A DNA stretch of 64,000 bases from Podarcis pityusensis (taxonomy: Eukaryota). Below the pieces are notes generated by a model. That model was not told the DNA's origin. It was given only the letters and a program-made list of their open reading frames with translations, and ran no database searches. The stretch lies in the NCBI GenBank assembly GCA_964106645.2, contig OZ067041.1, one strand, 5' to 3'. Within the stretch, counting starts at the first letter, position 1. Every line of letters starts with the position of its first letter. A program made the translations under genes and the position numbers. Of this stretch, positions 1 to 64,000 are shown one piece after another.

Positions 1-1
1 G

Positions 2-1093
2 GTGATTGATGTTCCCAGTGTTTTCCAGGATAACCCTAGACAACCAAGCACCTCGGAGGAGTCATCTTCTGAGGAGGAGCTGCCCCCTCAGCAGGTGGCC
101 GCTGCCAGCGACCCGGCCCCCCGTGACGACGCACCACGGGGCGGAAAGCGGAAGGCGAAGAAGCAGCACCGGTCGAAGAAAAGCAAGAAGAGGGACACTT
201 CGGACTCTGAGGAGGAAACAGGTACCTCTTCATCAGATGGGGATAGTGACACTCCAATGGAGACATATTGGGGGGAGGGGGAGGACGTTGGAGCCCCCCA
301 GTGGGTGCATGAACGGAGGGCCAACTCACACAGGAAGGCATTTAATGGCACGCTTGATTGGAAGGATGGGGCTCTGGTCCCAGACGTTAAAGTCTCAACC
401 AACGCTGCCACTGACTTTATTCTGGGGAACCACCTCTCTAAGAGGAAGAGGAACAAGATATTGAATGGCAATTACGTAGATATGTTTTCCTTGCTGCCCC
501 CAGCTCAGGTCAAGGGAAAAGGGGAAAAAATTAAGTACTATGGGAAAAGGAGGTACAGGGTACCCCGGGTAGAGCGAACGTTTGAGAATTGGCTTAATGG
601 CTATCAGGTGTTTATGGCTGTGGTGTCAAGTTGCTATCCTAAGAGGGGCGCGCACCTCGTGTCCTACCTGGCACACGTCAGGAGGGCACGGGAGCAGGCA
701 GGAGATGAAGCTGCTTTGGCGTATGATGAAGACTTTCGGAGGAATGCCTCGCTGCTGTCTTCAACGCGCTGGGACCAAAAGGACAACAATTGCTGGTTCG
801 AACATGTGGGGCTCAATATCGAGAAGAAAACCGCTCATCAGCCAAAAGCTGGTAAGGTGGAGACCCAACGCCGTAGGCAGTGCTGGGACTTCAACAAGGG
901 TATCTGTCAGCGCGTTACCTGTAAGTACCTGCACGAATGCGATAGGTGCTTAGGCAGCCACCCTGCAGTCAACTGCTTCAAAGGGAGGCAGCAGCCCTTT
1001 CGGGGGGGCAGGGGTCACCTCTCCCGGGGAAACAGGGGTGGCTCCGCCGGACCTGCAGCCCCCGCCCAAGGGCCAGCTGGGGCTCGTTACTAA
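2..1093 (+). CDS. Gag-like ORF1 (partial, open at window edge) with C-terminal CCCH plus CCHC-like zinc fingers
   Basis: CWDFNKGICQRVTCKYLHEC-DRCLGSHPAVNC motif, acidic/basic low-complexity N-terminal region, RG-rich tail; lies upstream of RT. Confidence 0.85.
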   Translation: MIDVPSVFQDNPRQPSTSEESSSEEELPPQQVAAASDPAPRDDAPRGGKRKAKKQHRSKKSKKRDTSDSEEETGTSSSDGDSDTPMETYWGEGEDVGAPQWVHERRANSHRKAFNGTLDWKDGALVPDVKVSTNAATDFILGNHLSKRKRNKILNGNYVDMFSLLPPAQVKGKGEKIKYYGKRRYRVPRVERTFENWLNGYQVFMAVVSSCYPKRGAHLVSYLAHVRRAREQAGDEAALAYDEDFRRNASLLSSTRWDQKDNNCWFEHVGLNIEKKTAHQPKAGKVETQRRRQCWDFNKGICQRVTCKYLHECDRCLGSHPAVNCFKGRQQPFRGGRGHLSRGNRGGSAGPAAPAQGPAGARY

Positions 1094-2702
1094 CATCTCC
1101 CTAGGCCTCGCGTGCTCTCTGATAAAATTGGAGCCATTGAGAGCACTCTTGAAGTTCTATCCAAATAGACGTGCAGCTCACCTACTGGAGGAAGGGTTTT
1201 CTGAAGGTTTTAGAATTCCGGTTGCTTTTACACCCAATTCCAGTTGCCCCCCTAACCAGAAATCAGTCTTAGAAAGGCCCGACATCGCGCTTAAAAAGAT
1301 ACAGAAGGAGATTACAGCCGGCAGGGTAGCCGGTCCATTCGCAACTCCGCCTATCGAGGGGCTTCATATCTCCCCGCTTGGTATTGTCCCAAAGAAGGCC
1401 CCCGGTGAATTTAGAATGATACACAACCTGTCCTATCCCAAAGGAACATCGGTTAACGACGCCATTCCCCAAGAGATGTGCACGGTGAAGTATTCTTCAT
1501 TCGATCAAGCTGTGCGGTTGGTGCGGAGCTTTGGCAGGGGCGCCTTTTTGGCAAAATGTGACATCGAGTCAGCATTTCGCCTACTCCCGGTTCACCAGGA
1601 AGACTACCGCTGGTTGGGTTTCAAATTCCAGGGAGCTTACTTCATTGACAAAGCTATGCCCATGGGTTGTTCTATTGCCTGTGCTGCGTTCGAGACCTTC
1701 AGCACATTCCTGGAATGGGCCCTAAAGTTTAGAACCGGTGCTCTAGGGGTGGGTCATTATCTCGATGATTTTATTTTGGTGGCAAGGGACGCTGGGGAGT
1801 GTAGGTCCCTCCTCCTAGCCTTCGAGTCCTTAGCCAGGGAACTGGGGGTCCCCCTGGCAGGTGAGAAGACCGAGGGTCCGGTCACTACCATGACCTACCT
1901 GGGCATTGAACTTGACACCGTAGCCCAAACCTCGCGCTTACCGGCTGAAAAATTGGTTGCCTTAAGAGAGCTTATCGGCCAAATGCTGCCCCTAAAGAAG
2001 GTCACCTTGAGACAAATTCAATCCCTCTTGGGGCACCTCAACTTTGCCTGCCGTGTAATTTCCCCCGGTCGCCCTTTCTGCGGCCGCCTGGCAAAGCTGT
2101 CCACGGGCTTACGGTCACCCCATCATAGGGTACGCATTCCCAAGGCAGTGAAGGCGGACCTCCTGGTTTGGTTGCAATTTCTGGACGGTTTCAATGGCAT
2201 ATCACTTTGGCAGGATAGTTTGGCGCTGCAGTCTGATTTCCAGGTACATTCGGATGCGGCCGGGTCCTTAGGTTTTGGGGTCTACTTCAGGGGCCAGTGG
2301 TGTGCCCAGCACTGGCCTCCCTCCTGGCAAGGTAAACCGATACTACGTGACTTGACATTCTTAGAATTCTTTCCCATCGTGGTTGCAATTCACTTATGGG
2401 AAGACCAGTTCAAGAACCATAGGGTCTGTTTTTGGACGGACAATCTAGCGGTCGTGTCAGTTTTGAATAAACAATCGTCACGCTCACCCAGAGTAGCGTC
2501 CCTTTTACGGTACTTCGTCCTCTCCTGCCTGCGGTTGAACCTTCACGCTTCAGCCAAGTTCGTCCCTGGTATTGATAATAACATCGCGGATGCTCTATCT
2601 CGTTTCCAGATGGAACGCTTTCGCTCATTGGCGCCGGATGCGCAGCAGCAGCCGCAACCATTCCCGGAGCACCTCTGGAATATTGGCAACGAGAAGCAAT
2701 AA
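1038..2702 (+). CDS. Reverse transcriptase / RNase H (pol); frame is open from 954 and overlaps gag in the +1 frame
   Basis: RT motifs SPLGIVPKK, KCDIESAFRLLP, MPMG, YLDD, YLGIELD; RNase H motifs SDAAGS, LEFFP, TDN, ADALSR. Confidence 0.95.
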   Translation: MAPPDLQPPPKGQLGLVTNISLGLACSLIKLEPLRALLKFYPNRRAAHLLEEGFSEGFRIPVAFTPNSSCPPNQKSVLERPDIALKKIQKEITAGRVAGPFATPPIEGLHISPLGIVPKKAPGEFRMIHNLSYPKGTSVNDAIPQEMCTVKYSSFDQAVRLVRSFGRGAFLAKCDIESAFRLLPVHQEDYRWLGFKFQGAYFIDKAMPMGCSIACAAFETFSTFLEWALKFRTGALGVGHYLDDFILVARDAGECRSLLLAFESLARELGVPLAGEKTEGPVTTMTYLGIELDTVAQTSRLPAEKLVALRELIGQMLPLKKVTLRQIQSLLGHLNFACRVISPGRPFCGRLAKLSTGLRSPHHRVRIPKAVKADLLVWLQFLDGFNGISLWQDSLALQSDFQVHSDAAGSLGFGVYFRGQWCAQHWPPSWQGKPILRDLTFLEFFPIVVAIHLWEDQFKNHRVCFWTDNLAVVSVLNKQSSRSPRVASLLRYFVLSCLRLNLHASAKFVPGIDNNIADALSRFQMERFRSLAPDAQQQPQPFPEHLWNIGNEKQ

Positions 2703-2710
2703 AGGGAGTA

Positions 2711-3574
2711 TTGTCTGCGCTAGCACCTTCTACCCTGAGATCGTATAATAAGGCGTGGCTAGACTTCACATCCTTCCGCATCAAAAAGGGGCGGTCCAAG
2801 CCAGGCAGGCCACCGTCCAAGTCTGAAGTCATAGAGTACATGGTCCACCTTAGAGATCTTGGCCGGGCCCCCAAAACCCTCAATATTCATTCAGCAGCTA
2901 TATCCTTCTTTTCTAAAACTTTATTTTCTGTGGATCCCTGTTCGCATTTCGTTGTGCGTAAGATGCTTGAGGGCTGGCGCAGGTCCAGGCCTCACGGCCG
3001 GGACAGGAGAAGGCCAATAACTTTAGATATACTCACCCAAATCCGTAGGAAGCTGAGGGCCCTGTGTTGGTCAAGATATGAAGCCAGGTTATTTTCAGCA
3101 GCGTTTTCTTTCGCATTTTTTGGCGCCCTACGCATAGGCGAAGTGGTTTGTGAGGACCGCGCAGCGTCCAGGGGGCTACTACTTGAGGACGTAACTGTAG
3201 ACAGGGCGCATGTAATGTTAAGAATCCGTAGTTCGAAGACTGATCAGCTTGGCAAGGGAGCCTTGGTTCGCCTCCAGGCGACTCAAAAGGCGGGCCCTTG
3301 CCCTGTAAAGGATGCTAGAAAATACCTGTGTGTAAGACCAGAACCTAGTGGCCCCTTTTTCTTGCATTCCGACGGTTCCTCCCTCTCAAAGCAGCAGTTC
3401 ACGAGGGTCATGCGCAAAGCAATTGCCGCCATCGGGCTTCCCCAAGAGGAGTACGCCGCGCACTCCTTTCGCATTGGGGCGGCGACCACCGCCGCCCATA
3501 TGGGCTTACCGGCTGAAAGAATTATGGACATGGGGCGCTGGAAATCCAACGCATTCCAGGGTTATATTCGGTAG
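2711..3574 (+). CDS. Tyrosine recombinase (phage-integrase fold); frame open from 2582, no ATG before the N-terminal domain
   Basis: Catalytic set intact: LRIGE (R), SKTDQ (K), HSFRIGAAT (HxxR), GRWKS...Y (W, Y). Confidence 0.95.
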   Translation: MSALAPSTLRSYNKAWLDFTSFRIKKGRSKPGRPPSKSEVIEYMVHLRDLGRAPKTLNIHSAAISFFSKTLFSVDPCSHFVVRKMLEGWRRSRPHGRDRRRPITLDILTQIRRKLRALCWSRYEARLFSAAFSFAFFGALRIGEVVCEDRAASRGLLLEDVTVDRAHVMLRIRSSKTDQLGKGALVRLQATQKAGPCPVKDARKYLCVRPEPSGPFFLHSDGSSLSKQQFTRVMRKAIAAIGLPQEEYAAHSFRIGAATTAAHMGLPAERIMDMGRWKSNAFQGYIR

Positions 3575-3654
3575 ACCTTCTAAATTCCCCTCAGCTTTCC
3601 CCCCGGGCACTCCTCCTGATCCGGTTCTCCGATTCTCTCTTTTCAGGTACTGGT

Positions 3655-4221
3655 GTGGTTCGACTGTGGATCCTCGGCCACAGCATCGTATATTGGGCAA
3701 AGCGGCGCGCCGAACAAAGGGGCTGGGTTGAAGAGCTACGGCTACCCAGCTGGGTCAAACTATCGTGGATCTCTAGGAGGGGTATGCGTTGGGAAGAGTT
3801 TTTCCCAGTTGTATCCAAAAAAATCGCTGCCGAGGGCCCACCCAGTGCCTTGGTCATCCAGCTGGGCGAGAACGATTTGGCGTATAGGAAAGGGGTGAAC
3901 TTGATGTGGAACATTATCAACGACTTGGAATTGTTGAGGGCATCCCATGAAAACATTACAATAATTTGGTCATCTTTGCTGGAAAGGCGATGTTGGCGGG
4001 ATGCAGAGAAACCCGTGGCTGTGAATAAAGCTAGAAGGATTGTGGAGCGCATGGTGGCACGTAGAGTGGCCGCATGGGGTGGTCGGGTCATTCAGCACCC
4101 ATGCATACGGTTTGACAAGGAAATGCTTTATCGCTGGGATGGCGTGCATCTATCTGTTGCGGGAAATGATATTTGGTTGGCTGATATTTTTCAAGGTGTT
4201 AGGGATTGGTTACAGGTCTGA
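3655..4221 (+). CDS. SGNH/GDSL-type hydrolase (esterase) ORF of the element, no ATG start
   Basis: Block I WILGHSIV, block II RGMRW, block III QLGEND, block V DGVHLS; located between YR and the 3' repeats. Confidence 0.85.
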   Translation: MVRLWILGHSIVYWAKRRAEQRGWVEELRLPSWVKLSWISRRGMRWEEFFPVVSKKIAAEGPPSALVIQLGENDLAYRKGVNLMWNIINDLELLRASHENITIIWSSLLERRCWRDAEKPVAVNKARRIVERMVARRVAAWGGRVIQHPCIRFDKEMLYRWDGVHLSVAGNDIWLADIFQGVRDWLQV

Positions 4222-4253
4222 GGGTATTGGCGGCGAGCCGGCTTGCGGCTCGG

Positions 4254-4647
4254 TGGCGGTAGGCATTGGCCGGGGTATTGTCATGCAGATGAGGTTGGGG
4301 GGGAGGAACGCCATCACCTCCCCCAATGCTTGAAGGGTAGTTCGTTAAAGGACTCCGAGGGGCGACGCCTCGTCCGAAACCTACGGAGGCTAGGGCCTAA
4401 AGCGCGCCCCCGAGCGGTAACCCCTCGGGGAGCGCCTAGGGATACGCATCTCGGGTGGCTCCCCCTGTTGGTGTTTAACCCTTCCCGGTCAGACCGGATA
4501 GTCGGTTAGGGGCCAATGCCTAAAGCCAATACCCTTCATTTCCTGTAATCAATAAAGTTGTGGCCATTTTCGCCCATTAACCTAAAACGCTGTGTCCGTT
4601 GTCTTTATTTATTCCACCTGTGGGGGGGGGAGGGAATAGCCACACAA
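4254..4647 (+). repeat. Split direct repeat B1 (394 bp)
   Basis: TGGCGGTAGGCATTGG...GCCACACAA, matches 5039-5432 at offset 785 with no difference seen by eye; AATAAA at 4551-4556. Confidence 0.95.
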
Positions 4648-5038
4648 TGCCCCTTCCGATCGTCAGGAGGAGGGGGGGTTGTGGGATCACGACCCCGCCC
4701 ACTCTCGCTCTCCCGAGGCTGGCGCCAGCCTCGCGGGAGGCAGGGATTCCCCCAATTAGCATCCCCTGTGGCGCCAGCCAATTGGCTGGCGGCAGGGGCG
4801 GGCCTTAGAAAGGCCACTTAAGGTCGGGGAAGCCCTGGCTTGCCCCTTTTCACCCTGGAGACGACGCGGTTTCCCACCCACCCGCCCTTTAGGTTTTGCC
4901 ACTGACATTGCTATGGGCTTCGGCTGGTCGCCGCAAGGGGCCTGGTAGGAGTTTTTCCATTTGGCTAATTGGCTGGTTTTGTGAGCCACTTGGTTTTTTC
5001 GCCTACCTCGTAGCAAATCGTCACAACTCCCTCGGTTT
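4648..5038 (+). repeat. Putative repeat A2 (expected copy of the element's 5' terminus; promoter-like)
   Basis: Unique segment between B1 and B2 as in the A1...B1A2B2 architecture; GC boxes and CCAAT motifs; A1 is not in the window so identity is unverified. Confidence 0.75.
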
Positions 5039-5432
5039 TGGCGGTAGGCATTGGCCGGGGTATTGTCATGCAGATGAGGTTGGGGGGGAGGAACGCCATC
5101 ACCTCCCCCAATGCTTGAAGGGTAGTTCGTTAAAGGACTCCGAGGGGCGACGCCTCGTCCGAAACCTACGGAGGCTAGGGCCTAAAGCGCGCCCCCGAGC
5201 GGTAACCCCTCGGGGAGCGCCTAGGGATACGCATCTCGGGTGGCTCCCCCTGTTGGTGTTTAACCCTTCCCGGTCAGACCGGATAGTCGGTTAGGGGCCA
5301 ATGCCTAAAGCCAATACCCTTCATTTCCTGTAATCAATAAAGTTGTGGCCATTTTCGCCCATTAACCTAAAACGCTGTGTCCGTTGTCTTTATTTATTCC
5401 ACCTGTGGGGGGGGGAGGGAATAGCCACACAA
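5039..5432 (+). repeat. Split direct repeat B2 (3' terminus of the element)
   Basis: Matches 4254-4647; AATAAA at 5336-5341 followed by a GT/T-rich tract; AT-richer host DNA begins at 5433. Confidence 0.95.
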
Positions 5433-5619
5433 GCCTCAAATCCACCTCAATACCAATAAAGTGCCTGAAGTGAATAAGGTTGGAATGAGAGGGGAAAGTG
5501 ACCTATGGTGAGGGAACAGATGAGGGCCTGAACTGCGTGGCACACACAATACATTAGAGTAACTCACAACTGTAAATTGCTGAGAACAGGGAATGAGACT
5601 CTCCATCTAGCACAATCCA

Positions 5620-6340
5620 GTCACTTGTACTGATGGACTGTTCACCAAGAGCACATCTGCTTATTATGATTAGCCCTCACCCAGTCCATGTGAACACACC
5701 AGGATCCAATGTTGAGAAGCAAAACTTTATTTCATCAGTATACTGGCAACACCCATGTCCAAATCTCCCAGTGACCTCTCCCAGTGGTTTCATAGAAACA
5801 CGGAACTTTGTGGTACTTCTCAGGATTAAGAGTCATTGTGCTGAACACCAGCACACCAGTCCCACTTTCTGGAACAGACCTATCAGACAGGAGTGTAACT
5901 GCTTTTAGACAGCGCCTCCAACCTTATCTAGGGCAGGCAACCCAGAAGGATACCACTGGCTGATGCTATTGAACAGTACTGAAAGGTCCAAGAGAACCAG
6001 CAAGGAAGCACTTTCCTGTTGCTCTCCCAGCAAAGGTCATTCACTAGGCTGACCCAAGCCATTGCTGCCCCCAAATCAGGCTGGGAGCTGCAATGAAAGG
6101 GGTCTAAACAAATCTGTACCGTCCAGCAATGCCTTCAGCTGAACAGCCACAAGCTGCTGAAATGTTGTATCACCAAAAAGCCAAGAAAGATTAACTACTG
6201 GTTTATAGCTGGCTGAATCAACAGGTCCAGAGAAGGCCTCACTACTCCCTCCTTCAAGGCAGCCAGAACATCTCCCTCTCTCAGTCAAAGCCTTCTGGAC
6301 CCAACTAGCAATTCTCATGTAGCTTGATTTCACCAGCCAA
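5620..6340 (-). mobile_element. Old degraded L2/CR1-group LINE RT relic
   Basis: Minus translation DSASYKPVVNLSWL...QLKALLDGTDLFRP resembles the NYRPVSNL...LDPFQSGFRP region of L2 RT; boundaries approximate. Confidence 0.5.
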
Positions 6341-7544
6341 GATGGGCAATGGTCAAGCAGACAGGTGACAGGCTACAACTCTCCAACCACACTGCTCTTC
6401 ACTTTTTTAAAAAAAACCTCTTCAAAAATTGCATTTTCCCAAGATGGCAAAAAGCAGCTAAGAAAAATGACCCACAGGCAGTGACGTAGGTGCTTCTATC
6501 CACCCAGCGAGCACTCCTGACTGCAGCTTCCAGCTTAAGAGAAAAACATAACCAAGGCCACACTTGTGGAAGCATTCATGCAAGCAAACATCACAAGTAG
6601 CTAGGCCTAGGTTAAGGTTGCAGAATTGTACCTTCCCACCTCCCTCCTTCCTGCAGCTGGTCTTGCCTGTGGTTAAGCAGTGTCAGCAGCAATGCTAACC
6701 ACACAAGGTTTGAAACCAAGTGTTTTTGAAATGGTTAGTACATTTGGCAGCATTGCCCCAAGTCTCTGTGCCCTCTTTACGTCTCCCAGAAGATGCCCCA
6801 TGCCCAGGCATCCACAACTTCTAGTCAATGCCCTTTGTTGTGGTTCTTTGGTCCTGTTGGTTGGGAATGTTGGACCACCATAGAAAAAAAGAGGTTTGCC
6901 AACATGCTCAGCATAGAACAGCATGTTGTTGCAGTGCTTGGGAACTGAACCCTTAATCCATAAACTACCATATACCCTAATTCAAAGAGGCAGGCTACAG
7001 AATGCAGCCAGTCTTTTTCTCTACAAGGTGCCAATTCATTCTCATTTAACACCACCTCTCTATAGGGCCCTCCTGACAACCTATTTATTGAGTGATCACC
7101 CTGATTTGCTTGCACAGAGTTTACATAGAGGTTAAACTGCTTTTAAAATTAATTTTACTGTACGTATCAGATGTATACAATATAACATAATAGTATGAGA
7201 TAACAGTGGTCCTATTACAGTGGACCCCAAAATGCTTATGGTACTATAATTTCTTGAATTCTGTTGCATCAATATGTGACAAACATGCTCCAATTTTCAA
7301 TAAAAAGGTTGCTTAGTTGCCTGCCCTCTCTCCTAACGAATTAGTTAACTTCACCATATAAACTATGTCCCAGATCCTTAAAATCCACTCTTCTAATGTT
7401 AATTCCCAGTTTGCAAGAATTGTGATACCTGCTGCTCTCAAGAGGTTATTATCATTTCTTCAGATAGGACTAGGTCTTTTACACAGTTAAATAATACAAC
7501 TGATGAATCTAATGGTAGTTTATATCCCCAGAAAGATCACTCAC

Positions 7545-7584
7545 CCGGTATCACACCCCAACAGCATTCTGGGATACTGAAAAC
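7545..7584 (-). other. Candidate 40-nt internal exon of the minus-strand host gene
   Basis: Minus strand tttctcacAG|GTTTTCAG...GATACCGG|GTgagt: good acceptor and consensus donor. Confidence 0.4.
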
Positions 7585-7904
7585 CTGTGAGAAACATCTG
7601 CTTTAGAAAATCTGAGGTAGGTAAGACATAAAAAAAGCTGCACTATCACCATAGAAACAGAAACTAACAATTACACAATCCACATAATTAAGACAGCCAC
7701 TTTTCAATAAGCATATTTGTTTCTTTTGGCAGAGTTACTTGTTTGGTGTTTGCTTAAGATATAAAATTAGATTCCTTTGTGATCTCAAGACATCCATCCA
7801 TCCAGAGTGTAATTAGAAGGCAAAGAGGCAACATTACCAGGTTGTTCTACCAGGTGTACCTAAATTGCAGAAAGATCTCTCTATCTAAGATTGCTATTAT
7901 TCTC

Positions 7905-8282
7905 CCTGGGCAAGTTCAGCTCTCCACATTTCCACCTGAATTTGCAACTTGGTAAAAAAGCCCTTATTTGCCAGCATTTTAGTATGAATTTCTCTCCATG
8001 CTATTTTTTTATTTTTGCCTAATATACACATTTTTGCAAAGCAATTTTCTCTAATAAAGTGCATGTTTGTATGTCATTTCCACCAATATATGCATTTTTA
8101 TGCACACTGAACCCTATGCATTTATGTACACATTAGGTGGCTGGAGAATTGCATTGCAAAATCTGGAGAAGTGCAAAATTCGAAGGATGGATATGATTTG
8201 GTTCGCATGTTGTTTCAGAAAGCTTGAATCAGGTAGGTTTGCCTTTGAATGCAAACCAAATCAAATTTCTCCCCAATCCCTA
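7905..8282. mobile_element. Old AT-rich non-autonomous DNA-transposon-like repeat (related pieces at ~21440-21826, 42545-42846, 45210-45410, 48330-48560)
   Basis: Shared motifs atatatgcattttt, attgcaaaat..gaaagtgc and aatttctcccc.atccct among the copies. Confidence 0.5.
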
Positions 8283-9424
8283 ACGGCAACATCTGCAACC
8301 ATCAGTTTTCAGAACTTTGATGTATAAATCCTGACACATGAACTTAAATTGTAGACTATTACTCAGGTTTAAGCCCTACTAAGTTCAATAAGATTCTCAT
8401 ATGAACCACCTTTGCTTGCTGTGGCAGGCTCTCAATACAACTTTGCCCCCAAAGAAGTTGAATTTAACAAATTTTCATTTCTCAAGGAAAAATTTAGGTT
8501 GAATAACAGAATGCTGACTTTTCCTTCCTGTAACTCTTTACTATTATTTCTGTGTGGCCCTTTAGATTGCATTTCTATTCGCTTTCATGTCATCATAGCT
8601 GGACTTTTAAACTGCCTCAAGGGTTGAGCATAGATCCAATGGTAAGCCATAAATTTAAATGTAAGTAACTTAAAATTTAAGCATGACACAACCTAGGGTG
8701 TGCTATGCGGTTCCGCTGCATTGAGAAGAAGAGGGGAGAGAAAAATACACACATGGGTATTTCAGAATGGGGAAGTTTAGAAGCATTATAGCCACTTTCC
8801 TTTGACTTCTCAATTCTACAGGCACGCGATGGAAGAAAAGGGAACTCGGTGGTTGTGAGCTGCTGTGCTCAGCTTGGCAGGCTTCCAGGCAAGACATGTT
8901 GACCCACCCACTCAAAGCCAGATTTTCAGCCCAGCAAGTCAGACGACAGCATCCCTTTGCAGTTGTTTACTCCTATCCTCTGTGGAAATTAGAAGCAGAA
9001 GTCAGAGCCCAACCCCCCTCCAAAGCTTGTTTGGATAAAGAAAACCCAAAGACTGTGTATGCACCCTTTCCTTACTGGTTTGCAACTGAAAAAGATATGG
9101 TATGCATCAAAATGAAACAGGGTGCCTTAGACCACGGTGCATCCAATCACCAGGCCGCCATGTTTTTTGATAAAGGAAGACAGTGGCGCCACTCAAACAT
9201 TACCTTTTTGCTGTACATCAAACATGGTTCAGGTATACAGATAAAACAGGTGTAGGGAACCTTTTTCAGTCCAAGGAGCACATCCCTTGTGGCGGGAGGG
9301 TTTAGAGGCAAAAGCAGGCAGAACAAGGAATGTAAATTTCACCTTTGTTCTGTAGGCTAATTTCTAATACAATCATACACTCTTCCTCCTGACAAGCAAG
9401 TGACATTGTCAGAAATTAAGGACA

Positions 9425-9558
9425 CAGTTGGTAGAGCATGAGACTCTTAAGCTTAGGGTTGTGGGTTCGAGCCCCACATTGGGCAAAAGTTTCCTGCAGT
9501 GCAGGGGCTGGACTGGATGACCCTCATGGTCCCTTCCAACTCTACAATTCTATGATTC
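9425..9558 (+). mobile_element. tRNA-derived SINE with CR1-like tail
   Basis: A/B boxes (TGGTAGAGC, GGTTCGAGCC) then ggtcccttccaactctacaattctatgattc. Confidence 0.8.
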
Positions 9559-12500
9559 CAGCCAGGCAAAAGCATTCAAGGAGGGTGCAAAGCAGGGCCA
9601 GTGAAGGGCAGGCCTAGGGGGCAGGGATAATCCCAACAGCCAGATCGGCTTGGAGTGCAAGAAATATTACCATCTTTGCCACTTTACTTATGCATCACCT
9701 TATACTATAAGTGTCTCAAGGCAACCCAAAGCACAAAACACTACATACAACAGTAAAAAAAAAAGAGATCATGCACCAATTTAAACATCCCAATCCTAGC
9801 TTTCCGTACAATCACCATGAACAGCAGACTGAAACAAACTGTTAAATAGGAGGAAAGAAAAAATAATAACAGGCAGGTGCCTGGGTGGAAATTTTCAGTC
9901 TGGTGCTGAAAAGGCAGTAATGCCAATGCCAGACAGGCCTAATTGGACAGGGCATTCCACAGACAGGGAGCCACTACTGAAAAGGCCCTCTTATGTAAAT
10001 GCCCTATGTAATTTCTCAAGTACATACCATACATATATACACTTGCCCAGAAGCACGACTGAATCCAGCTCCCTACTGAGTGCACACACTGTAAGAAACT
10101 CAGTGTTGCTTCGGTGTAACATAGAAAATTATCCCTTCTTCCTTCATCCAAGCAACATGTTGGGTACAAAGCAATATTGTTCTTGTTCTCACATAATGAT
10201 CACCTTTCTTCATTCAGATATGACAATGGGTTGCATTCAACTAACTTCTACTCAGAGCAGAGCCGCTGAAATTAATGGCCATGGTCCATGGGTTTACTCT
10301 GAGTAAACATTGGTTGACTACAACCAACCAAGTATCCCAGGGGCTGTACAAACATTCTGTGGATTTAAGATTGGTAAAGCACATGAGGACCTCATGGACC
10401 AAACAGAGAAATGGCTAATCCTAAAATGGCAGTAAAAGAAACCACAATATGCAACACAAGAGTCACCTCTATGGCCAGGTAGTAATTCGTAGTCTCATTT
10501 TGGTAAATGTGGTTGGATCCCAAAATATATCAATTCTAGTGCACCCAAAAACCTGCTAGGCCTTGGTGTCCATGTAAGCAGCTTTCATTGTGGCATTGGA
10601 TCAATTAAATAATCTGCCGTACAGTGAACCAAAGGCATCAGAGATTTACTTTGGTTGAGAAGACACTGAAGGTACTGAAGAGCCTTGCCAGATTCTAGCA
10701 CACTGAGTTTCTGCTCTGGGTGGGTTGATGCTTCTGCCAGATTCTTGGCATCGATTCCAGAACCCTGCAACATCCCTCATCTAAACCAAACCTGGTTGTG
10801 GGCTCACACACTGAGTTGCCTAGCAATGACAGTGTGATTATTCCTCCTCCTTTTCAGTCTAACCAAGTAGCTGAATTGGCACAGGAGGCAGCAGCAAAGC
10901 AGCAAATGGAGGATGCACAGAGGCCTGGCCTGCTGCCCATACCTCGGCCTGCCTTGGGAAATTAGGGTTTAACTTAGCATGGATGCCGATGGGTAACACC
11001 TATATGGAGAGGGCAGGGTGTGACAAAGGAGCAGCAAAAGGCAGGGACAGAATGATATAGTTAATCTTTTAATATTCATTTAACGCTAACTGGGTGTGCT
11101 AATCATAATTTTTGTTGTTTAAGCACAGCGAAGCAGTAATGCTACAGCTAACTGGGAGGTTATTCTGCTATTGTAGCCTGAGAAGATAGGAGGCTTGGTG
11201 CCATAAAGTGTTCCCACCTGTCTAGCTTCAGCCAGGCAGTATAGGCATGGAAGATCTCTATGGTCTGATCTCTATGTCCCAGACATTCAAAATCTGGGAA
11301 CGGCTGGTGAATGGTGCAGACACCCACACCCACCTTCTCCAGACCACAACAGGGCTTGTGCTTGTTTTGCTCAGGAACCTTGAGAGATTTTGCTGGGAAA
11401 GGAGGAGCCAATTGGTTACGGCAGTGTCTACCCCTCTTCTGCCTTCAACTTGGCTCTCTCAGTGCTCAGCTCAAGTTGCTTGGCTTCGGAACCTCAGTCT
11501 GTGGTCAGAGAGAGAAAGATGAATTATGGCAGCATGAGCCCTGGGTGAGACCATTAGTAGCTGGTGGCGGGTGGAGTGGAGATACACTGCCCAGCCCAAC
11601 CCGATCCCTTTCCAGCTGTTTCTGTCTTTTAGGGCTGTTGGGAGGTTTAAGAAATAACAAGAGCCCAGATGGATCCGACTACGGGCTCTTCAAATCCAGC
11701 ATGCTGTTTGGAACAGCGACCAGCCATATGCTGCTGGGAAGCTTAAAAGTCAGTAAGCCTTCCTCTGTTATCTGTCCCCAGTATCCAACATGCAGAGACA
11801 CCAGCATCACTCGACAACAAAATGTTGCAGCACGCAGTGCTTCTGGCTCAGGTTTCTAGCCACTTCATTTCATCCACCCCCTCATTTCCCTTCCTCTCCA
11901 GTCATTCTGTGCTCAATGTGCAAGCTCCATCCTCACGTGCTGTTTTGGAGTTTGTTTCTTCTTCTTTACTTCTTTGAGGGGGTGGGCATTGGACAGACTT
12001 GTGCCCAATCCCAGCTGCATTAATTCTTTACTCAATGGGCAAATCTCCTGGTGAACTGGTTATAGAGCATCACACTTGGACTGGAGAGACCCAGGTCCAA
12101 ATCCCACTACAGCCATCAACTCACTGGGAGACCTTGGAGCACTCACTATCTCAATCTAACCTACTTTACAGGGTTGTTGTGAGGATAAAAAGGAAGGGGG
12201 AAAAGAAAGCCATGAACACAGCCTTGGACTTCCTGGAGGAAATGTGGGGCACAAATGTAGTAAGAAACTAAAATTGTTTCTAAATTCCCCATTGAGAACT
12301 ATGCAAAGTTCTCTCTTTCATTCTACCCTCTCATCCTGTTCCAGCCACTATTTTCAGTAGAGAATCAACAAGGTTGAGATGATTTAAATGAACTGTATTT
12401 AAATTATGTTTTCATTTATTTAATCAAGTAGAAAGAGAGTAAATAAAAGAAGTGCTTTATAGGTATGTTAAGCGGTTTTATGGTACAACGGCGGCTTGGC

Positions 12501-13942
12501 CATATTGTGTCAAACAGACATGCTCAGAATAAATAATTTGTAAGTCAGACCATTGGTCTATCTAGCTCAACACTGTTTATGCTAACTGGCAGCTGTTCTT
12601 CAAGATTCCAGAAATGGGTCTTTCCTAGTCCCACCTGGAAATGGAACCCTGAGACCTTCTGCACCCAAAGCAGATACTCTACTACTGAGCTAAGGCCCTA
12701 GTGGTAAGAAAGTCTTGTACACTTTCTCAAAGCTTTTCAAACAAGAAACTTGAAAACAGTTTTTTATTCTGCCATGCTAGATATAGATTCTGACCAAAGG
12801 CCTGAAATAAACTGCAAATCTATTTATAACATAGAGTTGAGATGCTGGTCAATTGACCGCCTATTACTTGACTGCCGTCAAATATTCCATGAAGTCAAGA
12901 ATGCCTTTGTATAAGCGGCAGATTTCTTTTCTTTTCTTTTTTACTGCATCCCATGGTCCTCTTGAGAGCAATGATACAAGGGCTTCTGTGTACTGGTTAC
13001 TTGTAAATAAAACCTCTAAGCAGTTTATAATAGCAGCTGCCTGGTGTCATTAATTTTTATTTTTATTTTAAAAAGGTAGACTGTATTGCACTTTTCATCA
13101 CATCTGAGTCTCAAAGTGGCTCACTATGGGCATGAGGATAATACACTATTTGGAGACAGTACTCTATCACCTATGTAATTCTCTATACAGTACTGTTGTT
13201 CTACCAAACTGATGTTTTCAGCAACGTCCAACTGAGTCCAATCAGCTGTTCATCTTGCTAGGACCTTGTCTCAAAAAGTGGGCAGTCCCAGGTGCATTAA
13301 TAGGGGTAGGATGCAAATGCTGCCCATTTTCCAATACTCAATACATTGGGAAGACCTGAAATCTTGCATTTGCACCATTGATCACAACTATATTTTCTGA
13401 CAGAGCACTCCACGGGTTATCAGTAAGAACACATTATTTTGCTTGAACCAGGAAGTTCCTCAGTTTCACTGAAACCCTATCACTTAATGTTATGTACATA
13501 TCAATTCAAGGATATATCTATGCACATGGGCCTATTTTAATATCTTTTTAAAAAGCATCTTAGAAGCTTTCACAACTAACTTTCCAGTCAAAGAAGCCAT
13601 AGGTGTTTTATCAGGTGTGCGGCATGAAGACAACCAATAAAGTTAGTGGTGAACACTTAATTATTTAAGCTTTCATTAGATTTCAGCAGCACTTTGAATT
13701 CCTGGCACATTTAAAACAAAGTATATCATGTAACCCCTTGATGACAGAGGTGGTGGCCAAACAGTAAAATATTTGGCAGCATTCTTAATTCCCCATTCTA
13801 AACACAGCCTACTCTGAACAGGTAAATTCAATCAGTTAATCCTTATAGAATGTCTTATCTTTCTTGATCAACCATTCAAAAGGCCTCGTGATGAAAAAAC
13901 AGAGATGCCAGTGTTTCTGCCCACCATGCTACTTAAGCAGTA

Positions 13943-14168
13943 CAGTGGTACCTCGGGTTACATACGCTTCAGGTTACAGACTCCGCTAACCCAGAAATAG
14001 TGCTTCAGGTTAAGAACTTTGCTTCAGGATGAGAACAGAAATTGTGCTCCGGCGGTGCAGCGGCAGCAGGAGGCCCCATTAGCTAAAGTGGTGCTTCAGG
14101 TTAAGAACAATTTCAGGTTAAGAACGGACCTCCGGAACGAATTAAGTACTTAACCCAAGGTACCACTG
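13943..14168. mobile_element. Tc1/mariner-type MITE
   Basis: TIR CAGTGGTACCTCGGGTTA / TAACCCAAGGTACCACTG, TA on both sides; multi-copy in the window. Confidence 0.9.
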
Positions 14169-15723
14169 TATTTGTAATTGCCAGGTCCTTGGTAACTGAA
14201 AATAAGCTTTCCTAGATTGCGCTCAAGGCAGGTTTGGGTGGGTGGGTGTGTGTGCCTAAGAAGATTATATGGGATTGAGATCAAGTGTCGATCTCCCACC
14301 ACTATGAATATTGCAAAAGGCTATCAGTTTTCACCAGACACTGAACAGTCTGTTAGCCCACCCTACTGCTTCAACAAAGCTTGTTGAGGAGATACTCAGC
14401 TAGACTCAATGCCCAAGAAGAGACTGGGGTGGGTGGTGGGGGACTCTGGACTGTGGGAAAGTAAAGAAAAAATAGGGGCAAAAACTGAACCAACCAACAC
14501 CTTCAGCAAACATTGCTGTGCCATTAAAGTAGAGCAGCAAGGCCTCAAGAATTCCCCCTTCCCAGCTGCAACAAAGATTAAATAAGAAATCCTTCCACAA
14601 TCTCATCTCTCTCTCAGCCTGTTCACACATGCTTAAGGTACACACTTGGGTAAACTTAAGTCTCATGCCAGCAGATGCAACCATAAAGTGTGAATGTGAC
14701 AAACCAGCAGCTGAAAACATGCATCCAACACACATGATTAGAGACAGCCAGGATTTGCTATGGTTTCTGGTAGAGAGTATGGTCAGAGGCAAAGCCAGGT
14801 AATGTATAAAACAGCCATCCCTACTTCTGGAAGTTGGCAGAACTATAGAAGAATTGCATATTGAAACCATGGAAATCAGGATGCCAATTCAGCACATCTT
14901 TGCATAATTAGTACAGGATTTCCATATTATACAAATTGTGTCACCTGGAATGTGGTAACTAAAAAGACATTGCACACTGCAATCCAACCTGCAATCATAA
15001 CCCTCCAATGGTTTGCATGAACAGCAGTAATTTGCGTAGCAATCCATAAATAGTCCCTGGGAAAGTCAAAGCATCGTCTGAATTAGAAGCAAACTACTGC
15101 TAAAATTATATGTGGAGACACTCCTATTGTTACTATTACTAAAGTACAGTACAGATGGTGTGCTAGGTGCTGTACAAATTATATTAAGGCAATAAAGTAT
15201 CTAAATAAAATTAATTTTAATTTTGGACAGGAGTAAAACACCAGTTTATTAGAACTTGCATGTCACCCCATGTTTGTTCCACTCTATATAACCTACTTTT
15301 CTGGAGCAAATAAACATATTTCACTAATTAGATTTATAGCATGCCTTATCCCCAAGGCACTGGGTGGGTACAAATATGTCATCACCTCCTTTATGCTCAC
15401 AATAACCCTGTGAGGGAGGTCACAATTACTGATATTTTGCAGTTGGAAAACAAATGCAACAGCAACTTGCTCAGGGTCACCAAAATAGACAATTGTTGCA
15501 ACCTGGCATCAAATCCCAGCTCAGAACTATAACATCACCAGGACATACAGCACCAAGCAATCTGAAGCATATTTACTCAGAATTTCTAAAGATTTCAGTG
15601 AGATTTGCTTCCGAGCAATAAATTTTTGGGTTGGTCTTTAATGTCACAAAAAGTTATCTGCAGGCATTCTCTGGTTTGGTATCGCACTCTTGAGTTAGGA
15701 ACCCTAGTCACATACAATCTATA

Positions 15724-15938
15724 CAGTAGTACCTCGGGTTAATTACTTAATTCGTTCTGGAGGTCCGTTCTTAACCTGAAACTGTTCTTAACCTGAGGTA
15801 CCACTTTAGCTAATGGGGCGTCCCGCTGCCGCCGCGCGATTTCTGTTCTCATCCTGAAGCAAAGTTCTTAACCCGGGGTACTATTTCTGGGTTAGCGGAC
15901 TCTGTAACCTGAAGCATCTGTAACCCGAGGTACCACTG
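15724..15938. mobile_element. Tc1/mariner-type MITE (same family as 13943, inverted)
   Basis: Same TIRs, TA TSD. Confidence 0.9.
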
Positions 15939-18900
15939 TATATTCAACACTAATCCCCATCCTAGCCCACATGGATAATCTAGGTGAGTGGTAAAGCTTC
16001 TACAGTGTTACCTCCAGTTGTGGACAGGATCCGTTCCGGATCCTGAGGCTTTCACAATTGGAGAGACCGCTTCTGCATGCACACACGCGGCAAAAACCCA
16101 GAAATATATGTTCGGGTTTGCTGCTTACATATCCTGAAGTTTATGTAACCGGAGGGATACGTAAGTTGAGATACGATTGTACTTGTTTTAAAGACCACAA
16201 CAGTAACTCTATACCCCAGTATTATGAAGTACCTCTTCTCTAAAGTACTTCCTCTTTTGCACTACCACCCCTCCCAACAGCAATGCTGGGAATTGCCTTT
16301 AGTGCTCAAACCCCATAGATTAACTTCAGCTTGACTCCTGACTCGCTGTTCTGGAGATTGTCACTCTCCCCTGCAACTGATTAGCTTACAGTGGCATGTG
16401 AACCAGGCCTAATTCTGGGTTCCTGGAACTGTGTGAACATGCCAGCTCCTGCTGAGAAGCCCTTAGCCACCTCCTCCCCAGTCCTCTTTACTACCATGAT
16501 ATGCTGAGTAAAAACAGAGGAGCAAAGCAACCTCTATGGAAGCCACTTGCCAACACGATCCCAATAAACTATAATTTGGCTTACAATGGCATGTGAGTTG
16601 TGAATCAAGCCATATTCACACTAGTTGCTAGCACCCCGTTCGTGCATGTGTGATTTCCTCAGATCAGGGAAGAGGAACCTTTCTGGCCACTCCTAAGGGT
16701 CAACTCTGACAGGTGGGTGGGACAACCCACGCATCAATCATGTGATGCCTCACCTACCTGGCAAAGTCCACTTGAGCAGTGCTTCCCAAGCTCCCGACAA
16801 CATTGTGAACCACAGAGCAAGGGGGTTCGACAGTCCTACGCCCAGCACTTCAGAAGCTCTGAGCACTGGCCTTGCTCAGCAACTCCCAAACGCCTGGCAA
16901 CCAGCTGGTTGTCAGGAATTTGGGAAGCACTGTGCAAAGTGCTTTGTAAGCCCTGTGGTCAGCACTTCTCAGCTCCCAAGCATACGGCTGACATAGCTGC
17001 TTTCTGCAGGGATCAGCTGTGGGATCAAGTTCCCCATGGGAACCTGAACTCACAATGCATCACCCAATGGGAGATGACTTTAACCCTTCTACGTGCAGGG
17101 ATGGGACATGGAACTTGTATGTAGAGACAACTCCCAATTTACACAGGGGTTACATTCCAAACTACCATGTATATTTGAAACACAATTGAAAATGCCAGCA
17201 AACACCCCGTTCCGCCCCTTTCTGTGACTCTTTGGGTCACTTTCAGGTTCAGCACGGTCACACACATATCGGACGTGTCTAAAACAGTCGCTCCCTGCAA
17301 CTGATGCTCACACTAGCTGTTACTGCCCCATTCATACATGTATGATTTTTCTAGATCGTCAGTGCATCCCAAGAAAACTTGACAGCCCAGACTGGACTGA
17401 TGGCTTAGGGAGTGACAAAGATGCAGAGACTTCAGAAAGCCCAATGTGGCCTGCAGGTTACTTAGTGAGAAGCTGAGAAATGAAACATGAAAGGCAAGCT
17501 CTCACTATGCAACTATAAAGTTGGCCAATATGTGCAAACCTACCTTATGTATGTTTACAGAGAAGCCAATCCTACTGAGTTTAATGAGGTTTACTCTTAA
17601 GCAAACATACTCAGGGCTTCCAGCCAAGTCTGACAAACAGGACCACCACATCTATACTTCACATCTTAAAGCAGTTTAGAACCAATTTCACAAAAAAGAC
17701 TTCCGAGAAAGATCCCTGAGGAATTATGGCTTTTGTGAAGGTTCTGGGAATTCTGTGCTAAGAATAGCCTCAACACTTCACAGCACTCCACATCCAAGGA
17801 GTCTTCAATCTGGAACCGTGGCATTTATAAACCAGTATGAAAGTGCCTTTATACCCCTTTAACAGTCACAGCTTTCCCCAAAGAATCCTGGAAACTGCAG
17901 TTTATCCCCACAGGCCTACAATTCCCAGCACCCTTAACAAACCACAGTTCCCATGATTATTTGGGGAATGCCATGTGCTTTAATACATGGTGTGGACGTG
18001 ACTTAGAAATGCCCACAAAAATAGATGACAATATACCAGGACGGGTTTGATCACATCAAGTAACACCACTATTTATAAAACATATATTGCCTTGGGAGTT
18101 TTGAGATCACTTTGTTCCCATTAACTCTGTGATCTGTAGAACAACCCTGCAAATTAACGCAACACTCTATTTCCCAAAGTACAGCTTGGGACAGGGCTAT
18201 AATAAGGGTGGGCCTTCATAAGACCATCTAGCTAGTATGCAAGACTTTCCCTGGCTCACAGCTTATTTCCACCCTCTTGCAAAACCCATGTTTGGGGATG
18301 GGGCAGAACTAATATGAACCACAATACTCTGGAGCAGCCTTTCTCAACTCCCATCATCCTTGACCAGTGGCCATGCTAGCTAGGGATGCTGGGAGTTGTA
18401 GTCCAACGACACCTGGGGACACAAGGTTGAGAGTGATGGGGAGAACTCAGCCAACAGGAACACCTGGCCCAGAAATGCAACAGTTAAATCCAATGGTATT
18501 GCTCTGTGCTTCTCAAATCCATGAAACTTCTCACAGATTAGAAAGCAGGAAGAAACATCAAGTATGATGTATAATATGATCCAAGAGCTTAGAAGAGGGG
18601 GAGGAGAGGGATAAATAAATGCACGTACCAAACATACACATTTGTTAGCACAAAACACATTTTTATAAGCCTACAGACAGTCAAGTTTTTTTTTAAAGTG
18701 TGTATTATCCTACCCAGCCCTCCCCCACACCAGTTCTCCAAAAGCCAAACCCTTCTTTGGAAGACAGCAGGGCGGGAGGGGGGGCGGAGCTGTTCTACAA
18801 TTTCACTGCATGGCTTGAAAAACAACTTTGATTGGCACTTGGCCTGACCCACAGAGCAAGAAAAAAAGAAAAAGAAAAACAGCTTTGGGACAAAGAGTGC

Positions 18901-21900
18901 AAATATTTGAGCGCAATGACTTACATGCTTTCTTTATATTTACAAGAAAAAATCCTGGTACAAAGATATAATTAGAAAGAGGCTGCCAAACATACACATA
19001 CACAGCGCATTTGCCTTAGTTGCTCCAAGCTGATAGATTTGCCCAGCTCAGCAGTTTTAATTCATTTGCGCTGGACAAACAAGAGGCAACTCAGTTAATC
19101 AGATGTACAGAGTGGAGGCAAACCAATCAGAATATTCCTGAAGGGTGGCTTGCTGGATAGCTAGTATTGTTAGAAATAGTGGCAGATGTGTCTGGTTTGG
19201 CTTGGGGCTCCATAAACCAAGGTTTTGATGTGGTAAACAAGCTTTGCAATCAAATGCAGTCAAAGGCCTCCCCTCTCCTTGTACATCACTTTGGAGTTTA
19301 GTTTATGGTTTGCATTATTCCGCATTCTGACTGAACCAGGGAAATCTGGTTTAATGTCATTTAACAAGACAGGACCAGATCCCTTCAACCCACTAGCCAT
19401 GTGTCCCAACTTTTACGAAGTGTTTTAACCCACCCCCCTCCATATCACTTGCCATTACTGGCAGGGGCAATGCAACACACTTCTTCATAAGGATGTCAGC
19501 ACACATGGAGAATTGAATTAGCTGTTATTATGGAAGGTGGTGGGAAATTCAACATGCAACTACTGTCTTCAGCAGCAGCCTCATCTTCACTGCAACACCT
19601 AATTCCACTTTCAGGTACAGTCTTAAGAAAATAAAAAAACATGTTTTCTAGATGTTGCTGGCTCTTTCACTTAAAACTAAATGGCCTAAGCCTAAAACTA
19701 GTTCAGGGAATGCTTTTCCCCATATTGACCCCTTCTCATTCTTCAGTCACTTTGGTCTTGTTCCAGGAAACACTTCCATCTGAAGTAAGGCCAGTATCCA
19801 CTGGCAGCAGGGCCTTCTAAAGTATGGCACATTTCTTCTCAGAAGAGCTTTCCTATGAGGAAAGGTCTTCATCTGCCTTCTGAAAACCATTTAAATTATT
19901 TTATTATTTAATGCCAAAAAGACTAGCATTATTAACGCTCCTGCTAAGATTCCAGCATTTATATTAAACTCTTTTTTCATCTTTTTATGAATTTTATATG
20001 CATTTAGGGTCAATTCAAATCTTCCTCAGGGGTAGAAAGCATGATAAAAATGTAATAAAATAAACTGTGTAATGAAATGAACTGTGACAAGAGATGCACG
20101 GATAACTTTGCCACAAGAGGGTAAGGAAAAGTAGCTGTGCGTGACCTGCACCCAAATCATTAGTCAACCTCCATTCCCCCCCCCCCCATCAAAATAAGGA
20201 AACTAACTTAATTTGCCTGATTGCATTGGCTTTGAAGGTTTTCAAATACTTTTTCCCCCTTTTAGGCAAAGGAGCATGTTGTTGACTACTCATACAGTGG
20301 TAACGAAGACTGCAGAAGCAAGGCACGTAGGAAAAGGGAGGAGGCATCATTCAGTTTGGATACACACAGAAAAGCGGGAGGGGGAGTAACAGGTAGCCAA
20401 CTGGCTTCTATTCAATTCTTGGCTTATTTTCCAAACACAGTCAGCTTATTTTTAACCTCTTATTCACAGCCATGAGGGCTAGGAACCACACCTCAAGAAA
20501 GAGAGGAACGATATTCTCAGGATGCTAACTGTACCACTGATTCAGAGGTGGTCCTATGTTAACAGAACCCCTTCCCTAGGCGTATTCATATGGCCCCTAT
20601 GTTGATGGCTTGTAAAACAGCCTGAAGACTTTTTTGTTGCAAAATGCTTTCACTTGCTATTTTAGCTGTTTTGTATTTCACAGCTGTTGTTCTTTTAAAA
20701 CTCTTTATGCTGTGCCACTTGTTTTTTTATACTGTTTATTGCTGTTGCTATAATATTTTTAGTTGTTTTAGTGTTTTACGGATTGTGTGGTTTCACAGTT
20801 TATAATCACATTATGAATTTTATGCTTTTAATATGTTGTGGGAAGCTTGGGGAAGGGTTTAACACCTGAATGGCAGCCTATAATAAATATTGATCTTTTT
20901 AAACAGAATGTACATGACACAGAGATCAAGTATCAGAGAGGTGTTGTCATAGGAATTTACTTACCCACATCTCAATAAATCAGAAATCACCTCAACAGTA
21001 CAAAATAGTTAAACTATTCCTTAAAAAAGGGATCCAAGGATGAAAATATACTCATTCATCACCTCAAACACACAACTTCCCAGGTAAAGTAGGAGTTCAC
21101 TCTAGAAATATTACTTTCTGCAACATCCTTATACAGGCAAAAACAGCCATGTTTATATTACTTATTACATCTGAACAGCATCCATACACCATTTTTTTAA
21201 AAACTGCATTTTAAGGAATTCATACTAGGAATCAAGATTCTCACTAACAAGGGAGCCTTCCTACAGACAGTGATTCATGATTCTAGCATCAGATTATGTG
21301 ACCAGCAGGATTTGGTCCTCTTTTGAGCACATTATTACATAATTTTAAAACTGCAAAGAATTGGGGTATTGTATCTTTCACATACCACTTTTTTCCATCA
21401 TCCAGTAACCCTTAGTGCATCAATTAATCTGCTGAATAATATCCATCTCAAAATCTCCACACATCACTTGGTATTCTAGGACCTTACATGAAATGTATGG
21501 AATCCTGACCAAGCCGCCTTAATAAAAAAAGTCATCACAATAATTTGTCAGCATTTTATTGTACGTTTCTCCTAATATATACATTTCTGCTTGTAATTTT
21601 GTTCCCTAATACACCCCAACATATTTTATGTTATTTTCACCAATATATACATTTTTATGCACATGCTTTTGTGCACATTATCTGATTGGAAAACTGAATT
21701 GCAAAATTCAGAAAAGTGCACATTTTGAAGGATAGCTTCATTTGGATTCACATTTGGGAGGGGTGTGGGAAGTACAAATAAGGTAGTTTTGCATTAAAAT
21801 GCAAACAGAATTTCTCCCCTATCCCTTGCTGGGTGCCACTTGGCCAGTATAAATGCACACTGTGCCACAGTACAGTCCTCCCTCCATAAAGGGAAGAGAC

Positions 21901-24900
21901 ATAGACACTGAGGTGAAGGAACTGCAAAGTTCTAGGCAGGGAGCTAATCTTGCAGCAAGTAGGGCCAAAGATGCTTCACACCCAGCAACAGAGGATTAGC
22001 TTGCAGCCCTCAAATTGCTAAGTATGGCAGCTGCAGAGAAGCAGGCAGCACATGGGAGCTTCTAGTCAAAGGTGTTCTTCCCACTCCTGTTTTGTACCCT
22101 GGCTGGCTGGATTCACAAGGAAGCTTGAAATGCCCTCTTCTAATGCCAGGGTTGGAGTACTGCTCCGGTCTACTGCATGCATGTAGCTGTGTGCAAGGAG
22201 CCCCCATTCATTCACTTACCAAAGAGATGCCTACTGGTAGAAGGCAGGAGGAAGAGAGCAGTTAGAAGGGGAATCCCATGTTTGAAAAACCCTGCCAGTA
22301 AAACATACCCAGCACTCAACAGAAGATGTGGGCAAGATATCTTCTAGAGAATTTTGCTTGGCATTACTGTAGTAATTTTACTGAGGAACCCCAATAAGCT
22401 TCCAAGAAAGCCAGATTTTCTGAGTACACACACAGACATGATGTTCATATACAGAAAGGGGAGGGGGATCTAATAATAAGAGATTTGTCATGGAGACAAA
22501 ATCTAAAATCAGACATACAATACAGATATAGCTGCTACAGAAAGTGTAAGCATAAAAAAGAGCAGGGAGATTATATATAGTTGGGAGGCATTTATTTTGA
22601 CATACTCTACATATACAGAGAGGATACAGTTCAAAAGATAAAAGTTTCCTTCCCCTTCTCTTTCTTCACCCTCATAGCAGACCCACACACTGAAGTCAAG
22701 GTTATGAAGAGGGCAGTGCTCCTTGCAAAAATGTGTGTCAGATGTGGGTGGAGATAAGGAAGATGAGATGTAGTCCATCTCTCTTTCTCTCTCTCCTGCA
22801 GCATGTCTTCAATAAGATATTATATGCAGAACTGAGGCTTAGTGTTGCAGAGGCAAAACCAACAGGAATCAATATCAATACAAAAGGGAGAAATAGTTAG
22901 AAGGTAGGAGGTTTCTGCTTCAATCATACATTAAGGCTGGAGGGTATTCTCTGCATTCTAGTCTGACAACACTGAAACCAATGAAAACCCTGGTTTGCTT
23001 AGTGACATCATTGGTATTGGCTGCAATCTTACAGGATGAAGCATATTCAGTGTCTGTCTGATATATGTGTCTAGTTACAATCTATCCCCCAACCCCCCAA
23101 AAAGGGTTCTAGTCTGGCTCAATGATTACTTGGGGCAAAGATCCTATTTCCATGGTAACGGGGGGGGGGGAGACTATGATAGCTAAGTTTTACACCCAGC
23201 AGACCCACTGAAAAAACGAGCATGACTAAGTTAGGTCATTTAATTGCAAGATCCCCCCCCTCACTTTTTTTTAACTAGAAGGGACAGAGCTGTCATAAAT
23301 AAAGAGGGGAGCAATTTGAGTTAGACTGCCAAGTCTACGGCACAAATACAATTTATATTTATTCTGCAAACTATCCCATAGGCTTTGCGCTGATAACAAT
23401 ATCCAGGAGGATAAACCACTCAGTCAGTCTGACCTTACCATCAACTATACCACCATTATCCACTCCTTCAATTTACTCCAGTCCTCAGTCAACATCATAA
23501 GCTTAGGCATTAAATATTTTGATGGGCAGTAATGCAAGGAGAAATCATCTCAATAGTCACGCATCAGTTTTGCAGCCTCCCACAAAGTTACACCACAGCC
23601 AAAACCTGAATTTGTTCTAGAAGTAAAACAAGACCTCTCAATTAAGATTAAGCAAAAAGCAGGCGAGAAACTAGAAACACATGAAAACACCTACATATAA
23701 ATATTTGTCTTTAAAGTACATGCATGCTACACTTGATATTAAAGTGGGATTTTTTGAGCATCTTCTGGGTGGCAGGAGGAAGCTCAACCTGGAGCTATGA
23801 AAAGGGAGGGGGTGTAGGAAGCTGCCTTTTGCTGAGTCAGACCGTCAGATCCATCTAGCTCAGTTTTGTCAACACTGACCAGTAGCGGCTCCCTAGAATT
23901 CCAGACATGAGTCTCTCCTAACCGTACCTGGAGACACCTGGGATTGAACCTGGGACAAGTAGATGCTCTACCACTGAGCTTCAGCCACATTCTAGCTTCC
24001 TCTCGCCTTTGGAAAGAGGGTGCACAAATCAAATATAGAATTTAAGACAGTGTTTGTTCTTATTCTTTTGAAGGTCTTGAGACTTCAGGGACAAGACATA
24101 TTTTAAAAATTCCAATGGATAAGTGAAGTAGTGATACAGAAGGCAAAGGTACAGCAAAATAAGAATTTCATACAGACACATACCACATCAAGTACAGAGA
24201 GCACAACCCTGCCAAAGTCAAGCCCCCTTAATTGATTTCACTAGACACTGAAACCCTGGGAAGGATATCCCAGGGGCCATAGGAATCATTGCAGCACCCT
24301 TTATAAGGACAGAAAGAAAACTCCTCAACCTTGGAGAGGGAGATCCAGTGTTGGATCCCACCTCGCCATTGCTATGGTACCTTCCACAGCCCTTCCTCTA
24401 TTGTTGTCAGAACTGATCTCAGCAGAGCAAAAAAAGGGGGTGGGCATGCCAAGGGTGTGCTTGGATCCAAAAGATCCAACGCCTTCCCATTCCCCTGGCA
24501 CACCTCCAAACCAGGAGCACACATACAACAGTGAATTTCATTCTCTTTATTTCCCATGGGAGGTGAATGGTTTTGGGGGATGTAGAAAAAACAGAAAAGG
24601 ACAAAGGTGAGCAAGAGCCGTCCTCTGTTCTCAGGGCACTGGAGAACCCAGGAGGTACATGAACTGCCTTCAGTTCCCTTCCTTTCAGCCCTGCCCACCC
24701 AGGATCACACTGTTTAAAGGTGATTATCTTTACCATACTGTTTAAATGTACTTGTTTTAACAGGATCACACAGAGAAAGAAAAGTATACACTTATTACAG
24801 TAAGTGTCAGACTTAGTGAATGTTAGCATTTACTAGTAATTCTTAAGATTTTTGGAGGACTGCCCACAGTAAATGTCAGAAATGTGCAAGTCATTAACCT

Positions 24901-26178
24901 GAGTTTTTAGCATTAGCACATCATTTACGTCTAAGCAATGGAAATATATAGGCATATTATAACCTAATTAAGGCAATTAGGTTAGCTCTGAGATTTACTG
25001 GTAAATATTTTCTGACATATCCCACTGAACCTTCTTTTTCTTCAGTACAATGATTACAAACAGAAGACAACATTCCCCAGGGCTGGAATTCTATACTTTC
25101 TTATCTGGAAAGTAAGGCCTACTGATCTCAGTGAAGCTTTATTTTCAAGTAAACATGCAAATTTGTATTTGTTATACTTAGAGGAGACCCATTAAAAACT
25201 CAATGGGCAATTGTATAAATCAGATGTCACCCATATTCTATACACAAACACAAAGACACACACCCTATTGCACTATATTCATTTAGATGGTATGTGAAAC
25301 CAATCCACCACCAAACCACCCCTTTTTCTTTTACTGACAACATGATCGGCTATTTTTTGATGTTGCCAGGCTGTATACAATTTTATCAAATGCTATTATT
25401 ATTATTATGCTTTTGTTTAAGTGGTTCAGTACCAACTGTAACCACACTGAGCACCTTTCAAGAACAAGTCACACTAAAAGCACATGAACAAATAATAAAT
25501 TATGCATACATTGTATTAAAATGATATGCATATTTTATGCAATTTTAATATACAATATATACATACAATATGTACAGTATTATCCTACTTTACTATGCAA
25601 TTATAAACAACCTTACATTATAAACAAAAGAACACAGTTTTAAAACTTTTTAAAACAACCAAATAACCTTAATATAGCTAGCACTTAAAAGCAGCCAGCC
25701 CAATACACTTTGTAATATAAAAATAATGGGCTGGCTCCAGACTAATTTAGCCACGCTTTACCCTCATTAAAAATGATTGGATTTTTCTTAGTCGTAATTA
25801 ACAGCACAAGCCCAACCACATCACATCTACTTAGAAGTAAGTCCTATCGAACTCAACAGGGCTTAGTCCCAAGTAAATGTGGTAACAGGACTGTCAGTTG
25901 TCCCATGGACTGCAATGGGGCTACTGCATGGCTAACTTAAGGCTGCAGTCCCAACCCCACTTACCTGTGAGCAAGCCCCACTGGGACCAGCACAACTTAC
26001 TTGTGAGCAAAAAAACGGTTAGGATTGCAGTTAAGTCTACATCCAGCTGGATATGGTTCTTATTATTTTTACACAGCTATACTATGCAAATCATACCTAT
26101 TTTATACAACTTTACTACTGGATAGGAAAACACACAAACTGCTCTCTTGATATATACATATGTATTTAGAGATAGGGT

Positions 26179-26710
26179 TGTATCCAAATTAAGTCCTGCT
26201 CAGAGCAGACCCGCCGAAATTAATAGGCATGGCTAACCTGGATACATTCCTTTCTGAGGGTCCTAGAAGTTAGTTGCAGACAACACCGGCTGCCCCAAGT
26301 TCTATCTACTCACAAGTAGAGCCACTGAAACCAAGGGACCCAAGTCAGCCTTGCCCATGGGACTTCAGTGGGTCTACTCTGAGGAGGGCTATTGCGTTGT
26401 ATCCCAGCTAAGTCCTCCTCAGAGCAGACCCACTGAAATTAATGGACATTGCTAATCTGGATACATTCATTTCTGAGGGTCCTAGAAGTTAGTTGCAGGC
26501 AACCCCTCGCTGTCCAAGTTCTACTCACAAGTAGAGCCACTGAAACCAGGTGACCCATGTCAGCCATGCCCATGAGCCTTCAGTAGGTCTACTCTGAGGA
26601 GGGCTACAGTTTTGTATTCCAGTTAACTGCTCCCCAGAGCAGACCCACCGAAACCAGCAGACCTAAGTCAGCCATGCCCATGGGACTTCAGTGGGTCTAC
26701 TCTTGAGGAG
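26179..26710. repeat. Tandem array (~2.5 units of ~219 bp) built from small palindromic MITE modules
   Basis: Unit tgtatcc...ctcagagcagaccc...gggtctactctgaggagggcta recurs at ~26179, ~26398 and ~26612. Confidence 0.8.
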
Positions 26711-26829
26711 AACACGAGCTACCAACGTACCTCACAGGTACACTAGATTTCACACTTACACACATATAACGCCTCATTATAATATATTCTTTAGGATAAC
26801 CCTGACTGACTGACACACGTACACAAGCA

Positions 26830-27800
26830 GCCCTACGCGAAGGTGAAAGAGCCCCCCCCCACCACTTCAGCGGGGCGCGCGCCCCCCCCCTTTATAAGAG
26901 TTGGCCGAGGGGGCGTGGCCCGAGCGCAGCAGCCCAACGGTCTACAATCGGGAGAGGCGAGCAGCATCTCCGAGCGCCTTCGGGCAGAAGTCGCCTCCTC
27001 CGATCGGGCTCCCCCCCCCCACCACCAACCGCCCGATCCCCGCGCGCGCTGCTCCCCAACGTTCCACAGCACCGCGCGCACGCGCGGAGGGGTGTATGTG
27101 TGTGTTTGTGTGAGGAACGTGACGGGGGTCGACGTACACCCACCTGCCTCAGCACTTTCCGGCAGTTGCTACAGACCCTCCGGCACTCTCCGTGGCCGCT
27201 GCCGCCGGGGACGGACGAAGGGCAAGAAGCGGCGCCCCTGTTCATGGTTGCCGGAGCCAGCGGGGGCAGAGGGAGGCGACTGGCTGCAGCGGCTGCCTGC
27301 GCTCAGCGCTCAGCGCCTCCGGCCGCCGCCCCCATCCGCCGCTCCCCTCCTCCTCCTCCTCTTTCCCCCTCCCGCCCCCCTGGAAGCGCTTCGGCTTCAG
27401 CCGCTCAGGAACAGCCGCTGCCATCCCCGCCCCGCCCACCAACCGCGGCTCTCCCTCGCGCGCACACCCCTCGGCCGCCGCCAATCGCCGCGCCTCGGCC
27501 ACGCCTACCCGCAACCCCCGCCTGGCCAATCGCAGGCGCCGGCCACAGCCAGCCAATCGGCCGAGCGTTCTCCCGCTCCCCATCTCCGGGCAGTCTCCGA
27601 GTTGGAGGAGGGGCCGTCCCGCAAACGGGGCGGAGAGAAGAAGGGAGCTTCTCGGCAACCTATAAGGGGGCGGAGGAGGTGGGGCCAGGTGGCGCGAGGC
27701 GGGGCTTCCCTCGGCCAATGGGACGCGGGCCATGTCCATGGGCTGGAGGTGGGGGAAAGGCACCCACGAGGTGGTCACGCCCCCGTCTCTCAGTGCTTAC
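26830..27800 (-). promoter_or_regulatory. CpG-island promoter of an unidentified minus-strand host gene
   Basis: Very high GC and CpG content; CCAAT boxes at ~27481, ~27526, ~27553 and ~27715; GC boxes; minus-strand splice donor at 27143. Confidence 0.85.
27144..27430 (-). other. Candidate first exon (5' boundary approximate); ATG at 27245 gives 34 codons up to the donor
   Basis: CAG|GTGGGT donor downstream of the CCAAT cluster; peptide MNRGAASCPSSVPGGSGHGECRRVCSNCRKVLRQ not recognised. Confidence 0.55.
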
Positions 27801-27842
27801 TGCTGTTGCTGCTATGGCAGGCGCAGGAAAGGGAGGCAGAAT

Positions 27843-27920
27843 AATAGAATGGTGGAGTTGGAAGGGACACCGAGGGTCATCTAGTCCAACCCCCTGCAAT
27901 GCCGGAATATTTTTGCCCAA
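27843..27920 (-). mobile_element. 3' part of tRNA-SINE / CR1-like tail
   Basis: Reverse complement of the 9425 SINE tail. Confidence 0.7.
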
Positions 27921-28054
27921 TGGGGGGCCGGGACCCAGGATCCCCAAAAATATTAATCTATTAACTGGTTTTGCTTTTACATTTACATTTTTTCTTCTGC
28001 AAACACCCTCCACAAACCAGCCAGTATTTAAAAACACATAACTTCCTCTTGCTT

Positions 28055-28385
28055 TGCACTCTTCCCACCTTAGATCAAATCGATGCTGTCAGGTGCCATA
28101 AGAAAGCTGCAGAGATAGTGCAGGATAGTGCGCACCCCAGAAATGATCTCTTTCAGCTTCTGCCTTCTGGAAGAAGGTATAGGGTTATAAAGACCAGGAC
28201 TAGCCGCCTGAGAAACAGTTTCTACGCAAATGCAATTCTGGTTCTAAACGCAGCATAAGGAGTCTCTATAGCATATTGTATTTTAAAATGGGGTTTCAGA
28301 GTTTTTAGGGGTTTTTGAATGTCTTATGTAGATTTTTCAATTTCATTGTTCCATATGGGACAATAACAATAAAGATATCGTATTG
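28055..28385 (+). mobile_element. Rex1/Babar LINE 3' end
   Basis: HPRNDLFQLLPSGRRYRVIKTRTSRLRNSFY C-terminus, AATAAA and tatcg tail; close copy at 48929. Confidence 0.85.
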
Positions 28386-28620
28386 TCTTGTGTATGCTGT
28401 ATAAGACGCTGGCCCTGAACAGTCAACAGTGCACAACCTTATATATGCCTACTGAACCTGACCCTGCGATCATCGTCTGTGGCCCTTCTCTGTGTGCCCA
28501 CGCCACAAGAGGTCCAGAGGGTGGCAACGCAAGAATGGGCCTTTTCTGCGGCGGCTCCTGTTTGTGGTATGCTCCCCTTGGGGAGGCTTGCCTGGCGCAA
28601 ATACTTTTCTCTATAACCAG

Positions 28621-28811
28621 CAGTGGCGTAGCGTGGGTTGTCAGCACCCGGGGCAAGGCAAGTAATTTGCGCCCCCTAACCCGTGGATTTGCGCCCCCTA
28701 ACCCGTGGATTTGCGCCCCCTAACCCGTGGATTTGCGCCCCCTAACCCTAACCCCCAGAAGTTGCGCCCGGTGCGGCCGGCCCCCCCTGCACCCCCCACG
28801 CTACGCCACTG
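28621..28811. mobile_element. hAT-type MITE with internal 22-bp minisatellite
   Basis: TIR CAGTGGCGTAGCGTGGG / CCCACGCTACGCCACTG, 8-bp TSD ATAACCAG. Confidence 0.9.
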
Positions 28812-31071
28812 ATAACCAGGTCTGCCTTTAGCTATATGTGACCTTTTAGAAGTGGGTGGGATTTTTTAAATGCATTATTTTCCCCCTTGGTTTTAAGGTA
28901 GCTATGTGGGGTTTTTCGTTCGTTTATTTTGGGTTGCCCTGCTCAAGAGAAAGCAATTAACACATAATAATAATAATAATAATACTGTTTGGATGTGTTT
29001 GACTGAGTGCGGTGGGTAAGTGAATGTAGGACTGCAGCCCCACTGAAACACGGAAACCTACGAGTGAGTACACACATAGGATTCCATTGTTACTGCTTTA
29101 TTGTGGATTTAAATCAGTTGGCCTGTTGTTTTTAATTATCTGCTTTTCATTACCCCTAGAACAGCAATGAACATAAAAACAGCGTGCTGGATCAGGTCCA
29201 TCCAGCCCAGCATTCTGTTCTTGCAGTAGCCACCCAGATGCCCGTGGAAATGCTGGAGGTTGGGCTGGAAAATGGTTTTAAGTAACTAAATAAAATAGGG
29301 TGTTTTCAAAATTTCAGATCCAATTCAAATGTGGGAGCTTAAGCAAAAGGGCATTTTCACAGATGATGTTCCAGGGTTTAGTCACTCCCCTCACCCCCCC
29401 CCCTCCACAGCTGTAAGGAAAGCATCAAGTCTAGGAAGAATTTGATACATGTATGGTTTTGAAATGCTCATCTTCTTCATTCCATCTTAATTTAAAACTG
29501 CGTTCACACCTTTGCACACATGGCCTGCAGATAGCTCTGAAGTACTTTTTTTTCATGTCACACGTAAAAATGTCAGGAACAATGTGGGACTGGAGAGCCA
29601 GTGCTGCCACCATATCTGCCGTCTGCAATGCAGGTTAGCAAGCGATGAGTAAAAGCTCAACACAAGGACCCACCTTTGGCATTGGAAGCAGATGGGATGA
29701 GGCTGGCCTCCACCAGACGGCTCCTAAAAGCTTTTCTTTTTTTTTACGGCGACAGGCCTTTGCAACTCTTTAAACTGGTCAGCCAGACACGTTGACGATC
29801 GCTTGTTTGAACGGTGTTTTGCTTTTGTACAGCGCCATGATACGTTATGATATGGAGGTACCGAAATATTTTTTTAATTGATTGACATTACTGTTCTTTA
29901 TTATATCTGTATACCGCCCTTCATCCAAAGACCCCACACAATAAAACAAAAACCAAACCAATAACCTCCCTGACTTTCAATGGGTTTACTCTGAGTATAA
30001 CTAAAACTGGACACAACCTAGGCTACCAGGATGCTGTTGGTTCCTCTCACCTCCCCATAGCACATGACAGCATCACCATTATCATGTGCAATGGATAATT
30101 AGTAATGCAGTCACTGGTATTATTATTCGCGGGGGACCAGAACTGGAGGCAATTTGGCTGTGTGTGTGGTGAGGATTTCCCCCTTCACCTCTCCACGACA
30201 CCCCAAGTCTCCTTGAGATTTATTAATAATGTAATAATGAATAATATTTATTAATAATTAGTCACTTATTACTAGTAACAAACCAAATTTCTGGTATTTG
30301 CGAGGTGAGGGGGTCATGCCTTGCTTCCATTGGTTGAGAAATTTTGTCGTCTGCTAACAGCTGTAGCACAACCCTTCTAGGGCTTAAGTAGTCTACCTAG
30401 CAGGCTCTATAGTAGCTCATAGAATCAGGCAATCTTATGTTTCATCTTCCTATTCAAGGCTCTGTCATCAACGCCACATCCAGCTGCAAAAGGCCAATTA
30501 CCTTGCAAGGTGGAAGGAAAATAAGTTGTATGCACATCTGCAAAACACGGTGCTGACTGTCGCTGGGGTGCTCCTCCAGGAGGACAGCCGTTGCCCCCAG
30601 CAAAAAAATAATAACAATTAATTAATAGCCCCAGCGATGGGATAGTTTGCTTGCACATGTAGAAACAAGACAGCTGTGCTGCAAGGCAGGACAAGATTAG
30701 ATATTTGCTCAAGGGGAAGTTGGGACTGTTTGGAGAGTGCGCAGCAAAGTCTGTTTGCCTCGGGTCGCGAGGATGGTGAAAAAACGATGAGTCAGGGCTA
30801 CTTGTCTCTGTGCTAATGCACAGCTAGACAGAGCATATAATTAGGACGAAGGCAGAGCTCAAGTCCACAGAGCCAGGTGGAGGCAAATTTTTATGTTCTG
30901 CAGTACAAGGATGGCCAACAAGGTGCCCTCCCAATGTTGTTGGGCTTCAGCTCCCACCAGCTCCAACTAGCAATGGGAGGAACAATGGGAAGTGTAATTC
31001 ATCGGCATTTGCTTGCAAGTGTGTTGGCTATCCACAGAGCCAATTCAGTGCCCCTCATCAGTGGACTAGAC

Positions 31072-31326
31072 CAGGCATACCTAACCTAAGGCCCGGGGGC
31101 CGGATGTGGCCCAATCACCTTCTCAATCCGGCCCATGGACTGTCCGGGAATCAGTGTGTTTTTACATGAGTAGAATGTGTGCTTTTATTTCAAATGCATC
31201 TCTGGGTTATTTGTGGGGCATAGGAATTTGTTCATTGTTTCCCCCCAAAAAAAATATAGTCCGGCCCACCACATGGTCTGAGGGACGGTGGACCGGCCCC
31301 CTGCTTTAAAAGGTTGCTGACCCCTG
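31072..31326. mobile_element. hAT-type MITE (second copy at ~40714-40960)
   Basis: CAGG...CCCCTG ends, 8-bp TSD GACTAGAC. Confidence 0.85.
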
Positions 31327-31622
31327 GACTAGACTATATAGAAGCTATCATGTCAGAACCTCCAAGTGAGTATCCCTCTTTTCAAGGGACAGTCTTTGAT
31401 TTACAGAAGCCATCCCAGTTTCTGATTCGATCCCAGAATGTCCCGCTTTTCCTTAAGATGTTCCTATTTTCATAAGAAAAAATGTTGGAGGGTATGGAGT
31501 TATGTGACCCTTGAGCCAAGGTGATAAGTAACTATCCAACCTTTAGAGGACATATGAAAGCAGCCCTGTATAGGGAAAGGTTGTTGTTTTTAATGTTTGG
31601 TGTTTTATTATGTTTTAATATA

Positions 31623-31837
31623 CAGTGGTACCTCCGGTTACGAACAGGATCCGTTCTGGAGGCCCGGCCATATCCCAAAATCTTCGTAACTGACCCTTCT
31701 GTGCACGCGCATGGCATGATTGAGCACTTCTGCGCATGTGTGAGCGGCAAAACCCAGAAGTATATACTTCTGGGTTTGCCACGTTCGCAACCCGAAAGTT
31801 ACGTTACTCAAAGGTAACGTAACCCGAGGGTCCACTG
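31623..31837. mobile_element. Tc1/mariner-type MITE nested in another repeat
   Basis: CAGTGGTACCTC / GAGGGTCCACTG TIRs, TA TSD. Confidence 0.85.
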
Positions 31838-32839
31838 TATGTTGGAAGCTCTGCTCTCCTTTCTTAGGGTTAATATAAATCTTTAAACTGGACATGGGAG
31901 TGGATAGCCCTTCAAACAGAGGAGTCCTCGAAACTGAGGGATTCCAGCAGGCCAATGCAGAATTGGCTGAGTTAGCCAGAAGTGGAATGTGTTTAGCTGG
32001 CTTTTCTGCACGGATGTGCAAAGCCAGCTAGCCCCGTACTTCTGTTTCATTCTCTTTTGCGAAGCTGAGCAGTTCCTTTACAGTTGTACAGGAAAGATTA
32101 AAAAACACGCACACTATACAGACTAATCTGGGGAGCATTGTTAGATATTCCAACTCAGAAGAAAATGAGAAGCTACTTCTTACCATTTTAAGGATTCCTA
32201 TTACTGATGCCCATTTCCACCTTTCTCCTTTTAAATGTTGCACATAGCCTGCGACATATACAGTAAATAGTCTCCTGCAAAATAAATGATTTTATTTTAC
32301 CCACAGCTCACCTTTGCCCTTCCAGGCCGCCTCCCCTCCCTCTCCCTCCCTCTTTCTCCCTTTCTCTCTATCTCTTATGAACAGTAGGACTTCTAAGGCC
32401 TTCTAGCCCAAGAACTCTGGTGAGAAGTGATTCATGTGTGGCTGTGTCCTCCCTGGACTGTACAAATTCAAACTGCAGGAGGGAGGTAGCATTTTGAATG
32501 ATCCCTGCATTAGAGTTGCCAGCTGCCCATTATCTGGGAAAGGGCCTTTTCAGTTGTGGCTCCTTGCTTGTGGAATGCTCTCCCCAGTGAGGCCCTCTTG
32601 GCACCACCATTAACATCCAAGTAGAAAATGATCTCTTCTCCCAGGCATTTCACAGATGGCGGTGATTGTTCTACTGTCTGTTGATTGTGTGTTTAAGCTG
32701 CTGTTTTGTTTTTGTTTCACAACTGTATGGTTTTAATGCATTGTTCTTTTTCTGATGTTATGCCATCCTTTATACTTTTAAATTTTGTAAGTTGTTTGGA
32801 GACTACATATGTGTCAAGCAACTAATAAATTGAAATTCT

Positions 32840-33190
32840 TTGGTGATCACTCGTAGCCGAGTAAGATTGTCTTCCATACACACGGTTTTAACAATGAGTC
32901 CGTAAGTGACTGTGGAGGCCAATTCTGGATCCACACGTCCTTCCACAGTGGAGACATTGGTTTCCAGGCGGGAGTTGATCACAGTGTGGATTTGCCAAGT
33001 GTGCCTTCCTCTTCATACGTTTCTCCCTTGCGTCCTGAGTTTGAGTGTCTTCAAAGCCCATGACACCTTTGGTAAAGGCTGTTCTCCAACTGGAGCACTC
33101 GCAGGCCAGTATTTTCCAGTTGTCAGTGCTTATACTGGAAGAAGCAAAGATCACCAGTGTTGAAGCAATGATTCTTCAACATCAACTTCG
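32840..33190 (-). mobile_element. RTE-clade LINE 3' fragment
   Basis: WRTAFTKG...CLHCGRTCGSRIGLHSHLRTH C2H2-like C-terminus. Confidence 0.8.
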
Positions 33191-33349
33191 TCCCACCCAT
33201 ATAATGGGTGGCTGTCCCCTTGGTCTTTAACAGCTGCTGTGCTCAGGAGTGCTAGGGACTGAGGGCCTTGTATTTTACCATGTGCCATTCATCGAAGGCA
33301 TTAGACCTTACCATTCCATGCTGGCCTGTTTGAGGGTTGTAATGGGCCA

Positions 33350-33485
33350 CAGGCATGGCCAAACTTGGCCTTCCAGCTGTTTTTGAACTACAGTTCCCAT
33401 CATCCCTGACCACTGGTTCTGTTAGCTATGGAAGCTGGGAGTTGTAGTCCAAAAACAGCTGGAGGGCCAAGTTTGGCCATGCCTG
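33350..33485. mobile_element. Palindromic hAT-like MITE
   Basis: Long TIR CAGGCATGGCCAAACTTGGCC / GGCCAAGTTTGGCCATGCCTG. Confidence 0.85.
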
Positions 33486-36075
33486 CTTTAGGGCAATCAA
33501 TTTTACATTCCCTTAGTGGCTTAGACCCAGTCAAAGCAGTTATCTTGCTGTACCTGGGCGTTCAGAGCCTCGTTTGCATAAACAGGGCATACCAAATCCA
33601 GTGTGGACAGTAGATGAAGTAGACATTTGGCTATATATTCATCACCCCATCAATATTTTGATCACAGGGGCTGGGTCATTTCATATGGGGAGAGGCAGTA
33701 TTGGCTTCCTAAGCTGCGTAAGATTATATAGGTCAAAATGCAGCACTTTGAATTGGGCCTAGAGACTAATTGGTTCTACTACAACTGCTCACAGGGACCT
33801 ACCTAAATATGAATTCCATAGATCTGAGGCCAGAAGCTGGGGTGCTAGTAAGTGCAGAATTATTTCTGCATGAGACCTGGTGGCATCTTCACAGCAGCAC
33901 AGCTGTCTCCCAGATTCTCAGGGGTGGGGAACTTAATTTATTTTATTTAAACAATTTATGTACTACTTAACTACAGTAGTCTCTGAGCCGTCTACAAAGA
34001 TACAATGCCAGAAATAAAAAATAAGGGTTGAGTTCCTTTCTGGGCAACCTCTTGAGGACAATATGGCAGTGGCAGGCGGAGACATAGGCAAAAGTGGGTG
34101 GAGCCATGAATGCAATTTTTGCCTTTGTACAGAATCCCGGTTTCTAGACTCACAAGCAAGGACACGCTTCTCCATCCAGGAAGGAAACAAGCACTATCGG
34201 AATTCAAGGATACATTTCAGCCAGGAAAATATGCAGACTGAGGGAAGCTCACATGGAATGATTAGCACATGGATTGTATATGATTAATTAATTAGTTAAT
34301 AAATGGTTTTCTATCATTGCTAGGCCATGGCTAACAACAACAGTCAAATATTTTCTTTCAAAAAATCGTTTTTAGTGAAGCAACTGGAATTGCCAGGCTG
34401 CACAAAATCGTAATGTTCAAAACTGCAAAAATAAAACGAAACCTAAACCAGTGAACCTGCAGAAAAGCAAAGAAAGGAGAGCATTTGTCTGAGTCTAAAA
34501 ATGTATGACACAACAGGAAGGGCAGAAAGGCAGAGAAAAGTATGGGGAAGTAGAGGGAGATGGGGAAAAACACAAAATGAAATGAAAAGAAGATTATAAA
34601 AGAAGATTATAAAAAGCTTTTTAAAAAAGGGACCTGACTAGGTCACATGGATTTTTTGCACTCCTGATGTGGATGATAATTGTGTGGTTTGAAGCAATTT
34701 AAAGGAGGGGCTGTCTGTCTGTGCATTTGTATTTCAACACCTGTCATGACAAGCACCAGTTCTCACGCCAAGACAGTGTCACATGCATTGTTGACACTAG
34801 TGAGCATGCAGGACATCACCCCCATTTTGCAGGTAGGGTAATTAGAGGTGAAAGCGATTTGCCAAAGGCCAGAAGGTTGAGCAGTGGCACCACAAAAAAC
34901 CAAATCCAGGTCTCCTGTCTCCCAGCTTTTTCATCTACTGGGACTGTGGCACCACCAACACCCAGATGAACAGGTCCAGACTGAGGTTGTTCAAAGGGCC
35001 CAGTGCAAATAGCCCTCGAATCTGAGACCGCACATGACTTCCCCCAAAGAATCATGGAGACTGTAATTTGTTAAGGGTGCTGGGAATTATAGCTCTGTTA
35101 GGGGATAGACTTCAGTTCCCACGATTCTTTGTGGGGAATGTCATATGCTTCAAATGAGCTTGAAATACATGGTATGCATGGAGTCCGAGTGCAGGGAACG
35201 TCGGTTAAGGATTACGGAAAGGAATGTCGCCAAGTTAGCAGATTCCTCCGCTATTTTGAGTGTTCCCCCAGCACCTTCTGTTTGCATTTTATTTTGCTTG
35301 TAAAGGAAGGATAGGAAGGATTTAGCCGCACAGGACAAAATCCAAATGCAGAGCAAGGCTCCTCGCTGAAAACTACAGCAGAATGGTCCCCACCCTTTCC
35401 CCACCAGACATGGGGCCTCTGGAATGTGTACACATCCTGCTCACTACTTGGTTCCCGTCTAATCAAAGCCTCACCCAGGCCACAGTTTTAATTGGCTTTT
35501 TTAGAGCCCTCCAAGCAAGAGTTATGGGACTCCCATTCCCATCAGCACCAGTTAGCATGGTCAGTGGTCAGGGACGATGAGAGGTATAGTCCCAAGAACG
35601 TTTGAAGGACTACAAGTTCCTCATCCTGGACATAGAGGAATCGTGCACCATACAGGAAGCCCCGCGAAGTCACCTGTTGGAACAATACCATCCATGCATT
35701 ATGAGAACACAAGAAGGGCCTGTTGGATCGGGCCAAACACCCATCCTGGTCTCACCAGACACCTCCAGGAAGCTCACAAGAAGGCCTGAGTGCAAGAGGA
35801 CTGAGACCTTACCAGGACCCATTAAGACTAGAGATCTATACCAGTGGTTCCAAGCTGGGGGGGCCACAGACCCCAAGTGATCCAAATAACCGTCAGCTGT
35901 CTGGGACATCCTGTTTTGAGGGGCCATGCTTTTGCACGAGAGCACAGCACCCCAAAACATATGAGATCGCAGCAGCCAAAACCGTGCATCTCAGTTTTGT
36001 GCTGGGACATGTTGGGAAGGTATGGCGGCACCATTCACATAACAAAAACTAGCAGTACTTGCCTAATTGGGAACC

Positions 36076-36568
36076 AAAAAGCAAAGACATCACCTTGCCA
36101 ACAAAGGTCTGTATAGTTAAAGCTATGGTTTTCCCAGTAGTGATGTATGGAACTGAGAGCTGGACCATAAAGAAGGCTGATCGCCGAAGAATTGATGCTT
36201 TTGAATTATGGTGCTGGAGGAGACTCTTGAGAAGTCCCATGGACTGCAAGAAGATCAAACCAATCCATTCTTAAGGAAGTCAGCCCTGAGTGCTCACTGG
36301 AAGGACAGATCATGAAGCTGAGACTCCAGTACTTTGGCCACCTCATGAGAAGAGAAGACTCCCTGGAAAAGACCCTGATGTTGGGAAAGATGGAGGGCAC
36401 AAAGAGAAGGGGACGGCAGAGGATGAGATGGTTGGACAGTGTTCTCGAAGCTACCAGCATGAGTTTGACCAAACTGCGGGAGGCAGTGGAAGACAGGAGT
36501 GCCTGGCGTGCTCTGGTCCATGGGGTCATGAAGAGTCGGACACGACTAAACGACTAAACAACAACAAC
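36076..36568 (+). mobile_element. BovB (RTE) LINE, 5'-truncated
   Basis: YFGHLMRREDSLEKTLMLGKMEG...RQRMRWLD...KSRTRLND and (CAA)n tail. Confidence 0.95.
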
Positions 36569-38265
36569 GATCTACCCCACTTTGCAACATCCCACATGTG
36601 AATCTTGTACTAAGCACCACTGGAGGGAAGCACAAATCCTGCTGCTATCACATAATCACCTTTGCCCTCCTTTGGAGTATAAGAAAAACACTCTTTATAA
36701 ACCAAACCATTAAACCCAAATCCCTTTGAAAACTCGGCAGCAGTGGAACTGAAAGGGGGAATAGGGGCATTCCAGGATCAGATCAGAAGCTGGATTGGCT
36801 TTCATCATTCTGGGATTGTCCTTGGGAAATAGGGACACTTCGTATGGATAACCCCACCTGCAAGACACAAAATCCAGCCCTCCTCTGTGCAGTTCCTTGT
36901 TGCCATTTGGGACTGACTCCCCACAGTCCCCGGCTGCTCCCTCTCTTGCTTGGAGCCTGGAGTCTTTGAATCTTAGACGAGTAAGGTACATTTTTAAAGT
37001 TAATTCCACTAGGGTTGAAAGTTCATTCAGCTATAGAGGAAACTCGGGCCCAGGGAGATGGCAAACGCAATCTTCCTGGCCTCTCTGTCTGGTTCCTAGG
37101 ACTCTCCCCAGCCAACATATTCTCATCAGCCACACACCCAATCCTCAGGGTACACCCCTTGCCAATCCTATTTCATGCCCTTGAGTGGATTTTTTTAAAT
37201 AAAAAAAATACGCCTTCCTGGAATGTGTCCTTGGACTCTGGCAGTGGTTGCCGGGGAGGGAGAACAGAGAGAGAGGTGTACGAATGCATGAAGGAGCTAG
37301 CACACTGTATAAAGGTAACGTTTGCATTCTTTGCTTCGCCTGCTTTTGTTCCTGTCTCTGCCCATCACTGCCTGTCCAGAATGGATGTGACCTTCCAAGA
37401 TGGAAAAAGAAGTTCCTCCTTCTCTGACCTAGGCTCTGTGATGGCTGGGCTCCTGGACTGCTGCAGTAAACAAACCACATTCACACCATCCAGTTAAAGC
37501 ACTACAATACCACTTCGAACCGCCACAGCTTCCCCCGTGGAACTGAGCTGTGAGTTGTTAGGAGACCCCGGTCCCTTTCGCACAGCTACAATTCCCAGAA
37601 TTCCCTTGTGAAGAAGGAACCACTCTGGGAGTTGTAGTTCTGGGAGGAGGAATAGGGACCTCCCAACAGCTCTCAGTACTTTTAGTGAGCTACAACTCCC
37701 AGAATTATTTGCAGGGGAGAGGGAGCTACGATTGTTTAGACTGGTATCATGGTGCTTCAAATGTACGGCATGAATGTAGCCTCTGATTGACAGGAGGTTC
37801 TATCCAACCGAGCCAAGTACACAGGGAAAGAGAGCAGGCAGGCAGCCAGCTAACAAAAGAGAGATCCTGGCCTGGAAACAGACCATGGGTGGTTCTGGAT
37901 CAGCAGCCCAAGTAAACAAAGCAATGCGGAGCTGGAGAGATCAGACTTATCCAGCCACAGAAATAAATGGTGAAGAGGTTCAGGGTTGGGCTGGAGTGGG
38001 GGATACTGGGGGTCACTGAAAAGAGGTAGGGGAGATTTAAAAAAAAGAATCCCTCCTGTAAAACAGTACCTAAGTGGGCTATCAGGAAAAAAATTAAGAG
38101 GTTGGGCAAGATCTCTGTAATCCAAGCATGGGCTGTTTTTGGATCATGCAAATTAGCTCAAAGCGAATCTCTATCATGCAGCTATAGCACTGGTTGTACT
38201 TTTCAGAAGTAATAATTCACTCGCTCCCTTCACCATGGAAATAAGTCTGAGGTTTGAATCGCAGC

Positions 38266-38405
38266 ATTATAGAATTGCAAAGTTGGAAGGGACCATGAGG
38301 ATCATCTAGTCCAACTCCTTGCAGTGCAAGAATGTTTTGCCCAACATGGGGCTCAAACTCACAACCCCAAGATGAAGAGTCTCATGCTTTTCCGACTAAG
38401 CTATC
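38266..38405 (-). mobile_element. tRNA-derived SINE (same family as 9425)
   Basis: Reverse complement of the tRNA head plus CR1-like tail. Confidence 0.8.
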
Positions 38406-39499
38406 TCATTCTGCACACACACCATATATATAAAGTACTCCACCCAAAGAATCCTTGGAGCTGCAGTTTACCTCTCACAAAGCTACAATTCCCAGTACCC
38501 TTAACAAACTACAGTTCCCATGATTCTTTTTTTTAAAAAAAATTGGTGCTTTAAAATGTACGCAGCCTGAGTTAAGTTTATGTGTTGCAATGCTATAACC
38601 ACAGATGGTGGTCTAAGGTGTTGCTAACAATTGAAACCAGAATGTAGCTAATATATTCATTTAAAAAACAACAACAACACATCCCACTGTTTGAGAAAGT
38701 GCAGGTTGCCAATTAACTTCCTAAGCTGTTTGCTAGGCGACCGTCTAATTTTTCTATTTCTTTCCCCCACTGCGAAAACAATCAGCTCAACAGAGTCATT
38801 TTCCGAACCCGCTCACCGAAGACAACATCAAGGGTTGTGCTTCAGATGTTTTTAGCCTGGTAACAAGATGATGTCAGTGGTAAAGGAAAGTGACCAATCA
38901 GCAGGGAGAATGAATCAGATAACTGCTGAGATTTCACCCAGGCTGTTTCCTAGCAAAGTCGGAGCTGCTTGCAAAGTGCAAAGCAGGGGGGAAGGGGGGG
39001 AGATCTCTGCACTTCCTTTGCACTTGCTGCACAGACAGGATGTCTCCAGCCACTGTTTGATAGCATTTGCATGAAGTCAAAGAAACAAGTCTCTCTGTGT
39101 GTGTGTGTGTGTGCGCGTGCACGCATATGTGCACATGAGTTTGTGCTCGTAAGATAAATATTGATAGCTTTCCTGGCAATACCAACCTTCCCAAGACCAC
39201 AGTGATACAGAAACTTACGAACATCAGCTTTGAACAGTTGCTTCTTCTAAATGCTTTTGTTCTGTAAACAAACCCTCAGCAACCATATGATGTAACTCCT
39301 GGCAAATTAATCTTATTCCCAGGCCCTTGAAAAATATTGACGAAGCTGCTGCCCTTCAGTCATGGTTATTTTTGCTGTTAAGAGCATTAAAAAACCTCTG
39401 CCGGATCAAACCAATAACCCATCTTTTTTTTAAAGCTGGGTGACCATCACTGCCCCCGTGGGAACACGTTGCACAGTTTAACTACATTGCTGGCAACCT

Positions 39500-39990
39500 A
39501 TTTCTCTCAGGAGACAACGAAGGAGCATGGCTTTGGGGGTGAAGTCAAACCATTGGAGAGTTACAGTGCCTGCTGTGGCTGTAGAGACCGATACAGGAGA
39601 GACATGTTTTGTTGCAGCTGGGGCAGATGAAGGCGTCCGGTTTGAGCTGTTGCAGATGCACCATGGCTTTTCTTCTCTCTGTGCTCCTCCCAACAGCCAT
39701 TTCTCCTCCGGTCACTGCTACAGATACACAACTTGACTGTCCGTCTCCAGGCACTGCGATCATCTGCAAGGGATTTCCACACGGCAGGGTTGACGTTGCC
39801 AGCCTTCATGTCTCGTCTGCAGACATATTTGTAACACAGAGTTGGCCTGGTGCCTGAAGCCAGCTCCCCGTGGAGCACATATTTGGGGAACCTGCCATTT
39901 TCCATTTTGTGGACAGGACCAAGCCAGCATAGACGTCGCTGAGACGGGAGCGTGAACATGTTAGGAATGTGGGCTTCAGAGAGCACATAT
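39500..39990 (-). mobile_element. Second RTE-clade LINE 3' fragment
   Basis: QRRLCWLGPVHKMENGRFPKYVLHGEL and FICPSCNKTCLSCIGLYSH motifs, frameshifted. Confidence 0.8.
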
Positions 39991-40015
39991 TTGTAAATAA
40001 GTACTCTCTTTTATA

Positions 40016-40317
40016 GGGACGCGGGTGGCGCTGTGGTCTAAACCACAGAGCCTAGGGCTTGCCGATCGGAAGGTTGGCGGTTCGAATCCCCGCGACAGGG
40101 TGACCTCCTGTTGTTCGGTCCCAGCTGCTGCCCACCTAGCAGTTGGAAAGCACGTCAAGTGCAAGTAGATAAATAGGTACCGCTCCGGCGGGAGGGTAAA
40201 CGGCTTTTCCGTGCACTGCTCTGGTTCGCCAGAAGCGACTTAGTCATGCTGGCCACATGACTAACCCCAGAGTCGTCCGCAACTAGACCTAATGGTCAGG
40301 GATGCCTTTACCTTTAC
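40016..40317 (+). mobile_element. Sauria SINE
   Basis: GGGACGCGGGTGGCGCTGTGG head, B box GGTTCGAATCC, (ACCTTT)n tail, imperfect TSD tactc(t)cttttat. Confidence 0.92.
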
Positions 40318-40382
40318 TCCTTTTATGTGTCCGAATCCTACAGCATTTAGCTTCACTGGATACCCAACAAATCTACTGCTAA

Positions 40383-41525
40383 TGTCCAAGGTTATCATAC
40401 ATCTTGGTGGCTTCAGGGAATTCTATCCCTCCCCCGGTGCGATGCCAAAAAGCAGATAAACAAGAAGAGTTCTTACCACGTAGTTTATTCAATATTCACA
40501 GAGAGAGATGAAGGAATGTGGTCTCTCTTAGATAATGGTGTTGCTCCGAGTAGGGCTGGATTTATGTCTGATGAGGTCTGAGGTACAGTGCACTGGTCTC
40601 CTCCTGAAAAAGTTTGCTGATCCCTGCCCTAAGCTACTAAAGGTAATGGGACGCTTTATGTGTCCAGCTGTCGATTGTCAACAACAAATTGTCACTATTT
40701 TTTTGTGTTGAATCGGGGTAGGCAACCTAAGGCCCGTGAGCTGGATGCGGCTCAACTGCCTTCTCAATCCAGCCCGCGGATGGTCCGGGAATCAGCATGT
40801 TTTTACATGAGTAAAATTTTATTTTATTTAAAATGCATCTCTGGGTTATTTGTGGGGTATAGGAATTTGTTCATTTTTTTCTTCAAATTATAGTCCGGCC
40901 CACCGCATGGTCTGAGGGATGGTGGACTGGCCAACGGCTGAAAAAGGTTGCTGACCCCTGTATATGATATATGGTAATTTATGGACCTAATAGGTATCTA
41001 AAGCCATTTGCCTATAACAAAATATGTATTTTATTACACAAAACGCTGTTGCTGTATGTAGGTTTTATTTGTTTTTTATCTTATATTTTGGAAATGTACA
41101 TCCAGTTTTCCCCCCTTTAATTTTTGGGGGGCCCTCCAAGAGAGGGGGCCCCAAAGCTATAGCTTGTTTAGCTTATACGTAAATCCGGCACTGGCTCCGA
41201 GTAAAGTCCACTGCTCAGTCCCTCCTCTTCTACATCACCCCTGCGCCGACTAACCGGTGCTTTCTGCCTTTGAGTTTTCTGTTCTATCACACTCAAGGCA
41301 TGCCTGGTCCTGGGAGAGGGGGGGGGCGGGTCAGGAATGCTTTCTAGAGACACTGAGTCTGTTAGCTGTCTCTCCCCTGGTCCTTCTTCTTCCTGCTGCT
41401 CTCCCGCTATTTCCCAGCTTCTCCCCTCTGCAGCCTCTGAACTCTGACCTTCTGCAAACCACTGTTCTAAATCCCTTCTTGGGAAGGTGCAGGAAGCGGG
41501 ACCCTCCTCAGTCCAGTCCCTGACA
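40383..41525 (-). mobile_element. Solo-LTR-like element interrupted by a hAT insertion
   Basis: TG...CA ends and minus-strand AATAAA (~40484); split by 40551-41193; no clear TSD so boundaries are tentative. Confidence 0.5.
40551..41193. mobile_element. Non-autonomous hAT element carrying a nested MITE (40714-40960)
   Basis: Imperfect TIR TAGGGCTGGATTTA / TAAATCCGGCACTG, 8-bp TSD GCTCCGAG. Confidence 0.85.
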
Positions 41526-41647
41526 CCTGGACATGCTGGGGGCTGAATTTGGACCTTTGCATGCAAAGCAAATGTTCTACCACTGAGCTGTGGCCAATGC
41601 TCATAGTTTGTTTATCACAAAGGGCTTGCAAGCGAAGGGTCTTTCTA

Positions 41648-41944
41648 CCAGCGACGAGGGCCTTCTGGCGGTTCCCTCATTGCGAAAAGTGAGGTTACAG
41701 GGAACCAGACAGAGGGCCTTCTCGGTAGTGGCGCCCGCCCTGTGGAACACCCTCCCTTCAGATGTGAAGGAAATAAGCAGCTATCCTATCTTTAAAAGAC
41801 ATCTGAAGGCAGCCCTGTTTAGGGAAGTTTTAAATATTTAATGCTGTATTGTTTTTAACACTCGATTGGGAGCCGTACAGAGTGGCTGGGGAAACCCAGC
41901 CAGATGGGCGGGGTATAAATAAAAAGTTGTTGTTGTTGTTGTTA
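41648..41944 (+). mobile_element. L2-type LINE 3' end
   Basis: LLAVP...RAFSVVAPALWNTLP...FKRHLK C-terminus and short-repeat tail; same family at 63595. Confidence 0.85.
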
Positions 41945-43217
41945 CCAATCTCTCCTCTTAACAGCCAGGGATCGACACCTGTCCTGTAGGCCCAGGTAGC
42001 CTGCATATCCTCTTAAGTCCACCTTTGCCCATCAGTAACACTGTCCCGTGCCTTGTGTCACAGCCGCCGTGGAGAAAGTGTCACTAAGCTAGTCGAGGCA
42101 CACATAACATTTTTAGAACAGCTGTTCCTGTTATGTTCAGTCCAAACACACCTTATTTCTCTCCCGGGTTCCTTTGTTTGTTGATTGCAGTTATTTATAG
42201 CCTGTCTTTCAGGATACAAATCCTTTCACATTAGGAGGCGCATGAAAAACTCACCCTCTCTGAAACGCAAACACTCGCACACCAGCGACAGGGGAGGAGT
42301 TTGATCTCATTTGCCTCGAAAGGCAGGCTTGCCTAATTTGCAGTTCGCGAAACAATATGTGAATTGTAGCACAACCACCTCTAGAAATTAACACTTCTTA
42401 AATTAATGTATGATTTTGACAAGTCCACCCCCCACGAAATTATTATTTTGTTTTGTTTTATGTTTTTTTCCTTTTTGTGTGTGTTCTTATTTGTAATTTT
42501 TAATGTGCAAATAAAGTTTTATAATTTATAAAAAGAAGAAGAAGAAATTAACACTTCTCTGCATTTTGCTCTGCAGTCAAGTAATGTGTGCAAAAATTTG
42601 CACACACTAAAATGCAGGTATTAGTGAAAATAACATACAAAATGCATTATATTAGGGAAAATGTAAATATTAGGGAGAAATGTGCTTTACAAAAACACAT
42701 GTATTGGGGAACATTTTATTTTAAAATGCGTATATTAGCATAAATTAGCTGCTGAATATTCATATTCATTAACAAACTAACAGAGAAACAAATGACAAAC
42801 CGGTGTGGAAATGTGGTGAACTGAACTTAAAAGTGGCAACTATCCCTGATGGCTCTGCTCCACTTGCAAAGTTGGAGGCAGTAATGCTTCAGAATACCAA
42901 TTCCTGCAAACCACCAGAGCAGACCCTCCAAATATCTCTATTTCCCAGGGATGTCCCTGATGTTTTAATACATGTTGGAAGCTGCCCAGAGTGGCTGGAG
43001 CAACCCAGTAAGATGTGTCGGGTATAAATAGCAAAATTGTCATTATGGAATGGAATGTCCCAATTTTCATCAGAAGAATGTTGGAGGGTATGCAGGAAGG
43101 GAGAGTGGTCTTGTGCTCAGGTCTTGCTTTTGGGCTTCTCACAGGAAACTGGTTGGCCCCTGTGAGAACAGGAAGCTGGTCTAGATGAGCCATTGGCCAG
43201 ATCTAGCAGGCTCTTCT

Positions 43218-43478
43218 GCCAGTGTGGTGTAGTGGTTAAGAGTGGTGGACTTGTAATCTGGTGAACCAGGTTCGCGTCTCGGCTCCTCCACATGCAGCTG
43301 CTGGGTGACCTTGGGCTAGTCACACTTCTCTGAAGTCTCTCAGCCTCACTCACCTCACAGAGTGTTTGTTGTGGGGGAGGAAGGGAAAGGAGATTGTTAG
43401 CTGCTTTGAGACTCCTTAGGGTAGTGATAAAGCGGGATATCAAATCCAAACTCCTCCTCCTCCTCTTCCTCTTCTTCT
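43218..43478 (+). mobile_element. tRNA/CORE-like SINE (older copy at ~12050-12270)
   Basis: GTGTAGTGGTTAAGAG A box, GGTTCG B box, gtgaccttgggc.agtcac core, (CCT/CTT)n tail. Confidence 0.85.
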
Positions 43479-43942
43479 TATGTTCTGATGAAAAATAAGG
43501 AACTGAGAAAATCGGAAACGGACAGATCCACACATCTCTAACACACACAGGGCTGCGTCTAATGAAGTTGGCTCATTAGCACAAGGACCTTCCACCTGAG
43601 CAGCAAGGCTTCTCCTCACCCCATGTGCCCCCTTAACTCTGCTTTGGAGGACAGGGAAACCCCCAGAACAGATGGCGAGGGTGGGGTGGACATGAAGCCC
43701 CACACTGAAGGTGGAAGATGATCCTGATTGGTCTTCCTTGCCCCTATAAAACTATAACTTAGATATCCACTGATGGACAGGTAAGTGGTCCAGGCCACCT
43801 GTCAAAGTTTGGCCACAGAGGGTGGAGACATAAGGATCTGGCCTGCTGGCTAGAGCCTGTTCCTTACCCCTGCCTTGAAATATTTGTCCAGCTAGCCCAG
43901 TACTGAATACTCTGAGTGACAACAGCTGCCCAGAGTCTCCAG

Positions 43943-44549
43943 CATAGCTGTCAAGTGTCCCTTATTTGAAGGGACAGTCCTTTATTCCAGTGCCATGTCC
44001 CGCTGCTGTCCCTTATTGGTGGATGTCCCTTAAATGTCCCTTAAATGATGTCCCTTAAATTTCAAAGGAAGCAGCTCCTCTCCCTCCCTCCCTGCCGGCC
44101 AGGGAGGAGGGGGGCTCCAACTGTGCTGCTTGGCTGTGTTGCTCACCCAATAAGAAGTCTAAGAACGACTGGGGGGTGGAGCTTGCATGCCTTGTGTGTG
44201 GCTAGTTAATGCAAGCTGAGGGGTTTCTGAATGCTGGATGCCATGTTGTTGCACGTGCTGCTGCAAACTTTGCAGTGCAAAGCCAGGCCGGGGAGCCATC
44301 TTAAGCTGAGGCTGCATAGGCCTTGTGGTGCATGTGATTCAGATTCTATTCAGTTGAACCTCTGGTTACAAAGTTGGTTGGACAGTGTTCTCGAAGCTAC
44401 CCAGCATGAGTTTGACCAGACTGCAGGAGGACAGGAAGACTGGAGTGCCTGGAACAGGTGAGGCTGCCAGGTCCCTTATTTTGGCTGCTGGTCCCTTGTT
44501 TTCAAGGCTGCTGGTCCCTTATTTTCAAATCTGTAAGTTGACAGCTATG
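43943..44549. mobile_element. Non-autonomous hAT element containing a BovB fragment (~44374-44450)
   Basis: TIR CATAGCTGTCAA / TTGACAGCTATG, 8-bp TSD GTCTCCAG, subterminal gtccctta repeats. Confidence 0.88.
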
Positions 44550-45449
44550 GTCTCCAGCAGAAGACTTTCCATCCCCTGCAACATGCTCCTTATAATTGGG
44601 GGCGCTGGGTGTTGAATCTGAGACCTTCTGGAGCTAACTCTATTATGGCTGCCATCCTAAATGGTGATAAGCTCCCCTGAACTCAACACACCAGTCTTTC
44701 TGATCAGTTAAGGTTCAGCATCTACCTGCAGCAGATCCCTTTGTTTCCACCATGACTGACGGTCGCATGGAACCATTCTGCGAACCAACCGCAAGACAGA
44801 AAAACAAGTTGCATAACCCTGAATAAATACATGCTAAATAGCAAGTGACAAATTCGTGAGCACTTTCAGATGCATTTTTTAAAAAATGTGAAGTGACAGA
44901 CATATCACTGAAAATCTGTCCTGCAAATATACCCAGCACCTCATCTGATTCAGAGTTCACTTTAAATATTTGGTTGACTCGCAGGTCAAAGATATCTGAC
45001 TGGTAGCATTGAGACCTTTGTCATTATCAATTGCCACTGGTGTCGTTATCATTATCAAATGCCACTAACAATAAGAAAATAGGACCAGGGATATGTATGT
45101 TTGAAGGCTGCAACCCTATGCTCACTTTCCTGTGAGTAGGTATAATTGAACACAGAGAGTCTTACTTCTGAGTAAATCTGTCAATTTTGACCTCTTTCGC
45201 TTTCTTCCCCCCCACCTCCAGTCTTGAGTTAAGTTCTCCACATTTCCACAATCACTTTGCAATTTATTTCCTTGTTAAAAGCCCTCCAGAAAACCCATCA
45301 ATATTATAGCAAGAGTTTCTCCCAATATACTAGCGTACACATTTTTGAAAAGCAATTTCCCCATATGCAGTGCAATTTGGTATGTTATTTCCACTAACAT
45401 ATGCATTTTTAAAACAAAATAAAATAAATAAAATTAAATAAAAAAATAA

Positions 45450-45586
45450 AAAAAATCCTTCCAGTAATACCAATAACTAACTTAGTTGGTCTTTAAGGTG
45501 CTACTTAGAAGGAATTTCTTTTTTTTTTTTTTAATTTTATTTTGTTTCGACTACGGCAGACCAACGCAGCTACCTACCTGTAACTA
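45450..45586. mobile_element. Penelope-like element remnant (inverted terminal pieces)
   Basis: aatccttccagta ... ttggtctttaaggtgctac...gaaggaattt ... ggcagaccaacgcagctacc arrangement as recalled for squamate Penelope ends. Confidence 0.6.
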
Positions 45587-45623
45587 GAAATATGCATTTT
45601 TAGGCACGCTTTACACAGTATAT

Positions 45624-46116
45624 TGTTATAGACTGAGGGGGGGGGATCCCCCCAAACCCTAGCAATGAATAAATGCTAGGATTTTTATTAATTGGAGTAG
45701 GGATTAAAAACATAAACTGCAGAACTGTGCCAGACAGGGAATTCCTGGGCTGGCTTATGCAAACCAACATGGCCAAGCTACAAGCTATGGCTATCAAGAG
45801 AACAATAGTGGCCATTAACAATACAAGGGAACTTCCCTTTTGCCCCCAGGTATGAACAGAGATTGGGGATTTGGGAGGTTGCCAGGGTAACTGCTCTGGG
45901 GGAGGGCAAGGGGTTTTCTGGGAGGAAGGAGGAGGAAGAGGGGGAGAGATCCATCTTGGTGAGGGAAACACAAGCACCATGCCGTAAGGTCTGGATTTCC
46001 TCAATGCAGACTGAAGGTGTAAATAAGTGAATAAACCATATTTCTTAAACAACAGTCTCCGCCGTGTCTTCTATTCTCCCAAGGGACACAGACCCTGTGT
46101 GTGGTCAGAAACCACA
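45624..46116 (+). mobile_element. Solo-LTR-like element
   Basis: TGTTA...CCACA ends, AATAAA at ~46030, interrupts an older AT-rich repeat. Confidence 0.5.
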
Positions 46117-46745
46117 GTTTAGGTAGGTTTGCCTTTCAGTGAGAAGAGCATCAATTTTCTCCTACTTCTGAATAAACCCGCTTAGGATTGCGCCGTTAAT
46201 TAATCGGAGGTTTTTTGAATGTTACTCTGTGGCACTTGCATGCATACGTACGCACAGGGGCGCTCACTATTTTAAATCCCTCATCGACTTGCACAGATCC
46301 TGAACTAAAAATAAAACCCCTTGGGAGGCAACCGATCTAGGTCAGGAGGACTTGAGCTGGGTTAAAACCAATGAGTTGGCAATCCTACAGAGACCATGGT
46401 ACTTATTGCTTCTGCAACTGGTTCAGTGCTGCGAACTGGCTTGGCCATATAAAGAAAACGAGTGGTGGTGCGTCAAGAGCTTTATGACCGCTGTCAAAAC
46501 ACAGCTATATACCTGGCAGGAGATGGGCTGTGTGTGGAAGATGCTGCAGACAGAAGCAGAAAGAAATGAGAGGAAGGAGTCAGGAGAAGTTAACTGAATA
46601 TCTGTAGATCAGTGGCATGCGGTCCGTGGAGTAGTGGGACTAGCTTAGTCCCCTTAATGTTCCCAGCAGGACCTTTCCATGGACCTGGTTAGCCAGTGTG
46701 TCCAGGCTCCATGTATGTGTGTGCATGCATCTCTCTTTCTGATTA

Positions 46746-47387
46746 CCGTATTTTTCCCTCTATAGGACGCACTTTTTCCCCTCCAAAAATGAAGGGGAAA
46801 TGTCTATGCGTCCTATGGAGCGAATGCAGGCTCCTTGGCTTCAGCGATAGCAATGCAAAGCCTCCGAAGCGCAGAGAGAGCGCTCCCTCCACACTCCGGA
46901 GGCTTCGCGTTGCTTTCGCTGAAGCCTGGAGAGCGAGAGGGGTCGGTGCGCACCGACACCTCTCGCTCTCCAGGCTTCAGGCAGCTATCCGCAAGCCTTC
47001 GGAGCGCGCCCCCAGCCCCGCAAGCTCCTGGAGTGGCGGCAAGGATGCGCGCAACCTTGCCGCCGCTCCTGGACCTGTTCTGGGGGCTGGGGTCGGGGGA
47101 AGCTCGAGTTTCCCCCGCTCCAGCCCCATGGCTAAAAACGAAGCGGGATCTATCCCGCTCGCTGTCTTGGCTTCTGCCAAAGCCACGCGCAGCCTTTCCC
47201 GCCTGGAGAGGTTGCGTGCGGCTAAAGAGGAAGCCAAAACAGCCACCGAGATGCATCCCGCTCGCTGTCTTGGCTTCTTTGCTCTTTGGGGCTGGGGGGG
47301 GGGGAATAAAATGTTTTTCTTTATTCCCCCCCCTAAAAACTAGGTGCGCCCTATGGTCCGGTGCGCCCTATGGAGCGAAAAATACGG
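46746..47387. mobile_element. Young pogo/Tigger-like non-autonomous element, CpG-rich
   Basis: TIR CCGTATTTTTCCCTCTATAGGACGCAC / GTGCGCCCTATGGAGCGAAAAATACGG, TA TSD. Confidence 0.88.
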
Positions 47388-47720
47388 TACCTCCAAAGGC
47401 TGCTAAACTGCAGGACCCTGCAGAGTAATACACACACATGAGAAGGAAGCAGCTGCTTGAAGCAGAACTGCAGCCCCGTCTTCATTTTTTTCAAAGAAGA
47501 GCAGTCGGAAAGCCTGAAGTGCCTATGGAAGGCATGTCAAAAGTCCGTTTCCGCCTGTTGGTTTAATCCAGTTTATTTCCTGAGGTAAAATCCTCAACAA
47601 TTTCAACCCTAAAAAAAGCTCAACAACTTCAATCCTACAAAAAAGGTTAACAACTTTGGTTGTCCCTTTGATCCCTGCAACCTTAACATCTCACTTCTTC
47701 CTCCCTCCTCTCCTTCAGCC

Positions 47721-47724
<4 letters not shown>

Positions 47725-47759
<35 letters not shown>
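47725..47759. repeat. (TG)n microsatellite
   Basis: Direct reading of the sequence. Confidence 0.95.
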
Positions 47760-47762
<3 letters not shown>

Positions 47763-48852
47763 GAAGCATTGTGTTTTCATAAAATAAACCCCCAGCCCCA
47801 ATCTGCCAGAACCTGAAGGAACAGCAGCAACAGGCAACAACCAACAACAACGCGATCATAGATGATCAGAGATGATGAAGAAAGGGTGTGGGTGTGTTAA
47901 AAATTGGGTTTTTTTAATTGGGGAGGGGGAATCCACCCTTCCAACTGGGGTTGTCTTTTTCAAAAAAACAAAACAAAGCAAACTTTCTGCAAGCTGCTAG
48001 GGACTGGCAAACTGACTGGCTGGGGAATAGCAAAAAGCTATTCACCACAACAAGCGGACAGCACTACCAAAAACAGATGTAGAAAGACAAACTGCAGTTG
48101 ATGGGCCCAAGGTTTCTCTGGCTAATCAGATCTGGAATCTTTCCAATACTGAATGGCTTCAGAAGACGTGGAAAATAATCCAGTGACTAGGCTCACAATG
48201 TATAGGAAGCAGCAATGAAATACTGTATGAGCAAGCTCTGGGGCCTAGCGGTGTGGTATTGTCACTCCACAGCTTTACAACATGCTCATGCGCAAGGCCT
48301 ACTTGGAAAATAAGTTCTACTTGGAAGCAAGGCCCTCAGATAGACAAATCTGGCAATTTTGGAGTTAGCCTCAGTTTTGCATTTTTTTTCAGGCTTAAGT
48401 TCAGTTTGCCACATTTCCACATCAGTTAGTGATTTAATTTTTTTGGGGGGGGGGGGGAGAGGTCCTTGTGAAAAGTTGTCAGCATCGCAGTGCACATCTT
48501 TCCTGCCATATACATTTTTGTATGCAATTTTGTCCGATCTACACACGTTTGCAAGCAACCTCTCCTTGCAGAGCTCTCCAGCTTTGTCCCACAACAACTG
48601 CCCAGGCGAAATCCTTACCCCCAGAAAGGAGGGGCGAAGTGAACATCATAGCCAATTGAAGCTGGAAGACAACAGACCCTTCCAACTCCGGAAAGTGGTC
48701 TGTGCTGCAAAGTCAGATTGCCTGCACATAATGCTTCATAACTTTCTTTCCCGAGGGTTACTTTTTTTTTTTTTTAAATGATCGCTCAGAGTCTGAGCTA
48801 TCATAAAGGTCTTTATGTGCTCTTGGCTGGTGGAAACAACACAACTAGAATA

Positions 48853-49453
48853 CAGTGCTACCTCGGGTACAAACACTTCGGGTTACAGACTCGGAAGCAG
48901 TACCTCAGGTTAAGAACTTTATCTCAGGGAAAAAACAATGCTGTCCAGGGTTGTAAAGACTGCAGAGAGAATAATTGGGTGCACTCTTCCCACCATAGAT
49001 CAAATCTATGCTGTCAGGTGCCGTAAGAAAGCTGCAGAGATAGCGCAGGATAGTACGCACCCCAGAAATGATCTCTTTCAGCTTCTGCCTTCTGGAAGAA
49101 GGTATAGGGTTATAAAGACCAGGACTAGCTGCCTGAGAAACAGTTTCTACGCAAATGCAGTTCTGGTTCTAAACACAGTATAAGGAGTCTCTATAGTATA
49201 TTGTATTTTAAAATGGGGTTTCAGAGCTTTTAGGGGTTTTTAAATGTCATATGTAGATTTTTCAATTTCAGTGTTCTGTATGGGACAATGACATTAAAGA
49301 TATCGTATCAGGATGAGAACAGAAATCGTGCAGGGGCAGGGAGGGGTGGCAGCGGGAGGCCCCATTAGCTAAAGTGGTACCTCAGGTTAAGAACGGTTTC
49401 AGGTTAAGAACGGACCTCCAGAATGAATTAAGTTCGTAACCAGAGGACCACTG
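48853..49453. mobile_element. Tc1/mariner MITE interrupted by Rex1
   Basis: The two halves match the 13943 family. Confidence 0.85.
48929..49307 (+). mobile_element. Rex1/Babar LINE 3' end
   Basis: LSRVVKTAERIIGCTLP...LLPSGRRYR; flanked by a TCAGG duplication. Confidence 0.88.
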
Positions 49454-51124
49454 TGCTAGAATTCATCAATGGCAATTCTTTGTTGCCATGTTTCAAAGGC
49501 ATCCTCTCAGTTAGCAATGTATACTAATCGTTTGAGGGCTTCTCAGCTGCAGCAGGGGTGGAGGGCCTAATTCTGTGCATCCTGTGCATGCCCATTAATC
49601 TTCCACTGATGACAGCTATGCTATTTATCCAGGGTTGAAGGCAGTATGCTTCTGAATAGAAACCAGGGGAGGGGAGAGTGCTCCGGTGCAGAAGTTCTGC
49701 ATCTGGTTGGCCACTGTGAGAATAGCACGTTCTTCTTATGTTCTTATGATAAGTGGTCCAACTTGGTATAAGGCAGCTTCCTATCTTCCTGTGTTCCAGA
49801 GTACATGCAAAAAGGAAAGGAAATGAAAGAAATCAATACAAACATGCTTTGCAGGCTCTGGAGAGGAAGGACAAATCTCATAAAGTTACAAGGGTGGCTG
49901 TTGCAGCTTTATCACCAAGAGTAAATATCTTGCGAGCCAAGATGGTGGTGTGACTGGAAAATAGCCAGAATACAAATGAAGACGTTGATAATGACTATAA
50001 GCAGTTCAGGTAGGAGTCTAAGAAGCTATCATTTTCCATTCTGCCCTGTACCTGTTGCATGCAGCAATGTTTCCATTCTGCTGCAGTTCGTCTTCCACCA
50101 AAAGTTACATTATTCATCTCGCTGTACACCGGGGCAAAATTATGTAACGTATGCAATGAATGGTGTAAGTTACATTGCGATCACGTTGTTCCACCCTGTC
50201 CATTTCAGCAAAAAGGAAATACGGTGCAATTGGGGAGGAAACGTAATCAGTTCTGTGTCGTTTGCAGCAGCGACAAGAGTGAATATGCTGGAATTATTTT
50301 TGTTCCTGAGAGGGGATGAATAAGCAAACACTGGCAATTTCCATTTCTGCCAGTATTCTCTGACATCCCTAGTAGGTGGAGGACCGTTAAAAACATTTTT
50401 CAACGCTGCTGTTTATCATCTGCTTTTCCTGCAATAATGCTGACAGTTTCTTCCACTCGGGGCCAAAGCAGACATGGGTCACTTCCAGACAACCTGTTTA
50501 TTTGTCCTGGCTCCCACTCAGACCACGACAACAGAGGCATTTACCTAAGACCAAGGAAGATATCTTTATCGAGGAGAGAATAGGTACAGGCTCAACAACA
50601 GGTAATGAGTCACTATGCTGAGGCTAGGTGACAGGAAGGGCAAGGCTATCCAGACTTGAAGCAGCAGTCCAAGCATAAACAGTCGAAGACAGGGCATTGG
50701 TTCAGGTCCTACCCTTTGGAGGAGAAAACAAACTAGCACCATCTTCCATGTGACTGTCGGCATGCAGAAGATCTCAAGGCCAGCTAGCTAGCCCCAGCTG
50801 GGTCGTCTCCTTCCAGCCGTCCCGCAGCGAAGACCCATCGGCCTCTGCTCAGCGACCCAGGCTTCAAAGCCAGGACACACTATATCAGCAGAGCAAACTG
50901 CACATACCGAATAGGTGTGAGGCTTGTGGAAGCATACTACAACTACAGATTTATTAATCATAAATCAGGACAAAGAAACATGTCCCCCCTCTCTCTCTCT
51001 TTGTCTTCTCGGAGAGACAGAGAAAAATAAAAGCTATTCACAAATGGAAGTTCCCAGCAGACTGTGCTGGAATGTAAACAGACATGTGACACGCAACAGT
51101 TCCATGAATTTTCCAACAGCGACA

Positions 51125-51495
51125 ACCCTTTAGATATTTGAAGATGGCTCTCATATCTTCTATTCTTTTCCAGGCTGAACATATCCAGCTCCTTCAATAG
51201 TTCCCTTCATCACCTTGGTCTCCCTCCTCTGCACATGTTTCAGCTTGTCAATATCCTTCTTAAATTGTGGCACCCAGAACTGGACACAGTATTCCAGGTG
51301 TGGTCTGGCCAAGGCAGAATAGGGCAGCCCTATTCATTCCCTTGATCTGGATGCTAGACTTCTGTTGATGTAGCCTAGAATTGAATTAAGTTGTTTTGTT
51401 TTTTTTTTTGCTGCTGCTGCTGTTGCTGCTGCACCCACACTGTTGACTCATGTTCAGCTTATGGTGTACTAAGACCCCCAGATCCTTTTCACATG
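51125..51495 (-). mobile_element. CR1 LINE RT fragment
   Basis: Minus strand cacctggaatactgtgtccagttctgg...aaggatattgacaagctg and [10 protein letters not shown]. Confidence 0.85.
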
Positions 51496-51524
51496 TACTT
51501 CGTATTTCACATGCAAACTATATA

Positions 51525-51766
51525 CAGTGGTACCTTGGGTTACATACGCTTCAGGTTACATACGCTTCAGGTTACAGACTCCGTTAACCCAGAAATAGTA
51601 CCTTGGGTTAAGAACTTTGCTTCGGGATAAGAACAGAATTCGTGCTCCAGCGGCATGGCGGCAGCAGAAGGCCCCATTAGCTAAATTGGTGCTTCAGGTT
51701 AAGAACAGTTTCAGGTTAAGAACGGACCTCTGGAACGAATTAAGTACTTAACCCGAGGTACCACTG
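51525..51766. mobile_element. Tc1/mariner-type MITE
   Basis: Same family as 13943; TA TSD. Confidence 0.9.
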
Positions 51767-53369
51767 TATTTCAGTGCAGACCAGTTCACACCTTTGGGTG
51801 AAAGCCATCAAATGATGAGACCTCTTTCCTACGTCCTTCCCAAAGGCCTGTGAATACAGATTCCAAGGCGAGGTCAAACAATTGATCTATATAACCGTCT
51901 GCCACCCATCACCCTAGCTGTTCATTTCTTGCGTTGTTCAATTGTCACAGAGCAATAGCGATACTGCTCTGTAAAACTGTCCACCACGACACCTAACTCT
52001 TACTCCTGTGTAATTGAAAAACCCTTTGGTGTGCATGAATGGTTCCTATGATTCCATCCAACTATCATTCACTTGCCTGTGCTTTCCCCTTTGTCAGACA
52101 CAGATGCCAACAGGGTGGTGACCTTCTTCCCCACCCCCACCCACCCCTTTCCAGGATTAGCTCGAAGGTGCTCTAGGTTTGCTCTGGTAGTCTGGTCCTC
52201 CACAAACACCAGTGGGTAAGGATCAAGGAGGTAGCAATTTCCATCTCGTGCCCATTGCAAGCAGCCTTGTTTCCGTTCTGCTACAGTTTTGCTTCTGCTA
52301 AAACCTATGTGATTTGTCTCACTATCCGCTATTGCCAAAAGTAACATAATGAACTATCTAATTCATGTCAATGCATCTTTTATGGAGGAGAAACATAAAC
52401 AAAGCAGAAAATAACTTGGCGAATACTGCTTGTTGTACAATAATATCTCTAGTGTACTAGTGTCGGAAATAACATTTTCTGCCTAGTTCTTTGCTCAGGG
52501 GATTTTAAGAGAAGAAGAAGAATTTATTGCTGTGACCATTTCTCCTGCCTTTTTCTGTTTCATTTTCTTTTCAAAAGTCCCAAAGGATATGATGCTCAAA
52601 GCAGAGCTGAGACATCAGATATCTGCTTTTTTAAAAAAGAAAAGCAAAAGCAAAAACCTTACACTGAGTCCAGCCTGTTTGGCTGTACTCCTCAAGCATT
52701 GGTATGAATTATACTCCAGTTTAGCAGGAATTTAATAACAGTATTCAGCAATCTCAACAGGTTATCAAAAGCGTTAGGAACGAGCGCTTCACTTTGTTTG
52801 AAGCTCAAGTCAAACATTAATTAATTCCCTAGGAAGAGAGTCGTCCGTAGCTGCAGCCGGGCCTGTTATGCTCTGTGCACACTCAATGCGAATTCTCTAC
52901 TAGGGGAAAAAGAAAAAGAAATAACACCAATGGCAACGGTATGCAAACGAGGCGTAATTTAGTCCATTTGCAACAGATTGCAACACTGACACTCTGGGGC
53001 CTTGTGTTTGCTGTCTGGTCTAAGAGCAAAGATACTGAAATGACCTTGGGGTTTTCCTGCTACACAAAGAGGTTCCAACGGTTTTCTCTGTTGTGCAAGG
53101 TGGAGGCAGGGCATCGATGGGAAGAATCAAAGCTAAAGAGACAACCCGCAAGCACCAGGGAGCTGTGCAAATCTCTCGGTCACATGGTAATCTGATGCCA
53201 GGGCAGAAAACAGAAGAGGGGTTTTTCTCTGCTACATGCCAAGACTGGGAACTTGTTTTGGAAGGCTGGGGCCAGAACTGCTGTCCAATTAGTCATCAAG
53301 AAGCAAAAAAACAAACAGTGCAATCCTATGCATCTTTCCTTTGAGCTCAGTGGGGCTAATGCTTTACAA

Positions 53370-54534
53370 CAGTGGTTTTCAACCAGTTTGCAGTGGCACC
53401 CTGAGGTGCCTTGAATGATGGTCAGGGGTGCCGTGGGCAACACTGGCCTCTGTCCTGTTCTAAACAAAATCTGCCCTTTCCCCCTTATGGGGTATCCAAG
53501 AGCCCATATAGAGTCCTTACGTAGGTTCCCTATTGGTAGGAGAAAATAACAGAGGCCAAACAGAGAATACTAAGAAGCAAAGCAGCTAGTAAGCCTGATC
53601 TTTATTGATCTGTTGCAACAGGATGCTCCCCTCACACGCAGAAAAGGAGGAGGACCTCAAACAATGGCACGCAAGCCTTATATAGACATTTTAAATTCCC
53701 TGCCCTGGAGCTCACGACCACCCCTCCATACATCATACATACATCACAGAAAATGTGGTCTACAGCAGAAATCTGAGTGTGTTGTTCATCTCATCTGACA
53801 GGTTACCTGTTAACGCTCACTTGATTGGATACCCTGGGGAGCCTGGCCAGTCTTTTGTAATGATAAATACTTAGTTCCTGAGCCAGGTCACAGGCTCACC
53901 CTATTCAAACACAGACATACCCTTAAGACAGGATTTGTGAAGGAAAAGACAATGGGGAGGCTTTTCCATTTTCCGTTGACCTTACAGAGAAAACATTTGG
54001 TCAGTTTGGGAGTCAAAAATGGTTTCAGGTCGGTCTTCCTGTGCTGATCTAGGTACATGCTTGGTTGGTACATTTATGAACATTTATTATATATCTAAGA
54101 CTTTAAAATTCTTATCACGGTCCCTCTTTCCTTCCCTCCCTCCTCTGATGCCCTCTCACGTCTCTGCCTCCCAAAGGCTTGCACAGCTGTTTGTTGCAGC
54201 AGCCCTGGCTACAAGCTCCGCGGGTGAATGGTGCCTCTGGTGAATGGCTGGCTGAGGGGGTGCTTCCCAGGCCCCTGTGGGGCAGCGTGAGGAGGCACCT
54301 CTCTTTAAGGAAGGGGGGCAGCTCAGAGACCAGAGCAGCAGAGGACTCCCAAGGGAGAGGGGTGCGGAGGCTGAGGGAACACTCCACAGGGGAGGGTGTT
54401 CGAAAAATGGTGAGGGGCTGCCAGCTCTGCAGGCAAAGGGTGACATAATTGGGCTTCTGAACCCCACAGGGGTACCACAGAAAGAATGTAGTTGGTCAAG
54501 GGAGCCGTTGACCCAAAAAGGTTGAAAACCCCTG
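53370..54534. mobile_element. Non-autonomous hAT element with a nested solo-LTR-like insert (~53456-54117, minus strand)
   Basis: TIR CAGTGGTTTTCAACC / GGTTGAAAACCCCTG, near-TSD ctttacaa/tcttacaa; insert has TG..CA ends, TATATAA and AATAAA on the minus strand. Confidence 0.7.
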
Positions 54535-54576
54535 TCTTACAAAGTAGGTTTGGGACTTTAACAAACTTTAAATGTA

Positions 54577-54790
54577 CAGTGGACACTCGGGTTGCGAACG
54601 TGATCTGTGTGGGATGCACGTTCGCAGCCCGCAGCAGCGGGTCTGCGCATGCGCAAAGTGCGATTTAGCGCTTCTGCGCATGCGCAACCCCCAAAACCCA
54701 GAAGTAACCCAATCCAGTACTTCTGGGTTTCGGCGGGTCCGTAACCCGAAAAAATGCAACCTGAAGCGTCTGTAACCCAAGGTATGACTG
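54577..54790. mobile_element. Tc1/mariner-type MITE, subfamily 2
   Basis: CAGTGGACACTCGGGTT...GGTATGACTG, TA TSD; copy at 56800-57044. Confidence 0.85.
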
Positions 54791-56799
54791 TATTAGGCTA
54801 TCTGCATTTATGTACATACTGTCCTGCAACGATTCCTCCCCCCCACTCCCAATTGGGCCTCCTCTCCACAAAGCTGAAGGAAGAATTGTGGTTTTATAAA
54901 AACCATATTGGCTGCAGAAAAGCATGATTAGCCCTTGAGAGAACTGCCTGAGATTGGATGCTTATATTGACGGCACCAATGCTGGAAATGTAACCCTTTT
55001 GCTGGGTTACTGGAAATTCGTTTTTCACAGTTAGCAAAACAGGGGCTTGTTTTACAGATCAGGCTTCTGATAACCAGGCAGCAGTGAGTGGCACAAAGAG
55101 CTAAAAATATAAATGGGGGGGGGGGGGAGATCTCCGTGGCAAATCTGCCAGTGCAACAGTGAATAAATAAATCAGACCTCATTAACTTGAGCAATCCTCC
55201 TTGAATTTAGGCAGATGGGGAACGTCAGCAGTAAAACTGCCCTTGACTTTTAACAGACTGCAAATCACTTTCAGGATAGATCTTGCAGGCTGACCTAGGA
55301 GAATATCAAGAAGGCTTCCAAAAGAGATATTGTTGACTCTTTTTCTGTGTGGCATACCTCTTAAACGAGTTACCAGCATGGCTGCCAACCAACTAATCAA
55401 AACCCAAGTTGTGGTAGTTAATTAAAAAATAAATAAAAAATGTGGTGATCTGTCAGGGAACAACGTAACTGAAGAAGATTACCCAGTCCTCGCTGCTGGT
55501 TGTGAAGGGGCCCCCCATAACAATTCAGGCTCCAGGGCCCCCCAAATGTAGGTCTGCCACTGGATTCATTATCTGGCATTCAAACAACTAATTGATTACC
55601 TGATTACATGGGGATACATTTGCATATTACCAAGAGAGTCCGAGTTGGAACAAACTGCATAGATATAAAAACATATGGCCATCCACAGGTTGAGAGATTT
55701 TGGCACCAGTAACAAGATATAATATTGGCCTCAGTATGATGACGTGTCTTACTGGAGTCCAATATGAGACGCTGACATTATGCACATCTGTAAATGGAAC
55801 AAGAATCCCTGCGCGAGTCAGCTTTCATGTATCAGCTTTGTCTCCAATAACTTCAACAACATTCCTGCACCTTAAAACCATAATAAGTCTTTCCATCTTT
55901 GTCCACACAAGAGTCTTTCCGCTGTCATCATATATCAAAATAATATCCCACAGTTCTTTTCTTATTACCTATGTATTTGGTGATTCGCACCCAGTACCGT
56001 ATCTTCTGTTCCCATTTCCTGTTGTATTTGGTGGTTTTCAACCCTGATTTAGCCATTTAGCCTATCTTTCTCTTGGATATGTTGCCCCCCCCCCATGTGG
56101 GAATCTTTTCCTGGTGGGTTTGTTGTGGGGCAGGAACATTCCATGACATGAGAAGTTTCTCCATTCTGCACAGTTCAGAGGCAAAAACTAGACATGGGGC
56201 AGACAACCCTTTGGTGCTTACAGGTCCTTCCCTAGCACTCCCTTTGCTGGGATTTGTGTCTTTAAAAAATACATATTATTGTCATCCAAGCCATTTTGGA
56301 CATATGCCTGTGCAAGATCTCCGCCTCTCAGCTGTCTCAAACCTGGCTCTCGTTCCCCCCAACACAGGCATCTAATAGTTGAGACCATATGCAAGATTTC
56401 ATCACTCCGATTCCTTGTTTTCAGAGATCGTCTGTTATTTGTCAGTATGCACTTCGCATCCATGAAAGCACTTTGCCGTAACACTTATTTTTTGCTTGAG
56501 TTTTGGCGGGGAGGGGGCGGGGTATTATATGGATGAAACCCTATGCATTGTGTACAAAAATGCCTTCGATATTAAATGTCACTTCTGCATAAATTACCAC
56601 AACAAACCTTATATAAGAGCAGAAGAAGAGCCCTGCGGGATCAGACCAAATGCCCATCAATCCTGCACCCTTTTCTCACACACAATGGGCAACAAGGCCA
56701 TAAAAAGGACATGAGTGCCTGAAATTTGCTGTTGCCAGTTTCTTATATGTTCACTCAAATGTCTCATTGAGTTCAATGAGGCTTGTTCCTAAGTGAGTA

Positions 56800-57044
56800 T
56801 AGTGGACGCTCGGGTTGCAAACGTCGTCCGTGTGGGAGGCACGTTTGCAACCCGCAGCGCCGCGTCTGCGCACGTGCGGGTTGTGATTTGGCGCTTCTGC
56901 GCATGCACAAAGCACGATTTAGTGTTGCAGCGCATGCGTAAGAGCTGAAACCCGGAAGTAACCTGTTCCAGTACTTCTGGGTTCGGCATGGTGCGCAACC
57001 CGAAAACGTGCAACCTGAAGCGTCTGCAAACCGAGGTATGACTG
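56800..57044. mobile_element. Tc1/mariner-type MITE, subfamily 2
   Basis: Matches 54577-54790. Confidence 0.85.
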
Positions 57045-57436
57045 TATAAGATTGTAACCTTCAAGCTGATAAATTTACCCCTTGCTGTGCTTACTGGTTA
57101 AAGAGTACTTGAAACAGTGAGTCCTAATCATTGGATCTTAGAGTTGGAAGAGACCCAGAGGATCATCTAGTCCAACCCTCTGCAATGCAGGAATCTCAGC
57201 TAAAGCAGCCATGACAGATGGCCATCCGGCCTCTGCTTAAAAACATCCAAGGAAGCAGGTTTGCAGTTTACTGTTTACAGGTTTACTGTTGCAATGTATT
57301 ATTATGGAAGGTAGGGAACCAAGTGGAAGTGGATATATGGATTAATTAAGCCCAATGGATGAATTAAACCAAAAACAAAGGTGTGATTTTTTTTGGTATG
57401 TGGTGTAACTGATGTGCAGCTATGAGATGTACTGAT

Positions 57437-57470
<34 letters not shown>

Positions 57471-57567
57471 ATTGCATACTAATTTAGCTTCTGGACTGGG
57501 TAGTCACATCCACGTGGCTCTGGGGGCAGATTTACTGTTAATGAATAGTGAAGAGGAGGCTGGAACT

Positions 57568-57916
57568 TAAAGGTAAAGGTAAAGGGACCCCTGACAATTA
57601 GGTCCAGTCGTGGACGACTCTGAGGTTGCGGCGCTCATCTTGCTTTATTGGCCGAGGGAGCCGGCGTACAGCTTCCAGGACATGTGGCCAGCATGACTAA
57701 GCCGCTTCTTAGAGCAGCTCACAGAAATGCTTTTTACCTTCCCGCCAGAGCGGTACCTATTTAGCTACTTGCACTTTGATGTGCTTTCGAACTGCTAGGT
57801 TGGCAGGAGCAGGGACCGAGCAACGGGAGCTTACCCCATCGCGGGGATTTGAACCGCCAACGTTCTGATCGGCAAGCCCTAGGCTCTGTGGTTTAACCCA
57901 CAGCACCACCCGCGTC
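57568..57916 (-). mobile_element. Sauria SINE
   Basis: (AAAGGT)n tail and reverse complement of the 40016 head. Confidence 0.92.
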
Positions 57917-58021
57917 AATGGAACAAATTAGAATAGTGAGAAATAATAATAATAATTCATGAGCATCACACTGACTAACCATTAGCACAATCTGAAAAAT
58001 GCGGTGCATTTTGATAACTAG

Positions 58022-58143
58022 CGTTCTCGAAGCTACCAGCATGAGTTTGACCAAACTGCGGGAGGCAGTGGAAGACAGGAGTGCCTGGCGTGCTCTGGTC
58101 CACGGGGTCATGAAGAGTCGGACACGACTAAACAACAACAACA
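58022..58143 (+). mobile_element. BovB extreme 3' fragment
   Basis: Matches 36440-36568. Confidence 0.9.
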
Positions 58144-58327
58144 AACCTTAATTTCCACAAGGACTAGAAACGCGTTCTGTTTTAGAATAAGAACATTGCA
58201 AAGGTTTGACATGGGCCCCATGCTTTGCCTTTGAACAGTAGTTCCCAACTGGTGGTCCGCAGACCCCCAGGGGGTCCACATTAAACCACCCAGGGGCTCC
58301 ATGGCACCATTCACATAACAAAAAACT

Positions 58328-58686
58328 TGTTGTTTAGTCGTTTAGTCATGTCCGACTCTTTGTGACCCCATGGACCATAGCACTCCAGGCACTCCTGTCT
58401 TCCACTGCCTCCCGCAGTTTGGTCAGACTCATGCTGGTAGCTTCGAGAACACTGTCCAACCATCTCATCCTCTGTCCTCCCCTTCTTCTTGTGCCCTCCA
58501 TCTTTCCCAACATCAGGGTCTTTTCCAGGGAGTCTTCTCTTCTCATGAGGTGGCCAAAGTACTGGGGCCTCAGCTTCAGGATCTGTCCTTCCAGTGAGCA
58601 CTCAGGGCTGATTTCCTTAAGAATGGATACGTTTGATCTTCTTGCAGTCCATGGGACTCTCAAGAGTCTCCTCCAGCACCATAATT
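58328..58686 (-). mobile_element. BovB LINE, 5'-truncated, inserted in a hAT MITE (~58236-58790)
   Basis: BovB ORF C-terminus; 9-bp TSD CAAAAAACT (58319-58327 / 58687-58695). Confidence 0.93.
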
Positions 58687-60264
58687 CAAAAAACTACCAT
58701 AGATATTTCACAATTTTCAAAAGTAGGGAGCCCATGGCTTGGCTTTTGAAAAACAGGGAGTCCACATTACTCAGCTAGTTGGGAACCACTTTGATAAACT
58801 TGGAGCTGTGCAATGGGATGGTAGATTTGCTGATCTTCTGTCCGAATAACATGAATGGGGTTACACAGGAGAAAGTGGTTTGAAGATTGTGGCCAGCTTG
58901 AGGAAATGGGAGCGCCTTCATTAGCATAGGCACCAGACCTATGCTTATGAAGTTTATGATGTTGTTGAAGAAGATGATTGCTGCATCCAGCATTTTTTTA
59001 AATATAGTTTGGATCAGGCTTATAGGTTCAAATGTACCATTAAATACAGCATAATAGATTGCAGGACTTGGTTTCTTTTTTTCAGCAATGTCCTGTACAT
59101 GCTTCAGAGAACTGCGCTGTCAGCAGGATATAAGCTGGGCATGTATCCATGTTTTCCTTACTTTTAAAAGAGTCATTGACCTTACAAAGGCCTGTATCAA
59201 AATGCAAAGAACAAAAACGAGACCAGACGCTGCAGTATTTGGTGGAACTTCTTTCATCGTGCAGGAAAAAAAACCCAACAGGGCCGTACATCTCTCTGCA
59301 TTCATCAGAACAGTGATTGTGTATTTTGTGAATGTTCAGCAATTGGCTTTAATTAAAAAGTGCACGAGAAGGAATAAACTAGCCAAGCAGGCTGGTGGCA
59401 AGAACAACACAAAATACAAGGAGTGGGACGGGGCGGATTGGATCTACCTCTTTTCCCTTTGATTCCCTAGTATTTCTGCGGCATACCTCGGATACAAACA
59501 GGGTTTCCTAGGGGGTGGGGTATATCACATTGGGTAAAACCGGTGAAGTGTTTTAAGAGTGACAAAAGAGGTTTAATTGTTGCTGTCCTCTAAAAACCCC
59601 AGCATTTTCGATTCGTTTTGCTGGGCAAACTCTGAAGAAAAACACCATAGTCTCCAACTGCCCTGAAAATGATGGTACTGCCACGGAAACCCTTAAGCCA
59701 TCATGGCTTCTCACTTTGTAACACAGAGTCCCGAATTCCCTGGCGCTGAGGTGGTGACCTTGCAGGAGAAAGTGGTTTTGCTGGAGGTGGATCTGGGCAT
59801 CTGCATGGGGAGAAGAAGCTGCGCCTCAAGCCCAGACCAGCACCCCTTTTTTCATCTGAGGAATGTTGGAGGACACAAAAAGTTCTTCAAGCTTTCCTCA
59901 TAGAGTTCTTCTGGACTGTTGGACTGATGGGAGCTGGAGTTCAATACCATCTGAAGGGCACCATGTTGATGCCTATCTCTGACGTCATATTGTTGACTGA
60001 CCTCAAATCAGACCTGGCTCCAGAATTAGGCACTTGCCAAGGCCCAACCCCCTGGAAAGGGCCCACTGCTTAGCTTTGCTCCTCGCTGTTGTTGCCTGTT
60101 CATCTGCTGTCTCCGAGTGAGCAACTAGGGAGAGGAGCAAGAGCAGTAACTTCTGCCACCTTGCCACTACCCTCTGGTAGGTGTTGGAGATTGGGCCTAG
60201 AGGAACTTGGTGGGTGGGTTGTAGCAACGATGGCTAGGAGGTGCTGAAAAAACTGAGAACTGGA

Positions 60265-60757
60265 AGTTGAAAAATATCTTCATGTATGTGACAATGGCGG
60301 CGAGAGTCTTAATAGCACAAGGATGGAAGAATGAGGAAACCCCGACTAAAGAACTATGGCAAGAGAAACTGATGGGACTATGCAGAACTGGCAAAATTGA
60401 CACATAAACTACGGGACAAGGATAACTTTGACTTCAAAGATGAATGGGAACCTTTTACAAAGTATTTAAAGAAGCAACAAAGTGAACTGGACTCCTTGGC
60501 AGGCTTTGAATAAACATTCATAAACTTTTTATTGATAATAACCAGTCGGATAAATTAAGGATTTATACAATTTTGTAACATGCAGAGAATAGCATTTATA
60601 GAGAAACCAAAGATTGGAACTGAGGGAAGTCAGGGGGGAGGGGGGTTGTTTTATGGAGGGAGGGGGGGAAATGGGGGGAATGGGGGGTTGAGGATGAGTT
60701 TTAAGATAATATGTTTTGTTTAAATTCCTAATAAAAAATATTTAAAAAGAAAAAAAA
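60265..60757 (+). mobile_element. L1/Tx1-like LINE 3' end
   Basis: IFMYVTMAARVLIAQGWK...PTKELW C-terminus, G-rich 3' UTR, AATAAA and A-rich tail. Confidence 0.7.
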
Positions 60758-61665
60758 GGGGGGGGGGAACTGAGAACCATCATACAAAAATCCTGGAACC
60801 AGCAGAGTTCATTGTGAAGTCATTGTGAAGATGAAAATTAAGACTGTCCAACCATTTGCATGTTAAAATGCATGATACGTGTGGTGGGGTAATAGTACTG
60901 GGGGGAAACACCAAAGAAACAGATCTGCATTTTTTCCTTGAGCTTAGGTGGTAAAACATGACTCAATATTTTCCTTCTATCCAAAGGACTCTCAGTTCCC
61001 AACGACTTGCACATCTCTGCCTTTTCTTAACATGCAAAACAGATTCCGATTTGTTGACATTTTTATGGTCATGTTGAAAAATGACCTTGTTTATTTTGTT
61101 GCGTGTAGAACAATAGGTTTGACTGTCTAGGCTCGTTCTTCCCCCTTGGGCTATGAGTCATTAGGATTATGAAACATAGAGCATTTAGACCTGGCTCTCA
61201 GTCATAGCTGATGCTGATGCTGAAATCGGAGGCCATTTTCAGTTTGACCACACCAGTGAAATTGTTGCTCATCCTTTGCTTCTCCCTCTCTCCCTGTGGG
61301 CCCAATCAAAATCCATGCTCTCTTGCACTGAGCATCCACGCACACTTGTGTAGCGCCACTCATGGCCCCGATGGGTTTTGCGTGGATAGTGTCATTATGT
61401 AGTTTAGTCACTAGATGGCACCGGACTGAGTTGCATTGAGTTGGAATCATTTAGCTTGTCTATGTTGTTCTCAGTTGGGTAGAGCTCCCTTTTAAAAACT
61501 ATGTTCTCTCTCTCTCTCAGCAGGCAGCTCAGCACATCAGGACAGGCCCCCAATCCTCCTTTCATCTCATTTTGTGGGTTCCTTCGCCTTCCTTCTGCAA
61601 CCTGCCTATCTTCTTTTCTCAGTTATAACAACATAAGACTGGTCTTTGTTGTATGATACAACAGC

Positions 61666-62007
61666 ATACCCTCCAACATTTCTCTGATGAAAATAGGGAT
61701 GTCCCATTCCATAATTGAAATTTTACTATTAATACCCCACACATATTACTGGGTTGCCCTAGCCACTCTGGGTAATTTCCAACATATACAAAAACATAAT
61801 AATACATTAAACATTAAAAAACTTCCCTATGCAGGATTGCCTTCAGACAACTCGGGGGTCGGATAACTCCATACCCTCCAACGTTTCTCCAATGAAAATA
61901 GGGACATCCTAAGGAAAAGTGGGACATTCCAGGATCAAATAAAAAAACTGGTATGGCTTCTCTAAATCAGGGACGTCCCTGGAAAATAGAGACACTTTGA
62001 GGGTCTG
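61666..62007. mobile_element. hAT-like MITE containing an L2 tail fragment (relatives at ~31354-31860 and ~42919-43092)
   Basis: CATACCCTCCAA / TTTGAGGGTCTG ends; internal agccactctggg...ttccaacata. Confidence 0.65.
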
Positions 62008-62669
62008 ACTACAGTTCCCAGGATTCCAGTGGAGGCGGGTTCATTAAAGCAAAGGGGCACAGCCCCACCAATCTCAGTCTGCCTTCTTACTTACCACCAA
62101 TCAGGGGGAAGGTCTGCCTGTGATTGGCTACTGGTGACCTTATTGGATTCTGCCCTACCAGTCATAATGGGCACCAGCATCACTGCAGGGGTCTATAAGA
62201 TAATTGTGCCGTTTATTATAATTGATATTTGTTAGCTGTCTTGGGGGGCCTTTGTGAGGCTGAAAGGCTGGGATACAAACATTTTGATAAATGATGCTGC
62301 TGTAGTTATTATGAGCTTCTTGCTTTTCAGTTTTAAAAGCCCCATAGCATGTTATACTTAAGAACTCACTGAGTTTGTGGCTACTGTTCTTGAATATGTA
62401 TATCCAAAGAGTGGGTCTTCAAATTTTCACCCCACCCACCCACAAAAATCTTATTGTTTCTGCCCTTTGCCCAAACCAGAAATTGTTCCCTCAATAGCCT
62501 ATCAGATGCTTCTCGATAACTCATAAGCAAGTCACAACGCTGAAGTCACAGGACACTTAAGTTGTGTTTCAGAGTTGTTGTTTTTATTTGGGAGTCCAGG
62601 TTGTCTTTAAAGATATGTAGAGAACAGGGCCTCTCTCTCCCCTCTCAGTTCCTCCTCTCAGTTCCTTCA

Positions 62670-62718
<49 letters not shown>
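62670..62718. repeat. (CA)n(GA)n compound microsatellite
   Basis: Direct reading of the sequence. Confidence 0.95.
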
Positions 62719-62720
<2 letters not shown>

Positions 62721-63594
62721 TTCAGGATTAAGGCTTGTGGGAAATGATAAATCCTTTAGGCATAAATCTTCACTCTAGCTTGAGTTGGTTGAGAAAATCA
62801 AGGGTGATTTATTGGGGATTAGCAGATCAGAATTGAGGAATGTAAAGAGGTTTATACTAGTGAACCTCACAGTAAATGTGGTGGAGACTTGTGGTTAATT
62901 AATTACATGCACAGAAGGAAAAAGAGGAGGGCGAGGGACAGAGAAACTTGTCTGGCCTGTTTGTTTGTTTGTTTGTTTGTTTGTTTGTGCAGGGATGGCC
63001 TGAGGCATTTTGCTGCCTGAGGTTAAGTAGCAAGCGGTGCCAGCACCACCCCACCACCACCCAAGTCAAACACCCAAGTAGATAGTACCCAAGCCCGATC
63101 AAGTTATTTTGGCACCTGAGGCAGAAAAATCACACCGCAAGCACCTCTTTCTGTCCTTGACAATTCACTGAGTGTTCACAAGACCCCACATCAGCTGCGG
63201 TGGTTGCATCCCTTGGTCAAAATGGGAGGGCCAGCCCACACCACATGTTTTGCATTTAAAATGTCTCAGGTTCAATTGCTGGCATTTCTAGATTTTTTAA
63301 TAAAAAGATCAGGTACCATCTAATGGGAAAGACAGCCAAGAGAGTCAATGCCAGTCAGAGTGGACAAAACATAGCCAGATGTACTATCAGTCTCACAAGA
63401 TAAAAGGCAGCTTCCTTTGGTCCTCAGTCAGCAGCAAGTATGTTTACAGTTCAAAGGAGATTCCCAGCACACAAAACTCAACTGATGTAGTAGTAGTAGT
63501 AATAGTAGTAGTAGTAATAATTACATTTATTATTAGAGCCAAATTCATATCCCGCCTTTCAGCCGCCACAGTGGTTAACAACAATATATAATAA

Positions 63595-63936
63595 GGAGCG
63601 TCTCCACTCCCATCGTTCTGCCCGGACGCTGAGGTCCAGCACCGAGGGCCTTCTGGCGGTTCCCTCACTGCGAGAAGCCAAGTTACAGGGGACCAGGCAG
63701 AGGGCCTTCTCGGTAGTGGCACCCGCCCTGTGGAACGCCCTCCCACCAGGTGTCAAAGAGAACAACTACCAGACTTTTAGAAGACATCTGAAGGCAGCCC
63801 TGTTTTGGGAAGCTTTTAATGTTTGATGTATTAAAGTATTTTAATATTTTGTTGGAAGCTGCCCAGAGTGGCTGGGGAAGCCCAGCCAGATGGGCGGGGT
63901 ATAAATAATAAATTATTATTATTATTATTATTATTA
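63595..63936 (+). mobile_element. L2-type LINE 3' end
   Basis: Same family as 41648; (TTA)n tail. Confidence 0.88.
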
Positions 63937-64000
63937 AGCAGGAGAAAGCAAATAATATTGATTTGCAAAGGCATTACAAAAGACTCCAGCCTGGTCCATA

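What the first reader, a model, noticed from the sequence alone, without database searches (positions are those of the whole stretch)
4205..4556. Long-range stem that masks the poly(A) signal in B1 but cannot form in B2
Seen: ATTGGTTACAGG (4205-4216) pairs with CCTGTAATCAAT (4542-4553, one G-U pair), and AGGGTATTGGC (4221-4231) pairs perfectly with GCCAATACCCT (4525-4535). The 3' arm covers the first three bases of AATAAA (4551-4556). The 5' arm lies outside the repeat, in the end of the SGNH ORF, so the identical AATAAA in B2 (5336-5341) has no partner. Known: the genomic RNA must read through B1 to include A2-B2, and HIV-1 suppresses its 5' poly(A) site with an occluding hairpin. Inference: an RNA switch choosing between full-length genomic RNA (ending in B2) and shorter mRNAs (ending in B1).
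Basis: partly seen in the sequence, partly recalled or inferred. Interest (0 to 1): 0.85.

Follow-up and report, generated by a model that had tools for sequence, protein, structure and literature searches.

The report
Conserved RNA stems flanking Ngaro poly(A) signal

Summary
The arms are exactly where stated. The fold recovers them, and no shuffle or other window pairs as well (0/2000, 0/2087). It is conserved. Ten related squamate Ngaro elements have a helix in the same place, often with different sequences. Pair counts show 92% pairing, against 29-44% in slid controls, with 6 compensatory pairs, and wobbles are G.U and never A.C, which points to plus-strand RNA. In all five complete elements that have the stem, the 5' arm lies just outside the B repeat.

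"B2 has no partner" is not right. A unique motif 9 nt before B2 (5020-5028, GTCACAACT) is complementary to AGUUGUGGC, which starts at the last base of AAUAAA. This helix is 9-13 bp in five lineages, but covariation is thin. The same 5' arm can also pair with B2's identical 3' arm.

The two unique arms target adjacent halves of the poly(A) signal region. Predicted hexamer accessibility does not consistently favour masking of B1, and the alternative arrangements differ by no more than 11 kcal/mol.

Control of poly(A) site choice is the best hypothesis (about 0.4), and it is unproven. No transcript data were available.

The parts
3655..4221 (+). SGNH/GDSL-hydrolase ORF, the last ORF of the Ngaro element. 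Its last codons (..RDWLQV*) carry the H1 5' arm.
   Evidence: ORF list; weak Pfam PF13472 hit; homologues in Podarcis and a newt; C-termini.
4205..4216 (+). H1 5' arm (ATTGGTTACAGG). Unique sequence, outside the B repeat.
4220..4231 (+). H2 5' arm (GAGGGTATTGGC). It overlaps the last two bases of the stop codon (TGA 4219-4221). Unique sequence, outside B.
   Evidence: A helix is present at this position in all 10 stem-bearing elements.
4234..4252 (+). Small GC hairpin (CGAGCCG / CGGCTCG) between the H2 arm and the start of B1. Conserved in position.
   Evidence: RNAalifold pairs 42-46 with 55-59.
4254..4647 (+). B1 repeat, 394 nt and 100% identical to B2.
4260..4271 (+). H3 5' arm (inside B, so present in both copies). 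It pairs with 4511-4522.
   Evidence: 4 pairs with compensatory changes.
4511..4522 (+). H3 3' arm.
4525..4536 (+). H2 3' arm (GCCAATACCCTT), 15-26 nt before the hexamer.
4542..4553 (+). H1 3' arm (CCTGTAATCAAT). It contains a UGUA and the first 3 nt of AAUAAA.
   Evidence: pair probabilities 0.78-0.99.
4551..4556 (+). AATAAA of B1, the putative poly(A) signal.
   Evidence: Conserved at 306-387 nt after the SGNH stop in all nine SGNH-bearing relatives with enough 3' sequence except the snake element; usually followed by GTTGTGGCC.
4556..4564 (+). Target of the X motif in B1 (AGTTGTGGC). It lies 2 nt after the H1 target.
4591..4610 (+). GU/U-rich stretch, a candidate downstream element of the poly(A) site.
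   Evidence: Sequence, and conservation in relatives. Inference only.
4648..5038 (+). A2 plus a unique segment X that lies between A2 and B2.
   Evidence: The A1 copy lies outside the window.
5020..5028 (+). X motif (GTCACAACT). It occurs once in the element, ends 9 nt before B2, and is complementary to AGUUGUGGC.
5039..5432 (+). B2 repeat. The element ends at 5432 (..CCACACAA).
5336..5349 (+). AATAAA of B2 (5336-5341) and the X-motif target (5341-5349).

Best explanation
The 3' end of this Ngaro retrotransposon encodes a plus-strand RNA structure that makes its two identical poly(A) sites non-equivalent. It does this with two unique arms.

Arm 1 is the end of the SGNH ORF plus the stop-codon region (4205-4231). 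It pairs with the B segment that ends at the third base of AAUAAA. This closes the ~300-nt B domain as helices H1 and H2, with H3 nested inside.

Arm 2 is the X motif (5020-5028), just before B2. It is complementary to the B segment that starts at the last base of the hexamer.

Most likely mechanism: during transcription, arm 1 pairs with B1 as soon as B1's 3' arm emerges. It covers the UGUA and the AAU of the hexamer. Arm 2 emerges before B2 exists and can pair with the still uncleaved B1 flank. The poly(A) signal of B1 is thereby hidden or weakened, and polymerase reads on through A2. B2 then emerges with both arms already occupied and is the site that is used. The result is the longer-than-unit-length genomic RNA that the split-repeat architecture requires.

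Shown: the helices, their conservation and covariation, their strand, the position of the arms outside the repeats, and the two targets meeting at the hexamer.

Inferred: that AATAAA is the working poly(A) signal, that pairing lowers its use, the order of folding, and which B copy each arm occupies in vivo.
For: Structure beyond chance in the window.

The stem is significant in 8 elements: the six lacertid-type elements including the window, and Anolis (z -4.2 to -5.9, 0/1000 shuffles as good), plus Sphaerodactylus (0/1000).

Covariation: 92.2% of cells pair, against 29-44% when partners are slid. Six pairs change on both sides, against 1-2 in the slid controls. The covariation score is 0.170, against 0.03-0.07 slid, and 0/500 shuffles reach it. 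RNAalifold independently predicts H1, H2 and H3.

H2 is kept with different sequences:
- L004: TGTGAGTGGTT/AACCACTCACA
- L007: AGGAGCGTTGGCG/CGCCAATGCTCCT
- Anolis: GGGGTTGGCGGC/GCTGCCAACCCC

There are 15 G.U cells and no A.C cells, which indicates the plus strand.

The 5' arm is outside B in all five complete elements that have the stem. B1-upstream duplexes are -44.7 to -55.1 kcal/mol; B2-upstream duplexes are -14.2 to -24.6.

The Anolis element lacks the SGNH ORF. It has still evolved a non-coding 5' arm that pairs with the entire AAUAAA.

The X motif is unique in each element. It gives 9-13 bp in five lineages (3 to 33 of 1000 shuffles as good). The snake element has an unrelated pair at the same position.

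The targets of the two arms abut at the hexamer in every lineage.

No conserved plus-strand 5' splice-site motif exists in A2/X that could do the job through U1.
Against: No transcript or 3'-end data were available.

H1 covers only 3 of the 6 hexamer bases in the window. L004 and L007 lack a convincing hexamer-touching helix. The snake element shows no arm-1 stem.

In isolated contexts the hexamer is predicted to be less open in B1 only in the window and Anolis, and less open in B2 in L003, L006 and L007.

Equilibrium folding of the whole 3' region favours the swapped arrangement (arm 1 with B2, X with B1) in 4 of 5 elements. The double-clamp arrangement is 1.7-8.1 kcal/mol worse than the best constrained arrangement.

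The X helix has almost no covariation: one compensatory pair, with 202/500 shuffles as good. In the window it is only 9 bp (33/1000 shuffles as good).
Confidence: 0.4

Rival explanations
1. The helices organise the 3' end of the genomic RNA for replication and not for poly(A) site choice. Each B domain, or the whole B1-A2-X-B2 region in the swapped panhandle, is closed into a defined fold. That fold serves reverse-transcriptase entry at the 3' end, strand transfer between the B copies, or packaging by the zinc-finger Gag.
For: H2 and H3, the most conserved helices, do not touch the hexamer. The enclosed B domain has its own conserved, covarying hairpins. After cleavage in B2, the X:B2 helix would lie about 10-25 nt from the RNA 3' end, the estimated distance from the helix to the expected cleavage site. 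Equilibrium folding prefers a large panhandle in 4 of 5 elements. DIRS-1 is known to need an internal complementary region to complete retrotransposition (PMC7192593).
Against: This does not explain why both unique arms are aimed at the two halves of the poly(A) signal region in every lineage. It also does not explain why Anolis evolved pairing across the entire AAUAAA. If every B copy needed closure, an arm inside the repeat would be the simpler solution.
Confidence: 0.3
2. The polarity is the opposite of the reader's model. The B1 stem presents or activates the B1 site by bringing the stop codon and the poly(A) site together on mRNAs that end in B1, while the X motif masks the B2 hexamer. 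The structure would then tune the mRNA-to-genomic RNA ratio in favour of B1.
For: In isolated contexts the hexamer is predicted to be more paired in B2 than in B1 in L003, L006 and L007. There, X covers hexamer bases 2-6 with probability 0.9-1.0. In L007, H2 competes with a local hairpin that would otherwise hold the AAUAAA.
Against: In the window and Anolis the prediction is the reverse. In Anolis there is no ORF stop next to the stem. An element that mostly ended its RNA in B1 could not regenerate the end of B and the start of A. This last point is an inference from the published architecture.
Confidence: 0.12
3. The complementarity is not an RNA device. It could be a DNA-level inverted repeat, for example recombinase or CCAAT-box protein sites, or a by-product of coding constraint and repeated GCCAAT-type motifs.
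For: The arms are rich in ATTGG/CCAAT motifs, repeated in both orientations. The H1 5' arm is coding sequence with a conserved DWL peptide. In the window the minus strand folds with a similar z-score (-3.1).
Against: There are compensatory changes, and H2 arms with entirely different sequences that lack CCAAT. Wobbles are G.U only, 15 cells against 0 A.C. Sphaerodactylus keeps the RDWL coding, while both H1 arms differ in sequence from the window's and still pair. Anolis has the stem without the ORF.
Confidence: 0.06

Closest known systems
HIV-1 poly(A) hairpin (PMC2645353)
   Same: A retroelement carries the same AAUAAA twice in one transcript, and the upstream copy must be bypassed. RNA structure that includes the hexamer represses its use, and strengthening the structure inhibits polyadenylation.
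   Different: The HIV hairpin is a short local stem inside R, so it is present at both ends. Discrimination there comes from surrounding enhancers and from the splice donor (own knowledge). Here the arms lie outside the repeat, about 330 nt and about 310-465 nt from their targets. They are context-specific and only partly cover the hexamer. Function here is untested.
Internal complementary region (ICR) of DIRS-1 (PMC7192593)
   Same: It is also an internal, unique sequence in a tyrosine-recombinase retrotransposon that is complementary to parts of the terminal repeats. It was shown experimentally to be essential for retrotransposition.
   Different: The ICR is thought to bridge the ends of a single-stranded cDNA so that a full-length element is rebuilt. 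The Ngaro arms pair within the plus-strand RNA (G.U wobbles), and their targets flank the poly(A) hexamer, not the element termini.
HTLV-1/BLV Rex-responsive element in the 3' LTR (own knowledge, not checked here)
   Same: A structured domain of about 250-300 nt sits next to the poly(A) signal of a retroelement repeat, and its folding determines how the signal works.
   Different: There the fold brings a distant AAUAAA close to the cleavage site and so activates it. Here the hexamer is already at a normal distance from the likely cleavage region.
Ngaro split-direct-repeat architecture, A1-ORFs-B1A2B2 (PMC9210276, PMC8547959)
   Same: The element is a typical vertebrate Ngaro with Gag, RT/RNase H, YR and SGNH ORFs and B1-A2-B2 repeats.
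   Different: Within the searchable library, published descriptions mention the repeats and solo AB derivatives. They do not mention long-range RNA pairing, a unique X segment, or poly(A) site choice.

Membership tests
Ngaro (tyrosine-recombinase retrotransposon, order DIRS) | Reverse transcriptase/RNase H ORF | tested here: met
   Window 1038-2702 matches Pfam RVT_1 (E 4e-13, 50 bits, cutoff 29.6).
Ngaro (tyrosine-recombinase retrotransposon, order DIRS) | Tyrosine recombinase in place of a DDE integrase | tested here: met
   Window 2711-3574 matches Pfam Phage_integrase at 25.6 bits, just under the 27.1 cutoff. It has 542 homologues at E<=1e-20, many named 'integrase/recombinase XerD homolog'.
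Ngaro (tyrosine-recombinase retrotransposon, order DIRS) | Split direct repeats A1 ... B1 A2 B2 | tested here: inconclusive
   B1 and B2 are 394 nt and 100% identical, with 391 nt between them. A1 lies beyond the left edge of the window, so the A1=A2 identity cannot be seen here. It is seen in relatives L006, L007, L008 and L011.
Ngaro (tyrosine-recombinase retrotransposon, order DIRS) | No methyltransferase domain; an SGNH hydrolase ORF after the YR in vertebrate members | tested here: met
   The four ORFs give only zinc-finger, RVT_1, Phage_integrase and GDSL_2 Pfam hits. The SGNH ORF has homologues in lizards and a newt. The literature describes the hydrolase ORF.
Poly(A)-signal occlusion by RNA structure (HIV-1 type) | The hexamer is base-paired in a stable, conserved structure | tested here: inconclusive
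   In the window, 3 of 6 bases are paired by H1 (probability 0.78-0.99). All 6 are paired in Anolis and none convincingly in L004 and L007. The structure itself is conserved with covariation.
Poly(A)-signal occlusion by RNA structure (HIV-1 type) | The site to be bypassed is more occluded than the site that is used | tested here: inconclusive
   Opening energy, B1 against B2: window 2.56 against 1.19 kcal/mol; Anolis 4.78 against 0.83; but L003 3.55 against 5.25; L006 2.84 against 4.62; L007 0.86 against 6.41. The alternative arrangements lie within 0-11 kcal/mol.
Poly(A)-signal occlusion by RNA structure (HIV-1 type) | Destabilising the stem raises use of the site, and compensatory changes restore repression | not testable with these tools
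   This needs reporter or 3'-end sequencing experiments.
Any described RNA family (Rfam 15) | A match to a curated covariance model | tested here: not met
   No match at E<=1 in 3600-5500. No match at gathering score anywhere in the window.

The most novel reading that the evidence does not exclude
A co-transcriptional 'double clamp'. Two unique RNA arms lie outside the repeats: one upstream of B1, and one between B1 and B2. They successively pair with the two halves of the B1 poly(A) signal region and silence it. This would be a purely RNA-encoded way, dependent on the order of transcription, to tell two identical poly(A) sites apart. It would be the missing cis-element in the replication model of split-direct-repeat retrotransposons.
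Probability: 0.25. Interest if true: 0.8.

Novelty: new variant of a known kind. Interest (0 to 1): 0.62.

Why it matters
Ngaro and PAT-like elements must make an RNA that runs through one copy of their 3' repeat and stops in the next identical copy. How they do this has not been addressed in the literature I could search. Only sequences outside the repeats can tell the two copies apart. This work identifies two such sequences, conserved across lizard families, both aimed at the poly(A) signal. That turns a vague replication model into a concrete experiment with defined nucleotides to mutate and restore. It would also add a long-range, order-of-transcription mechanism to the known ways of choosing between poly(A) sites. 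If the helices instead serve reverse transcription or packaging, they would still be, as far as I could find, the first cis-acting RNA structure defined for this retrotransposon order.

Tried and rejected
(1) A U1/5' splice-site signal in A2 as the B1 suppressor. No plus-strand match of 7 or more of 9 positions in A2/X, except one in Anolis.

(2) The B2-less copies (L001, L002, L004, L009, L010) as retrocopies of B1-terminated RNA. Rejected: B runs to its natural end (..CCACRCAA) with no A-tail. They look like B1xB2 deletion products.

(3) A stop-codon/NMD geometry role. Weakened, because Anolis keeps the stem without an adjacent ORF stop.

(4) A minus-strand or DNA structure. In the window alone the minus strand folds with a similar z-score, but the relatives show only G.U wobbles.

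(5) Equilibrium accessibility as a test of masking. The results were inconsistent between elements.

(6) More relatives. Newt DNA was not retrievable. L005 ends 218 nt after the stop codon. Metagenome and viral collections held no relative.

(7) Rfam: nothing.

(8) Literature on Ngaro RNA structure or polyadenylation: nothing found.

(9) MAFFT misaligned the arms of the gecko and Anolis elements. These were therefore analysed element by element and left out of the pair counts.

The consensus lines that the alignment tool prints were not used. No exon joining was attempted for the possible spliced SGNH mRNA.

Full report
WHAT IS IN THE WINDOW

Window 1-5432 is the 3' 5.4 kb of an Ngaro-type tyrosine-recombinase retrotransposon.
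- A Gag-like ORF with a CCCH zinc finger (2-1093; its start is cut by the window edge).
- RT/RNase H (1038-2702), the tyrosine recombinase (2711-3574) and an SGNH/GDSL hydrolase ORF (3655-4221).
- Then B1 (4254-4647), A2 plus a unique segment X (4648-5038), and B2 (5039-5432).
- B1 and B2 are 394 nt long and 100% identical.
- The element has 54% GC and CpG o/e 0.70, against 45% and 0.32 for the rest of the window. With intact ORFs, this indicates a young insertion.
- The closest named relatives are in the wall lizard Podarcis muralis, then other lizards. The host is a squamate, not human.

CHECK OF THE OBSERVATION

- The MFE fold of 4200-4650 contains both helices and a third one nested inside them. 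I call them H1 (4205-4216 with 4542-4553), H2 (4220-4231 with 4525-4536) and H3 (4260-4271 with 4511-4522). Together they close a domain of about 300 nt, at -198.6 kcal/mol and z -3.2.
- The same length of sequence around B2 folds to -171.4 kcal/mol, z -0.8.
- The duplex between the 59 nt before B1 and the 56 nt ending at the hexamer is -48.7 kcal/mol. None of 2000 dinucleotide shuffles (mean -28.8, sd 4.1) and none of 2087 other windows matched it.

CONSERVATION

I fetched eleven related elements: from Podarcis (L001-L004, L009), Lacerta (L006), Eublepharis (L007), Anolis (L008), Sphaerodactylus (L010), a snake (L011), and one contig that was too short to use (L005). SGNH protein identity to the window ranges from 77% down to 37%.
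- All SGNH-bearing elements with enough sequence, except the snake, have an AATAAA 306-387 nt after the stop codon. It is usually followed by GTTGTGGCC.
- The six lacertid-type elements (the window, L001, L002, L003, L006, L009), Anolis and Sphaerodactylus have a highly significant long-range stem. For the first seven, z is -4.2 to -5.9 and 0/1000 shuffles are as good. For Sphaerodactylus 0/1000 are as good.
- L007 is weaker (z -2.6), L004 weaker still (z -1.4), and the snake shows nothing.
- H2 is present in all ten stem-bearing elements, always just after the stop codon and ending 11-16 nt before the hexamer. Its sequence often differs: TGTGAGTGGTT/AACCACTCACA in L004, AGGAGCGTTGGCG/CGCCAATGCTCCT in L007 and GGGGTTGGCGGC/GCTGCCAACCCC in Anolis.
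- H1 reaches hexamer bases 1-3 in the lacertid-type elements and in Sphaerodactylus. The Sphaerodactylus arms differ in sequence from the window's: ATTGGC/GTTAAT plus GAAGGC/GCTTTC.
- In Anolis the helix TTTATTGA/TCAATAAA pairs with the whole hexamer.

On the alignment of the seven cleanly alignable elements (A2):
- 92.2% of cells pair, against 29-44% when partners are slid.
- Six pairs change on both sides, against 1-2 in the slid controls and with 2/500 shuffles as high.
- No shuffle reaches the covariation score of 0.170.
- RNAalifold predicts H1, H2, H3 and the small hairpin without being told.
- Non-Watson-Crick cells in the properly aligned rows are G.U (15 cells) and never A.C. The selected structure is therefore on the plus strand, which means RNA.

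THE B1-SPECIFIC CLAIM

- In all five complete elements that have the stem (the window, L003, L006, L007, L008), the 5' arm lies immediately outside the repeat.
- B1 starts 35-40 nt after the stop codon, after a small GC hairpin.
- The 70 nt before B1 pair with the 3' arm at -44.7 to -55.1 kcal/mol. The 70 nt before B2 reach only -14.2 to -24.6 kcal/mol.
- The Anolis element has no SGNH ORF, yet it keeps the same layout with a non-coding arm.

When I asked what the hexamer pairs with in the B2 context, the answer was a conserved motif that ends 0-11 nt before B2. That motif is GTCACAACT(TTGT). It is the reverse complement of (AT)AAAGTTGTGGC, which is the 3' part of the hexamer plus its conserved flank.
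- The helix is 13 bp in Lacerta and Eublepharis, 11 bp in L003, 10 bp in Anolis and 9 bp in the window (5020-5028 with 5341-5349).
- Between 3 and 33 of 1000 shuffles are as good.
- The snake element has an unrelated pair (GGTCATTT/AAATGACC) at the same position, which is not significant on its own.
- The motif occurs once per element.
- Covariation is thin: one compensatory pair in Anolis and one A-U to G.U change in Eublepharis. 90% of cells pair, against 33-49% slid, but 202/500 shuffles are as good. I therefore grade this helix as conserved complementarity, not as proven structure.
- Its target begins where the H1 target ends, separated by 0-2 nt or overlapping by at most 2 nt, in every lineage with H1. 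The two unique arms address adjacent halves of the poly(A) signal region.

WHICH ARM PAIRS WITH WHICH B COPY

Because B1 and B2 are identical, each arm can pair with either copy.
- Partition-function folding of the whole 3' region, from the SGNH end to 30 nt past the B2 hexamer, predicts a swapped, nested arrangement in four of five elements, including the window. In it, arm 1 pairs with B2 and X pairs with B1. L006 is predicted to form the local arrangement.
- Constrained MFEs for the local, swapped and double-clamp (both arms on B1) arrangements differ by 0-11 kcal/mol, out of -500 to -670 kcal/mol. This is inside the error of the energy model.
- Hexamer opening energies in isolated contexts favour masking of B1 in the window and Anolis, and masking of B2 in L003, L006 and L007.
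- Thermodynamics therefore cannot decide. Co-transcriptional order can suggest an answer. Arm 1 meets B1 first, and X emerges before B2 exists and could pair with the uncleaved B1 flank. This would leave B2 without partners. That ordering is an inference.

FUNCTION

Published descriptions give the A1-ORFs-B1A2B2 architecture, the SGNH ORF and solo AB repeats (PMC9210276, PMC8547959, PMC4157794). For DIRS-1 they show that an internal complementary region is essential for retrotransposition (PMC7192593). I found nothing on RNA structure or poly(A) site choice in Ngaro.

The requirement to read through B1 follows from the architecture. Only an RNA that includes the B1-A2 junction carries the end of B and the start of A.

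Within about 300 nt upstream and about 95 nt downstream, the two poly(A) sites are identical. Only outside sequences can distinguish them, and the two conserved outside sequences found here both target the signal. No conserved plus-strand 5' splice-site motif in A2/X offers a U1-based alternative.

I therefore rank control of poly(A) site choice first, at about 0.4. The HIV-1 poly(A) hairpin is the nearest precedent (PMC2645353).
- A role in genomic-RNA architecture for reverse transcription or packaging comes second, at about 0.3.
- The opposite polarity, in which B1 is favoured, gets about 0.12.
- A DNA-level or by-product explanation gets about 0.06.

LIMITS

- There are only 12 elements, several of them from one genome.
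- The helices in the gecko and Anolis elements were scored element by element, because MAFFT misplaced their arms.
- No transcript data could be examined.
- A1 lies outside the window.

Noticed in passing
window 4866-5038 (approximate) and 5020-5028; L006 8178-8351; L007 8243-8291; L008 7790-7913: Between A2 and B2 there is a unique, non-repeated segment X that is absent after A1, so the layout is A1-ORFs-B1-A2-X-B2. X is conserved among the lacertid-type elements. It ends in (A)TCGTCACAACT in the lizard elements with a B2, including gecko and Anolis. Besides pairing with the poly(A) flank, it could be a plus-strand primer site.
   Followed up: partly
L007 ~7990-8005; L008 ~7540-7555; L011 ~10885-10900: The first ~25 nt of A in the gecko, Anolis and snake elements share GACTTACC(T/C)GG. 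This is identical to the 5' end of U1 snRNA, and on the minus strand it reads as a perfect 5' splice site (CAG|GTAAGT). It is absent from the window, L003 and L006. Its meaning is unknown.
   Followed up: no
L001 12607-12700; L002 6881-6960; L004 6499-6600; L009 10181-10270; L010 5287-5400: Five of the eleven relatives are A1-ORFs-B only. B runs to its natural end (..CCACRCAA), and there is no A-tail, A2 or B2. They are most simply explained as B1xB2 recombination deletions, analogous to solo LTRs. They are not copies of RNAs that ended in B1.
   Followed up: partly
window 3636-3656: The sequence tctcttttcag|GT just before the SGNH ORF looks like a splice acceptor. NCBI gene models in Podarcis (P0003, P0004) splice into the homologous ORF, so the SGNH protein may come from a spliced subgenomic mRNA. 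No exon joining was attempted.
   Followed up: no
window ~4340-4362 (inside B1; same position in B2): The B domain contains a hairpin with the conserved loop motif GTTAAAGGA(A/C)TCC, found in all lacertid-type elements. RNAalifold also finds several further covarying hairpins inside B. B is a structured RNA domain in its own right.
   Followed up: partly
window 4204-4270 and 4511-4535: The arms are built from repeated CCAAT/ATTGG-type units: GGTATTGGC outside B, GGCATTGGCC inside B, and the tandem GCCAATGCC and GCCAATACC. H2 and H3 therefore look like a duplicated helix. The H2 5' arm can also pair with the H3 3' arm (10 bp with 2 G.U).
   Followed up: partly
L003 6604-6623: In L003 the sequence just before B2 carries GGTATTGG, a copy of the H2 5' arm without the small hairpin. 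An H2-like helix could therefore also form in the B2 context of that element.
   Followed up: no
L007 7845-7861; L004 6485-6505: In L007 (Eublepharis) and in Podarcis L004, the two elements that lack a clear H1, the AAUAAA can sit in a short local hairpin inside B (L007: CUUUGUUA/UAAUAAAG). It would be present in both B copies, as the HIV-1 poly(A) hairpin is. In L007, H2 competes with this hairpin.
   Followed up: partly
window 5433-64000: The rest of the window has 45% GC and CpG o/e 0.32. It has no N runs, no Rfam match at gathering score and no further copy of the B 3' segment. It was not examined otherwise.
   Followed up: no

What the first reader, a model, noticed from the sequence alone, without database searches (positions are those of the whole stretch)
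4254..4530. Compact multi-helix RNA domain within repeat B (possible novel ncRNA, ribozyme or priming element)
Seen: a perfect 12-bp closing helix TAGGCATTGGCC (4260-4271) / GGCCAATGCCTA (4511-4522). It encloses a G/C hairpin (4295-4326); GAAGGGT (4332-4338) / ACCCTTC (4478-4484); a GGAC..CGAGG / CCTCG.TCC arm with a GCGA loop (4350-4375) followed by GAAAC; a long CCTA-GCGC-CCCCGAG / CTCGGGG-GCGC-TAGG arm with a GTAA loop (4396-4440); and CCGG-tcaga-CCGG (4485-4497). A CGAGCCG/CGGCTCG hairpin (4234-4252) marks the B1 boundary. Two potential GNRA tetraloops and A-rich joiners are typical of RNAs with tertiary folds. Known: YR retrotransposons have no tRNA primer-binding site and their priming is unresolved. 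Inference: the domain may define RNA ends, prime RT or act in packaging.
Basis: partly seen in the sequence, partly recalled or inferred. Interest (0 to 1): 0.8.

Follow-up and report, generated by a model that had tools for sequence, protein, structure and literature searches.

The report
Conserved folded RNA domain in Ngaro retrotransposon
The flagged stretch is a real, evolutionarily conserved folded segment in the tail of a lizard "Ngaro" jumping gene; it matches no described RNA family, and its position at a repeat boundary makes it a testable candidate for the unknown start signal of copying in this class of elements.

Summary
Window 1-5432 is the 3' part of a Ngaro-type tyrosine-recombinase retrotransposon: gag-like ORF, RT, YR, SGNH hydrolase, then B1-A2-B2. 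The B repeat is 394 nt (4254-4647 = 5039-5432, 100% identical), not about 300.

A 12-bp inverted repeat alone means little here, because the window holds 60 of them. The support comes from homologues. Ten other Ngaro lineages (Podarcis, Lacerta, two geckos, Anolis, Xenopus) fold independently into the same architecture:
- an outer helix P0 starting right after the hydrolase stop codon;
- hairpin H1;
- a conserved GGCGG linker;
- a long closing helix P1;
- a multi-arm interior.

The domain ends 17-30 nt before a conserved AAUAAA. P0 and P1 keep pairing with unrelated sequences across lineages. A sequence-only alignment shows covariation: 90% of cells paired against 33-58% when slid, and 0 of 500 shuffles reach it.

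Rfam and ARAGORN find nothing, no ORF is conserved, and no paper describes the domain.

Function is inferred. Most likely it is a cis-acting replication element for RT recognition or initiation. Every B2 copy examined lacks H1. Ribozyme activity and self-priming are untested.

The parts
1..5432 (+). 3' part of a Ngaro-type YR retrotransposon. The 5' end and A1 lie upstream of the window. ORFs: gag-like 2-1093, RT 1038-2702, YR 2711-3574, SGNH/GDSL hydrolase 3655-4221.
   Evidence: Pfam hits: RVT_1 4e-13, Phage_integrase 1.2e-5, Lipase_GDSL_2 2.7e-3, CCCH finger. Homologues in Podarcis, Lacerta, geckos, Anolis and Xenopus. The element ends at 5432, where the B2 identity stops.
4254..4647 (+). 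Repeat B1 (394 nt)
   Evidence: blastn: 4254-4647 = 5039-5432, 100% identical.
5039..5432 (+). Repeat B2. It carries the same domain without H1. P1 is 5045-5056 / 5296-5307. A continuous extended helix has arms 5034-5056 / 5296-5318.
   Evidence: 23-nt arms, 87% complementary.
4222..4231 (+). P0 5' strand (GGGUAUUGGC). It starts one base after the hydrolase stop codon and lies outside repeat B.
   Evidence: Perfect 10-bp complement to 4525-4534. P0 is found in the independent MFE of most B1 contexts with five or more different sequences, for example GUGAGUGGUU/AACCACUCAC in L004.
4234..4252 (+). H1 hairpin (CGAGCCG / CGGCUCG). It is flanked by direct TGGCGG repeats (4228-4233 and 4254-4259). 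Present only in the B1 context.
   Evidence: Present in 10 of 10 B1 contexts plus L005. Absent in 6 of 6 B2 contexts.
4253..4259 (+). Conserved single-stranded linker GUGGCGG. GGCGG is the first conserved motif of repeat B in every lineage.
4260..4271 (+). P1 5' strand (closing helix)
   Evidence: Perfect 12 bp with 4511-4522. Compensatory variants in homologues. Anchor-defined duplex test gives p <= 0.0045 in 10 of 11 lineages.
4511..4522 (+). P1 3' strand
   Evidence: As for the P1 5' strand.
4525..4534 (+). P0 3' strand (GCCAAUACCC)
4294..4327 (+). H2, a G-rich hairpin
   Evidence: Present in all squamate homologues with different stem sequences. Pairs with double changes.
4333..4338 (+). 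P2 5' strand (AAGGGU). It pairs with 4478-4483 (ACCCUU) and encloses H3, P4 and P5.
Evidence: GGGU/ACCC in six sequences, GGGA/UCCC in L004.
4339..4354 (+). H3: a 5-bp hairpin with a GUUAAA loop
   Evidence: G-C to U-A compensatory change in 3 of 7 lacertid sequences. C-G in two gecko-type sequences.
4359..4410 (+). P4 arm: P4a GGGGCG/CGCCCC, P4b GUCC/GGGC (invariant U.G), P4c CCU/AGG
   Evidence: The inner P4a base pairs differ between lineages while pairing is kept (GGUCGU/ACGACC, GGGGCUUGC/GCAAGCCCC).
4427..4464 (+). P5 arm (GGGGAGC / GCUCCCC plus an inner extension)
   Evidence: Independent MFEs. Pair-level homology not established.
4485..4497 (+). H6, a variable hairpin, followed by the motif AUAGUC (4498-5403 is not meant: 4498-4503), which is conserved in most lacertid copies
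   Evidence: H6 is absent in L003.
4551..4565 (+). AAUAAA (4551-4556) plus the conserved GUUGUGGCC (s2, 4557-4565)
   Evidence: The 15-mer is identical in 9 squamate copies. Xenopus has AAUAAAGCUGUGGCC.
4590..4613 (+). GU/U-rich stretch, the likely downstream element of the poly(A) site
   Evidence: Read directly. Similar UGUGUC..UGUCUUU stretches occur in homologues. Its use as a poly(A) element is inferred.
5020..5028 (+). s1 (GUCACAACU) at the end of the unique segment between A2 and B2. It is complementary to s2 of B2 (5342-5350).
   Evidence: This pairing is part of the best duplex in all six A2-B2 units, with compensatory changes in Anolis and Xenopus and a G.U in the gecko.

Best explanation
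The finding is the core of a roughly 310-nt conserved, non-coding, structured domain (window 4222-4534). It fills the space between the stop codon of the last ORF (SGNH hydrolase) and the poly(A) signal of a Ngaro-type tyrosine-recombinase retrotransposon.

Shown:
- Architecture: outer helix P0, hairpin H1, the single-stranded GUGGCGG linker and the long closing helix P1 together form a three-way junction. P1 closes a multi-branched interior (H2, and P2 enclosing H3, P4 and P5, then H6).
- The fold is maintained from frog to lizard Ngaro lineages by compensatory change, while the interior varies in size (about 110-260 nt).
- The internal copy (B1) has H1. The terminal copy (B2) lacks H1 and forms one continuous helix.

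Inferred:
- It acts in cis on the element's own plus-strand RNA as a replication signal. Most likely it is the platform that the element's RT (or its CCCH gag-like protein) recognises to start minus-strand cDNA synthesis at the 3' end of the genomic RNA.
- The GGCGG motif at the base of P1 would mark the point of initiation or strand transfer that defines the left border of repeat B.
- The H1 difference would let the machinery tell the internal copy from the terminal one.
For: 1. Element identity and position.
2. Stability: all 11 homologous domains fold better than dinucleotide shuffles, with z from -1.8 to -9.7 and 8 of 11 better than all 100 shuffles.
3. Independent MFE folds give the same architecture in every lineage. 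The consensus-constrained fold of the window is within 4.4 kcal/mol of its MFE.
4. Covariation on a sequence-only MAFFT alignment of 7 lacertid copies: 90.1% of cells paired against 33-58% when slid; 12 pairs with double changes against 1-6; covariation score 0.187 against at most 0.094; 0 of 500 shuffles reach it.
5. P1, defined only by sequence anchors, is significant in each lineage (p <= 0.0045 in 10 of 11). It has at least five unrelated sequences, for example AUAGUCCUUGGCCAU/AUGGCAAGGACUAU in Xenopus. P0 likewise has several unrelated sequences.
6. No conserved ORF, no Rfam family, no tRNA.
7. Replication link: GGCGG is the first motif of repeat B in all lineages and abuts P1. H1 is flanked by TGGCGG direct repeats, is present in 10 of 10 B1 copies and is absent in 6 of 6 B2 copies.
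8. The domain ends 17-30 nt before a conserved AAUAAA with a GU-rich element, so it would be the 3'-terminal structure of the RNA.
9. The primer for this class is unknown (PMC7192593).
Against: - No experiment or transcript data were available. RNA ends, RT binding and priming are all inferred.
- The strand is not settled. The minus strand has equal or stronger z-scores. The G.U over A.C excess on the plus strand is modest: 26 against 10 cells, and 7 of the 26 come from one invariant pair.
- An export, stability or poly(A)-choice element would sit in the same place.
- Pair-level covariation is shown only for lacertid copies. For geckos, Anolis and Xenopus the homology of the interior arms rests on similar MFE topologies, and the MAFFT/RNAalifold alignment that included geckos recovered only H3.
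- Only 11 lineages were sampled, and no R-scape-type test or full covariance model could be run.
Confidence: 0.4

Rival explanations
1. The domain is an mRNA-level 3'-UTR element. It could drive nuclear export or stabilise an intronless RNA, as the retroviral CTE and RTE do, or it could control which of the two poly(A) signals (B1 or B2) is used. It would have no direct role in reverse transcription.
For: It sits between the last stop codon and a conserved AAUAAA with a GU-rich element. The context-specific outer helices differ between B1 (P0) and B2 (s1:s2). In several lineages s1:s2 base-pairs part of the AAUAAA hexamer itself, which recalls poly(A) occlusion hairpins.
Against: This does not explain why the repeat border coincides with the base of P1, nor why H1 is systematically absent from B2. 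Occlusion would affect B2, the site one would expect to be used. No similarity to any Rfam export or stability element.
Confidence: 0.25
2. The structure forms in the single-stranded minus-strand cDNA rather than in the RNA. There it would serve as an accessory or recognition site for the element's tyrosine recombinase, or for second-strand synthesis. The analogy is with the folded single-stranded substrates of integron integrases and with XerCD acting on CTX phage DNA.
For: The element encodes a YR. DIRS-1 cDNA intermediates are linear and single-stranded (PMC7192593). The minus strand folds with equal or stronger z-scores.
Against: The element terminus (crossover point) lies about 125 nt downstream of P1, so the domain is not the core site. 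G.U exceeds A.C on the plus strand. There is an invariant U.G in P4b, and G.U variants occur in the gecko P0 and s1:s2 helices. Absolute folding energies are always better on the plus strand.
Confidence: 0.12
3. The domain is a self-cleaving ribozyme of a new class that trims the element RNA, for example at the H1/GGCGG border.
For: A multi-helix fold with some conserved unpaired motifs (GUGGCGG, the GUUAAA loop, AUAGUC). The repeat border falls exactly at the junction. Other retroelements carry ribozymes; this last point is general knowledge and was not tested here.
Against: No match to any Rfam ribozyme family, even at E <= 10. The interior, where a catalytic core would sit, varies widely in size and sequence between lineages. 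The loop motifs are not conserved outside lacertids. No conserved pseudoknot was found.
Confidence: 0.05
4. There is no function. The region would be a GC-rich repeat that happens to fold, with the similarity between copies due only to common descent.
For: 12-bp inverted repeats are common in this window. GC-rich sequence folds stably in any case.
Against: Compensatory changes keep P0, P1, H1, H3 and P4a paired while their sequences diverge completely between lineages whose YR proteins share only 38-60% identity.
Confidence: 0.03

Closest known systems
Self-priming structure of the Tf1/sushi group of LTR retrotransposons (Levin and co-workers; recalled from memory, not read here)
   Same: A duplex of about 11-12 bp closes a multi-helix RNA structure next to a terminal-repeat border. 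No tRNA primer-binding site is needed. The element has an LTR-type RT with RNase H.
   Different: In Tf1 the primer is the 5' end of the transcript and the structure lies just downstream of the 5' LTR. Here the domain is in the 3' UTR, present twice, and no cleavage or priming has been shown. Simple fold-back priming with copy-back would invert the interior of B2, and that is not seen in any of the 6 elements.
3'-UTR RT-recognition structures of non-LTR retrotransposons (R2 3' UTR; stem-loops of 'stringent' LINEs)
   Same: A conserved structure at the very 3' end of the element RNA, just upstream of the poly(A) tail, with structure conserved more than sequence.
   Different: Those elements use target-primed reverse transcription. 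Ngaro uses a tyrosine recombinase and, presumably, extrachromosomal cDNA. This domain is much larger and is part of a split direct repeat. The Rfam scans, which cover all 4227 families, found no match.
Internal complementary region (ICR) logic of DIRS-1
   Same: Non-coding repeats near the 3' end that are needed to rebuild a complete element from an incomplete transcript. The ICR is required for DIRS-1 retrotransposition (PMC7192593).
   Different: The ICR acts through complementarity to the element termini, not through a conserved internal fold. No structured domain of this kind has been described for DIRS-1 or Ngaro.
Retroviral export elements (MPMV CTE, IAP RTE) and the HIV-1 poly(A) hairpin
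   Same: Structured elements between the last ORF and the 3' repeat or poly(A) signal. Occlusion of AAUAAA by a helix resembles the s1:s2 pairing.
   Different: No sequence or covariance-model similarity. The link to the repeat border and the H1 difference between copies have no counterpart in those elements.
Folded single-stranded recombination sites of tyrosine recombinases (integron attC, CTX phage attP)
   Same: Structure conserved, sequence variable, a long imperfect helix with a variable centre, and an element that encodes a YR.
   Different: The crossover point of the Ngaro element is not in the domain. The plus-strand G.U bias argues for RNA.

Membership tests
Ngaro (YR retrotransposon, order DIRS) | Reverse transcriptase ORF | tested here: met
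   RVT_1 E = 4e-13. 56-84% identity to RT of the fetched copies.
Ngaro (YR retrotransposon, order DIRS) | Tyrosine recombinase ORF downstream of RT | tested here: met
   Phage_integrase E = 1.2e-5, 25.6 bits, just under the 27.1 cut-off. 692 homologues, many named integrase/recombinase XerD homolog.
Ngaro (YR retrotransposon, order DIRS) | Split direct repeats A1 ... B1 A2 B2 | tested here: inconclusive
   B1 and B2 are present and 100% identical. A1 lies outside the window. A1/A2 pairs are seen in homologous complete copies L003, L006, L007 and L015.
Ngaro (YR retrotransposon, order DIRS) | No methyltransferase domain; optional SGNH hydrolase ORF after YR | tested here: met
   No methyltransferase hit in the four ORFs. 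Lipase_GDSL_2 E = 2.7e-3 in ORF 3655-4221. Hydrolase homologues in Podarcis and Lissotriton.
Known self-cleaving ribozymes (hammerhead, HDV-like, twister, twister-sister, pistol, hatchet, hairpin, VS, and the others held in Rfam 15) | Match to the family covariance model | tested here: not met
   No match at the gathering threshold in the window. No ribozyme match at E <= 10 in 3500-6000.
Known self-cleaving ribozymes | Site-specific self-cleavage | not testable with these tools
   Needs in vitro transcription and cleavage assays.
tRNA or tRNA-like element (including a tRNA primer-binding site) | Cloverleaf detectable by a tRNA finder or covariance model | tested here: not met
   ARAGORN finds no gene in 3900-5600. 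No Rfam tRNA match.
tRNA or tRNA-like element (including a tRNA primer-binding site) | 12-18 nt complementary to the 3' end of a host tRNA, conserved between lineages | not tested
   No host tRNA set was available. Only TGGCGG is conserved across lineages. Resemblances to tRNA-Gly, tRNA-Arg and tRNA-Ser ends were recalled from memory only and are leads, not tests.
Tf1-type self-priming structure | A duplex of about 11 bp closing a multi-helix RNA structure at a repeat border | tested here: met
   P1 is 12 bp (up to about 20 in homologues). It closes the domain and abuts the GGCGG border of repeat B.
Tf1-type self-priming structure | The primer strand is the 5' end of the transcript, and the PBS lies just downstream of the 5' repeat | tested here: not met
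   The domain lies in the 3' UTR after the last ORF.
Tf1-type self-priming structure | RNase H cut in the RNA duplex that creates the primer | not testable with these tools
   Needs biochemistry or cDNA-end mapping.
Vertebrate poly(A) signal | AAUAAA followed within a few tens of nt by a GU/U-rich element | tested here: met
   AATAAA at 4551-4556 and a GU-rich stretch at 4590-4613. The hexamer is conserved in all 11 lineages. Actual use was not tested.
Folded single-stranded YR recombination site (attC-like) | The crossover takes place inside the folded site | tested here: not met
   The element terminus is at 4647/5432, 125 nt beyond P1.

The most novel reading that the evidence does not exclude
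P1 would be a primer-template duplex in cis. The element's RNase H, or a host nuclease, would cut next to the 3' strand of P1 (or at the H1/GGCGG border). The paired 3' end would then prime minus-strand synthesis starting at GGCGG, and GGCGG would serve as the microhomology for the strand transfer that rebuilds B2 without H1. This would be the first defined priming mechanism for tyrosine-recombinase retrotransposons, a 3'-UTR counterpart of Tf1 self-priming.
Probability: 0.12. Interest if true: 0.9.

Novelty: new variant of a known kind. Interest (0 to 1): 0.62.

Why it matters
How DIRS and Ngaro elements prime reverse transcription and rebuild their split repeats has been open since the 1980s. 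PMC7192593 states that the primer is unknown.

This work adds three things:
- A conserved, covarying structure whose base coincides with a repeat border.
- A reproducible structural difference between the internal and terminal copies.
- A concrete, mutable target for retrotransposition assays, cDNA-end mapping and RT-binding tests.

It also defines a candidate new cis-regulatory RNA family for Rfam, which would help annotate Ngaro elements in vertebrate genomes.

Tried and rejected
- **Rfam:** gathering threshold on the whole window, and E <= 10 on 3500-6000. Only chance-level miRNA, snoRNA and lncRNA hits.
- **ARAGORN:** nothing.
- **Metagenome pattern scan** (GGCGGT, gap, AATAAAGTTGTGGCC): four bacterial chance hits, L009-L012, discarded.
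- **Full-domain covariance model:** No model was built.
- **Sub-domain model:** abandoned because MAFFT shifts helix registers by one column between sub-groups.
- **RNAalifold with geckos included:** recovers only H3.
- **Strand assignment from z-scores:** the minus strand scores as well or better, so this is uninformative.
- **Protein-coding reading:** the 88-aa ORF 4243-4509 is not conserved, and every frame is interrupted in most homologues.
- **Candidate tertiary pairings:** the H3 loop GUUAAA with UUUAAC at 4474-4479, and the linker GGUGGC with the H2 loop GCCAUC, hold only in some lacertid copies and show no compensation. Rejected as unsupported (by eye).
- **Integron-like GTTRRRY core in GGCGGTTAGGC:** absent in the window itself and in geckos, so taken as coincidence.
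- **tRNA primer-binding site at TGGCGG:** only 6-7 nt are conserved. The comparison with tRNA ends came from memory and was not pursued.
- **Simple fold-back priming with copy-back:** this predicts inversion of the B2 interior, which is not seen in 6 of 6 elements.
- **Lissotriton loci:** could not be fetched because the file was too large.

Full report
**What the locus is.**
Window 1-5432 (+ strand) is the 3' portion of a Ngaro-type tyrosine-recombinase (YR) retrotransposon. Its ORFs are a gag-like protein with a CCCH finger (2-1093), a reverse transcriptase (1038-2702, RVT_1 4e-13), a tyrosine recombinase (2711-3574, Phage_integrase 1.2e-5) and a GDSL/SGNH hydrolase (3655-4221).

The hydrolase has its closest relatives in Podarcis muralis (70%, 50%, 52% and 47% identity) and a distant one in Lissotriton. 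The YR has 692 relatives, led by Podarcis, Lacerta, geckos, Anolis and Xenopus. The host is therefore probably a lacertid lizard; this is an inference.

The majority lines that the alignment tool prints were not used.

**The repeat.**
blastn shows the direct repeat is 394 nt: 4254-4647 (B1) = 5039-5432 (B2), 100% identical. The repeat tool had reported only 300 nt. The element ends at 5432. A1 lies upstream of the window.

**Checking the observation.**
- the 12-bp helix 4260-4271 / 4511-4522;
- GAAGGGT / ACCCTTC;
- the G-rich hairpin;
- CCGG..CCGG;
- the hairpin at 4234-4252.

The stretch folds better than dinucleotide shuffles, with z = -3.64 for 4254-4530. However, the window holds 60 inverted repeats with an exact seed of 12 nt or more within 320 nt, mostly from other transposons. 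The helix alone proves nothing.

Its 5' strand begins one base after the hydrolase stop codon and lies outside repeat B.

**Homologues.**
I fetched genomic loci around hydrolase and YR homologues:

| Source | Loci | Protein identity to the window |
|---|---|---|
| Podarcis muralis | L001, L002, L003, L004, L013 | hydrolase 47-77% |
| Lacerta agilis | L006 | hydrolase 54%, YR 60% |
| Eublepharis (gecko) | L007 | YR 48% |
| Sphaerodactylus (gecko) | L014 | YR 44% |
| Anolis sagrei | L008 | YR 44%, no hydrolase |
| Xenopus tropicalis | L015 | YR 38% |
| ENA contig | L005 | cut within the domain |

At the DNA level only two blocks stay alignable outside the nearest relative. One is the end of the hydrolase ORF through the 5' strand of P1. 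The other is the 3' strand of P1 through the poly(A) region. The roughly 240 nt between them diverges.

**Same fold everywhere.**
Independent MFE folds of all eleven domains give one architecture:
- P0;
- hairpin H1;
- a single-stranded linker containing GGCGG;
- a long closing helix P1 of 12-20 bp;
- a multi-branched interior.

In squamates the interior is H2, then P2 enclosing H3, P4 and P5, then H6. It is shorter in Anolis (about 135 nt) and Xenopus (about 110 nt).

All eleven domains are more stable than shuffles, with z from -1.8 to -9.7. Eight of the eleven beat all 100 shuffles. In the window the consensus-constrained fold (-154.4 kcal/mol) is within 4.4 kcal/mol of the MFE.

**Covariation.**
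On a sequence-only MAFFT alignment of the seven lacertid copies, a 56-pair structure gives these figures:

| Measure | Observed | 3' partners slid by 1-3 columns |
|---|---|---|
| Cells forming standard pairs | 90.1% | 33-58% |
| Pairs with changes on both sides | 12 | 1-6 |
| Covariation score | 0.187 | at most 0.094 |

None of 500 column shuffles reaches the observed paired fraction or the observed score.

Examples of compensatory change:
- P1 U-A to C-G in L003, and an innermost pair seen as C-G, A-U, G-C and U-A.
- H3 G-C to U-A.
- P2 U-A to A-U.
- P4a G-C to U-A.

For deep lineages I defined P1 by anchors only, taking the 25 nt after GGCGG against the 70 nt before AAUAAA. The best duplex beats shuffles with p <= 0.0045 in ten lineages and p = 0.022 in one. 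It has at least five unrelated sequences.

P0 also has unrelated sequences (GGGUAUUGGC, GUGAGUGGUU, GGAGCGUUGGC, GAUGGC, GGGGUUGGC), each matched by its own partner strand.

The arm 'GGAC..CGAGG/CCTCG.TCC with GCGA loop' and the long arm at 4396-4440 with the GTAA loop are not conserved. The 4396-4440 arm forms only in the window and its 88%-identical relative L001. In the other lineages those bases belong to H3, P4a/P4b and P5. The two GNRA loops and the tertiary-fold argument are therefore unsupported.

**What it is not.**
- Rfam 15 gives no match at gathering score anywhere in the window. Only chance-level hits appear at E <= 10 around the domain, and none is a ribozyme.
- ARAGORN finds no tRNA.
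- No reading frame is conserved.
- Full-text searches for Ngaro with ribozyme, for split direct repeats and for self-priming found no description of such a structure. Neither did the Xenopus Ngaro paper or the nematode YR-element paper.

**Strand.**
The plus strand always has the lower absolute energy, but the minus strand has equal or stronger z-scores. In the lacertid alignment G.U cells outnumber A.C cells 26 to 10, including one invariant U.G in P4b. G.U variants also occur in the gecko P0 and s1:s2 helices. This leans towards plus-strand RNA but does not settle it.

**Context that bears on function.**
1. The domain ends 17-30 nt before AAUAAA. That hexamer plus GUUGUGGCC is identical in nine squamate copies, and Xenopus has AAUAAAGCUGUGGCC. 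A GU-rich stretch follows. From what is known of vertebrate poly(A) signals, the domain would be the 3'-terminal structure of the RNA. This is an inference.
2. GGCGG is the first motif of repeat B in every lineage and directly abuts P1.
3. H1 is flanked by direct TGGCGG repeats. It is present in 10 of 10 B1 contexts plus L005, and absent in 6 of 6 B2 contexts.
   - The bases just before B2 still resemble the P0 5' strand, so B2 forms one continuous 23-nt-arm helix.
   - The internal and terminal copies are thus structurally different in a conserved way.
4. Between A2 and B2 lies a unique segment that is not repeated in A1 (49-180 nt).
   - Its last bases (s1, GUCACAACU in the window) pair with s2, next to or overlapping AAUAAA of B2, in all six elements.
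   - There are compensatory changes: A-U to G-C in Xenopus, U-A to C-G in Anolis, A-U to G.U in the gecko.

**Most likely mechanism (inferred, about 0.4).**
I read the domain as a cis-acting replication signal on the genomic RNA. It would be recognised by the element's RT or gag-like protein to start minus-strand synthesis near the 3' end. GGCGG at the base of P1 would mark the initiation or transfer point that sets the border of repeat B. H1 (in B1) and s1:s2 (in B2) would distinguish the two copies.

The mRNA-level role (export, stability or poly(A) choice; about 0.25) fits the position but not the border or the H1 rule. A folded minus-strand cDNA site for the YR (about 0.12) fits the single-stranded cDNA seen for DIRS-1 (PMC7192593). 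It is weakened by the G.U bias and by the crossover point lying 125 nt away. A new ribozyme (about 0.05) has no positive evidence.

Self-priming in the manner of Tf1 is the most novel reading not excluded (about 0.12). Simple copy-back priming is unlikely, because B2 is never inverted relative to B1.

**Limits.**
- Eleven lineages only.
- No transcript or biochemical data.
- A full covariance model could not be calibrated.
- Interior-arm homology beyond lacertids rests on topology rather than pair-level alignment.
- The Tf1, CTE, attC and tRNA comparisons come from general knowledge, not from tests made here.

Noticed in passing
window 4228-4259; 5025-5044; L003, L006, L007, L008, L015 B2 borders: Hairpin H1 is flanked by direct TGGCGG repeats. 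It is present upstream of every B1 and missing from every B2. The bases before B2 still resemble the P0 5' strand. This looks like a deterministic feature of how B2 is made or selected.
   Followed up: partly
window 5020-5028 with 5342-5350; same motifs in L003, L006, L007, L008, L015: s1 (GUCACAACU), at the end of the segment before B2, pairs with s2 (GUUGUGGC), next to or overlapping AAUAAA. There are compensatory changes in Anolis and Xenopus and a G.U in the gecko. This could be an RNA helix that occludes the B2 poly(A) hexamer, or a pair of inverted protein-binding sites.
   Followed up: partly
window about 4870-5038; L007 6243-6291; L006 6178-6351; L003 6446-6623; L015 10704-10883: A unique segment lies between A2 and B2 and is not repeated after A1. 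The usual A1-B1-A2-B2 scheme does not mention it. It begins with a conserved C-rich motif (CCCACCC.., window 4873-4887).
   Followed up: partly
window 4557-4565 with 4639-4647; L003, L015: s2 can also pair with the last bases of repeat B (..GCCACACAA). The Xenopus version is compensated (GCUGUGG/CCGCAGU). The pairing is weak or absent in L006 and L008. In L007 the B-end/A-start junction (GGCAGC AA GCTGTGGCC) is palindromic, which makes it a candidate recombinase core site.
   Followed up: partly
L001, L002, L004, L013, L014: About half of the fetched copies carry a single B with no A2-B2 following (A-int-B form). This is probably the product of recombination between B1 and B2.
   Followed up: no
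window 13941-14170, 15720-15942, 51522-51769, 58020-58453: Several short elements have near-identical terminal inverted repeats (TACAGTGGTACCTCGGGTTACATAC type), and one pair has 117-nt inverted arms. They look like MITE-type DNA transposon relics.
   Followed up: no
window 26177-26653 and 26000-28000: A 215-nt tandem repeat (2.2 copies) sits beside the most GC-rich part of the window (58%). The long ORFs there have no Pfam match.
   Followed up: partly
window 4260-4271 / 4511-4522: The P1 core GCAUUGG/CCAAUGC resembles, from memory, the acceptor stem of vertebrate tRNA-Gly(GCC). GGCGAGCC in H1 resembles the complement of a tRNA-Arg 3' end. Neither was tested against real tRNA sequences, and neither is conserved outside lacertids.
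   Followed up: no
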